Origin: Lingula anatina
Lineage: Eukaryota; Animalia; Brachiopoda
Assembly (NCBI GenBank): GCA_051362555.1
Contig: CM120644.1
Location: 13,414,567 to 13,478,566, forward strand
DNA: 64,000 nucleotides
Direction of reading: 5' to 3'
Part shown: positions 1 through 64,000 of the stretch, piece after piece
How the letters are laid out: each line of letters starts with the position of its first letter
Numbering within the stretch: the stretch's first letter is position 1
Made by a program: the position numbers and the translations under genes
The notes under the pieces: model-generated
What the model was told of the DNA's origin: nothing
Seen by the model: only the letters and a program-made list of their open reading frames with translations
Database searches by the model: none

Positions 1-1846
1 CATTCGGTCTCCTGGTTCTCAGCAAGAGGCCACTGTTTGACCCGGAAGTAATAAATTTCCACTATGGGACTTCTGTTTTAGTTGCGAGAGGATACATTCG
101 GGCGAAGGTGGGCAATGGGTTATTCACTCTTATGTTACGTTATTCTATTTTTTTCCATTTTTTAATTTTATTCTTAATTTCATTATTTATGTATTTTATG
201 ACTGTCTTTGTTGAAGTTTTAATTGAATTAATTTAATTGCTCTTTTATCTGTCTATTACTGAGAATTGAATGGGTTTAATCATTATTTCATTTAGGTAAG
301 TATTTTCAAAAAAGGTCGATTATCTATCCTAGAAGGAAAATGCATTTAAGGGGGCACAGCGATCTAAGATCTAAAGTTCATTAAGGAGCTGAGCCTGACA
401 TTAAAATCCTTTGAAACAAAATGGATTTTTTTTCTTTTTTTTTTTTTTTTTTTTTTTTTTTGTGAAATATCACCCATTAATCTCCACGTGTATTACTGTT
501 TTCTCTCTAGGTACAAAACTTCCACTATTTTTGTACTCACATCACACCTGGTTTTGGCAACGCAACCTATCGGGAAGGTAAGAATGATTTTTGTCATCAA
601 TATTGGTAATCAGTTCTGACCACTAATTGATGACAGCTCATCTAAAAGTCTTCAACCTGGTTTGCTAGTCTTTGTATCGGTATTAGACTACCGGTATGAT
701 AACTACCTGTGAACATGGACATAATAAGAGAAGGTCTTATTATGTCCATGCTGTGAACCACCGGTGTGTTACAAAAGCTTACAAACACTTACATAGTACG
801 GAGGCAACCCAAACCGAGCTAATATTGGATCACGGTGTGTAAGGTTTTGAAAATTAAATCTTGATTTTATTCTCTTTTTTTTTTCACTCTATTTATCGAA
901 ATCCCTTTATTTTTCAGTTGGGCCTTTCAACACTTACAAGGAACAAGCGTTGTACGAGACCGGCACTTTACTGAACGCTGCCAGTCTCCATCTGCCCAAT
1001 GTTATACTGGCCGGTGACTTCAACGCTGGACTCTCCATCCCCGAGCGCAACTTGTCCAGTTACAACCCAAATCTGTACAAACTGCTTGCCCAGAATTACC
1101 GTTCGCCGTACCTCCGCCGCGGTGACACTTGCACTTATTGCCGGACAACTGGGCTTGAGTCTTACGGGGCGGAAAACATGGCGATCGACCACGTGTTTGT
1201 ACCCAAGTCCCTGTTATGGTCGACTCAAGGTGCCTTTAGGTTTACAGTTAAGGTAGGTAATTCTTAACAGCAACAATAAAAATAAATAAATAAAATAAAA
1301 TAAAACTTGGCATTAAGTCATTTTGCCTTCAGCAGGGTATATTACATGTATATTATTAGTAAGATAATAAATTGAATTTATATAGACCACGTGCTACTAT
1401 TTATTTCATTAATTAATTATTTTACTTAAATGTTGCTATGCCACACTTAATGTGCTGGATATCTTACTATATCAGTGTTTCAATAGTTCCTGCAATGACC
1501 CAAATCAGTTCTCACAAGCGCTATTTTAAACCATTCTGCCATGTCATCAGAGTAATGCATCGGCAAGTACACGAATTATCAAGAACAATATTCATCTTCC
1601 CAGATCACAGATTTATTTTCCTGATATCTCAAATGTATCAAAACATTGAACTCGCTTCTCCCTACACTCCATTGTTATCATTCTCACAGCTTTTGGTTTT
1701 ATTTCCCGATATTTCAGAGAGTATCAAGAGTATTGGACTCGCCTCTCCCTGATCGGGACTATCCTCTCTCCGACCACTATGGTGTTTCTGTGATTATCCA
1801 GCGATGTGCCTGCTTCTTGTGGTGGTGGCCATGGAGTAGATGCTGA
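1..1846 (+). CDS. EEP-family (endonuclease/exonuclease/phosphatase) gene A, last 4 coding exons; 5' part lies outside the window
   Basis: GT-AG exons <1-107, 511-577, 918-1252 and 1718-1846 splice in frame: ...FGLLVLSKRPL..RGYIRAK/VQNFHYFCTHITPG../VGPF..VILAGDFNAG..CTYC..IDHVFVP../RVSRVLDSPLPDRDYPLSDHYGVSVIIQRCACFLWWWPWSRC*. It has the EEP motifs TH, GDFN, IDH and SDH, and the same intron positions and phases as gene B. Confidence 0.9.
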
Positions 1847-1933
1847 ACTACCAGTCATCAAATTGAACGTTCAGCAGAAACCGACTTTGTAAACGGAGCG
1901 TCAACTCCTCAAAATTATACTTTTATTTTTGAT

Positions 1934-1939
1934 AATAAA
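1934..1939 (+). promoter_or_regulatory. Putative polyadenylation signal of gene A
   Basis: AATAAA ~90 nt after the gene A stop codon. Confidence 0.45.
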
Positions 1940-2752
1940 GACTGAAGGGGTGGGGTTGGGGGGGGGGGGGCGTTGACTGAAATCTTTTCATTTTTTATCT
2001 AAAATTTCAACATTAATCACCACAAAGACTTTATGTGTTGTTTCTGAGCAACGGGTTTGTTATACTAGCATGTCTCCTATTTGGAATTGCAGTTTTGACG
2101 ATGTATCTACATGTATAGCGTTTTATTCGGCTGCATTAAACCAAATAATTCTTTTTGAGGAAGGGGTTTAAAATGTGTAATAATATATATATAACTGATT
2201 CAGCAACATGGCTGTCGTGTAATTTAAACAATCCAAGAGACACAATAAACAAGAAGGTAAACTTATATGTATATACATGTAAAGTTATTGTAAGAAAGCT
2301 TTTGCACAAAATTTTCACTGTTCTGCGGTTCTTTCATCTTACCACATCTTTCTTATCTATAAACAGGACTGGTAGTAACATGTACAAAGCCAAAAGCGGG
2401 TGAATTTTAGAAGCAAAATGATCAAATTAATAAATATCGTTCGTACTTTCTATACTTTATTTGGTACTTTCCCTAATGGAAATACCTCCTTACTCATACC
2501 AAGGAGTTATAACATAACTCCTTGCTCATACACACATAATTTATTATAATATATTTTATACCGGGATACTCTTTTAACTGATCTTGACAGTTCCGTTATC
2601 CCTATTCAGGTCTATGCCAAAAATTGCGTGTTGGGGGTGGTCGGCTCATGTCCTAGTTAGATTCCACTTTACCAAAATTACACGATTCAGAGCTGGCCCT
2701 CTGAGGACGTGTGTTTTGACAGCGCCCCTTGCAGAGTTGAGAGCGGCTCTAA

Positions 2753-2967
2753 CACCCCATTTCCATAGATTAGATCGACCTACTTTAGATCGACCTAACT
2801 CCCTGGGGGTTCACGCTAAATAGCTGTCAGCCGGGCGGACACGAAAGTTAATTATCCCCTTACAGCTTGTAGTAGGCGGGACGGACATTTAAGTCGGATT
2901 ATCTGAAAGTAATCTAGTGAGACTCCCCGCGGGGATAGATCGATCTAAAATCTATGGGAATAGAGCC
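2753..2967. mobile_element. ~215-bp MITE (PIF/Harbinger-like, TAA/TTA flanks)
   Basis: Imperfect TIRs (TTCCATAGAT...ATCTATGGGAA). A second copy lies at 62369-62583. Confidence 0.7.
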
Positions 2968-4523
2968 TTAGAGTGTGTTAGGCTGCTCGCCTTTATTACG
3001 AGAAAAGAGCGTCTCTGATAGGAAGGTAGGTGTCTCGCCTGCCTAGTATGAGATTTATAGATACCGATATATATAGGGTGCCCTGAAAAGGACATTCTGT
3101 GATTGGTACGATAGAGGCGTCTCGTCTGTCGGGGGAAAGGGGAGGGTGGACCCCAGTGTGAATATGGTACCTAAGATATGAACATCTTCAAATTTTAGTG
3201 CTCTATTTTTTTCGCAAAAAAAAAACACTAATTTAATGCATCAGACGAGTCATGCCTCGGTCATATACTGGTTATCAATAACAGACTCGTTGTAACTTGA
3301 TGCTAAAATGTCGCCCCTTTACTTCTACGGATTTTCAGAATTAAACCTCTTATTTAATTACGAGGATACATTTAAGCACGATTTTTAAAATCAGACTTTG
3401 CATTTTCTGTCTTGGTGTGAAGTAGTTCATGAATGTTATTCTACGCTTTCTCTTTTAAACAAAATATCGCAGCTGTAACGATACATTTGATCATAGACTT
3501 AGGTGAGTTCGTCTCTCCAGGTAAATAATCCAATGTGCTACTTTTTTACTGAGCTTTCAGCTACCACCAGCTCTGCCGACCTATTTCTCTCATTTCTCAT
3601 CAGGAAACTTTTTGATGACAACTCATCATCTTTATCAGTTATTGTCAGTGTTATAATTATGGTCATATAAGGCAGCAGTGTAGCATTACAAATTTACATG
3701 TCCAGAGAAATTAAAGGTAAAAAAAGTCTGATCGTCGTTATATTGGCGAGCGAATTACGAGTGAGGGACATTAGGGAAATACGGCTATTTATGATATCAA
3801 ATAAATGAAGGAAATTGTTATGGCATCTTGATCGCCCTGGTAAAGCACAAGGTTTTATATATATATATATGTTCTTGGCTTTAACAGCGCCCTGCATATA
3901 CGTTTTCTTTATTTTACAAAGTGCAGACTTGATCCCCTTTAATTCGGAATTACATATCTCCTAATGCTTATATGTATGATTAGCACTACCTAATGTAGAT
4001 TTATTTTTTGAAAGAAACAGCATTTGTCTCTGCTCCAAAGTAACCTCAAGTTATAAAAGTGTGTACAGAACTAGTAAAGTGTCCCTTCTTGTCACTGTTT
4101 TACCATCCCGAGTCTACTTGGATATTTATTTTGATAACTTTCCTATGAGATTATAGACATAATATTATACACATACGTATAACAGAAGTCTGACTGTGTT
4201 CTAAAACTTTACCCACATAACAGCTGATGGCTTAGCTAGAAGTGAAAATGCTTGTTCTTTATTGATACATACTGGCTCTTTTAATGGCATTATCTTTCTG
4301 ATTGGATTAAAAAGGTACTATATGTTTATCGCATATGTAACGCAGCTAGATTTACTACAGAGGGAATATATTAATATATCAAACGGGATTTTATTATTGC
4401 CATCTGCTTGAGCTCTCACGTGAGCTGCGAGATTTTCACGGAGATTTTCTCTGCTGTTTCATTTCCACGAGCTCACAGATTGCCCGGGGTGCGGACAGAA
4501 CGCATGACAGCTGTGACACAGAG

Positions 4524-7187
4524 ATGAAGATGATTTTCAGATGTTATTTTGTGCTGTTTGCAATATGTTTCGGAGGTGGCGTTCTTTCGGCAAGGTACAG
4601 CACATTTGAATTCATTTTGTCTTCTTCTGTTCTTATAAATGAATAGCATTATCATATATTCGAGTTGCATACATATGTTACAGTACATATATGTGTATGT
4701 GCACGTCGATGCCATTCATTCTGGTACATGTATTGAGCATAATCGTGCTTTTTTACACGGGCCATAACAAATTAAAACTATTGAAACATTTTATGTCGAG
4801 CAATTAAGCTTAGAAATTAGTATTTTTAATTTTACATGGATATATACATGCACGTGTGCCATCTGTCTGTATATATATTGGCACGCTTGCTTTATGCTTA
4901 CTTATGAAAAATCAACTTTATTTTTAAAACATTAAGTTAACAAATAGTCGCTTTTCATGTTTCTGGGCTTTTATCTGAACTGGGCGTTTCAATCTGAAGA
5001 TAAGATGAGTAGCTCTGAAGTTACAGTTATGCACAGCGTAGAGTAAGGAGTAAAACCTTTTCCTTTTAACCTTATTTTTAGATCAAATATTCGATGGACA
5101 TCTTTTAATAAGGGACATTAGAAATAATTACTCAGGAATGGAAATCAGGACCTTTTCGATAGATACTGACGATTGTGCAAGAATGTCGTTCTTAGTATTA
5201 ACATGATTTATAAATATGTTCCCCCAATGTGTGATCACCTCTCGCTTTCATTTTTATCCTTTATTTAATGGTAGTTAAAACTTATATTCATAAAATGGTA
5301 ATGTTTTCGCATTTACAACACAAATAGCACACTTGAATCTGTTTTTTTTTTATGTGTGCATCAATTGAGAGGAGTTTCTAGGGCTAGTTTGCTTTCCAAG
5401 ATTTCGTTTTTACTTAAAAATACAACAGAATCATTTAGTTGTTAGTTGAAAATGTCATTTTAATGACATTTGTACTTTGATTAATACACAGAGTACGAAT
5501 TTAAAATACTTATAGTTAAATATTGTCATATGAATAATAATCATGTATGGTAAATCATTTACAAATTTACGAGTTACGGATCTTCGTGGACCATTTGCAC
5601 GGTATTCGCGCGCTTATTCTCGTGTTATTTTTTACTCCTCTTTCCCTTCCTTTTTGGTTTTGGGGGCATAGCATTAGTTAAATGTATTAGAAATTTTTGA
5701 GCTTGTGCGTCTTCTTGTTACTACGACGTAATTGGTCAAATACGCAAGGGGGCTGCATCGACCACCTATCCAACAGCAATATAAAAATCGGTAAAAAACG
5801 GTGGCCGTGCGAAATCATACCGAATCCTACGTATTCACGGCCTCCGTAGCCTCTACGATTTTGTCAGGCTGAAACTTTTGACAAATTTTAAAAATTGTAA
5901 GCCCGTAGGTCGCATCAATATAGGTACGGAATTGCACAATTCCCGCACGAGCACTGTACGGCAGACTTAAGCCTGGGTCCCAACTCCACGCACGATTTTC
6001 AGGACGTGCGTTTTTTTAGGTTCCTCTCGTCTGGCTGGGTCGTAGCTAGATCGTAGGGAAGAAATCAAGTAACTGGTGATTGCAATGAATTCGCAAGAAG
6101 AAAGTGCGTGGAAAGTCCGTGAGAAGCACAGCCTCCGAACGTCAGAAGTACCTCTGCGCCTGACGGGCTTTCGCACGTGTCCCGCGCGCCCCGTGCATGC
6201 AAAGTACAAGGAGTACAGGCAACGCAAAGGCAACGCAAGTAGACGTAAGACAGTCTAGCTGACTTCCTCGTTGCTCGTCCTTTGCACGGGAATCTTACGT
6301 GTTGAGATGTTTTGGGGAAGATATATGTAACAGTGCATGTTTGAGGAGATCATTATATATCCGCAGCAGTGTTCAAAGATGATGAGCCCAATCAAACCTG
6401 GTTTGTCCCCGATGCCCCTCTCCCCCTCTTGCTCGTTGTTGTCTTTTTAGGCATTTTTAAAACTTGACATCAGAGGCAGATAATGCTTTTTCGTTCATGC
6501 CCCTTCTTTTAAACTCACGGTCCGTGCGCATGGAGTGGCCACGAAGCCCGTGAGTTCCACACGGTGGGCGCGCGGAAATGCGAAGTGAGCACGTAGTGAG
6601 CAAGAAATAAGTGCGTGTATCAAGCGCCTTAACCACGTGCATCGCAAGCACCGTAGCCACCCAGGCGCAGTGGGGAAAAAAGAGTTTCCTCGGGTGTCCC
6701 GTACGACAGGCGCACGACAGGCGAACGCTACACATTCGCATGTAATACTTTTTCCCTTTTTTTTTTTTTTTTTTTTTTGAAAATTCGTAGACCGCACGTA
6801 GCGGCTGTTGATCATGTCGAAAAATTTCTGCGTGCTGTCTGCGACCTCCAAAAGTTGCACAATGGACGTGCTCCTCACGCACGAAATCCCACGTTTTCCC
6901 CAATTTTTTGGCCGTTTGACCGCACGTTGGGTTGGGACCCAGAATTAACGATGTCAAAAAAACCTTACGGACAATCATATTCGATTTCATTGCACGGCGC
7001 GCTTGACAAATGCAATCTAGCCTTAAAGAAACTACATGTAATGCCATGAAAACAGCTCCCCTCCAATACACATTTTTTTTCCTCACAGGAAGAAAATCAA
7101 AACGAAGATTTTGACATATAACGCAGGCTTGACAGAAACAGATGTACCACAGTAAGTACACGTTAATGTTGACTGATTGCAGTGAAT

Positions 7188-7234
<47 letters not shown>

Positions 7235-8991
7235 GGGGGGGGGGGGGGGATATATTCTTGTATGTTCATGTAGGATTAGTCGCCGCCAGAAACTTTTCTA
7301 ACAGTTTAATTCAACAATGAGAGCCTGTTCCTAAGTTACTTCTTTGTTTAAACTCGCTACTAATTATTATTATTATGAATTTTTTTTGCATGACTCTCAG
7401 AAGATGATATATACATATTATTACTTTTGTCATTGATTTAAAAGATAAACTGCAACTTCGTTCGCCTAGAGCATGTTTAGTCGAAATCAATTGAAATAAT
7501 GAAATAGATTTGTTTCTTCAAAATAATTTCACGTAAATTTTTTTCAGCTACCAAATTCGTCGCGAAGAGTTTCTCAGAAAGCTCACCAACAACGAGATCC
7601 CGGGACATGTCGTCTGCTTGCAAGAGATATGGAAAGCAGACGACGTGGCAGCCATCGTCCAAGCAACCAATACGACTTTCCCCTATACCTTCAGTGCTAT
7701 ACACGCGGCTGATGGCACACTGGCTCAACCTCCCTCGGTGCCTGCGTGCGAGCCTTCAAAGGTAACAATAGCACAATTTTGTGCCGACTTTTGCTGACTA
7801 AAAATTTGCCTCAAGTCCACTTTATATTTTGTGCCTAAACATTACACGATCCATCAAATTTTTGCCCGCATCTTGACATCCACGTTAGTGGATGAATATT
7901 TTTTTTTAGATATTATATTTAGATACATAATGCAATCTGCACATTCTCCCTTTTCCGAGATAACTTGAAGGTAGCTTGCTGTATAATCTGTATGTATCTG
8001 CCGTTACTGCAGGGCAATTAAAAAAAAAAATCGGGTTCTGCCCACCAAACAAACAGGTAACCAAACAACAAAGAATCACGAGTCAATCGCTTTCATTCCA
8101 GATCAACCCGATGCTGCAGTGCATACAGACCAACTGCCTCAACAGCCAGATGCCGCTCCTAGCGTGCGTTGTCATGGCGTGCAGATCAGAGGTCAGCGCT
8201 GTTCCCCAGCAGTGTCTTGACTGTCTGGCAGCCGGCATGACATATAGAGCCTCCAGTAACACCACTGCTGCAGTCATAATGGGGCGTGTGCAGGTTTGTC
8301 TGAGTACGCCGTGGCAGACGACCTATGGACTGCTAATCCTCAGTAAGATGCCGCTAGATTCAGAAGTAGTTGACTACCATCCCAATTCCTCACTTTTAAT
8401 TCCAAGGGCTTATCTCCATTCAAAAGTAAGCTTGTTTAATTTTTTCAAACTTTTTTTGTTGTTGTTGCTGTGATGCCCCCCCCCCCCCCAAAAAAAAAAA
8501 ATAATAATAAAAAAATAAAAATAAAATAAAGAAAGAAAATTAAACCATGAAATTAAGATACCTCGATTCCGACGATATATAATCGGGTTGAAGATACCCT
8601 TCCAGTCTGTTGTAAAGCTAGTCGAACAGCCACGGTAATCTCACTATTGACACTATTCATACAATATACAGTGTATGTACGTGTTCTTTTTAACAATTGC
8701 ATATTAACTGTCGGTATACTTCATTCTCTTTTTAGATTGGATCATGGCACTTTTTCTGCACTCATTTGACCGGCGAACTGAGCGACGCAGCTTATCTTGA
8801 CGGTAGGACTGAGATTTGTTTTTGTTTAAAGTTATAATAAAATTAATTCCATAATTAATTAGTTAATTTTTTTTACCAGGATGAATGACCAGTTTCGAAT
8901 ACTAGTACTGTTACTTCACACCTTTTGGCCTGTGTCATTATGTCTATGTAATTAGGATTCCCCATAGGGGAATACTATTGTTTTTGCTGTT

Positions 8992-9022
<31 letters not shown>

Positions 9023-10918
9023 TTTTTCGTCAAAAAAATTATTTTTAAAATGCTGAAAAAATTCCTGCTGATAGCCTAAAAGTTATTCCGGATTACCCAA
9101 TTTCATTGACCTTGACCTAATTTTCAAGGTCACAGAGCCTTTTAAAATGAAAACTTTGCAAATTTAAAAATGCAATATCTCCTAGAATTTTCAACATTTT
9201 GACAAATCCTTTCATATGTGAGTTTTCAAGGTCACAGGGGCATTTAACGACGAAATTTTTAAATTTTGCAATTGCAATTACGCCTTAAGTGTAAGCTACG
9301 TGGTTAAGGACCTTTTGGCAAATAATCCCCAAATATTGACCAACTTTCATACAAGTAGTTCGCTAATGGCCAAACTGCCATAAAACAGTTTATTCCCATA
9401 TCTCAAAAACCGCGAGGAAGTATAGTCTTATCTATAAAGTTAGCTGAACTTTCGTAGCGATTGCATGATACCTTTTTTAAATACAGATTTTAAAATGTTT
9501 ATGATGTTGCAGAAATCGTGACTTTGGCAATTTCTCCATGAAATACTGATTTTTTTTTTAAACATGCTATAGTAAACTATCCCAAACCTATACCCAACAT
9601 CCCCAAATCAAATGTCAAATCTGACCTTGGCCTTCAATTTAGAGGTTATTTGGACATTTCAAGGTGACATATTCACTTGGGCTAAAACTGATGTATTGTT
9701 GACCCACCTCCCCTAATCCACATACGCTCTTTCAGAATACGGGATCAGATTTAGCACATGGCCTTTTAATTGACCTTTTTCTTCAAGGTCATTCCACCCC
9801 TAGTGTGCAGGGGAATCCTCCGCCACTGGCTTCAGGCAGTTACGGTCTAGTTATATTTAATACTGATTGCCCACAAATATGTACAGGTACACATGTACAT
9901 ATCTTTGTTATTGCATGTATAACGAGCCCGGTAATTATAAACCAATGTGTTTTTTAAAAAAAGGAGTAGGCGTGTGCTATAAACAATTGTAAACGTGCAT
10001 ATTTAGCGATTCTATGTGTATTTCCCCCGTCATAATGGATATCACCACGCGCTGCTCATTGTACACTTTGCACTTGTACCGGTACGAGTTTGTGTTGAAG
10101 CATACCCTGTACGTACATGTATAGTATAATTTAAGCGACACACACAACATGTAGTGTCAGTATCACTCCTCTATCACGCCTTTCGTTGGATGGTCGAAGA
10201 TTGGCAGTGTTTTCTTAAGTTATGGCAGACTATAGTCGAACTCCTTAGCATGATATTTTGATGATTTTGGTGTTGTGAACGGTGCTTCTTTTCATTCGGC
10301 AGACATGCTAGATTCAGCACACATGGGGGAGGAGGAGACTATTCAAATTATCGTGGTTCGTCACTGTTTATAGCATGCCCACATAACCGTTATGTTTTCA
10401 GAGGGAACATGGAAATTACATTTTCACTCTCTGCAGATGCTGGCATTTTTATTAGATTAGTAATCAGATAATTTCTGGTGCTTTGACTGCTTGAAAATGG
10501 CCGATATGTCTCATTTTTTCAACTGGCGGCCATGCAATGGGTACTTTTGAGACAATACCTTAACTGAAATAATAATTACCAAATACACTGTATGTCTATT
10601 CACGTATGATAATCCTGTGGCCTATTTTATAGCAAGATAAATCCACACTGGTCCCCTAAAATAAAGAAAACATTTATCCAAAACATTATCCATGTCTTTC
10701 TTGCAATAAATGAATGATAAATATTGATCATTGTAAATAAATAATTATAAATAAAGTGGACGTGATGTTTAATATCATTCAACTACTTGTCCATTTTCCC
10801 CATTGTGAAATAGGCTCTTGCTTTTCAATTGAAAGTTTATGCCCACATACACACTATTTGGGTAAAAAGGTAGATGGCTTTTCTGCGGGTTAATGGATGC
10901 AGCTAAGAGCAGTGTAAT

Positions 10919-10968
<50 letters not shown>

Positions 10969-12127
10969 TACTGAATTCAGCGTCTCTGATATTCTCTTAA
11001 CATTATTTATTTAGACTGAAATGAGTTACTGGCTTCTTTTAATTTGACTTGATTCTAAGGTTATTATCATGTTTATGTGGTCATGGCTCTTAGATCCCGC
11101 TGCTCCCTGCAATTAAGACTGCTGTGGTTGAAAAAATATGGGTCGGGGTCAGAGAAAGGGCTCGGCTCCTATCCCTCCTCCCTGCTACTATGTTTATTAT
11201 ACGTTATTCAAAATGGGGAGCATATACCATGTCATGTAATATCTTTCTTTTCAGTTGGACCTTTCAGAACCGTAAACAAACAGAATTTGTACCAAACTGG
11301 TACTCTGCTGAAAGCTGCCAACCGGTTTTTGCCCCGTGTCGTTTTGGCTGGTGATTTCAACGTCGGGAAAGCCGTTCATGACGACAGTGTATCAAGCATG
11401 CTACTAAATTCCTACAAGCTTCTCACCCAGAACTTCGAGACTCGTTACGTGAACTGCACGTATTGTGGCACAAACCAGCTTGCTAACTCACCGAATTACA
11501 GTTTTGCTATTGACCACGTGTTTGTACCAATTTCAGATAATCCCAACACAACATTCTTTACGATCGAGGTTGGTATAAATCTCTTGCATCAGCAGAAACA
11601 AAATGAACGTATTTGAAGTAGTTATAAGATTTTTCCCGATTTTTTTATTGGTATTGAAAATATTAATATAGTTTTTATCTGCCATAACGTTGGGACCATC
11701 CTTAAACTGCCTCGTTGTCCTTAACACCCACCCTCTTGGGATATACATGTATATATAGGCACCTTGTATTTCAGAAGGGAAACCGCACTGGGGATTCTCT
11801 CATTTTCTAGCACACTTACGTTCTGGGGCACCCGTGTCTTAACGTCCATAGTTAAAGCTACTAGGACAGAAACAGTCATTGACTGCATTTTTATACCATT
11901 TTCCTCATCAAATTAAATGAAACAATATATATATCCGCCTAATAGTTGTCACTCAATTTTCCTTATTAAATGAAACTAACATTTGTTTGTACATGTATGT
12001 TAAGGTATGTATGTATTATTTTCAGTCTGCGTCGATAGAATTGGACGCCAAAGTGCCTGACCAAGATTACTGCATGTCCGACCACTTTGCATACCTAATG
12101 ACTGTTGAGGTTCGTTACACAGGCTAA
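4524..12127 (+). CDS. Secreted EEP-family protein with Cys-rich insert, gene B (7 exons, 384 aa)
   Basis: Exons 4524-4594, 7089-7151, 7548-7761, 8102-8425, 8736-8802, 11255-11568 and 12026-12127 are all GT-AG and phase-compatible, totalling 1155 nt. The N-terminus MKMIFRCYFVLFAICFGGGVLSAR is signal-peptide-like. Motifs appear in canonical EEP order: TYNAGL, VCLQEIW, GLLILSK, CTHL, GDFN, IDHVF, SDH. AATAAA overlaps the stop (12126-12131). Confidence 0.9.
5760..6980. mobile_element. Degenerate GC-richer DNA-transposon remnants (possibly Harbinger-derived) in intron 1 of gene B
   Basis: GC-richer island with an AAGCCTGGGTCCCAACT terminus-like motif. A longer version lies at ~35810-37710. No intact ORF; boundaries are approximate. 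Confidence 0.35.
8952..9851 (+). mobile_element. Helentron-associated non-autonomous element (HINE/DINE-1-like) in intron 5 of gene B
   Basis: 5' subterminal AGGATTCCCC with an adjacent partial inverted copy, a (CTT)n microsatellite, repeated GACCTTGA/TCAAGGTCA motifs, a 3' inverted GGGGAATCCT and a CTAGTT end. Confidence 0.65.
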
Positions 12128-13872
12128 TAAAGCACACCCGCCGAAGATGTATGTGCTACAAGGCCGGGCGACATGGTTCTACACACAAAATTTAAGGCAC
12201 CACCTAGAGTGTGTAAGCCTATACGCCGGTGATGCAATGAGAACCTTTCCTGTGGGGTATACCATATTATTCAGAGTTATTTTGCGATATGTTGATTTCC
12301 TCCTGTAACAATGTTTATTTACGCGGCATAATTTAAACCTAACATACGTGGTGTAAGTTGCATCTTAATATTCGCTGTATTTTCGATTATTTTGGTTTGG
12401 ATAGGAATGTATCTACTCTAGTCTAGACAGATTTTATGGGTGAACCTAGACAACATTGCAGGATTTTTTTCGCCATGCATTTCCCGGTGCCCCAAAGCGT
12501 CATACGAGAGTCCCAAGGAAGTCCTGCATGGGAAACACGAAAAACGACGGCCAACAAGCGTACAAATGTACATATGATATTGCCTCATTCCATTATTTCA
12601 GCACAATTATGCATTATAATTTTGTCTGTATGCATCGCTTTATTGTTTAAAAACATACTGATGTCGTTTTGTCAATATCAACTGACCACCAAAAGTCAGA
12701 GAAATTACAATTTGCAGCTAGTTGGCTGAAATATTGAATTATTTCACCTTTCAGGCATACTGTTGAGGTCATTACAAATCCAAGATGTTTTTCCTGTTGT
12801 AGATACCAAATTTATATGCGACTTTTGAACTTATACAAGTAGATGGTTTCACAAAATGGCCGCCATGCCTGGTAGATAAATAGAACAGCTACGGTATTTT
12901 ATATGGACATTTTTCACAACATTTTTTTTTTGAAGATTATGAATCTCAATTTAAGGTAAACATTTTGAACTAAATTTTAAAGTGGTAATTCAAAGCCAGA
13001 GAATAATATTTTAATCAAATTTGCTCTTAATATTGAGACATACCCCCGTAGTATACTCCATTCTTAGATTGAACGACACACACGGTTTTGTTTTGATATA
13101 AAGGCATTTAATGAAGTAAGTTATGCATTTTAACTAAAGGAAATTTACAAAACAATGGTAATTGGCGGCAATTTTGGAATTTTCATGTTTCCTATAGAGG
13201 GATTCAACTGGGCTAGGCTTTATTATGTTGATTGGGAGGCTTCAGGGTGATGCAAGGTGAAAAGATATATTCTGTTACAATTTTGTACAGGTCAAACAGT
13301 ATTTTGGCTGAACTAATCATTGTGGTGGTCATTGTGGATTAATAAATATGGTGATTAGAAAAAAAAGCATTTTATTTGGTCATTTCGACAACAAAAAAGT
13401 AATTATGAAAATCAGAATAGCTGGCGCATTTTATGCATTTATCTTTCGGGTGAATAAATCAATTTTCTCAGTTTGAAGATTGATGTTGTCTACTTTAATA
13501 TTCTTAAAGAAACAAAAAAATGACTTCAGTTGCTTTGATGTCGACGAGATGATGCCATCGTTTGTCCTTTTGCAGATACAGTACATTCCGCTTATGCAAT
13601 TGGTCGCAGGGAGGATTTATAAATTACTGCAATTTTCTGGCCCAGACATTACCCAAATAATATTATTCAACACTATTCAATAAAATCTACTAAATTCATT
13701 TCATTTATAAAAGTGACCTTACAAATTTCGAGGATCATACTTGTATTTAACAAAATGTTCTTTTTTAACGCTTTCGAGTGAGTAAACGAGGAGATAAATA
13801 TTGGTGTTTGGCCTTGTCCGAAACCTCGCAGACGTTAAATCTTTTAGGTAACAGTAAAATCTGTAAATATTT

Positions 13873-14799
13873 GGTATCAGGACAATCCCCCCCCCCCCCC
13901 CGGACAATCCCCCCCGGACTATTCCTCCCGGACAATTCCCCCCCCCGGACAATTCCCCCCAGGACAATTCCCCCCCTGACGATTCCCCCCCCCCCCCGAA
14001 GAATATATATATTCATATACAAATATAAAGTAAAGAGTACAAAGTTCAAATCTTTTCATCTAATTTCTGAATATTTCTTAGTGTGATGATGCAAATCAAG
14101 GATAGATAATATTAATTTTATAAACAAATTTTTTTCATGGAGTACAAGTACATAAAATTTTCGAGATGGAAGTACAGAACATTTTATTAAAAATCTGATC
14201 AAAGTATATATCTTCAGGTAAAGGAGGGGTAAACATGATCTCACTTATCCAGGTAGCCCTTTGATAAATTAAATGTTACTCTTAATTGCTTTATTTCTCC
14301 CCCCCCCCCCCCGAATCAAGGTGCATCTCTATGGAGAGGTGGGGTAAACAGATTTTCTCGCTTATCCATGTATCCCTGTGACTATTTGCCACTTTTAATT
14401 GCTTGACCACTACCCACCATCCACCATACTAAAAATATTTATAAAATATCTGTTTACCTGTTCATCCACCCCACCTTTACCCGAGGAATAGGTGGTTATA
14501 CTTCCATTAGATATTTAATAAATCTTTCTTTACTTGTACTCAATGAAAAGGCAATTTGTTATGAAATAATTTGTTTCATGATGAAGTTGTATAATCACAC
14601 TAAAAATATTAATAAAGTGGATCAAATGTTTTAAACTTTACACTTTCTACTTTATATTTGTATATAAATATAGGCCTATATTTCTTGGGGGGAATCGTCC
14701 GGGGGGGAATTGTCCCGGGGGGGGGGGGGGGAATTGTCCGAGGGGAATAGTCCGGGGGGGGGGGGGGGGAATTGTCCGGGGGGGAATTGTCCTAGAATC
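13873..14799. mobile_element. MITE with repeat-built TIRs (GGACAATTCn)n and 8-bp TSD
   Basis: AAATATTT is duplicated at 13865-13872 and 14800-14807, with a single AAATATTT at the empty site in copy 2 (~45925). The termini are inverted arrays of GGACAATTCCCCCC. Confidence 0.88.
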
Positions 14800-14859
14800 A
14801 AATATTTCTATTAGTATGAGAAATATAATACTTCTTATAGAAACAAAGTCGTCTTAATT

Positions 14860-16485
14860 CTGTTCTCAGGTGTGCTTTTTGACAAGTTTAAAGCTGAAAT
14901 TGGGGGCTTTAAAGAAGAGATCCGGGCGCGTTTCCACATTTTTTATGAATGACAGGTGTGGTAGATTGATTTTAGTCACATTTCGGAAAAATCGGAGACG
15001 GGTCGATCCTGGGTGATTTTAAGTGATTTTCATAAGGGTCGGATATGGCAGTTTTCTTCAATATTGGCCAAATAGGGAAGATAATTTTTTTCTTCATTAT
15101 AGTGATCAGGAGGTTTGTTTGGTCATTTGTAGTGAGAATAAAGTACTGAAAGACTGCCTGTGTCATTAGTAAGGAAGAAATCTAGCAAAAACTCTCCCTA
15201 CCCCCCCTCTCTCCAAATCCTGTTCTCATGTGTGCTTTTGAGTCATCTTTAAAGCTGAAATTGGGGGCTTTAATGAAGTGATCCGGGCGCGTTTCCGCAT
15301 CTTTTATGAGTGACAGGTGTGGTAGATTGATTTTCGAGACATTTTGGAAAAATCAGAGACGGGTCAATCCTCGGTGATTTTGAGTTATTATCATACGGGC
15401 CGGATATGGTAGTTTTCTTCAATTTTAGCCAAATAGAAAATAATTTTTTCTTCATTATAGTGATCAGGAGGTGTGTTTGGTTATTTGTAGTGAGTGTTAA
15501 CTACTGAAAGAGTGGTTGTGCCATTATGAAGGAAGAAATAGAGCAAAAACTCTCTCCACCCCCCCTCTCTCCAAATCCTGTTCTCATGTGCGCTTTTTGG
15601 CCATCTTTAAAGCTGAAATTGGGGGCTTTAATGAAGTGATCCGGGCGCGTTTCCACATTTTTTATGAATGACAGGTGTGCTAGATTAATTTTCGATACAT
15701 TTTGGAAAAATCAGAGACGGGTCGATTCAAGGCGATTTTGAGTGATTTTCATAATGGCCGGATACGGCAGTTTTCTTCAATTTTCGTCCAAATAGGGAAG
15801 AAAATTGTTTTCTTCATTATAGTGATCAGGAGGTTTGCTTGGTCATTTGTAGTGAGAGTAAAGTACTGGAAGATTGGTTGTGTAATTTTTAAGGAAGAAA
15901 TTCAGCAAAAACTCTTCCCACCACCCTCTCTCCAAATCCTGTTCCCAGGTGTGCTTTTTGGTCATCTTTAAAGATGGAATTGGGGGCTTTAATGAAGTGA
16001 TCCGGGCGCGTTTCCACATTTTTATGAATGACAGGTGTGGTAGATTGTTTTATATCACGTTTTGCAGATATCGGAGACGGGTCGGTCCTGGGTGATTTTA
16101 AGTGATTTTCATAAGGGCCGGATATGGTAGTTTTCTTCAATTTTGGCCAAATGGAAAATAATTTTTTCTTCATTATAGTGACCAGGAGGTGTGTTTGGTT
16201 ATTTGTAGTGAGTGTAAACTACTGGAAGAGTGGTTGTGCCATTATGAAGGAAGAAATAGAGCAAAAACTCTCTCCACCCCCCCTCTCTCCAAACCCTGTT
16301 CTCAGGAGTACTTTTTGGCAATCTTTAAAGATGGAATTGGGGGCTTTAATGAAGTGATCCGGGCGCGTTTCCAAAATTTTTATGAATGACAGGTGTAGTA
16401 GATTGTTTTATATCACGTTTTGCAGAAACCGGAGACGGATCTATTCTGGGTGATTTTGGGTATTTTTGATAAGGACCGTTCATGG
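14860..16485. repeat. ~360-bp tandem repeat, ~4.5 units
   Basis: Unit starts (TGTTCTCAGGTGTGCTTTT) at ~14861, 15221, 15579, 15940 and 16297. Confidence 0.92.
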
Positions 16486-16718
16486 TTTAATCGATATTAA
16501 AACAAGTTCATTTTTTTCGGGGGGGGGGGGGGATACCTATTAATCGATAAAGTATCAACATTCACCTAATTTCCCTAGTGTGGAGTTTTGTGGCAGTAAT
16601 ATATTAAAAAATATGAAATATGAAAGTATGCATGACAGAAGGGACATGTATAATATTTGTTGATTAAAGCGGTGTATATTAACAACTAGTGGTGTCAAAT
16701 CTACGTGTACATGTACAT

Positions 16719-16954
16719 CAGGGGTGGATCCAGGATTTCTTAAAGGGGGAGGGGTCCGATTTTGTTACGGGTTCACCCCCTTGGCCTTAGGTTAGGGGCA
16801 TGCTCTAGGGCCCAGTAAAAATTTGGTGTTTTAGAGGGCAAATTGCACGCATTTAGAACTATTATTCATCTAGACATTTTGGTACGGTTTTTGTAAATCA
16901 GAAATCGAAGGGGAGGGTCCAGACACCCCTGACACCCCCCTAAATCCGCCACTG
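16719..16954. mobile_element. hAT-like MITE with 5-bp TSD
   Basis: TACAT|CAGGGGTGGATCC...TAAATCCGCCACTG|TACAT. Duplicate at ~47422-47660. Confidence 0.7.
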
Positions 16955-18076
16955 TACATGCATTTGACCGTGAACATTCGTGAACAGTTTCAACCACTGT
17001 GGAGGATTTAGGGGGTGTCGGGGGAGTCCGGATCCTCCAGTTCGATTTCTGATTTACAAAAATCGTACCAAGAACGTCTAGCTCAATCATAGGTCTAAAA
17101 CGCCACGTTTATCGGGGCCCTAGACCGTGCCACTGTACATGCATTTGACCGTGAATATTCGTGAACAGATTCAACCACAATCCCTCACCTAAAATGAGCC
17201 ATACCTGTCTCTAATTTGCATAACAATAAGTTGCTCACCGTAGTGCGAGCTGTCTTCCGAATGCTCACTAGACAGTAGGACACAGCAGGGTGAAGACGCA
17301 ATGTTCAGCATGTGTGGTGCAGACGCAAGGGCGAGCTTTTATGAGGTGGAGAAGCAATTTCATGCTTCGTAAGTATTACTTTTTCTTCAGTGATCTATGA
17401 CATTAGATGGAAAAAGCGTAGAAGAATGCAATAAAAATTTACGACAAGTATTTATGTTACAACTCTTTGTTATACTTTACTGCCGTTTCTGTTACTCAGT
17501 ATGTATATGCCTATATTAGCTAGCAAATGAGTACATGTAGATGGGCATATATATATTACTTTAAAGATCACGGACTATTTTAGGTGATAATAGTAATACC
17601 ATTCTTGTCACAGTTCTGAATTTTTGACCCATCAACGTGTACACAAACTTAATGGTCAAAGTTTATCAAAAATTAAACGTCTCCTTTTACGACAATCAGG
17701 ATAGTTTAAAAAGAAATAAAATACCCCTTTGATTTAAATTATCTTATGGTTACTTTTGTCTCTTTGAAGTTTCATTTCATTTCTTTAATTCAGTTTTTGT
17801 AGGTTTGTTTATTTTATTATAAACGTACCTGTAAAAATGTTTGTAAGCTATGTTGAAAAACGGGAAATTTGATAAAGAGGAATATGTCCCCCAAACGTGT
17901 GATGCATAGCGATTTTAGATATTACAACATTAAAATAAATCACTGTCCCTAGTTACCTCCACAAGTTAAAGAAATGTGGTCAGTGTTTATTTTTTTTCAA
18001 AGCATGATATCTCAAATACCTTTATCATTAACTTGAGGTCTTAATTTTGACGTAACGTAACCTTGATGTCGATTGC

Positions 18077-18850
18077 TTTTTTTATGTACAGACACAGATG
18101 TGTCTGTAAATATTGCCGTCACCTGCGTCTGTCGTCGTCACTTTCACCGATAACACGATAAGTGGAAAACCATTTTACTGTTTGGCTTGAAATTTGAAAG
18201 ATCTGATGAATATTTATAATCCATAGGTCAAGTTCGAAAATCAGCATGATCGGGGTATTTTTTCAAAAGTTATGCTGTATTTTTTTTTGCTTTCTTCAGC
18301 ATATATGCAATACTGATAACACAATTCAAGGAAGCTGATAAGCCTATTGTTTTGCAACTCACAGGAGTGATCAATCTTACTAAAATACAGGTTGGGTTTG
18401 AAAATCAGCTTGATTGATTCAGTTTTAGTGAAGTTATGACATTTTTTGTATATGGGTGTTTTTTCCTCAGATTTAATTCTAAGGCATGTAAACAGTCTCA
18501 TTATTGAACTAAAAGATACGTAAAAGTGTTCTTTTGACATTTTCTGCATCTTAACAACATTGTTAGTTGATTATATAAAAATGTCAAAAAAAAAAAAAAA
18601 TGGAAATAAACTCAGTTTGGCAGATTCAATCATTCACTATGTTCAGAATCTCAGAATAGAGCAAATTGGACATTTAAAATTGTTCTATTGAAATTTTTCC
18701 TATGCCAACAATTATCTTAGTTGATCATATAAACATGACAGTAAATTGGTTATTTTGCTTTATGTAAAAAACGTGTTGAAAATGGAAAGAAATGCATTTC
18801 AGTAGGGGTCAGTCTATAATTGTCCCCTGGGTAATTATTAGCTATGTTCA
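18077..18850 (+). mobile_element. Interspersed repeat, probably HINE-like; duplicate at ~48777-49555
   Basis: 5' hairpin TACAGACAC-AGAT-GTGTCTGTA, then GTC-rich microrepeats. The body is homologous to the repeats at 63150-64000. Confidence 0.45.
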
Positions 18851-19849
18851 CTTGCCTAATTAAGTTTCAAGTGGCCATTAAATGAGATTTCATAAAACAC
18901 ATGTTGAGATTTCCCTGTAAACTCCCATCAGTTTAGCTCTATGCCAGATACAGTTTGTGAAAGTCTGAATTGTTTGCGTCGTGTAATTAATTATCGGGGA
19001 TAATTATGCAGGTAAATATTGTTTAATATTGCAAATAAGTTTGCAGAAGAAAAAAAACTTTTGTGTAATGCCAATATTAACGCTATAGATGAATAACAGT
19101 GCTTTATTATCCTCAAACTCAATGGAGTTATTAATGTCATGTTAATACAGCTGGATTCAAAGTTCGAATAGCAGCTTTATTGGTATTTATATATATTTTT
19201 TTCTTTTCCAATTTTTTTTAATTATTATTTTTCAAACACTGACATTTTCAAATGTGACTTAACTCCCATCCACCTGGCCCTGGTTTCAGCCAGTTTCCTG
19301 GCTTAGTTGACTAGGATTCCAAGAGAGTGCTTTTACACTGCTCCCCGTAGGGTAAGATGTGACCATATAACCTTGGTAATTAAGTTGTTAGCCAAGGAAA
19401 TTGACAAGTTTATTATTATTTTTTTTATTTATTTTTTTTTGTGAAACATGGGGGCCTGAACCTCTGTACAATTTCTGTATTTCCACATAAGCTATAATAT
19501 TGGTGTTAATGGAGTTAAATATTATGTAATATTGTTTTGTACTGTCATATTCTTCACATATTGGGATTTTCATTATGTGAATTTGAACTCTCATGATCCT
19601 GAAACTGTAATGGTAGTGACCATCTTACCTGTTGTGCACGATTAGAATTTAGCGTTCACTGTGCTGTCATTAGCCTTATTTATTATTACATCAAAATGAC
19701 AAATTGATCTTTATTCTGCGTCCTCATTTCTGCTTTCTGTCTGTACATTTGACAGCTTTGCTGCCTTTTTTGTGCTATCCGAGCCTGAACATCGGACAAG
19801 TCAGTAAACACCCACATCAATTTAAGTGCCCTCTTCTTTTCGATGTAAA

Positions 19850-20289
19850 AAGTATGTGTCGTATCTTCCGAGCCTGACGTTTAGTTATATATTGTTAAAA
19901 AACGGTCCACTCGTTTTAATACTGAGGATGATTTTATTTTAGAACATTCTGTTTTAGAGAAGGGTTGCCTCAAAAGTTATGGAGATCGTGCTTTTATAAT
20001 TTACGCCCCAAAGGTGTGGAATGGTCTACTAAATTTCATAAGAAAAACAGAAGACTTTGACAATTTTAAATCTATTTTAAAGACCCACATTTTTTAATTC
20101 TGTCTATATCTCTTAGATTTGTTAAAATATATATATGTATTTTAATAAGATTGAATTTTAGTAGTGTAAATTTTAAATGGCTTCCAATGAGAGTTTATGA
20201 TTAAAATATTGTAGTCATTTTAATGATTTTAGTATATTAGCCATTATTGTAAGGCGCCTTGAGATAGAATGTAAGGCGCCATATAAGAA

Positions 20290-20330
<41 letters not shown>
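19850..20330 (+). mobile_element. 5'-truncated L2/CR1-group LINE 3' end
   Basis: Translates LKSYGDRAFIIYAPKVWNGLLNFIRKTEDFDNFKSILKTHIF, typical of the ORF2 C-terminus (GDRAF..AP..WN..FK..LKTH). A 3' UTR and (ATT)n tail follow. The 5' boundary is approximate. Confidence 0.8.
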
Positions 20331-20331
<1 letters not shown>

Positions 20332-21354
20332 AATTACCTTCTCATTTCAGGAGTCTACTGAGATACTGAGAACTGTACGACAGCCGCCTGCTAGCAACCA
20401 AGTCTTTCGTCCACGTTCTGGGACCCTACGCGCATTCATGCATCTATTTTGATAAAGTTGAATAAATGCGTTTGTAATTCCTTGTTTTTTCTCTTTGATA
20501 TGAAATAATGATGATAAAAATATAAGAATTAATAAAGGAAAAGGGGTAAAATTATAAATATGTGATTACTGTCTGAGCACTTTTAAGTTTAGTCTGCTAA
20601 AACTGATCTGTAAATATTGAGTTTGATTTTTACAGTAACAGAATGTCCTAAATCATGCAGTGTTTTGTAAATAATTGAGTTTGAGTATTTTAAGAAAACT
20701 ACAAGATTTTACAACAGCCCACATTTATAAATACAATTTGTATGAATTAACGACTCCCTTTTTGAAAATCTATTCTACATTTTGTTCTTTATTTAAAGTT
20801 TTTTATATTTCTTGGAATGAATTAGTTCGTCCTCCCTGATGCCATTTTCATAATTTAATACGAGTCCATTTTTAAAGGGTTCTGGTTTTTGCTACAGAAA
20901 ATTGATTCTAATTTTACGCCCTTCTCATCTGATGAATGCTTCAATTTTAAACAAAAATGAAAAAGTTGACACACTTTTTGAAATGGTAACAGTTGAAATC
21001 TGCTTCTCCAACAAAGCATGGGTTCTGTGTATTCCGATATCTTTTAAAGATCTAATTAAATGAATATAAAAAATGTATTGATCCTTTAATTTCATTTTTA
21101 TATTTATTTCCACATATGCACAGACAAAAAGATAAAACTTTTATTAAGTTGTGGAAAAGCAAATTTTGAGACCAAAAATTTTGTCTATTTCTGCATTATA
21201 CAAGTTTATGTCATCCTAAAACTTTAGTAACGTTATTAAAATGCGTTCTTTATACACCTAATTGCAGCGGCATTAAAATGTAATTTTGTGATGATTTAAC
21301 TTGCATGTGCTCCTCAAAGTGGTCTTACCCCACATCGCACACCTCAAGTGGGAT

Positions 21355-21955
21355 AATATTGACCCACCTGCCACCCCTCATTTGGAATTAATTAACCCTA
21401 CCTGTGACCCCTCAAATCGAATGGACTCGCCCTACCTGTCACCCCTTAAATCAAATGGACTTGCCCCACCCGTCACCCCTCAAATGGAATGGACTCGCCC
21501 CACCTGTCACCCCTCAAATGGAATGGATTCACCCTACCTGTCACCCCTCAAATCGAATGGTCTAGCCCCACCTGTCACCCCTTTGAGGGAATGGACTCAC
21601 CCCACCTGTCACCCCTCTGACGAAATGGACTCGCCCCATCCGTCACCCCTCTGACGAAATTGACTCACCCCACCCGTCACCCCTCAAATGGAATGGACTC
21701 GTCCCACCTGTCACCCCTCAAATGGAATGAACTCGCCCCACCTGTCACCCCCTCTGATGGAATGGAATTGCCCCACCTGTCACCCCCTCTGATGGAATGG
21801 ACTATCCCCACCTGTCACCCCTCAAACGGAATGAACTCGCCCCACCTGTCACCCCTCTGACGGAATGGACTCGCCCCACCTGTCACCCCCTCTGACGGAA
21901 TGGACTCGCCCCACCTGTCACCCCTCAAATCAAATGGTCTTGACCCATTTGTTAC
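21355..21955. repeat. 34-bp minisatellite (~17 units)
   Basis: Consensus GGAATGGACTCGCCCCACCTGTCACCCCTCAAAT, period 34. Confidence 0.93.
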
Positions 21956-22438
21956 ACTTCAAAAAGAATTCTTTTCATGTCACCCACATCTATGCAATCA
22001 CTCAAACCAGACTCCTATGAAACTATAAAACAGTCATTCCAGTGTGATATTTATTTATTCATTTCGAACATCTTTTGCAACAGAAAATCATGGTGAGGAA
22101 CTATAATAAATATAAATATATGCACACTTAGATTAACACAGACTCTAGTCAAATAATTTTAAAAAATATGAATTACTCACATTTGGAAAATGTGGTTTGG
22201 ACTTGCATAGGTATACTTGTTCCTAATACTTTCTCTATTTGTACTGGAATTTCAATACCAGTATTCACGTTTTATACTTAAAGAAACCAATATCGAATTT
22301 AAAAAGGGCGTCAAGCTATATTTAAAATTCAAGGAAAAAAATGTCAATTTTTTCCATGGACATTTAAAAGTATCATTAGTACTGTATGTTGTGATTTGAG
22401 GGGTGACACATAATGCACTAAACAGTTCTCATTCCACT

Positions 22439-22609
22439 CAGGGGCGGATTGAGGTGGTCTGCTGGGTCTTCCGGAAGACGGTCAAATTTCTAAGTTTACA
22501 TTGATGAGTACCTATTTTTTATGTCGGAAGACGGTCAAAAATGTAGGATGGAACAATACAACAAAGATAATGTGGAAGACTGTCAGAAACATCTCTGGAT
22601 ACGCCCCTG
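22439..22609. mobile_element. hAT-like MITE with 5-bp TSD
   Basis: CCACT|CAGGGGCGGAT...ATACGCCCCTG|CCACT. Duplicate at ~53152-53322. Confidence 0.7.
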
Positions 22610-25600
22610 CCACTGTATATATACGGCTTCCTCTCTTGCTTCTTTTTCGCTTTAATATCAAGCACAGAACGGGACAGGGAAATTTCTAAAGATATTAGTT
22701 CACTTTGTAGGAGGACAAGGTAATCTACTTCAAACGTAAACTTCTTCGACTTTAGGTCCTTGCAACGTTTCTGTCTATCCTTTTACAGCGATATTAGCTC
22801 ACTCAGTCAGTGGACAAGGTACTGTAGTCTATATTAACGCTTACGGCTTTGGGTCTTCACAGCGTTTCTGTCTATCTTTTTTCTTACACTTTCCTATGTA
22901 CTTCGTGTAATTTTCAGTTTCATTTTTAGGTTATTTTTCTTGTATTTTCAATTTGTGTCCAGTACTTATACACGTACATTTTACGTTACACTTTTGTTCC
23001 TGTTACCGGGAGGCCTACTTATTGTTTAATTTCTTTTCTTTCAGTTTAACGGTTGGTTTTGGGTGAATAAATTGAATAAACCAAATCAATCAGTGTGAGT
23101 TTCTTGACCGAGTGCAGCTACAGTACGGTTACCTACAGTGTAACATTTAAGGGCGACAACTTAGGCAACCTGTACATTTACGTATGCACTGTACATGTAC
23201 TACATTATTGGGTCATTTAATTTCTTTCCACTTGTAAACTCTACTAGACGAATTTTTACTCACAAAACATTTTCTTCAACCGTGGTTCCACCAAACATGT
23301 ACGCAATGGGTCCGAGCTTCAACCACACATCATCTTGCAAGTCATCTTGTTACAGGGTCTAGCTGTCAAGTGACCAGCCAGGAGCACAGCTCGCACTGCG
23401 ATGCATGGCTTATTGTTATGCAAATTACAACTGGTACAGTGCATGGCACAAGGGATTTGTGGCAATCTGTCTCAAAGAACGGCGAATCTACAGAATATTA
23501 TTTTACTGTTGTGACAAGGCTATAACCCCGGCCCAACAGAATTATTTGTCACCATGCATCATATTTCTCAAGGCAACAGTTTATATTAAATCAAAAATTA
23601 AAAATAATAATGAAGATAGATATAACAACTCAAATAACATTATTATAATATTATCTATACGTCCCAGGCGTTTTTTCTATGTATCATGAAAAATAAATAC
23701 AAATACAGTGGTGCTCATTGTATGTAAATGTGCAAATAAAATCTGAGTTAACAATAAAGGGCATGTTTCTTAATAATAACCTTTGTTATGTCACCATAGG
23801 TAAAATGGGTTGTTTGCAAATAAGAGCTTTTCTAATTTCTATTTGGAAAATGCTCTACAAAGTGTGAACTGAATTAATGCTTTGACAAACTTCCGTAAAA
23901 AAGTGCCTGGGCCATTTATCAGTGTACTATTATAGTTTTATAAGAGCAAATGGGTTCGAATTGGTAAGCTTAGCGTATCTTAAGTACATAACAAAGCTCT
24001 GACATGCTGTGGACCGACGTACATCACGTCCGGAAACCGTTTGTGCTCCAATACACCATGACCCCATCCTCCGTTTGGGCTAGTCTTTTTATCAGAGGTG
24101 TTGTAAATAAAATATAAACCTGCAGCTGTATATATCAAGCTCTGCAGAGAGTATACAACAGTGAAGCTTCAGTTGTGTTTTGATTTGGTGTAGATGTAGA
24201 TGTAGATGTAGAAATATGCCAGATTAGTTCAATGCGGCGTATTTAAATGTGTTAGATGTACTAACAGAATGGGCGGAAATTGCCTTCTCTCTCTCTCTCT
24301 CTCTCTTTTTTTTTGGGAGGGGTAGTAATGGGTTGTGTGGACAATAATATACTTGGCTAAAAACGCTCTATGTTTGACAATGTTATATGTAAATTTTACC
24401 ATTTGGTTAATCAGAGATGACAAGTGGAACTGCAGTTCCAGAAGGGGTAGGGAGAGGAGGGTGCACAAAGTAAGAACCATGCGCCCTAAAGTCTGCAGTC
24501 CATGCGTTAGCACAATTACTAGACCTACACATATCAGAAAACTTTAATCGATGTGTTAACTGTGAAATATCGTGCTAGCACATACATTCTACCTGTATCA
24601 ATATGAAAAATATCCAATAAGAAAACTTCATCAAATAAGAATCTCGACCAATGTCCCCTTTAAGCTCGAAGAAAGTGGAGCACGTGTTTAAATCCCACAT
24701 ATTTCTTCTGGTGGGTGTCGGAAACAAAAAATTATGTGGCGACCAGGTTGGGTCGCCATAGCATCATAATAGTTCGGTGTATTCTCATTGCAATACTGCA
24801 TATTTATTACTTGATCTTCAGTGGAAATAGCACGGGTATGTCACGGGTAAATTACGACGTAATCTGATATATGTACAGGGGGAAATTAGGCTACTCTTGT
24901 TCTTCCTTGACATTTCATGTCCAGTAATATCGTCGCACACTTGAAACAAAATAAACATATCTGTGCTCCAGTCGGTGAAATAGTAATCCAAGTGTTATAG
25001 TGGTCTATAGGATGTAAATTATATACACATTTGAAGTTGAGGACCAATGCATTACACATGTAGTTGTAATGATAGAGAGTTTATTAAAACACCGAAAATA
25101 CAATCTGATACATGTACAAGTCCTTGGTTTGAGTAACTACGTATTAAAATAAAGAAAGCCACTTCAAATGTGTGTTTCAGAAAATGACGCAGTTTACACA
25201 CTGACCCATTTGGTAAATAAATCAATCTTGAAACTTGAAAGTTCGTCTACTTTTATAAGTATTTTACTTAAAGGAAAAATTTATCTGTAAAACAATAGGT
25301 CTTTATTCAGCTGGTATGAGGAAGTCTTTTTTGAAAATTCATTCCACTGACCAGTACGATTGGTCGATAAAACAAAGATGTCAACGTAAATTGTAAATCT
25401 GTTAAAATAGTAGATGCTGAAACTTTCATGCTTTATGTATTACTCATTATTATATATTACTATGTATTACGTCATGAATTACTCGAACGCTAACGGCCAT
25501 GTTTTTATTTGGGTTTTAAACTCATGTTGGCAAAGTGAACTCTTTGGTTTTCAAGCTTGTCTCAATTTTTGCATTATTGCATAAAATTAATTATAACTTA

Positions 25601-25752
25601 CTGGATGTAGATTTCAAAAAAACAATCAATATCATGTTAAAACAAAACATGCGCACTGTTGCAAATGTGCGACTTTTCTCCAATCTGGTTGCTGGATGAC
25701 TAAAGTTATAGACCGGTTTTCCGATCTTAACGGGCCGGGTAGGATCCCTTGA

Positions 25753-25895
25753 TTACATGCCTTGGTAATCTTTTTTGGAAGACGTCGTCTTCACAATAAC
25801 AACGATAATAATCACGACCACCACTGCGATAACAGCCGCTGTGACTCCAACGATTAAAGGCATGTTGTCCTCCAGTAACTTCTCCACGGTACTCA
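25753..25895 (-). pseudogene. Orphan duplicate of the terminal TM/tail exon of the EGF gene
   Basis: Same sequence as 56492-56634, including its acceptor, but the preceding intron is cut at the duplication breakpoint 26218. Confidence 0.8.
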
Positions 25896-26218
25896 CTGAA
25901 AATGTATTGGTTTGTCTATTAGATGTTCCAGTAATTTGAATACAAGCATATAGTGATCAATTTGTTTTTGTGTAAGACTTTATTTCATTCACAGTTTTTT
26001 TAGTTTTATTGGTGGTTCGTTTCAGGTTTCAAGGATTTAATGATACTGTTTAAAATGCCATTGTACATACACTACTTGTTTATTAAAGTAGATGTTCTTA
26101 TATATAGTTCGATCTGAAATACTCTGTCGACCAATCTATGTATTAGTCTGCCTGATCGTAGTAAGAGTTTAGGGATATTCTATTTTCACATTAATCTGTA
26201 AGAAGGCGAACTTTACGA

Positions 26219-27153
26219 TAAGGCCACACTTTTTTATTTTTATGGATGGCATCCTCTGGGGACCCCGAAATCGGTGCGAGAGGGCGAAAAAAAAAAACAG
26301 AAAAAAAAAAAATTAACCCTTAAGTAAAGGAATGCTGTCAGTACACAGCTGGAAACACAATGTTACCACAGAAACACGTATCAAACAAACAATATATCTT
26401 TATCCATGCTCTCAAAACATTAAAGGTACATACGAACCGAGCATCGGTGGAGCATGGATTCCCAGTAACACATGTGAACCACTTCTACTATTTTTTTTAT
26501 ACGACTCTAATAAATTCGACATGCCAAGGGATAAACTGAATAAATCACCCGACTAGCCATAAAAGAGCTTTAGAGAGATCCTTTCTTTAAGTTTTTGGTT
26601 GTCAATTTAACCTACTTTCGTGACCTACTTTTCTGCCCCATTGACATACAGCATAGAATGCTAGCAGAAAAATCTGTTCAAATATCACTTTCGGGTAAAA
26701 TTAAACAATGCCTTTTGGTAATTCTCTTAGTTATACTACTTGAAACGATATGCTGGCATTTGGTTGGTTTTTATGACAAAAAAATTGACTTTTTATGTAT
26801 CTTTAAAGCATTGTGAATATTTCGTAGAAAGGTAAACAAAATCATGAATAGATATGCTGCACATTACCAAATCTATTTAAAATTATTTTATGCATTTTTT
26901 TGGTATAGCAATCAATAAAACAAATATTAAGCAAACAGTGTGTCTTTATTTGTGCTCTCAGAATATTAAAGCATTATGAAAGCTTTACAGAAATGTTAAA
27001 AAATCATGCAAAGATAACAAATCTATTAAAGGTAATTTCGGTCGTTACCGTTTTGTCTACTTTGACTCGCACGAAGCAGCCAAACTGTCGGTGACCTGTC
27101 CAACCTTTACCCAACCAAATACCTCGCCACCCTTGTCGACCCTGTTTTCGCTA

Positions 27154-27209
<56 letters not shown>

Positions 27210-27605
27210 GTATGTGCTGCTTTGGCCAGAATGTCACTGAAATTTTCCGGGCGATAATCGCTGGCCGCCGCCAGCTTTTCGTATAATTGTAGAAAGATGA
27301 TATCTCCATGCCCTAAAACAACGGCCTCCGTCCTCTTTATGACTTTCATTGTGGTGTGATTTGACAGTAATCCTAGAGATGAATTTGACGGCAAAGCCGC
27401 GAATTTCCACGTGGAGATAATAAGCATGCGCAGAAAGCCCATTTTCTGGCAAAATTCAATAACGACGTTTGCGACAACCGACTTTGTTGGGGGTGTTTTT
27501 TTTTCGGAGAACGGACGAAAATCGGTGCGCGCGCAGGATGTCATCATTGAGCACTGATTCTGCAACTAAAGCGACGACGACCTTTGTACCCGAGTCCGTT
27601 TAAGG
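26219..27605. mobile_element. Unique junction spacer, probable one-ended non-autonomous DNA transposon fragment
   Basis: Not present elsewhere in the window. It starts TAAGGCCACAC (MITE-terminus-like) exactly at the end of copy 1 and ends in TAAGG exactly before copy 2. No matching right TIR and no ORF. Confidence 0.45.
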
Positions 27606-28181
27606 CGACTCAAAGTGCCTTTAGGTTTACAGTTAAGGTAGGCAATTCTTGAAAACCAAATAAATAAAATAAAATAGGATAAAATAAAAATTGTCATTAA
27701 AAGCCGTTTTGCCTTCAGCAGGGTATATTACATGCATATTATTAGTAAGACAACAAATTGAATATATATTTGCTACGTGCCACTATGAATTCCATCAATT
27801 AATTATATTACTTAAATGTTGCTATGCCACATTAGTTTTGTTAGTTATCTTACTATATCATTGTTTTCAATAAGTCATGCAATGCCCGAACCAGTTCTCA
27901 CAAGTGCTGTTTTACACTATTCTGCCATGTGTAATCAATGAAATACAACACGGCTGCTCGGAATTATCTAGAATTATTTTTATCTTCCTAATTTCTTACT
28001 CCTGCTTTCTATCTTTATTACTCTCACAGCTTTTAGTTTCCTGATATTTCAGAAAGTATCAAGAGTATTGGACTCGCCTCTCCCAGATCGGGACTATCCT
28101 CTTTCCGACCACTATGGTGTATCTTTGGTAGTTCAGCGCTGTTCCTGCTTCTTGTGGCGGTGGCCATGGAGTAGATGTTGA
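27606..28181 (+). pseudogene. Orphan 3' fragment of an EEP gene A copy (last 32 nt of penultimate exon, intron, last exon 28053-28181)
   Basis: Homologous to 1221-1846. The last exon reads KVSRVLDSPLPDRDYPLSDHYGVSLVVQRCSCFLWRWPWSRC*. Upstream exons are absent. Confidence 0.85.
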
Positions 28182-28950
28182 ACTACCTGTCATTAAATAG
28201 AACGTTCAACAGAAACCGACTTTGGAACTGGAACGTCAACTCTCCAAGCTTACACTCTAAATTTTGGTTAAAGAGACGGAGGGGGTGGGGGGTGTTAACT
28301 GATTTTTTTTATTCTTATCAGAATTTCCACTTTAGTTATCCCAAAGACTGGATGTGCTGTTTATAAACATGGGGTTTATTATATTTAGAATGCAGTTTTA
28401 ACGATACACATGTACCTATAGCGTTTTATTTGGCTGCATGAAGCCAAATAATTCTTTTCGAGAAAGTGATTTTGAATGTGTAATTATATATAACTGATCC
28501 ACACCATGACTGTCGTGTAATTTAAACAAATTCAAGAGACACAATACACAGGAAGGTAAACTTATATGTACATGAAAAGTAATTGTAAGAAAGCTTTTGC
28601 ACAAAATGTTCACAGTTCTGTGGTTCTTTTAATTTCCCGCGTCTTTCTTAGTTATATAAATAGGACTGTTAGTAATATGATACTACAAAGCCAAAAGCGG
28701 GTGAATTTAAGTCGCAACATGATGAAATTAACAAATATCATTAGTACTTTCTATACTTTATTTGGTACATTCCCTAATGGAAATACCTCCTTACTCATAC
28801 ACAAAAAAATACTGTATCCCAATTCTTTATGCCAGGATATTCCTTTAACTCATTTTGACAGTTCCGTTATCCCCTATTTAAGCGGAGCGGTGGACCCCAG
28901 TATGAATATGGTACTTAAGATATGGACATCTGCAAATTTTAGTGCTTTAA

Positions 28951-31415
28951 AGGGTTTGCTTCATGCCGTCAGAATGGCCTGAACGGAACATATTCTTCAG
29001 AAAACATGTCCAACTAACGATATCTTAATCCAAATACACAAATTAAAAGCTCATTTTGTAAATTTTTGGCTTTAAAAAACGTCCTATTTGCTCGGCCTGG
29101 GAGTTAATGAGCTACGTGGTCACGTGGTCCAATGACGACAATCGAGCCACTGGAGAACAGAGCGTGCTTAGCTGTCAAACTGAGCTGCATTGTCTACCTG
29201 TAAGATGACTTCTCTGGCTTCTGATAAAAGTTTATACTCATTCAAATCTCTTACCCGAGGGGTCTAAATCCTCGTGAAGCTGTGTAAAACCATTTCCCGT
29301 CTAGTCATTTCTTTAACAAGCATTTCATTATGGTTATCCCAAGTTGTATAAAACACTGCATTTGAATGAGTTAAGGGAAATGTTGATTATTGCATATGAG
29401 GTCCATGTTATTTGTGAAATTTAATTTATTTTATTAAACCGCTGACACTCCGTCTTGCATACTTTTATTAAACTGAGGTAAACAATGCCCGTTACCTTGA
29501 CAAGTCCTATCTTAATCATCCATCTAACTGGAACTTCCTTTACCTCTTTATTAGAGGGTTAAATGGCATTCAATTTGTCTTGCTTGTATCGAACGCACTC
29601 TCTATCTAAGCTTTACTCCAGTTATCTCAGGTAAAAATCTACCTGTGCGTTAGTTACAAAGCGCAGCTCCCGTAGACCTGGGGGTACTAGATAAAATCTG
29701 AACACCAGGTTTATCGAGGAGCTAGAGAAAGAAAGGAAGAATTTTTCCTGCACAACTTCATAGGAATTTTAACACGGACTTGATCCAGCTTAGACCTCCA
29801 AACTAACAGGGTGACATGGGCAATTTTCACAAACAAATCATAAAACTATATTTCAGTTAACCGCCTTTAAAATAAATATACCGTTCTGGATAAATTAAAA
29901 TAGTTATTAAATCGCAAGAATATTTTTGACTTAAATGATGATTTTATTATTAATGGAAATTAAGCTACTATATGAGGTACATTTGCTGTGATTACGCTGT
30001 CGTTCATGTTTTGCGTAAGTCTACATTTTGCTGTATGTGCTTGTAATCTTTTCAAATATGTGCGTACAATTTTTGCAGGTCTGGTTACCCCCCTGTTATG
30101 TGATGAAAGTATTAATTTGGCAATTAGTTCCTTAGCTTATTTGAATAGAATTGCAGTGTAAAATTTTCAACAAGATGTTGGCCCATTACTCTTTGTAGGT
30201 ATTTCCCCCGTCAAAGTTTGTCTAAAATTATCTTTCAATCTTTACTCTTTCAAAGACAGTATAAAGTTACCTGACATATTTTCGTGTAAACTTAATGACA
30301 AGCCAAGTGTCTCCAGTTCATTCCGTACTCAATTTTACCCAAGCAAATTTTTTTCTTGAGTAGATCTTTATAGCACGGTGTTATAAGCTTACAAATTTGC
30401 AAAAAAAAAAAAAAAAATTGCGTACTGACGCAGAATTTGCGTTTCAAGTTATAAAATGATCAATCTTTTAAATTATTTAATATTTCAGATGAAATAATCT
30501 TCAGAAACAAATCCTCAAAGCATAAACGAATTAGGATAACGAACCATTTTATTATAGCAGTTCCCATTTTTTCTTTAATATAACGCTCTGTTTCCTGTTT
30601 TTCCTCAACACGTTTTCTTCCACGGAAGCTTCAAGATACCCTGAGAGCAATTTCTTTTATTAATGTTCGCGACCGTGTTTGAACTTAATTGTTTAAGTAT
30701 TGATATTTAACGTCATTTACAAATACCAATAAAATAACCCCATGAAATAAATGAGATATATTGAAAAATATGAAAGCCCACCAAGACGAGTTTCATACCT
30801 GTTATTACCTGGCTTGGGAATTGCAGCGGTGCATAATTAACAGGTTTGTTGTAAACGAGCTTTTGGTCAACTACAATGCATTTGAAATGCATCAGCAATC
30901 AGTAAGTTTGCCAACTGATGACAGTTAATCTGAAAGACTACCAGCTCTTGATATGATCTAAACCACCTGAGGTGACCATGATCTAGAGCATCGCAACTAT
31001 TGTCACCGAAGTTAGTAAGTAAGTCACGGAAGACCGTCACAGACAAAGAAAGATTGTCAACGAGAGCTGCAATTTTGCTGAATCCCACGGCAACACACCG
31101 AGGCATAACGAAAATTCCTAAACTCCGTTCAACACAACTTTCCTTAACTTCTCCGTCTGTACAGTATGCACCATGCAGCTCAGTTGAGTCTCATAGACCT
31201 TTATCGTGATTGTCGTCACAGTACCACGTGACCCAGATCTGTTGCTTCATTTTTGCATATTGAGGTGAGGTTTACTAAAACGCTTTTTTTTCTACTAATG
31301 GATTGTTTTTATAATTTTTAAATGGCGGGGATCGATTAAAACATACCTATAGTGTATAGATTGAGTGCTGTATCTTCAAAATTCGAGAAATGGATTTTTA
31401 CATGAACATTGTCCT
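28951..31415. mobile_element. Non-autonomous DNA transposon with TTAA flanks (Kolobok-like)
   Basis: Copy-2-specific 2.46 kb insertion: TTAA|AGGGTTTGCTTCATG ... CATGAACATTGTCCT|TTAA, with imperfect 15-bp TIRs and inverted subterminal GGTCACGTGGT/ACCACGTGACC motifs. No transposase ORF. The superfamily is inferred from TTAA plus AG termini. Confidence 0.65.
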
Positions 31416-32441
31416 TTAAATATTTATTTTTGTGAGATCCGTTAATTTAATGCATCAGACGAGTCATATCTCGGTCATATACTGGTTATCAACAACAGAT
31501 TTGCCATAACGTGATACTAAAATGCCACCCCTTCACTTCTACGGATTTCAGAATTGAATTTTTGATTCAATTACGCTTATATGTTTAACCAAGGTTTTGT
31601 AATCAAACTTTTCCGTCTTGGTGTGAAGTACTACATGTATTAAATTTTATACTACAACCTTTCTCTTTTCGAATGAAATATCGCAGCTGCAGCTGATAGA
31701 CTTCGCCTCGCCAGGTAAATAATCTAATGTGCTGCTTATTTACCTGTAATTCAACTGAGCTTTCAGCTGCCACCAGCTCTGTCGACCTACATGTATTTCT
31801 CTCATTTCTCACCAGGAAACTATTTTGATGACAACTGATCATCATTGTCAGTATTTGTCAGTGTTGTCATTGTGGTCATATAAGGCAACATTGTAGCATT
31901 ACAAATTTACATGTCCAGAGAAATTAAAGGTAAATAATGTCTGATCGGCGTTATATTGGCCAGCGAATGATGAGTGAGGGAAATACGGCTACTATTTATG
32001 ATACCAAATAAATGAAGTAAACTGTTATGGTATCTTGTTTGCCCTGGTAAATCACACGGTTTTGTAATATCTATGTTCTTGGCTTTAACAGTCCCCTGTA
32101 TATATATTTTCTTTACCCACATAACGTTAACGGCTGACGGCTTAGCCAGGAGTGAAAATGCTTGTTCTTTACTTATATATACTGGCGCTTTTGATGGCAT
32201 TATCTTTTTGATTGGATTAAAAAGGTACTATATGTTTATTGCATATGTAACGCAGCTAGATTTACTACAGAGGGAATATATTAATATATCAAACGGGATT
32301 TTATTATTGCCATCTGCTTCAGAAATTGAGCTCTCACGTGAGCTGCGAGATTTTCACGGCGATTTTGTCTGCTGTTTTATTTCCACGAGCTCACAGTTTG
32401 CCCGGGGTGCGGACAGAACGCATGACAGCTGTGACACAGAG

Positions 32442-32738
32442 ATGAAGATGATTTTCAGATGTTATTTTGTGCTGATTGCAATATCTTTCAGAGGAGGCGT
32501 TCTTTCGGCAAGGTACAGCACATTTGAATTCATTTTGTTTTCTTTTTTTCTTATAAATGAATAGCATTATCATATATTCGAGTTGCATACATATATGTGT
32601 ATGTGCACGTCGATGCCATTCTTTTCTGGTACATGTATTGAGCATAATCGTGCTTTTTTTACATGGGCCATAACAAATTAAAACTATTGAAGTATTTTAT
32701 GTCGAGCAATTAAGCTTAGAAATTAGTATTTTAAAATT

Positions 32739-32806
<68 letters not shown>

Positions 32807-34177
32807 GGACAAAAGAAGTGTCACCCCTACTGAGCCAATACTATGGGGGAGATAAATGACTGTGGAATGATATGCTCCTGGTATCATTTTATTAACATCA
32901 AATTTCACAAAAAATCACAAAATGAGAACAAAATATACATTCTACCAAAATATGCAGTTTCAAGTCCAAAATTAGTACTTAGTGGCATAGCCACTTGACC
33001 TAATAATAGGTGCCAGTCTACGAAGCAAGGATTCATATAATTGTCTGATGCGTTCAGGGCTTATGCTGGCCCAAGCATGAAACACTGAATATAACAGAGT
33101 TTCTCTGCTGGTTAGACGGACATTTGTAAAAAGTTTTGACATATCATTCCACACATTTTCTATTATGTTTGCATCCGGACTCTGGGCAGGCCACATCACC
33201 CTGCGAATGTCCTGTTGGTCAAACCAATCATCAACTGCTCTGGGGTTGTGACAAGGAGCATTGTCATCCTGGTGAACAAATGGATAATTCCTGTCACCAA
33301 ACATGTTAGTAATAGGTGGTAGCAAGCCTGACTCCAAAACATCGATATATTTCTAGTGATTCATGTTTCCATTAACCACTATCAATTCGCCCAAGCCATG
33401 GATGCTGATGCAGCCCCACACCATGATGAATATGCTGCTCCGGGTTCGAAAATTCAGTGCATGTGGTTCAAATGCTTAACCAGCAGTTTGCCAGCATAGT
33501 ACCCGTCTGTCATCAGAGGTCAGACCAAAGCGACACTCATCAGAAAAAATATATAGGACCAATTGTCATGAACTGTCTAGTTCCAGATCCTGTTGACCCT
33601 AGTTCACTATAAGTTGCCTGTTTTGTAACGATATAAGAGGTTTCAGACTTGCTACCCTGCTGTACACTCTCTGAGCATGTAACCGACGCCTAGCAATTTT
33701 CACAGACACATTCTTATGTGTGAAATTGTTCCACTGTGTTGTCAACTGACAAGCAGTGTCGAACTTTGACAACCTGGACATCAAAATCAGTCGTCGGTCT
33801 TCACGGATAGTATTTTTTCTTGGACAACCCATCAGAGGCAATTTGTCTCTTGATCCAGTGTTTCTATACCAAGACCAGACCCTCTGCACGGTTCTGACTG
33901 AACAATTCAATTGTATCGATATTCTGACATTGCTTATATTCCGCCTCTTCAGGTTAATAACTTGCACCTATAACTGTTAAATAATTGCCTGTATCTTACC
34001 ATATTGGAGGAAGACAGGAATAACATTTGCTGTACATGTACAAGACCAACAATACAATGCCATGGTATAGCGGTTTTATACTCATTAGTCACATTATAAG
34101 TAGACCAGGCATTATAAGTACCCAAGATCTGCCTACTTTTATTACTCTGAGTTAGGGGGTGACACTTCTTTTGTCCA

Positions 34178-34255
<78 letters not shown>

Positions 34256-37200
34256 GTGTGCCATCTGTCTGTATATATATCGGCACGCTTGCTTTATGCT
34301 TACTTATGAAAAATCAGCTTTATTTAAAAAAAAAAAAAAGTTAACAAATAGTCGCTTTTCATGTTTCTGGGCTTTTATCTGAACTGAATCTGAAAATAAG
34401 TTGAGTAGCTCTGAAGTTACAGTTATTCACAGCGTAGAGTAAGGAATAAAACCTTTTCCTTTTAACCTTATTTTTAGATCAAATATTCGATGGACATCTT
34501 TTAATAAGGGACATTAGAAATAATAACTCAAGATTGATATTTGAATGGAAATCAGTTCCTTGTCAATAGATACTGACAATAAAGGGTACCGGAGAAGATC
34601 AGCATTGGTCAGAATTGTGCCGGAAGTGACGTGTAGCGGTGTAAGACGTAAAGCTGAGTGGTTATTTTTAGCTGGAGGTGAACGGGAGAGAAGACATGGA
34701 CTCGGAGAAAAAAGCAGTTTTTCGAACAACATGGTAAGATGACATTTCTTCTTTACGCATTTTGGACAGGGAATACTTGTAGAAATAATAGGCACATGAT
34801 ATGAAAACATGACACGGAACTTGTTTGTGGCGCTGGCGGTTATATTCAGCATGTATTTCAAAACTAGTTGCCTGCAAATTAACCACGATTTTGCACCTTC
34901 AAGTTCCGTGTCACGTTTTCATATCATGAATCTGCTTTGAACATTGCGTAAAGAAGAAATGTCATCTTACCATGTTGTTTGAAAAACTGCTTTTTTTCTC
35001 CGAGTCCATGTCTTCTCTCCCGTTCACCTCCAGCTAAAAATGATCACTCAGCTTTACGTCTTTCACCACTACACGTCACTTCCGGCACAATTCTGACCAA
35101 TGCTGATCTTCTCCGGTACCCTTTATTGTGCAAGAATGTAGTTCTTAGTATTAACATGATTTATAAATATGTTTCCCGAATGTGTGATCACCCCTAGCTT
35201 TCATTTTTATCCTTTATTTAATGGCAACGCAAACATATATTCATAAAATGGTAATGTTTTCGCATTTACAACACAAATACATGTGGCACACTTGAATCTG
35301 CTTTGTTATGTGTGCATGAATTGAGAGAAGTTTCTAGGGCTAGTATGCTTTCAAAGATTTCGTTTTTACTTAAATATACAACTGAATCATTTAGTTGTTA
35401 GGTGAAAATGTCATTTTAATGACATTTGTACTTTGATTAATACACAAAGTACGAATTTAAAATACTTTTAGTTAAATATTATCACATGAATAATAATCAT
35501 GTATGGTAAATCATTTATAAGTTTACGAATTACGGATTCTAGTTAAATATTATCATATCATATGAAGGATAATTATGAATGGTAAATTATTTACAAATTT
35601 ACAAGTTACGTATTCTCGTGGACCATTTGCACGGTATTCGCGCGCTTATTCTCGTGTTTTTTTTATTTTTTACTCCTCTTTCTCTCCCTTGCTTTTTGGT
35701 TTTGGGGGCATAGCATTAGTTAAATGTATTAGAAATTTTTGAGCTTGAAGATGTGCGTCTCCTTGTTACTACGATGTAAGTGGTCAAATACGCAAGGGGG
35801 CTGCATCGACCACGTATCAAACAGCAATATAAAAATCGGTAAAAAACGTAGCGAAATCATACCAAATCCTACGGATTCACGGCCTCCGTAGCCTCTACGA
35901 TTTTGTCAAGCTGAAACTTTTGACAAATTGTAAAAATTGTAAGCCCGCACGAGCATTGTACGGCAGACTTAAGCCTGGGTCCCAACTCCACGCACGATTT
36001 TCAGGACGTACGTTTTTTAAGCCTCGGTCACAACTGGACGCACGGATTTTGGGTGCAGTGGAGGCTGTGGAGTGCGTAGAGGTAGAGGAAAGTTTCTAAT
36101 GGAAAGGCACAAGTCTGCCTTGCGAAGTGCAGGCCCCACGTGAGAAGCAGGGACGCTAATTGCAAGGTGCTATATACCTTGAGTTTGTCTTGCTACCTGC
36201 ATACGTGGCACGCACTCACCATTTATGAAGAGAATACTACGCACGGCGAAGGTAATTTCCTTTTGCTTCACACTTGCCTCACACGCTTGTATTGACGTAC
36301 TGACCGCGTACGTCATTTTTGCCTCCTGTTCCTCCTTCTTTCTTTTTCCTCCTTCCTTCTTTTCTGTTCTCTTAGCTTCTTCCCCTTGCCATATTAGAAG
36401 CTGAATTGAGCAAAATTCGAATTTTTTTAATGTTGTGCACTAGGCACAAGCGACATTATTTGTCGAGACACGAGCGTGCATCGTGAGCACGCCTTTTATA
36501 CTCCTGGCCTGGGGGCGACGCACTTCCGCTGTGCTTTCAACTTTGTTCGTTAGCTGCGAGGGCGTGCGTCTCGGACCACCGACGACTAGCTTGCATACTT
36601 CTCGCAAACTCCTTGCGAGTGGAGCAAGTTGCGTTTGCGGCCTCACTGTTCGCAGATTATTAGTAGAATCTTTTGGACATGGCCAACATCCTACGTACTT
36701 GCTTAGGGGCTGTCTGCGAACTCCAAATTTCGTAAGAAGAACTTACGCGGCACGTGAGATTCTGTGCAAAATTTGGACGAAAACAGGCTGTAAGAGCCGA
36801 GGCTTTAGGTTCCTCTCGTCTGGCTGGGCCGTGGCTAGATCGTATGGGAGAAATCAAGTAACTGGTGATTGCAATGAGTGCGCAAGAAGAAAGTGCGTGG
36901 AAAGTCCGTGAGAAGCACAGCCTCCGCACGTCAGAAGTACCTCTGCGCCTGACGGGATTTCGCACGTGACCCGCGCGCCCCGTGCATGCAAAGTACAAGG
37001 AATACAGGCAACGCAAAGGCAACGCAAGTAGACGTAGGACAGTCTAGCTGACCTCCTCGTTGCTCGTCCTTTGCACGGGAATCGTACGTGTTGAGATGTT
37101 TTGGGGAAGGTATATGAAACAGTTCATGTGTGAGGAGATCATTATATCCGCAGCAGTGTTCAAAGATGGTGAGCCCAGTCAAACCTGGCTTGTCCCCGAT

Positions 37201-40200
37201 GCCCCTCTCCTCCTCTTGCTCTTTGCTGTCTTTTAAGGCATTTTTGGGAACTTGTCATCAGAAGCAAAAATAATGCTTTTTCGTTCATGCCCCTTCTTTT
37301 AAACTCACGGTCCGTGCGCATGGAGTGACCACTTCTCGCTCAACATGCACGAACCCCGTGAGTTCCACATGTAGTACTTTACACGTCTGCATGTAGTACT
37401 TTTTCCATTTTTAGGGAATTTGTAGACCGCACGCAGCGGCTGTTGATCATGTCGAAAATTTTTTTCTACTTGCTGTGTGCGACCTCCAAAAGTTGCACGA
37501 TGGACGTGCTCCTCACGCACGAAATCCCACGTTTTCCCCAATTTTTGGCCATAGACCAGGCTTTAGGATTATCGTGCAACAATGCAAGGCGATCCTGCGA
37601 CTCGAATGTGTCAAAATTCCCAAGCCAAGATATCGATTGCATTTGTCACGTATGCAGTGTAGATGCTCGTCGTAGCCAATAAACTGTAACCAATGTCAAA
37701 AAAGCTTTTGGACAATCATATTCGATTTCATTGCACGGCGAGCATGACAAATGTAATCTAGCCTTTAGGGAACTAATGCCATAAAAACAGCCCTCCTCCA
37801 ATACACAAAATGTCTTTTTTTCCTCACAGGAAGATAATGAAAACGAAGATTATGACATATAACGCAGGCTTGACAGAAACACATGTACCACAGTACGTAC
37901 ACGTTAATGTTGACTGTTTGCAGTAAAGGTTTTTTTAATACTGTTTATTCATGCATGTTCATGTAGTCGCCGCAAGAATCTTTTCTAACATCTTAATTCA
38001 CCAATGAGGGCCTAAGCTACTTCTTTGTTTAAACTCGCTACTTATTATTATTTTATTATTATTATTATTTACATAACTCTCAGAAGATGATATTTACATA
38101 TTATTACTTTTGTCATTGATTTGAAAGATAAATTGCACCTTTGTTTGCCTAGAGCATTTTAGTCGAAATCAATTGAAATAATGACATAGGTTTGTTTCTT
38201 CAAAATAATTTCACGTAAATTTTTTCAGCTACCAAAATCGTCGCGAAGAGTTTCTCAGAAAGCTCACCAACAACGAGATCCCGGGACATGTCGTCTGCTT
38301 GCAAGAGATATGGAAACCAGACGACGTGGCAGCCATCGTCCAAGCAACCAATACGACTTTCCCATATACCTTCAGTGCGATACACGCGGCTGATGGCACA
38401 TTGGTTCCACCGCCCAGGGTTGCTGCGTGCAAAATTTTGCATGTATAAATTGCACAATTTTTTTTTGCTGACTCTAAACTCACCACACGACAACAAGTCC
38501 CATTCACTATATATTTTGTGCCCCAAAATAACATTTTTGTCCGCATCTTGGCATTCGCGTACGTGAATGACTAATCTCTTATATGCCCGATATACGGACT
38601 TGACATTTTATATGGAATATTTCAGTTTCGAAGGTATGCGTTCTTAAAAAAAAAAAAAATAAATAAAAAAAACACCGATCTCAAATCAGATTTGTGAATG
38701 GAGAAGTGTGAAGTCAGGCGTGTCGTTACCAATTAAATGACTTCCATGTCTGTTGTGCTGCTAAAATGCAGTAATTTAATTGAGTGGTGTCACAGCTTGG
38801 CTTAGGCAAAGGTTGGTTCTATCAAAAAAGTATCCATATAACGGCAACTACTGAATAGAAGAATTTTAAATTTTCCATGCAAGTGGTCAGTTTTGCAGTG
38901 CGTAAAAAAAGCTATGCAGTGCTTTACAAATTTGTTAATCTGTGGCAGAATGGCGCGAAATAGACAGACATTACCAGACATTTTATAGCGCCAAACGGAA
39001 CGGTCCGCACAGTTTTATAGAGTAATGCCCAGGCTAATGTACCCACACAGAGGTCACAACCAATCTATCGAAATCCTACCTCTAGGGTACATGACCCACT
39101 GTCTTTCGGGGCACGCTGCTGCAACTAAACAAAACCACCCAGTCCGTTCAGAACGAGGGGTAAATTGACACAAAAATGCGTTTTTCAAGGCCCTTGGCGA
39201 ACACCAAACTGGCTTTAGCAGGTTAGAATACCAGTCGACCTCCGTGGTACCCACTGTAAACAGCAAAACATCGTCGTCTGTTTCTCTAATGAACCATGGC
39301 CGTTTCTGGGTAGAACACTGAAACCGCGTGGCATTCTTTATTGAGGTCAGTTTTCACCTGTACCGCCCAACTAGTCAAAACAGAGTTTACAGACATCCAG
39401 AAGAGGCCTACGACAAAACAGCAATGGTAGTCATCGACGAAAACCTGAACCAGATCAAATAAAAGAATTATCTGGGAACCACACATGAATACCATTTGAT
39501 AGGGGGCACATTAGGAACAATTTTAGGTTGCACGGTGAGATTACCGGTTCACACAGGGCACTTTTAATAGCAGATAACCGCATACACAATATTTGGGTAG
39601 GCCATTACTCGTCGAATATACGGCCAACATGTCCGACAACAAAACAGGGCCAAAATGGACAATTTTTGACCGATGCCTGGAATGTTATTCCAGATTGAAC
39701 TTTAAAAACCTATCCCAAGGAATGCCTTGTCGCTTGAGAGCGCTGTTTACAGCCAGAAGAGACCATGCGTAACAGCGACCATTACTATGACTACACGCTG
39801 TCATGAGGGTCCTTTGTGGAGCGTGTTACTCTTTTACAGACCATAATTAGGATAATATGGAGATCCAAAATATTTATTTTAATGCATGTCGTATGACATA
39901 GAAAAGGCAATGTACATGTATTTGTGTTTGCTTCACTGTCGAATTCAGTCAATGAACTGATGTCAACATGACATCAAAGAGATAATTTAAAGTTATTAAA
40001 ACACGATTTTAATCCTTATTTTCATTTATCAGCCAGAAAAATAGGAATAAACTGATGAAAAATGATTTGGAAAAAAAAAACATTCCATATTAAATGTCAA
40101 GTCTGTAAATCATGCAATCTGCACATTCTCCCTTTTCAGAGATAACTTGAAGGTAGCTTGCAGTGTAATATGTATGTTTCTGCCGTCACTGCAGGGCAAT

Positions 40201-40662
40201 TAAAAAAACTCGGATTCTGTCCACTGAACGAACAGCTAACCAAACAACAATGAATCACGAGTCAATCGCTTGCATTCCAGATGAATCTTTTGTGGCACTG
40301 CATAAAGAGACACCGTATCCATATCCATAAGTTCCTCCTCCTCTCCGCTGCCATTACGTGCAGGTTCGTGCTCAGCGCTGTTCCCCATCGGTGTCGTGAC
40401 TGTGTGACAGCCGGCATGGAATACAGCGCCTCCAGTAACACCACTGCTGAAACCTTGAAGGAGCGCATGAGGGTTTGTCTGAGTACGCCGTGGCAGACGA
40501 CCTATGGACTGCTGATCCTAAGTAAGATGCCGCTTCTAGATTCGATAGTAGTTGACTACCACCCTGATACCCCACTTTTCATTCCAAGGGCTTATCTCCA
40601 TTCAAAAGTAAGCTTGTTTAATTTTATCAGTCGTTTTTTGTTTGTTGTTGTTGTGCAAAAAT

Positions 40663-40698
<36 letters not shown>

Positions 40699-43208
40699 GC
40701 GTACCACGAAAAATAAATTTAAACTCTGCACAAATTAGGATTAGGTTCTAGTTTTGATATGTTATGATCATTCTTACCACATCTAGGTTTTGGTAATCAA
40801 TGTCAAGTTGTGATGAATAGCAGTCATATTCATTAAGAAAATTAAACTGCGAAATTATGATACCTCGATTCCGACGATATATAATCGGGTTGAAGAAACC
40901 TTTCCAATCTGTTGTAAAGTTAGTCGAACAGCCACGGTAATCTCACTATTGACACTATTCATACAATATACAGTGTATGTACGTGTTCTTTTTAACAATT
41001 GCATATTAACTGTCGGTATACTTCATTCTCTTTTTAGATTGGATCATGGCACTTTTTCTGCACTCATTTGACCGGCGAACTGAGCGACGCAGCTTATGTA
41101 GACGGTATGACTGAGATTTGTTTTTGTTTAAAGTTATAATAAAATCAATTCCATAATTAATTAGTTGATTTTTTTTACCAGGATGAATGACCAGTTTCGA
41201 ATACTAGTACTGTTACTTCAGACCTTTTGGCCTGTGTCATTATGTCTATGTAATTAGGATTCCCCATAGGGGAATATTATTGTTTTTGCTGTTCTTCTTC
41301 TTCTTCTTTTTCTTCTTATTTTTCGTCAAAAAAATTATTTTTAAAATGCTGAAAAAATTCCTGCTGATAGCCTAAAAGTTATTCCGGATTACCCAATTTC
41401 ATTGACCTTGACCTAATTTTCAAGGTCACAGAGCCTTTTAAAATGAAAACTTTGCAAATTTAAAAATGCAATATCTCCTAGAATTTTCAATATTTTAACA
41501 AATCCTTTCATATGTGAGTTTTCAAGGTCACAGGGGCATTTAACGACGAAATTTTTAAAATTTGAAATTGCAATTACGCCTTAAGTGTAAGCTATGTGGC
41601 TAAGGACCTTTTGGCAAATAATCCCCAAATATTGACCAACTTTCATACAAGTAGTTCGCTAATGGCCAAACTGCCATAAAACAGTTTTTTCCCATATCTC
41701 AAAAACCGCGAGGAAGTATAGTCTTATCTATAAAGTTAGCTGAACTTTCGTAGCGATTGCATGATACCTTTTTTAAATACAGATTTTAAAATATTTATGA
41801 TGTTGCAGAAATCGTGACTTTGGCAATTTCTCCATGAAATACTGATTTTTTTTAAACATGCTATAGTAAACTATCCCAAACCTATACCCAACATCCCCAA
41901 ATCAAATGTCAAATCTGACCTTGGCCTTCAATTTAGAGGTTATTTGGACATTTCAAGGTGACATATTCACTTGGGCTAAAACTGATGTATTGTTGACCCA
42001 CCTCCCCTAATCCACATACGCTCTTTCAGAATACGGGATCAGATTTAGCACATGGCCTTTTAATTGACCTTTTTCTTCAAGGTCATTCCACCCCTAGTGT
42101 GCAGGGGAATCCTCCGCCACTGGCTTCAGGCAGTTACGGTCTAGTTATATTTAATACTGATTGCTCACAAATATGTACAGGTACACATGTACATATCTTT
42201 GTTATTGCATGTATAACGAGCCCGGTAATTATAAACCAATGTGTTTTTTAAAAAAAGGAGTAGGCGTGTGCTATAAACAATTGTAAACGTGCATATTTAG
42301 CGATTCTATGTGTATTTCCCCCGTCATAATGGATATCACCACGCGCTGCTCAATGTACACTTTGCACTTGTACCGGTACGAGTTTGTGGTGAAGCATACC
42401 TTGTACGTACATGTATAGTATAATTTAAGCGACACACACAACATGTAGTGTCAGTATCACTCCTCTATCACGCCTTTCGTTGGATGGTCGAAGATTGGCA
42501 GTGTTTTCTTAAGTTATGGCAGACTATAGTCGAACTCCTTAGCATGATATTTTGATGATTTTGGTGTTGTGAACGGTGCTTCTTTTCATTCGGCAGACAT
42601 GCTAGATTCAGCACACATGGAGGAGGAGGAGACTATTCAAATTATCGTGGTTCGTCACTGTTTATAGCATGCCCACATAACCGTTATGTTTTCAGAGGGA
42701 ACATGGAAATTACATTTTCACTCTCTGCAGATGCTGGCATTTTTATTAGATTAGTAATCAGATAATTTCTGGTGCTTTGACTGCTTGAAAATGGCCGATA
42801 TGTCTCATTTTTTCAACTGGCGGCCATGCAATGGGTACTTTTGAGACAATACCTTAACTGAAATAATAATTACCAAATACACTGTATGTCTATTCACGTA
42901 TGATAATCCTGTGGCCTATTTTATAGCAAGATAAATCCACACTGGTCCCCTAAAATAAAGAAAGCATTTATCCAAAACATTATCCATGTCTTTCTTGCAA
43001 TAAATGAATGATAAATATTGATCATTGTAAATAAATAATTATAAATAAAGTGGACGTGATGTTTAATATCATTCAACTACTTGTCCATTTTCCCCATTGT
43101 GAAATAGGCTCTTGCTTTTCAATTGAAAGTTTATGCCCACATACACACTATTTGGGTAAAAAGGTAGATGGCTTTTCTGCGGGTTAATGGATGCAGCTAA
43201 GAGCAGTG

Positions 43209-43276
<68 letters not shown>

Positions 43277-44434
43277 TACTGAATTCAGTGTCTCTGATAT
43301 TCTCTTAACATTATTTATTTAGACTGAAATGAGTTACTGGCTTCTTTTAATTTGACTTGATTCTAAGGTTATTATCATGTTTATGTGGTCATGGCTCTTA
43401 GATCCCGCTGCTCCCTGCAATTAAGACTGCTGTGATTGAAAAAATATGGGTCGGGGTCAGAGAAAGGGCTCGGCTCCTATCCCTCCTCCCTGCTACTATG
43501 TTTATTATACGTTATTCAAAATGGGGAGCATATACCATGTCATGTAATTCTTTCTTTTCAGTTGGACCTTTCAGAACCGTAAACAAACAGAATTTGTACC
43601 AAACTGGTACTCTGCTGAAAGCTGCCAACCGGTTTTTGCCCCGTGTCGTTTTGGCTGGTGATTTCAACGTCGGGAAAGCCGTTCATGACGACAGTGTATC
43701 AAGCATGCTACTAAATTCCTACAAGCTTCTCACCCAGAACTTCGAGACTCGTTACGTGAACTGCACGTATTGTGGCACAAACCAGCTTGCTAACTCACCG
43801 AATTACAGTTTTGCTATTGACCACGTGTTTGTACCAATTTCAGATAATCCCAACACAACATTCTTTACGATCGAGGTTGGTATAAATCTCTTGCATCAGC
43901 AGAAACAAAATGAACGTATTTGAAGTAGTTATAAGATTTTTCCCGATTTTTATATTGGTATTGAAAATATTAATATAGTTTTTATCTGCCATAACGTTGG
44001 GACCATCCTTAAACTGCCTCGTTTTCCTTAACACCCACCCTCTTGGGATATACATGTATATATAGGCACCTTGTATTTCAGAAGGGAAACCGCACTGGTA
44101 ATTCTCTCATTTTCTAGCACACTTACGTTCTGGGGCACCCGTGTCTTAACGTCCATAGTTAAAGCTACTAGGACAGAAACAATCATTGACTGCATTTTTA
44201 TACCATTTTCCTCATCAAATTAAATGAAACAATATATATATCCGCCTAATAGTTGTCACTTAATTTTCCTTATTAAATGAAACTAACATTTGTTTGTACA
44301 TGTATGTTAAGGTATGTATGTATTATTTTCAGACTGCGTCGATAGAATTGGACGGCAAAGTGCCTGGCCAAGATTACTGCATGTCAGACCACTCTGCATA
44401 CCTAATGACTTTTGAGGTTCGTTACACAGGCTAA
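32442..44434 (+). CDS. Secreted EEP-family protein with Cys-rich insert, duplicate gene B' (7 exons, 385 aa)
   Basis: Exons 32442-32512, 37830-37892, 38229-38442, 40281-40607, 41038-41104, 43562-43875 and 44333-44434 are GT-AG and total 1158 nt with an open frame. All EEP motifs are retained. The exon 3 donor is weak (CAT|GTATAA) and the polyA hexamer has changed to AATACA. Confidence 0.82.
32803..34180 (-). mobile_element. Tc1/mariner (DD34E) DNA transposon, full length but inactivated
   Basis: 25-bp perfect TIRs CACTGGACAAAAGAAGTGTCACCCC, flanked by (TA)n. Absent from the homologous site (~4840) in copy 1. Confidence 0.95.
32972..34002 (-). pseudogene. Tc1 transposase pseudogene
   Basis: HTH-like N-terminal ORF (33599-33967), then SDECRF and QDDNAPCH...WPAQSPDANIIENVW, with 34 residues between D and E. 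In-frame stops (e.g. ~33355) and a frameshift near the 5' end. Confidence 0.9.
34581..35124. mobile_element. Foldback MITE with ~180-bp terminal inverted repeats
   Basis: 34581-34759 is nearly the reverse complement of 34945-35124 (AAAGGGTACCGGAGAAGATCAGC...). The empty site is at ~5170 in copy 1. Confidence 0.9.
35810..37710. mobile_element. Degenerate DNA-transposon remnants in intron 1 of gene B' (longer version of 5760-6980)
   Basis: Two tandem terminus-like motifs (AAGCCTGGGTCCCAACT ~35971, AAGCCTCGGTCACAACT ~36019). About 800 bp here is missing from copy 1. Confidence 0.35.
38593..40107. mobile_element. Non-autonomous DNA transposon (~1.5 kb) in intron 3 of gene B'
   Basis: TIRs TACGGACTTGACATTTTATATGGAAT ... 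ATTCCATATTAAATGTCAAGTCTGTA. Absent from intron 3 of gene B. Superfamily not determined. Confidence 0.75.
41254..42145 (+). mobile_element. HINE-like element, duplicate in intron 5 of gene B'
   Basis: Near-identical to 8952-9851. Confidence 0.65.
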
Positions 44435-45983
44435 TACAGCATACCCGCCGAAGATGTATGTGCTACTGTACAAGGCCGGGCGACATGGTTCTACACACAA
44501 AATTTCAGGCACCACCTAGAGTGTGTAAGCCTATAAGCCGGTGATGCAATGAGAACCTTTCCTGTGGGGTATACCATATTATTCAGAATTATTTTGCGAT
44601 ATGTTGATTTCCTCCTGTAACAATGTTTATTTACACGGCATAATTTAAACCTAACATACGTGGTGTAAGTTGCATCTTAATATTCGCTGTATTTTCGATT
44701 ATTTTGGTTTGGATAGGAATGTATCTACTCTAGTCTAGAAAGATTTTATGGGTGAACCTAGACAACATTGCAGGATTTTTTTCGCCATGCATTTCCCGGT
44801 GCCCCAAAGCGTCATACGAGAGTCCCAAGGAAGTCCTGCATGGGAAACACGAAAAACGACGGCCAACAAGCGTACAAATGTACATATGATATTGCCTCAT
44901 TCCATTACTTCAGCACAATTATGCACTAGGATTGTGTCTGTATGTATCCCCTTGTTGTTTAAAATCATACTGATGTCGTTTTATCAATATCAACTGACCA
45001 CCAGAAAAATCACATTTCCAGCAATTTGGCTTAAATATAGAATTATTTCACCTTTCAGACATACTGTTGAGGTCATTAAAAATCCCAGATGTTTTTGCTG
45101 GTGTAGATACCAACAATGCATTTATATGCGTCTTTTGAACTTATACAAGTAGATGGTTTAACAAGATGGGCACCGTGCCTGGTAGATAAATAGAACAGCT
45201 ATCGAATATTGAGATATAGTATACTCCATTCAATTTTGGAATTTTCATGTTTCCTATAGAGGGATTCAACTGGGCTAGGCTTTATTATGTTGATTGGGAG
45301 GCTTCAGGGTGATGCAAGGTGAAAAGATATATTCTGTTACAATTTTGTACAGGTCAAACAGTATTTTGGCTGAACTAATCATTGTGGTGGTCATTGTGGA
45401 TTTATAAATATGGTGATTAGAAAAAAAGCATTTTATTTCATTTCGACAACAAAAAAGTAATTATGGAAATCAGAATAGCTGGCGCATTTTATGCAATAAT
45501 CTTTCGGGTGAATAAATCAATATTCCCAGCTTGAAGATTGGTGTTGTGTATTTTTATATTCTTAAAGAAACAAAAAATTACTTCAGTTGCTACATGTATG
45601 ATGTAGACGAGATGATTCCATCGTTTGTCCTTTTGCAGATACATTCCGCTGATGCAATTGGTCGCAGGGAGGATTTATAAAATACTGCAATTTTCTGGCC
45701 CAGACATTACCCAAATAATATTATTCAACACGATTCAATGTAATCTACTAAATTCATTTCTTTTATAAAAGTGACCTTACAAATTTCGAGGATCATACTT
45801 GTATTTAACAAAATGTCCTTTTTTTAACGCTTTCGAGTGAGTAAACGAGGAGATAAATATTGGTGTTTGACCTTGTCCGAAACCTCGCAGACGTTAAATC
45901 TTTCAGGTAACAGTAAAATCCGTAAATATTTCAATTAGTATGAGAAATATAATACTTTTTATAGAAACAAAGTCGTCTTAATT

Positions 45984-47195
45984 CTGTTCTCAGGTGTGCT
46001 TTTTGACAATCTTTAAAGCAGAAATTGGGGGCTTTAAAGAAGTGATCCGGGTGCGTTTCCACATTTTTATGAATGACAGGTGTGGTAGATTGATTTTAGT
46101 CACATTTCGGAAAAATCGGAGACGGGTCGATCCTGGGTGGTTTTGATTGATTTTCATAGGGGCTAGATATGGCAGTTTTCGTCAAATTTGACCAAATAGG
46201 GAAGAAAAAAAATTGTTCTTCATTATAGTGATCAGGAGGTTTGTTTGGTCATTTGTAGTGAGAGTAAAGTACTGGAAGACTGGCTGTGTCATTATTAAGG
46301 CAGAAATTTAGCAAAAACTCTTCCTACCCCCCCCCCCCCTCTTCAAATCCTGTTCTCAGGTGTGTTTTTGAGCCATCTTAAAAGCTGAAATTGTTGGCTT
46401 TAATGAAGTGACCCGGGTGCGTTTCCACATTTTTTATGAATGACAGGTGTGGTAGATTGATTTTCGACACCTTTTTGGAAAAATCGGAGACGGGTCGATC
46501 CTGGGTGATTTTAGGTGATTTTCATAAAGGTCGGATAGGGCAGTTTTCTTCAAATTTGGCCAAATAGGGAAGAACATTTTTTTCTTCATTATGGTGATCA
46601 GGAGATTTGTTTGGTCATTTGTAGTGAGAGTAAAGTACTGGAAGACTGGTTGTGTAATTTTAAAGGAAGAAATTTAGCAAAAACTCTCCCCACCCCTCCC
46701 CTCTCCAAATCCTGTTCTCAGGTGTGCTTTTGAGTCATCTTTAAAGCTGAAATTGGGGGCTTTAATGAAGCGATCAGGGCGCGTTTCCACGTTTTTTATG
46801 AATGACTGGTGTGGTAGATTGATTTTCGACACATTTTGGAAAAATCAGAGACGGGTCGATTCAAGGTGATTTTGAGTGATTTTCATAATGGCCGGATATG
46901 GCAGTTTTCTTCAAAAAATTGTTTTCTTCATTATAGTGATAAAGATGTGTGTTTGGTTATTTTAGTGAGTGCAAAGTACTGGAAGAGTGGTTGTGTCATT
47001 ATTAAAGAAGAAATAGAGCAAAAACTCTCTCCACCCCCCTCTCTCCAAATCCTGTTCCCAGGTGTGCTTTTTGGTCATCTTTAAAGCTGGAATTGGGGGC
47101 TTTAATGAAGTGATCCGGGCGTCACGTTTTGCAGAAATCGGAGACGGATCTATTCTGGGTGATTTTGGGTATTTTTGACAAGGGCCGTTCATAGT
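45984..47195. repeat. ~360-bp tandem repeat, ~3.4 units (copy 2)
   Basis: Unit starts at ~45985, 46351, 46713 and 47053. Confidence 0.9.
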
Positions 47196-50100
47196 TTAAT
47201 CGATATTAAAACAAGTTCATTTTTTCGGGAGGGGGGATACCTATTAATCGATAAAATATCAACAATCACATAATTTCTCTGGTGTTGAGTTTTGTGGCAG
47301 TAATATATTAAAAAATATGAAATATGAAAGTATGCATGACAGAAGGGACATGTATAATATTTGTTGATTAAAGCGGTGTATTTTAACAACTAGTGGTGTC
47401 AAATCTACGTGTACATGTACACCAGGGGTGGATCCAGGATTTCTTAAAGGGGGAGGGGTCCGGTTTTGTTACGTGTTAACCCCTTTGGCGTTAGGTTAGG
47501 GGCATGCTCTAGGGCCCAGTAAAAATTTGGTGTTTTAGAGGGCAAATTGCACGCATTTAGAACTATTATTCAGCTAGACATTTTGGTACGGTTTTTGTAA
47601 ATCAGAAATCGAAGGGGAGGGTCCAGACCCCCCCTGCCACCCCCCTAAATCCGCCAATGTACATGTATTTGACCGGGAACATTCGTGAACAGTTTCAACC
47701 ACAGTAGCGGATTTAGGGGGTGTCAGGGGACCCTCCCCTTCGACTTCTGATTTACAAAAATCGTACCAAAAACGTCTAGCTGAATCATAGGTCTAAAACA
47801 CCAAATTTTTTCGGGACCCTACTAGAGCGTGCCACTGTACATGCATTTGACCGTGAACATTCGTCTACAGTTTCAACCACAGTCCCTCACCTAAAATGAG
47901 CCATACCTGTCTTTAATTTGCATAACAATAACTTGCTCATTGTAGTGAGAGCTGTCTTCCCGAATGCTCACTAGACAGTAGGACACAGCAGGATGCAGAC
48001 GCAACAGCATGTGTGGTGCAGTCGCAAGGGCGAGCATTTATGAGGTGTAGAAGCAAGTGCATGCTTCGTAAGTATTACTTTTTCTTCAGTGATCTATGAC
48101 ATTAGATGGAAAAAGCGTAGAAGAATGCAAGAAAAATTTACGACAAGTATTTATGTTACAACTCTTTGTTATACTTTGCCTGCCGTTTCTGTTACTCAGT
48201 ATGTATATGCCTATATTAGCTAGCAAATGAGTACATGTAGATGGGCATATATATATTACTTTAAAGATCACGGACTATTTTAGGTGATAATAGTAATACC
48301 ATTCTTGTCACAGTTCTGAATTTTTGACCCATCAACGTGTACACAAACTTAATGGTCAAAGTTTATCAAAAATTAAACGTCTCCTTTTACGACAATCAGG
48401 ATAGTTTAAAAAGAAATAAAATACCCCTTTGATTTAAATTATCTTATGGTTACTTTTGTCTCTTTGAAGTTTCATTTCATTTCTTTAATTCAGTTTTTGT
48501 AGGTTTGTTTATTTTATTATAAACGTACCCGTAAAAATGTTTGTAAGCTATGTTGAAAAACGGGAAATTTGATAAAGAGGAATATGTCCCCCAAACGTGT
48601 GATGCATAGCGATTTTAGATATTACAACATTAAAATAAATCACTGTCCCTAGTTACCTCCACAAGTTAAAGAAATGTGGTCAGTGTTTATTTTTTTTCAA
48701 AGCATGATATCTCAAATACCTTTATCATTAACTTGAGGTCTTAATTTTGACGTAACGTAACCTTGATGTCGATTGCTTTTTTTATGTACAGACACAGATG
48801 TGTCTGTAAATATTGCCGTCACCTGCGTCTGTCGTCGTCACTTCCACCGATAACACGATAAGTGGAAAACCATTTTACTGTTTGGCTTGAAATTTGAAAG
48901 ATCTGATGAATATTTATAATCCATAGGTCAAGTTCGAAAATCAGCATGATCGGGGTATTTTTTCAAAAGTTATGCTGTTTTTTTTTTTTTTTTTGCTTTC
49001 TTCAGCATATATGCAATACTGATAACACAATTCAAGGAAGCTGATAAGCCTATTGTTTTGCAACTCACAGGAGTGATCAATCTTACTAAAATACAGGTTG
49101 GGTTTGAAAATCAGCTTGATTGATTCAGTTTTAGTGAAGTTATGACATTTTTTGTATATGGGTGTTTTTTCCTCAGATTTAATTCTAAGGCATGTTAACA
49201 GTCTCATTATTGAACTAAAAGATACGTAAAAGTGTTCTTTTGACATTTTCTGCATCTTAACAACATTGTTAGTTGATTATATAAAAATGTCAAAAAATGT
49301 CAAAAAATGGAAATAAACTCAGTTTGGCAGATTCAATCATTCACTATGTTCAGAATCTCAGAATAGAGCAAATTGGACATTTAAAATTGTTCTATTGAAA
49401 TTTTTCCTATGCCAACAATTATCTTAGTTGATCATATAAACATGACAGTAAATTGGTCATTTTGCTTTATGTAAAAAACGTGTTGAAAATGGAAAGAAAT
49501 GCATTTCAGTAGGGGTCAGTCTATAATTGTCCCCTGGGTAATTATTAGCTATGTTCACTTGCCTAATTAAGTTTCAAGTGGCCATTAAATGAGATTTCAT
49601 AAAACACATGTTGAGATTTCCCTGTAAACTCCCATCAGTTTAGCTCTCTGCCAGATACAGTTTGTGAAAGTCTGAATTGTTTGCGTCGTGTAATTAATTA
49701 TCGGGGATAATTATGCAGGTAAATATTGTTTAATATTGCAAATAAGTTTGCAGAAGAAAAAAAACTTTTGTAATGTAATGCCAATATTAACGCTATAGAT
49801 GAATAACAGTGCTTTATTATCCTCAAACTCAATGGAGTTATTAATGTCATGTTAATACAGCTGGATTCAAAGTTCGAATAGCAGCTTTATTGGTATTTAT
49901 ATATTTTTTTTCTTTTCTAATTTTTTTAATTATTATTTTTCAAACACTGACATTTTCAAATGTGACTTAACTCCAATCCACCTGGCCCTGGTTTCAGAAA
50001 AAAACTTCAGTTTCCTGGCTTAGTTGACTAGGATTTCAAGAGAGTGCTTTTACACTGCTCCCCGTAGGGTAAGATGTGACCATATAACCTTGGTAATTAA

Positions 50101-50574
50101 GTTGTTAACCAAGGAAATTGACAAGTTTATTATTATTTTATTTATTTATTTTTTTTTTTTTTGTGAAACATGGGGGCCTGAACCTCTGTACAATTTCTGT
50201 ATTTCCACATAAGCTATAATATTGGTGTTAATGGAGTTAAATATTATGTAATATTGTTTTGTACTGTCATATTTTTCACATATTGGGATTTTCATTATGT
50301 GAATTTGAACTCTCATGATCCTGAAACTGTAATGGTAGTGACCATCTCACCTGTTGTGCACGATTAGAATTTAGCGTTCACTGTGCTGTCATTAGCCTTA
50401 TTTATTATTACATCAAAATTGACAAATTGATCTTTATTCTGCGTCCTCATTTCTGCTTTCTGTCTGTACATTTGACAGCTTTGCTGCCTTTTTTGTGCTA
50501 TCCGAGCCTGAACATCGGACAAGTCAGTAAACACCCACATCAATTTAAGTGCCCTCTTCTTTTCGATGTAAAAA

Positions 50575-51012
50575 GTATGTGTCGTATCTTCCGAGCCTGA
50601 CGTTTAGTTATATATTGTTAAAAAACGGTCCACTCGTTTTAATACTGAGGATGATTTTATTTTAGAACATTCTGTTTTAGAGAAGGGGTGCCTCAAAAGT
50701 TATGGAGATCGTGCTTTTATAATTTACGCCCCAAAGGTGTGGAATGGTCTACTAAATTTCATAAGAAAAACAGAAGACTTTGACAATTTTAAATCTATTT
50801 TAAAGACCCACATTTTTTAATTCTGTCTATATCTCTTAGATTTGTTAAAATATATATATGTATTTTAATAAGATTGAATTTTAGTAGTGTAAATTTTAAA
50901 TGGCTTCCAATGAGAGTTTATGATTAAAATATTGTAGTCATTTTAATGATTTTAGTATATTAGCCATTATTGTAAGGCGCCTTGAGATAGAATGTAAGGC
51001 GCCATATAAGAA

Positions 51013-51065
<53 letters not shown>
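50575..51065 (+). mobile_element. L2/CR1-group LINE 3' end (copy 2)
   Basis: Duplicate of 19850-20330. Confidence 0.8.
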
Positions 51066-51066
<1 letters not shown>

Positions 51067-52037
51067 AATTACCTTCTCATTTCAGGAGTCTACTGAGATA
51101 CTGAGAACTGTACGACAGCCGCCTGCTAGCAACCAAGTCTTTCGTCCACGTTCTGGGACCCTACGCGCATTCATGCATCTATTTTGATAAAGTTGAATAA
51201 ATGCGTTTGTAATTCCTTGTTTTTTCTCTTTGATATGAAATAATGATGATAAAAATATAAGAATTAATAAAGGAAAAGGGGTATAATTATAAATATGTGA
51301 TTACTGTCTGAGCACTTTTAAGTTTAGTCTGCTAAAACTGATCTGTAAATATTGAGTTTGATTTTTACAGTAACAGAATGTCCTAAATCATGCAGTGTTT
51401 TGTAAATAATTGAGTTTGAGTATTTTAAGAAAACTACAAGATTTTACAACAGCCCACATTTATAAATACAATTTGTATGAATTAACGACTCCCTTTTTGA
51501 AAATCTATTCTACATTTTGTTCTATATTTAAAGTTTTTTATATTTCTTGGAATGAATTAGTTCGTCCTCCCTGATGCCATTTTCATTATTTAATACGAGT
51601 CCATTTTTAAAGGGTTCTGGTTTTTGCTACAGAAAATTGATTCTAATTTTACGCCCTTCTCATCTGATGAATGCTTCAATTTTAAACAAAAATGAAAAAG
51701 TTGACACACTTTTTGAAATGGTAACAGTTGAAATCTGCTTCTCCAACAAAGCATGGGTTCTGTGTATTCCGATATCTTTTAAAGATCTAATTTAATGAAT
51801 ATAAAAAATGTATTGATCCTTTAATTTCATTTTTATATTTATTTCCACATATGCACAGACAAAAAGATAAAACTTTTATTAAGTTGTGGAAAAGCAAATT
51901 TTGAGACCAAAAATTTTGTCTATTTCTGCATTATACAAGTGCATGTCATCCTAAAACTTTAGTAACGGCATTAAAATGTAATTTTGTGATGCTCCTCAAA
52001 GTGGTCTTACCCCACATCGCACACCTCAAGTGGGATA

Positions 52038-52670
52038 ATATTGACCCACCTGCCACCCCTCATTTGGAATTAATTAACCCTACCTGTGACCCCTCAAATC
52101 GAATGGACTCGCCCTACCTGTCACCCCTTAAATCAAATGGACTTGCCCCACCCGTCACCCCTCAAATGGAATGGACTCGCCCCACCTGTCACCCCTCTGA
52201 CGGAATGAACTCGCCCCACCTGTCACCCCTCAAATGGAATGGACTCGCCCCACCTGTCACCCCTCAAATGGAATGGATTCACCCTACCTGTCACCCCTCA
52301 AATCGAATGGACTAGCCCCACCTGTCACCCCTTTGAGGGAATGAACTCGCCCCACCTGTCACCCCTCTGACGAAATGGACTCGCCCCATCCGTCACCCCT
52401 CTGACGAAATTGACTCACCCCACCCATCACCCCTCAAATGGAATGGACTCGTCCCACCTGTCACCCCTCTGACGGAATTGACTCGCCCCACCTGTCACCC
52501 CTCAAATGGAATGAACTCGCCCCACCTCTCACCCCCTCTGATGGAATGAAATTGCCCCACCTGTCACCCCCTCTGATGGAATGGACTATCCCCACCTGTC
52601 ACCCCTCAAACGGAATGAACTCGCCCCACCTGTCACCCCTCAAATCAAATGGACTTGACCCATTTGTTAC
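52038..52670. repeat. 34-bp minisatellite (copy 2)
   Basis: Same unit as 21355-21955, with a different order of variant units. Confidence 0.93.
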
Positions 52671-55600
52671 ACTTCAAAAAGAATTCTTTTCATGTCACCC
52701 ACATCTATGCAATCACTCAAACCAGACTCCTATGAAACTATAAAACAGTCATTCCAGTGTGATATTTATTTATTCATTTCGAACATCTTTTGCAACAGAA
52801 AATCATGGTGAGGAACTATAATAAATATAAATATATGCACACTTAGATTAACACAGACTCTAGTCAAATAATTTTAAAAAATATGAATTACTCACATTTG
52901 GAAAATGTGGTTTGGACTTGCATAGGTGCTTGTTCCTAATACTTTCTCTATTTGTACTGGAATTTCAATACCAGTATTCACGTTTTATACTTAAAGAAAC
53001 CAATATCGAATTTAAAAAGGGCGTCGAGCTATATTTAAAATTCAAGGAAAAAAATGTCAATTTTTTCCATGGACATTTAAAAGTATCATTAGTACTGTAT
53101 GTTGTGATTTGAGGGGTGACACATAATGCACTAAACAGTTCTCATTCCACTCAGGGGCGGATTGAGGTGGTCTGCTGGGTCTTCCGGAAGACGGTCAAAT
53201 TTCTAAGTTTACATTGATGAGTACCTATTTTTTATGTCGGAAGACGGTCAAAAATGTAGGATGGAACAATACAACAAAGATAATGTGGAAGACTGTCAGA
53301 AACATCTCTGGATACGCCCCTGCCACTGTATATATACGGCTTCCTCTCTTGCTTCTTTTTCGCTTTAATATCAAGCACAGAACGGGACAGGGAAATTTCT
53401 AAAGATATTAGTTCACTTTGTAGGAGGACAAGGTAATCTACTTCAAACGTAAACTTCTTCGACTTTAGGTCCTTGCAACGTTTCTGTCTATCCTTTTACA
53501 ACGATATTAGCTCACTCAGTCAGTGGACAGGGTACTGTAGTCTATTTTAACGCTGATGTAAACTTCTTTGGCTTTGGGTCTTTACAGCGTTTCTGTCTTT
53601 TGTATCTTTTTTCTTACACTTTCCTATGTACTTCGTGTAATTTTCAGTTTCATTTTTAGGTTATTTTTCTTGTATTTTCAATTTGTGTCCAGTACTTATA
53701 CACGTACATTTTACGTTACACTTTTGTTCCTGTTACCGGGAAGCCTACTTATTGTTTAATTTCTTTTCTTTCAGTTTAACGGTTGGTTTTGGGTGAATAA
53801 ATTGAATAAACCAAATCAATCAGTGTGAGTTTCTTGACCGAGTGCAGCTACAGTACGGCTACCTACAGTGTAACATTTAAGGGCGACAACTTAGGCAACC
53901 TGTACATTTACGTATGCACTGTACATGTACTACATTATTGGGTCATTTAATTTCTTTCCACTTGTTAACTCTACTAGACGATATTTTACTCAAAAAACAT
54001 TTTCTTCAACCGTGGTTCCACCAAACATGTACGCAATGGGTCCAAGCTTCAACCACACATCATCTTGCAGGTCATCTTGATACAGGGTCTAGCTGTCAAG
54101 TGACCAGCCAGGAGCACAGCTCGCACTGCAATTCATGACTTATTGTTATGCAAATTACAACTGGTACAGTGCATGGCAAAAGGGGTTGTGGAAATCTGTC
54201 TCAAAGAACGGCGAATCTACAGAATATTATTTTACTATTGTGACAAGGCTATAACCCCGGCCCAACAGACCTATTTGTCACAATTCATCATATTTCTCAA
54301 GGCAACAGTTTATATTAAATCAAAAATTAAAAATAATAATGAAGATAGATATAACAACTCAAATAATATTATTATAATATTATCTATACGTCCCAGGCGT
54401 TTTTTCTATGTATCATGAAAAATAAATACAAATACAGTGGTGCTCATTGTATGTAAATGTGCAAATAAAATCTGAGTTAACAATAAAGGGCATGTTTCTT
54501 AATAATAACCTTTGTTATGTCACCATAGGTAAAATGGGTTGTTTGCAAATAAGAGCTTTTCTAATTTCTATTTGGAAAATGCTCTACAAAGTGTGAACTG
54601 AATTAATGCTTTGACAAACTTCCGTAAAAAAGTGCCTGGGCCATTTATCAGTGTACTATTATAGTTTTATAAGAGCAAATGGGTTCGAATTGGTAAGCTT
54701 AGCGTATCTTACGTACATAACAAAGCTCTGACATGCTGTGGACCGACGTACATCACGTCCGAAACCGTTTGTGCTCCAATACACCATGACCCCATCCTCC
54801 GTTTGGGCTAGTCTTTTTATCAGAGGTGTTGTAAATAAAATATAAACCTGCAGCTGTATATATCAAGTTCTGCAGAGAGTATACAACAGTGAAGCTTCAG
54901 TTGTGTTTTGATTTGGTGTAGATGTAGATGTAGATGTAGAAATATGCCAGATTAGTTCAATGCGGCGTATTTAAATGTGTTAGATGTACTAACAGATTGG
55001 GCGGAAATTGCCTTCTCTCTCTCTCTCTCTTTTTTGTTTTTGTTTTTTTTTTTTTTTTGGGGGGGGGGGAGTAATGGGTTGTGTGGACAATAATGTACTT
55101 GGCTAAAAACGCTCTATGTTTGACAATGTTATATGTAAATTTTACCATTTGGTTAATCAGAGATGACAAGTGGAACTGCAGATCCAGAAAGGGTAGGGAG
55201 AGGAGGGTCCACAAAGTAAGAACCATGCGCCCTAAAGTCTGCAGTCCATGCGTTAGCACAATTACTAGACCTACACATATCAGAAAACTTTAATCGATGT
55301 GTTAACTGTGAAATATCGTGCTAGCACATACATTCTATCAATATGAAAAATGTCCAATAAGAAAACTTCATCAAATAAGAATCTCGACCAATGTCCCCTT
55401 TAAGCTCGAAGAAAGTGGAGCACGTGTTTAAATCCCACATATTTCTTCTGGTGGGTGTCGGAAACAAAAAATTATGTGGCGACCAGGTTGGGTCGCCATA
55501 GCATCATAATAGTTCGGTGTATTCTCATTGCAATACTGCATATTTATTACTTGATCTTCAGTGGAAATAGCACGGGTATGTCACGGGTAAATTACGACGT

Positions 55601-56491
55601 AATCTGATATATGTACAGGGGGAAATTAGGCTACTCTTGTTCTACCTTGACATTTCATGTCCAGTAATATCGTCGCACACTTGAAACAAAATAAACATAT
55701 CTGTGCTCCAGTCGGTGAAATAGTAATCCAAGTGTTATAGTGGTCTATAGGATGTAAATTATATACACATTTGAAGTTGAGGACCAATGCATTACACATG
55801 TAGTTGTAATGATAGAGAGTTTATTAAAACACCGAAAATACAATCTGATACATGTACAAGTCCTTGGTTTGAGTAACTACGTATTAAAATAAAGAAAGCC
55901 ACTTCAAATGTGTGTTTCAGAAAATGACGCAGTTTACACACTGACCCATTTGGTAAATAAATCAATCTTGAAACTTGAAAGTTCGTCTACTTTTATAAGT
56001 ATTTTACTTAAAGGAAAAATTTATCTGTAAAACAATAGGTCTTTATTCAGCTGGTATGAGGAAGTCTGTTTTGAAAATTCATTCCACTGACCAGTACGAT
56101 TGGTCGATAAAACAAAGATGTCAACGTAAATTGTAAATCTGTTAAAATAGTAGATGCTGAAACTTTCATGCTTTATGTATTACTCATTATTATATATTAC
56201 TATGTATTACGTCATGAATTACTCGAACGCTAACGGCCATGTTTTTATTTGGGTTTTAAACTCATGTTGGCAAAGAGAACTCTTTGGTTTTCAAGCTTGT
56301 CTCAATTTTTGCATTATTGCATAAAATTAATTATAACTTGCTGGATGTAAATTTCAAAAAACAATCAATATCATATTAAAACAAAACATGCGCACTGTTG
56401 CAAATGTGCGACTTTTCTCCAATCTGGTTGCTGGATGACTAAAGTTATAGACCGGTTTTCCGATCTTAACGGGCCGGGTAGGATCCCTTGA

Positions 56492-57496
56492 TTACATGCC
56501 TTGGTAATCTTTTTTGGAAGACGTCGTCTTCACAATAACAACGATAATAATCACGACCACCACTGCGATAACAGCCGCTGTGACTCCAACGATTAAAGGC
56601 ATGTTGTCCTCCAGTAACTTCTCCACGGTACTCACTGAAAATGTATTGGTTTGTCTATTAGATGTTCCAGTAATTTGATAACAAGCATATAGTGATCAAT
56701 TTGTTTTTGTGTAAGACTTTATTTCATTCACAGTTTTTTTAGTTTTATTGTTGGTTCGTTTCAGGTTTCAAGGATTTAATGATACTGTTTAAAATGCTAC
56801 TTGTACATATGCTACTTGTTTATTAAAGTAGATGTTCTTATATATAGTTCGATCTGAAATACTCTGTCGACCAATCCATGTATTGGTCTGACTGATCGTA
56901 GTAAGAGTTAAGGGGCATTCTATTTTCACATTAATCTGTAAGAAGGCGAACTTTACGAAGATTAGCATTCCAAACAGGGCCGTAGCCTCCGGGGGGGGGG
57001 GGGGGGGGGGGGGGGGGCAGGGGGGGCAGCTGCCCCCCCCCCCTCGGGATTTGAGGTGCAAATAATAATAATAATAATAATAATCGCAAAGGTGAAAAAA
57101 ATACTTGCAAAGTTGGTATCAATTCTGTGAGAAAATGCACTCATGGCCACTAGACAATCATTCAATCTGTTTATAAAGACAAGACAATCTACGAAATAAA
57201 GTCCAATTGGCGTGTTGTGTTGAAAAAGTGACTGTAGGCCTATTAATGACAAAATAAACCCACAATATCTGACTTCTGATTGAGCAATAAATAACAGTTC
57301 AAATGCACCAGAATGCAGTATTATATATACAGTTTTTTAAAAATGTTCCACACCGTGGGAAGGGGACACCCCTCCCCCCTCTGGGGCTTGGCCCCCTCGT
57401 GTACGCTTACTGCCCCCCCCCCCCCCTGGCATTTTGCTCAGGCTACGGGCCTGCCAAACCTAATCTATCGTGACTAAGAGCATATAATTTAATTTG

Positions 57497-57544
<48 letters not shown>

Positions 57545-59171
57545 TAGTACAAATTACCTTCACAAAAAGTACCGTTTCCCGAGAACCCGAATGCGCATGT
57601 GCATTCAAAGCCTGGTTCTGAGTTGGTGCAGGTAGCGTTTTCCGAACATTTCGACAACTCGGGGTTTTGGCATTCATCAATGTCTGAAATATTGAAAAAG
57701 TAATATGATAATAGTCGTCTGTTTAATGATTGCATTCAGCGAGAGTCCCTTCAGAGTTAGATCGATCAACGTAGATCGACAGCTTCAATGGGTACTATGA
57801 GCCATTATATTGTTCGTGAGGCGTAAATTGGTTTTAAATCCTAAGCCCCCTTTATACTAGACAGGGTCCTCTCTGCGTCCATTAGTACGGTCCCATTTGA
57901 GAGTAAAAAAAAAACACTTAAATGGCCAACAACTGGCCGATCATTGAGCATTGATTCTGCAACCAAGGCGATGCTTGTGCCTCTTTTCTACGACCACAGC
58001 GATACCTGCAGTATCTTGGTTGCACAAAGGACGCAGAAAGGACGCCGTCCAGTGTAAAGCGGTTTTTAGGAACCTGGGGTTAAAACCCGAAAATTGATTT
58101 TACACTCTATATATGTGACAATCGCCCAGAATTTAAAAACACCCGTAATCAAATCTTCCTCACCGACACAACTCTCTCCAGTGTCATTGAACCCTTGTAA
58201 ACAAACACACTGGTATCCTCCTATGGTATTCACACAGGCAGCATTCACCGTGCAGTTGTTGAGATTGACGTCGGAGCATTCATCAATATCTAAATGAATA
58301 GCAGTAAAGATCGGCAAATACAAACGTTTAAAGGGATAATGACTCTTCGTATGAGATCTATTTTTAACAATAAAAACATTGTGAACAACTCACAGAAATA
58401 TATAATCTGTTGTACCACAATAACGACAGTTATAGCAAATATTCTAATATATGAGCTTGTCTTTAGACCGCGTAATCTCCATTGCTGGCTAAACTTTGTT
58501 ATAATCTGTTAAGAGATTATTACAAAAAAAAACTTTTTAGAAAAAAAAACTTTTAAGAAAAAAAAGGGGCAAATTTTGAATGTAAAAATTGATTCATTTA
58601 CCAGTGGTATGGGAAAGTATGGGAAAATTGTTGTTTACTCCAGGAAAATTCATTTTTGGCCAAAACGAAGAGTTATTATCCCTTTAATTTAAACATTTAC
58701 ATTAAGTAGTGAATTATCTATGCTACATTAAAATTAGAAAAATAATAACACGTTAGCGCATACTATTTGCGTATTTAATGTAATGTGCCTTGTACATGTG
58801 GTAATGTATATGAAAAAAATTAAGGCTTTATATTAAATATATATGTACATTTCCAGATTCCAATTAGCAAGAGACATATCTGTGAACATCTAGTGTAAAA
58901 AACAATCTGCGGCCCTGGGAGATGGCACAGCAACTATATGAAGCTACTCTTAATTCAATGTGAATATTTAACCCAGTCGCTTATGATCAGTTAAAAGAAA
59001 CACGGTCGTACAATGTTACATAAACCTGTAAAGGTGAGAAAGTATAAGGTCTACCTGTACAAGTGGTTCCGTCCCCTGTGAACCCGTCAAAACAGGTACA
59101 CGTGTACCCAGTACTGGTGGCGACGCAAGTGGCATTCTCAGAGCAGTTGTTACTCTCGCAGGCGTCAAAGT
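56492..59171 (-). CDS. 3' end of a single-pass membrane protein with (Ca-binding) EGF-like repeats; upstream exons not found in the window
   Basis: Phase-1 exons: 59171-59055 (DFDACESNNCSENATCVATSTGYTCTCFDGFTGDGTTCT), 58289-58164 (DIDECSDVNLNNCTVNAACVNTIGGYQCVCLQGFNDTGESCV), 57683-57558 (DIDECQNPELSKCSENATCTNSEPGFECTCAFGFSGNGTFCE) and 56634-56492 (VSTVEKLLEDNMPLIVGVTAAVIAVVVVIIIVVIVKTTSSKKDYQGM*). They show the 6-Cys EGF pattern, the DIDEC Ca-EGF signature and a TM helix. Confidence 0.9.
56975..57453. mobile_element. hAT-like MITE with 5-bp TSD in the last intron of the EGF gene
   Basis: CCAAA|CAGGGCCGTAGCC...GGCTACGGGCCTG|CCAAA. Confidence 0.75.
57843..58066. mobile_element. ~220-bp MITE (Harbinger-like termini)
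   Basis: AAGCCCCCTTTATACTAGAC...GTCCAGTGTAAAGCGGTTT. An inverted homologue lies at ~62875-63070. Confidence 0.7.
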
Positions 59172-61255
59172 CTGATCATAGAAATTAGGTGATTGTGATT
59201 ATTGTATTCCCACCTGTTGCATCCATAAAAGAGGTGTATTGCCATGCAACGTTTTGATACATCTACATGTACCAATAACTAGTGACCAACCAAAAAGACA
59301 CAATGCTATTTTTAAAAAATTACAGATCACTTTTAATTAAGCCTCTTTGTAACCCCATAAATGAAAATATTTGTTTGGATATTTATTATTTATGCTATAC
59401 TATTATACAATTTTAATTTACTCAACATTATCTAATTCTACATAAAACTTCGCGCTATTCATTTATCAGAGGGACTTTTCAATAAAAGCGGCTGTCACCG
59501 GCCAAATTTCGTACACCATATATGTGTTTGTCCTTTACCTATACTTTTGCTTTGTTTAATTAGGGAACAAAAGAACCAAAGCTGCCCTACCAACAACCAC
59601 GCGGGATGACGCCGTCTGCTGGACGCCATTATTCGTGGAGAACAGGCAGTTGTATTGTCCCGTGTCATTCTTCTCAAGCGCTGGAACAAATCATATTGTA
59701 TTATTTTATCTCACTGTATTTGATGGTGACTCGACATTCATTTACAGTGTTCCCTCTACCACGGCCACAGATAGATTTTTCATGACGGGACTTTTCTGTC
59801 TGCATCAGAGAAATGTGTACATAATATTTGACCATGGCAGAGGATAGCATATGTTCATCCTAGGCGATTTTCGGCTACCATATTTATGTTTAAGCATCAA
59901 ATGCAGACAGTTCTGTAGATTAAACAAAACTTCAAAAATTATAAGTTTCTTTGGAGCTGGTCATTTGTGCTGCCCTGCCAGCTGAAAAATCATATGTAAA
60001 AACCAAAACAATTGGTGTATTGTTTATATATTTCGATCCAGATTCGCTTTGTCAACATTTCCCCCTTACATTGTCGATACTGCACCGCGACCGTTTTTAA
60101 CTCATCGCAACATATTGTCCACCAGTTTCTTGTACACTCAGCAAAGTATTAGGTGCGTGTATTTGCAACATTCAGTTGTATTATTTGTTAATACTTCATG
60201 CTGTTTACCTTCAGCCCCGCATATAGAAAGCTCACTCACTCTCGAGTGTTTATATACCAAGGGCTTTTAATGACTTCTCTTATCTGGTTGGAAAGTGACA
60301 TTTCCCAGATATGACTACTTAAATTATGATTGTTTCCTCTTATTCCTCATTTCGTCTCAAACCCGTTGGTTAATTACCTTAAAGTTGCATGGTTCATTGT
60401 ATTAATTAAGATTAAAGAATATGAGGTTACCTTAATTTCTCATGCACCGAGCCAACGTAACTGGTAAAGTAATTTCAGTTTTCCATGGATCAGTTTCACA
60501 TTAGCTCAGCCCGTTGTATAATAACTGGGGCGGAGCCTACTGACATCATTTGTTGTGCTAAGCAACGGGAAATATAAGCCCATCTTGGAAATTAGAATGT
60601 TTGTTTTGTTTTACTCATGATATCACGTGCGCGAGAGTGTGTGTGCTCTTGTGCACGCATTCTAACCGAGGACACACACCCGCCCGAAACCCACTAACCG
60701 AGGACACACCTCCAACCGAGGACGTCCTCGGTTGACATAAGCAGTGGAATGCATAAAGGGGCCCATTTCAAGTTAGGTGGTGAAATTTGACGCTATTCTG
60801 AGCCAGTCCTCGGTTATGCTGTATAGCGCGGGCCAAATTCCCGCCACGAGTGTATCAGAAATACTGTCCAACTTTTTGTCTGAAATCGGGCTATACACAC
60901 GCGTCCTCGGTTGTGCTGTAAAGGGCGGACCAAATTCCGCGTCCTCGGTTGTGCTGTGAAGGGCAGACTAAACTGAAACTAATGTTATATCTCAGATGTC
61001 TATATATTCAGTAAGTTCATATTTTTAAACTAAAGGTCTTTTTTATCAAATTAAGCTCTCCTAGGCCGTTACGTAACTACATAACTATCATCGCACTGTA
61101 CATATTACGGCACGCTTCTTTATTAGTACAACTGACTTGGAGTGGTTTAAATAAAGAAGAACTGTCTGAATTTGTGGCTCACTCGGTAGATCTTAGGACC
61201 GACAATCTTTTGAGGGTGCAAGAATTAAATGAAAAGGGTAAATGGATCGTCCGTA

Positions 61256-63070
61256 AACCCCCTTTACACTGGGCTCGACATTAGCGCCTGTCCGGGACAG
61301 GTAAAAAATCAGTTCGGACAGGTGAAGTTGTAGGGTTGGCTGTCCGACGGACAGGTCATGTTTTGTGAGAAATTTGGAGCAAAAATCTTTAAAAAAAATA
61401 TTTTGTTGCATACTTACGTCTTTTATTCCCTTCCTAGACGGCATTGAAAAGAGTGACCTACTTTTGGCACAAAACACATGCAGTCGCAAAACGAAGTCTG
61501 AGTAAACTTACCGCCAAATTATGAAAGAGAACACCCTCCAGAACTTCATCAGACAAAATTTATTCACATATCAGGTTCTTTACTTTATATTTATTTAGTT
61601 CAAAATCTACGTGCTCTAGTTGTAAAGACCGTTCCAAAAACAGAAACTACACAACTACTGTGCTGCCTGGGTACAAAGCCAGATTGAACTGGATGAACTG
61701 GCTATATCTAGTTCGTTGTCAAGGCAACATACTGCCTGTCAATCAAATACGTTGTATGCTATCTACTCACTATAGAAAGTGAAATCTTTTGGACTGAAGA
61801 TCTTGTTGAAATGTTGTTTATTTGCCAAAATATAACCTGAAATTTTGTATGGTGTTTTCTTTAATAATTCTAGTATCACCTTTGTTATTTACAGTTAAAA
61901 AATAGTGCTCAGCTGGAATATGATAAATTAACATTGCTGTCATATACCAGTATGATATTGATGTAAGGAAGAAATTAGTAATAAAAAATATGAGAATTTT
62001 AATAAAAAGAAGGGGAACATTTTATACTGATTTTATTTAATTCATATATTTAAAAAAATCAAACACATGATAACCCAAAAAAGAAGTTAAATTGTTAACA
62101 TAGATATAAGTATTATAAAATGAATATTATTGAACTTTTCATTGAACTATATTCAAATATTATTAATTTTGAATATTTTAATAAAATTAATTTAACAGTA
62201 CCCCCTCCCCACTTCCCGCTCAGGGTATTTTTTTTTTTCTTTTTTTTTTTTTTAAGCTGTGGTTAAACTTCATGTAATCTGTTATCAAATTGCATATTTA
62301 CAATTAGTAGACCCTGTACCCCAAATCCTAGGAGAAGCCCTGATTGGAACTATGTTAAATCAGACTTAGACCCCATTTCCAGAGATTAGATCGATCTACT
62401 TTAGATCAACCTAACTCCCTGGGGGTTCATGCTAAATAGATGTCAGCCGAGCGGACACGAAAGTTAATTACCCCCTTACAGCTTGTAGTAGGTGGGACGG
62501 ACATTTAAGCCGGATTATCTGACAGTAATCTAGTGAGACTCCCCGCGGGGATAGATCGATCTAAAAGCTCTTGGAATACAGCCTTATATGCAAGATTTAA
62601 TCTTCAGGAGTTCACAAGTATGAAAAAACAACTTTTTACCTGAAAATAAATTCACTTTAAGGTGCATTTTCCCAGCTCATTTGATTGAGTATTTTGGTAA
62701 TAAATACATTAAATGTATGACTACACTTATTAATTTACAAAGTTTTGGGTATGAATAGAAAAAAAAATATTGGTTTTGTTGGACAGGTTGGTTTGAAAAT
62801 CGGACAGGTCAAATTTGTGACCACCTGTCCGCAGGACAGGTGCTCATAAAAGTTAGTGTCTAGCCCTGCCAGTGGGGCGGCGTCCTTTGTGCGACCAAAG
62901 AACTGGCATCATTGTGGTCGTAGAAAGGAGGTACAAGCATTGCTTTGGTTGAAAAAATGAATATTTGGTGATTGGCCAGTTGTCAGAAAGTTAAGTATTT
63001 TAATTTTGTACTCTCAAATGGATCCGTACTACAGGACACAGAAAGGACGCCGTCCAGTGTAAAGGGCCCC
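61256..63070. mobile_element. Nested transposons: a MITE interrupted by a ~1.6 kb hAT-like element (61269-62868) that itself carries the 62369-62583 MITE
   Basis: Outer TIRs CCCTTTACACTGG...CCAGTGTAAAGGG; inner TIRs GGGCTCGACATTA...TAGTGTCTAGCCC with GGACAGG subterminal repeats. Confidence 0.65.
62369..62583. mobile_element. ~215-bp MITE, same family as 2753-2967
   Basis: Near-identical to 2753-2967, with TTA on both flanks. Confidence 0.75.
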
Positions 63071-63079
63071 TTAGCTAAC

Positions 63080-64000
63080 TATGAATTAATCTACCCCTGA
63101 CAGTTTGAAGAAGGCTATGACATTATGAAAGTTTCAAAATCTTCATAATGGGCTGCTTTTTTTTTTTTTTTTTTTTTCAGAAAATTTGCTGTTGTTTTTG
63201 CTTTTTTCAGCATACATGCAACACTGTAAACACAGTTCAAGGAGAAGCAATAGGTCTATTGTCATGAAACTCACAGAACTGATGATTATTAGTAAAAGGG
63301 TTGTCAAGATCAAAAATCGGCATATCCGGGCCATTTTTTGTCAAAAGTTATGCTGTTTTTTTTCTGCCATTTTCAGCATATAAGTAACACTGTAAGCACA
63401 TTTCAGGGAGAACCGATAAGCCTGTTGTCATTAAACTCACAGGAGTGATCAATGTTACCAATATACAAATCAAGTTTGAAAATAGGATTGATTGGTTGAG
63501 TTTTGTGGAAGTTGTGCCTTGTTTTGATATATATAAGTGGTTTTCCTCAGATTTGATTGTCAGGCATGTTGACAGTTTCGTTATTGAACTAACTAGATAT
63601 GTAAATATGTTAGTGTTTGTCTGAAATTTTCTGCATCTTTACAACATTGCTAGTTGATTATATAAATATGACGGTAAACATGTTATCATGTACTGTGTAA
63701 TACAGTGTCTCAAAATGGAGGCAATGGGGTGATTATTTTCAAAAGTTTTGCATTTTTTCTCCTTTTTTCATTGTACATGCAACACTGTAAACACATTTCA
63801 AGGAGAACCAATAGGCCTCTTTTCATAAAACTCACAGAACTGATGATTGTAAGTAAAAGAATGGTCAAGATTGAAAATCAGCATGACCAGGCCCTTTTCT
63901 TTCAAATGTTATGCTGTTTTTTTTCAGCATATAAGTAACACTGTAAGCACATTTCAGGGAGAACCAATAAGCCTGTTTTCAAGAAACTCACATGAGTAAT
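63080..64000 (+). repeat. Internally repeated element (CAGCATATAAGTAACACTGTAAGCACATTTCAGGGAGAACC...AAACTCACAG units), running off the window end
   Basis: Units recur at ~63208, 63374, 63770 and 63925; homologous to 18240-18580. Confidence 0.6.

What the first reader, a model, noticed from the sequence alone, without database searches (positions are those of the whole stretch)
38404..40478. Hypervariable disulfide-rich cassette inside a conserved secreted EEP enzyme: the exon diverges faster than its intron
Seen (hand counts): between B (7723-7761 and 8102-8299) and B' (38404-38442 and 40281-40478), 38 of the first 66 codons of exon 4 and 8 of the last 13 codons of exon 3 change amino acid, with no stop or frameshift. 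Only 5 of the 66 codons differ silently only. In the first 31 codons of exon 4, 37/93 nt differ (~40%), against roughly 10% in the ~170 nt of intron just upstream. The GDFN/IDH exon encodes identical protein. The variable stretch coincides with the Cys-rich insert between the QE and GLLILSK motifs. Established: exons outpacing introns on a Cys scaffold is the pattern of conotoxins, venom enzymes and host-pathogen or gamete recognition proteins. Inference: this is a secreted nuclease/phosphodiesterase-fold effector with a diversifying specificity module, possibly an undescribed defence, toxin or recognition system.
Basis: partly seen in the sequence, partly recalled or inferred. Interest (0 to 1): 0.88.

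Follow-up and report, generated by a model that had tools for sequence, protein, structure and literature searches.

The report
Rewired, decaying duplicate of brachiopod enzyme
In a brachiopod, the second copy of a likely secreted enzyme gene carries one unusually changed patch, but that copy has lost two otherwise near-invariant cysteines and its sampled RNA starts from an unrelated upstream exon, so it is likely a broken or repurposed duplicate, not a toxin-like variable module.

Summary
The counts are exact, and the patch is the highest divergence peak in a 25-kb tandem duplication in Lingula anatina. The reading as a diversifying cysteine cassette is not borne out for B'. dN/dS over the insert is 1.08 (P=0.82); in its hottest part silent sites change as fast as replacement sites. 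B' has lost Cys128 and Cys138, an inferred disulfide pair kept in 144 and 146 of 146 aligned relatives. The insert is an old 8-cysteine helical domain shared with molluscan, sponge, protist and myxobacterial EEP proteins. It is not polymorphic: a second B allele is identical over it, and B' differs by at most one base in four runs. New here: B' exon 4 is transcribed, but 13 of 13 reads crossing its acceptor come from an unrelated upstream exon, not exon 3, whose donor is crippled. That RNA lacks the signal peptide and two metal-site residues and opens on a gained ATG. Most likely: a conversion-homogenised duplicate with a divergence island, now a truncated chimera. Past selection on the insert, or a new leader peptide, is not excluded.

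The parts
4524..12127 (+). Gene B, intact 7-exon EEP gene (384 aa): exons 4524-4594, 7089-7151, 7548-7761, 8102-8425, 8736-8802, 11255-11568, 12026-12127
   Evidence: differs at 6 of 384 residues from NCBI XP_023933056.1 (P0001, Lingula anatina)
7723..7761 (+). B: start of the 8-Cys insert (codons 104-116, Cys112), end of exon 3; donor has the exon-end G
8102..8299 (+). B: rest of the 8-Cys helical insert (codons 117-182)
32442..44434 (+). Gene B', tandem copy with open reading frame on paper (385 aa): exons 32442-32512, 37830-37892, 38229-38442, 40281-40607, 41038-41104, 43562-43875, 44333-44434
38404..38442 (+). B' end of exon 3: 15 of 39 nt and 8 of 13 residues changed; not covered by B'-identical RNA reads in X11
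38440..38448 (+). B' exon-3 splice donor lacking both the exon-end G and intron +5 G; read-through meets a stop at the second codon
   Evidence: the other 11 of 12 donors of B and B' have at least one of the two
38584..40116 (.). High-copy element with 39-nt terminal inverted repeats inserted in B' intron 3, absent from B
40281..40373 (+). B' exon 4 hottest stretch: 37 of 93 nt changed, gained ATG at the first codon, Cys128 and Cys138 lost, rich in His/Lys/Arg followed by a hydrophobic run
40374..40478 (+). B' exon 4 second half of insert: dS 0.10, dN/dS 2.75 (P=0.15)
17339..17368 (+). 3' end of an unrelated exon (X) with a canonical donor, upstream of B'; likely source of the exon spliced to 40281 (2 mismatches to the read consensus)
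48038..48067 (+). Second copy of the exon X end, downstream of B' (1 mismatch to the read consensus)
43562..43875 (+). B' exon 6 (GDFN, IDH motifs), identical to B at all 314 nt
1196..26218 (+). First unit of the tandem duplication (tail of paralog A, gene B, exon X)
27583..56958 (+). Second unit (remnant of A, gene B', exon X); 6-25% diverged up to about 40835, mostly 1-2% after it

Best explanation
B' is a tandem duplicate of a likely secreted EEP phosphodiesterase gene whose insert region likely escaped gene conversion and drifted from the family's disulfide constraint, and whose sampled RNA is now a 5'-truncated chimera that would not encode an active enzyme. Steps: (shown) a 25-kb unit was duplicated in tandem, which put a copy of an unrelated exon X upstream of B'. 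(Inferred) exchange between the units kept most of the gene alike, while codons 104-182 and the transposon-bearing intron 3 were left as an older island. (Shown) in that island silent and replacement sites changed at similar rates, and B' lost Cys128, Cys138 and the consensus of its exon-3 donor. (Shown, two samples of one study) exon X is spliced to B' exon 4, then exons 5 and 6. (Predicted) any product starts at the gained ATG of exon 4 and lacks the signal peptide, two core strands, Asn35 and Glu71. The intact copy B most likely works as an extracellular Mg-dependent phosphodiesterase of the sphingomyelinase/TDP2 structural type, with the insert as a disulfide-stapled helical cap that tolerates much change (substrate untested).
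For: ML dN/dS 1.08 over codons 104-182 (P=0.82 against 1); 0.77 with dS 0.72 over 104-147; changes by codon position 16/17/19; a model with the intron rate of 0.11 and high dN/dS is rejected at P<1e-4. At least 11 silent steps are unavoidable in those 44 codons, on about 30-35 silent sites (hand count). Cys138 146 of 146, Cys128 144 of 146 rows; co-loss pairs 157-182 (29 rows) and 123-143 (3 rows). B is much closer to paralog A than B' is (28 of 67 against 11 of 41 identities). RNA: 45 of 45 X11 reads and 18 of 21 X12 reads are 99% or more alike B'; loose ends at 40281 are exon X in 8 of 8 and 5 of 5 reads; X11 has depth 0 on exon 2 and on the exon-3 end. Donors lacking both conserved G occur in 6 of 1,990 human introns (PMC8283771, section 18). 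Exchange between copies: 0 of 314 nt in exon 6, 0.9-1.6% over most of the 3' block; P0001 has the B insert but B'-type residues at 211, 212 and 215. B' exon 7 has 5 replacement and 1 silent change, including Phe to Ser next to the catalytic His.
Against: No insertion or deletion among 72 changes in 79 codons, while introns 2 and 3 show 13 gap openings for 74 changes (A/T runs inflate this): the frame seems to have been kept by selection. The 174-nt intron piece inside the island differs at only 9.8%, like introns 1-2, which fits a true age near 0.10 and exon-specific acceleration; its edge coincides with the exon edge. Codons 148-182 give dN/dS 2.75 (not significant). The two lost cysteines are one inferred pair, and the change is directional (net charge +1 to +8, 0 to 6 His). 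Only 5 RNA runs were laid, 6-26% of each, and only 2 carried B' reads.
Confidence: 0.52

Rival explanations
1. One reading: selection drove the B' insert apart in a full-length enzyme (a cationic, His-rich surface for a new membrane or substrate) and protected it from conversion, as in red/green opsin exon 5; full-length B' is made in tissues not sampled, or was until the donor decayed.
For: Peak edges at the insert start and at the exon-4 edge; frame intact; paired cysteine loss; the same cationic trend in exon 3 and exon 4; X18 variant with 14 replacement and 2 silent-only codons of 48 (hand count); selection-kept peaks raise all sites in an exon (PMC3924837, passages).
Against: dN/dS not above 1; the lost pair is kept by essentially all 146 aligned relatives; the Lys116His change itself removes the donor G; 0 of 13 acceptor-crossing reads come from exon 3; almost no polymorphism.
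Confidence: 0.22
2. B' is a young functional chimeric gene: the first 33 residues of exon 4 were remodelled into a new leader (signal or mitochondrial) peptide for a catalytically dead 269-residue product under the exon X promoter.
For: Gained ATG at the first codon of the exon that the RNA uses; basic, acid-free start followed by a hydrophobic run; in a neutral simulation with the same 37 changes: ATG 4%, net Lys/Arg of +4 9%, best 15-residue hydrophobicity 4%, jointly about 1e-5, features chosen after seeing the sequence.
Against: Best 11-residue hydrophobicity 1.78 is below B's own helix (2.44) and below five native leaders (2.36-3.05); two out-of-frame ATGs lie just upstream in exon X and the ATG context is weak; the untranscribed exon-3 end is equally diverged; the product would lack two core strands.
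Confidence: 0.13
3. A local, exon-focused mutational burst (as proposed for conotoxin mature exons) hit codons 104-147 of B' on a 10% background.
For: Changes even across codon positions, 20 transitions to 32 transversions; flanking intron at 9.8%; no better template for the patch in the window or among five known paralogs; conotoxin mature exons show dN and dS both at 0.34-0.68 (PMC3862624, section 22).
Against: Seen on one branch only; alleles of B and B' are nearly invariant there, so no ongoing process; no mechanism shown.
Confidence: 0.08
4. B and B' are two haplotypes of one locus placed in tandem by the assembly.
For: The 3' block differs by 0.9-1.6% over most of its length, like the reported heterozygosity of 1.6% (PMC4595640, passage); no B' protein was found in the collection.
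Against: A poly(A), sense-strand splice from exon X to exon 4 without own-promoter RNA needs X upstream in cis; X3 contigs show two B-type tails plus B'-type pieces (weak).
Confidence: 0.05

Closest known systems
EEP superfamily (Pfam PF03372); structural neighbours human nSMase1 8j2f, Bacillus cereus sphingomyelinase 2uyr/2ddr, TDP2
   Same: Fold (Z 22-24, rmsd 2.5-3.1, 224-250 aligned) and catalytic set Asn35, Glu71, Asp280, Asn282, Asp370, His371 in B.
   Different: Only 14-19% identity; carries an 8-Cys helical insert of about 70-80 residues after the QE motif; substrate unknown; the sampled B' RNA lacks Asn35 and Glu71.
Uncharacterised 8-Cys-insert EEP proteins of Myxococcota, molluscs, the sponge Oscarella and Rhodelphis
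   Same: Cys spacing 10-4-(7 to 10)-4-10-2-n and core motifs; 540 clusters at E<=0.001.
   Different: B' is the only sequence seen without the Cys128/Cys138 pair (two rows scored non-Cys at 128 keep a nearby Cys).
Divergence peaks in converting tandem duplicates (red/green opsin exon 5; Drosophila CG18281/CG17637)
   Same: An exon-bounded peak amid homogenised flanks (PMC3924837, PMC2588116; passages read).
   Different: There both copies work and the fixed sites are known; here one copy appears mis-spliced, and a transposon in the middle of the peak can also block conversion.
Chimeric genes from tandem duplication (Drosophila, PMC4069613)
   Same: The duplication places a foreign 5' exon upstream of a gene copy and a fused transcript results; about 10% of gene-capturing duplications there.
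   Different: The fusion is made by skipping three intact-looking exons over 23 kb, not at the breakpoint.
Conotoxin precursors
   Same: One exon region with dN and dS both several-fold above the rest, behind a conserved leader (PMC3862624, section 22).
   Different: Framework cysteines lost in B'; two copies, not many; near-zero allelic variation; an internal domain of a 384-residue enzyme, not a released peptide.

Membership tests
EEP superfamily PF03372 (gene B) | Score above the Pfam gathering threshold | tested here: met
   P0001 29.8 bits against 24.5
EEP superfamily PF03372 (gene B) | DNase I-like sandwich fold and catalytic Asn, Glu, Asp-x-Asn, Asp-His | tested here: met
   model pLDDT 89.7; Z up to 24.3; residues in 139-145 of 146 rows
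Active EEP enzyme (B' as transcribed in X11, X12) | mRNA includes exons 2-3 with Asn35 and Glu71 | tested here: not met
   13 of 13 acceptor-crossing reads come from exon X; X11 depth 0 on exon 2; other tissues untested
Neutral sphingomyelinase C | Family-level sequence match | tested here: inconclusive
   top structural rows are SMases and TDP2, within about 2 Z of each other, at 14-19% identity; no NCBIfam cut-off reached; no PDB sequence hit below E 0.3
Neutral sphingomyelinase C | Hydrolyses sphingomyelin | not testable with these tools
   needs an assay
Conotoxin-type hypervariable cysteine module | dN and dS both raised in the variable region | tested here: met
   dN 0.40-0.42, dS 0.31-0.37 against 0.04 and 0.05-0.06 in codons 1-103
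Conotoxin-type hypervariable cysteine module | Cysteine framework kept | tested here: not met
   B' lost Cys128 and Cys138; the X18 variant keeps those it covers
Conotoxin-type hypervariable cysteine module | Many alleles or near paralogs with different loops | tested here: not met
   P0001 equals B at all 79 insert residues; B' exon 4 has 0 differences in X2, X11, X12 and 1 of 260 nt in X3; one further variant in X18
Conotoxin-type hypervariable cysteine module | Sites with dN/dS above 1 | tested here: inconclusive
   pairwise only: 1.08 (P=0.82); 2.75 in codons 148-182 (P=0.15); site models need more sequences
Selection-kept divergence peak under gene conversion | Tandem copies with signs of exchange and a local peak | tested here: met
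Selection-kept divergence peak under gene conversion | Peak sites shared by orthologs of a second species | not testable with these tools
   no genome held; no B' ortholog found
Chimeric gene from tandem duplication | Spliced transcript joining a foreign upstream exon to the copy | tested here: met
   8 and 5 reads in two samples of one study, canonical donor and acceptor
Chimeric gene from tandem duplication | Translated, selected product | not testable with these tools
   needs ribosome profiling or proteomics

The most novel reading that the evidence does not exclude
B' is a newborn chimeric gene in which a disulfide-stapled internal helix of an ancient enzyme was rewritten into an N-terminal targeting peptide: the copy shed its leader and catalytic N-terminus by crippling a donor, adopted a duplicated foreign promoter exon, gained a start codon at the first base of exon 4, and was selected for a basic-then-hydrophobic leader.
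Probability: 0.13. Interest if true: 0.72.

Novelty: new member of a known kind. Interest (0 to 1): 0.36.

Why it matters
As it stands it is a clear case of how an exon can out-diverge its intron without proof of adaptive diversification, and of a duplicate whose protein on paper is not the one its RNA encodes. It also flags an uncharacterised extracellular EEP subfamily with a four-disulfide insert that runs from myxobacteria to sponges, molluscs and brachiopods. If the new-leader reading held, it would be a traceable case of a targeting peptide arising from a folded domain; if past selection held, it would point to the insert as the specificity surface of this subfamily.

Tried and rejected
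Horizontal transfer from myxobacteria into Lingula: the first search gave only bacterial relatives, but the tree puts 4 Lingula rows in a 36-row group where 6 of 10 rows looked up are molluscan, 1 sponge, 1 has a protist-transcriptome member and 2 name no organism; no transfer claim is made. Conversion patch from a known paralog: B' is further from A than B is and all five other Lingula rows keep Cys128 and Cys138; unknown paralogs are not excluded, as no genome is held. Compensating frameshifts or a local template: none. Circular RNA from the 48-kb exon: disfavoured (poly(A) library, no own-promoter reads in X11), not excluded. Structured RNA: 0 Rfam hits in the window. A single-sequence model of B' exon 4 was uninformative (pLDDT 48). 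The insert was not folded alone, so its fold family is untested. No RNA holder was listed by the index; runs X14 and X17 gave no reads on the B' hot stretch, which says nothing on expression since those animals may lack B'. The protein atlas did not complete. A planned simulation of stops, indels and charge over the whole insert returned nothing; hand counts replace part of it. Earlier findings: three look-ups returned nothing.

Full report
Setting. The window is a tandem duplication, 1196-26218 against 27583-56958. Each unit holds the tail of one EEP paralog (A) and a seven-exon gene, B or B'. A search with B exon 4 gave 1 hit among 82 candidates, NCBI XP_023933056.1 of the brachiopod Lingula anatina (P0001), which differs from B at 6 of 384 residues. 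No genome is held for the window.

The observation. Over 21,619 aligned columns the start of exon 4 gives the four highest of 1076 windows (37% at the top; median 2%). Context changes its meaning. The units differ by 6-15%, with non-coding peaks of 23-25%, up to about 8560/40835, and mostly by 1-2% after it (introns 5 and 6 0.9% and 1.3%, downstream 1.6%, one stretch 6.9%), close to the 1.6% heterozygosity reported for the species (PMC4595640, passage seen). Exon 6 is identical at all 314 nt, so it shows recent exchange, not conservation. The 5' part of intron 3 differs at 20% with 4 gap openings, and a 1.5-kb high-copy element with terminal inverted repeats sits in B' intron 3, in the middle of the peak.

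Selection test. Counting gives dN 0.40-0.42 and dS 0.31-0.37 for codons 104-182 (Fisher P 0.18-0.44). A codon likelihood model gives dN/dS 1.08 (P=0.82 against 1); for codons 104-147, 0.77 with dS 0.72; for 148-182, 2.75 with dS 0.10 (P=0.15). Forcing the intron rate (0.11) on 104-147 is rejected at P<1e-4; differences fall 16/17/19 on the three codon positions. By hand, at least 11 silent steps are unavoidable in those 44 codons, on 30-35 silent sites, about three times the intron level. So the patch is hot at all sites. That does not by itself break the conotoxin analogy: conotoxin mature exons also show dN and dS together at 0.34-0.68 (PMC3862624, section 22 read). It is also what is described for converting duplicates, where selection or an inserted element blocks exchange locally (PMC3924837 and PMC2588116, passages).

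What the insert is. A profile-free search of 1.84 billion representatives gave 540 hits at E<=0.001, of which the best 150 were listed. Of 160 proteins then held, 146 were aligned (14 left out, mostly multi-domain or partial). The insert's cysteine spacing is shared with myxobacterial proteins. In a FastTree tree of 162 rows the four Lingula rows form one group inside a 36-row group; of 10 rows looked up there, 6 are molluscan, 1 is a sponge, 1 has a protist-transcriptome member, 2 name no organism. Cys112, 138 and 154 are present in 146 of 146 rows and Cys128 in 144; Cys157 and 182 are lost together in 29 rows, Cys123 and 143 in 3. By elimination and by the predicted helical hairpin (helices 114-127 and 135-142; model pLDDT 89.7), 128-138 and 112-154 are the other pairs (inferred). 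B' has lost exactly Cys128 and Cys138. The whole protein passes the PF03372 cut-off and matches neutral sphingomyelinases and TDP2 at Z 22-24 and 14-19% identity. The substrate is unknown; an extracellular metal-dependent phosphodiesterase is the inference from fold, motifs and leader.

Which copy moved, and is it variable? B exon 4 matches paralog A at 28 of 67 residues, B' at 11 of 41. A third, B-like transcript in run X18 agrees with B at 16, with B' at 2 and with neither at 7 of the 25 residues where B and B' differ in codons 133-180; it differs from B at 14 of 48 codons with 2 silent only and keeps its cysteines (hand count; pieces come from 7 and 4 reads). Within copies it is nearly invariant: P0001 equals B at all 79 insert residues; B' exon 4 shows no difference in X2 contigs or in X11 and X12 reads, and 1 of 260 nt in X3. 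P0001 carries B'-type residues at 211, 212 and 215, a mosaic that points to exchange.

Transcription. Five RNA runs were laid (6-26% of each read). In X11, 45 of 45 reads on 40110-41200 are 99% or more alike B'; in X12, 18 of 21. Exon 4 is spliced to exon 5 (15 and 5 reads) and exon 5 to exon 6 (5 and 3). All reads that cross the exon-4 acceptor, 8 of 8 and 5 of 5, continue into a sequence that is not exon 3 but matches 17339-17368 (2 mismatches) and 48038-48067 (1 mismatch), each followed by a canonical donor. In X11 exon 2 and the end of exon 3 have depth 0. The B' exon-3 donor lacks both the exon-end G and the +5 G, alone among the 12 donors of the two genes; 6 of 1,990 human introns do so (PMC8283771, sections 12 and 18), and read-through stops at once. 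The simplest reading is a linear transcript from the upstream copy of exon X that skips B' exons 1-3; the 30 letters cannot tell the two X copies apart. X11 and X12 are two samples of one study; tissue is unknown. X14, X17 and X18 carry no B'-type hot stretch, which is no evidence on expression.

What such an RNA would make. Exon 4 of B' opens on ATG where B has ATC. A product would be 269 residues, without leader, two core strands, Asn35 and Glu71: predicted inactive. Its first 33 residues are basic, free of acids and then hydrophobic. In a neutral simulation each feature alone has probability 0.04-0.16 (His-inclusive charge 0.001), jointly about 1e-5, but the features were picked afterwards; hydrophobicity (1.78) is below B's own helix (2.44) and five native leaders (2.36-3.05), and a stop-free outcome has probability 0.37. 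Two out-of-frame ATGs precede it. The new-leader idea stays open at low odds.

Against the best explanation. No indel among 72 changes, against 13 gap openings for 74 changes in introns 2-3, suggests the frame was under selection while the island diverged. The 9.8% intron piece inside the island and the sharp exon edge fit exon-specific acceleration on a 10% background. The cysteine loss is paired and the charge shift (+1 to +8, six His) spans both exons. A phase of selection on a full-length B' is therefore a serious rival (0.22).

Literature. The top-15 listings of two searches showed no paper on this EEP subfamily; the main text of the Lingula genome paper has 0 occurrences of nuclease, phosphodiesterase or sphingomyelin; its supplements, which include a shell proteome, were not read and could list these genes. 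Chimeras from tandem duplication are common in Drosophila (PMC4069613, passages). PMC11732430 was seen as an outline only. The roles of EEP catalytic residues and of signal-peptide regions are recalled knowledge.

Verdict. A real, exon-bounded divergence island in a tandem duplicate that has lost a family-wide cysteine pair and is expressed, where seen, as a truncated chimera. Each element is of a known kind; the combination and the subfamily are undescribed in what I searched. Interest 0.36.

Noticed in passing
window 32975-33967 (- strand): Tc1/mariner transposase remnant (DDE_3 E 5e-9; HTH_Tnp_Tc3_2 E 2.6e-6) in an insertion in B' intron 1, flanked by (TA)n runs.
   Followed up: partly
window 1-1846 and 27583-28181: 3' part of paralog A (exons 4-7; NCBI LOC106164278 models it with two exons skipped) and a remnant of its last exons at the start of the second unit; A ends in an unusual Cys/Trp-rich tail.
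   Followed up: partly
window 16720-17180 and 47500-47890: Palindromic MITE-like element directly upstream of both copies of exon X; it may supply the promoter.
   Followed up: partly
window 17301-17368: One frame of exon X in the first unit reads as a short open frame from an ATG whose stop would overlap the exon-4 ATG after splicing; the second copy has a stop in that frame.
   Followed up: no
window 57492-59175 (- strand): Exons with calcium-binding EGF domains (EGF_CA E 9.4e-11) of a neighbouring gene on the opposite strand.
   Followed up: no
window 14860-16457, 45984-47121, 21400-21937, 52082-52655: Tandem arrays of about 360-nt and 34-nt units with different copy numbers in the two units.
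   Followed up: no
window 38281-38324 (run X11): About 250 RNA reads from more distant paralogs touch the conserved CLQEIW motif, so other family members are far more abundant than B' in that sample.
   Followed up: no
P0011 (Rhodelphis limneticus): A 2106-residue protein with five tandem EEP domains, each with the 8-Cys insert, then four EGF domains and a likely membrane helix.
   Followed up: partly
window 40531-40536: B' has one more codon than B after the GLLILSK motif, matching the length in paralogs A, P0012, P0013 and P0015: here B is the derived copy.
   Followed up: partly
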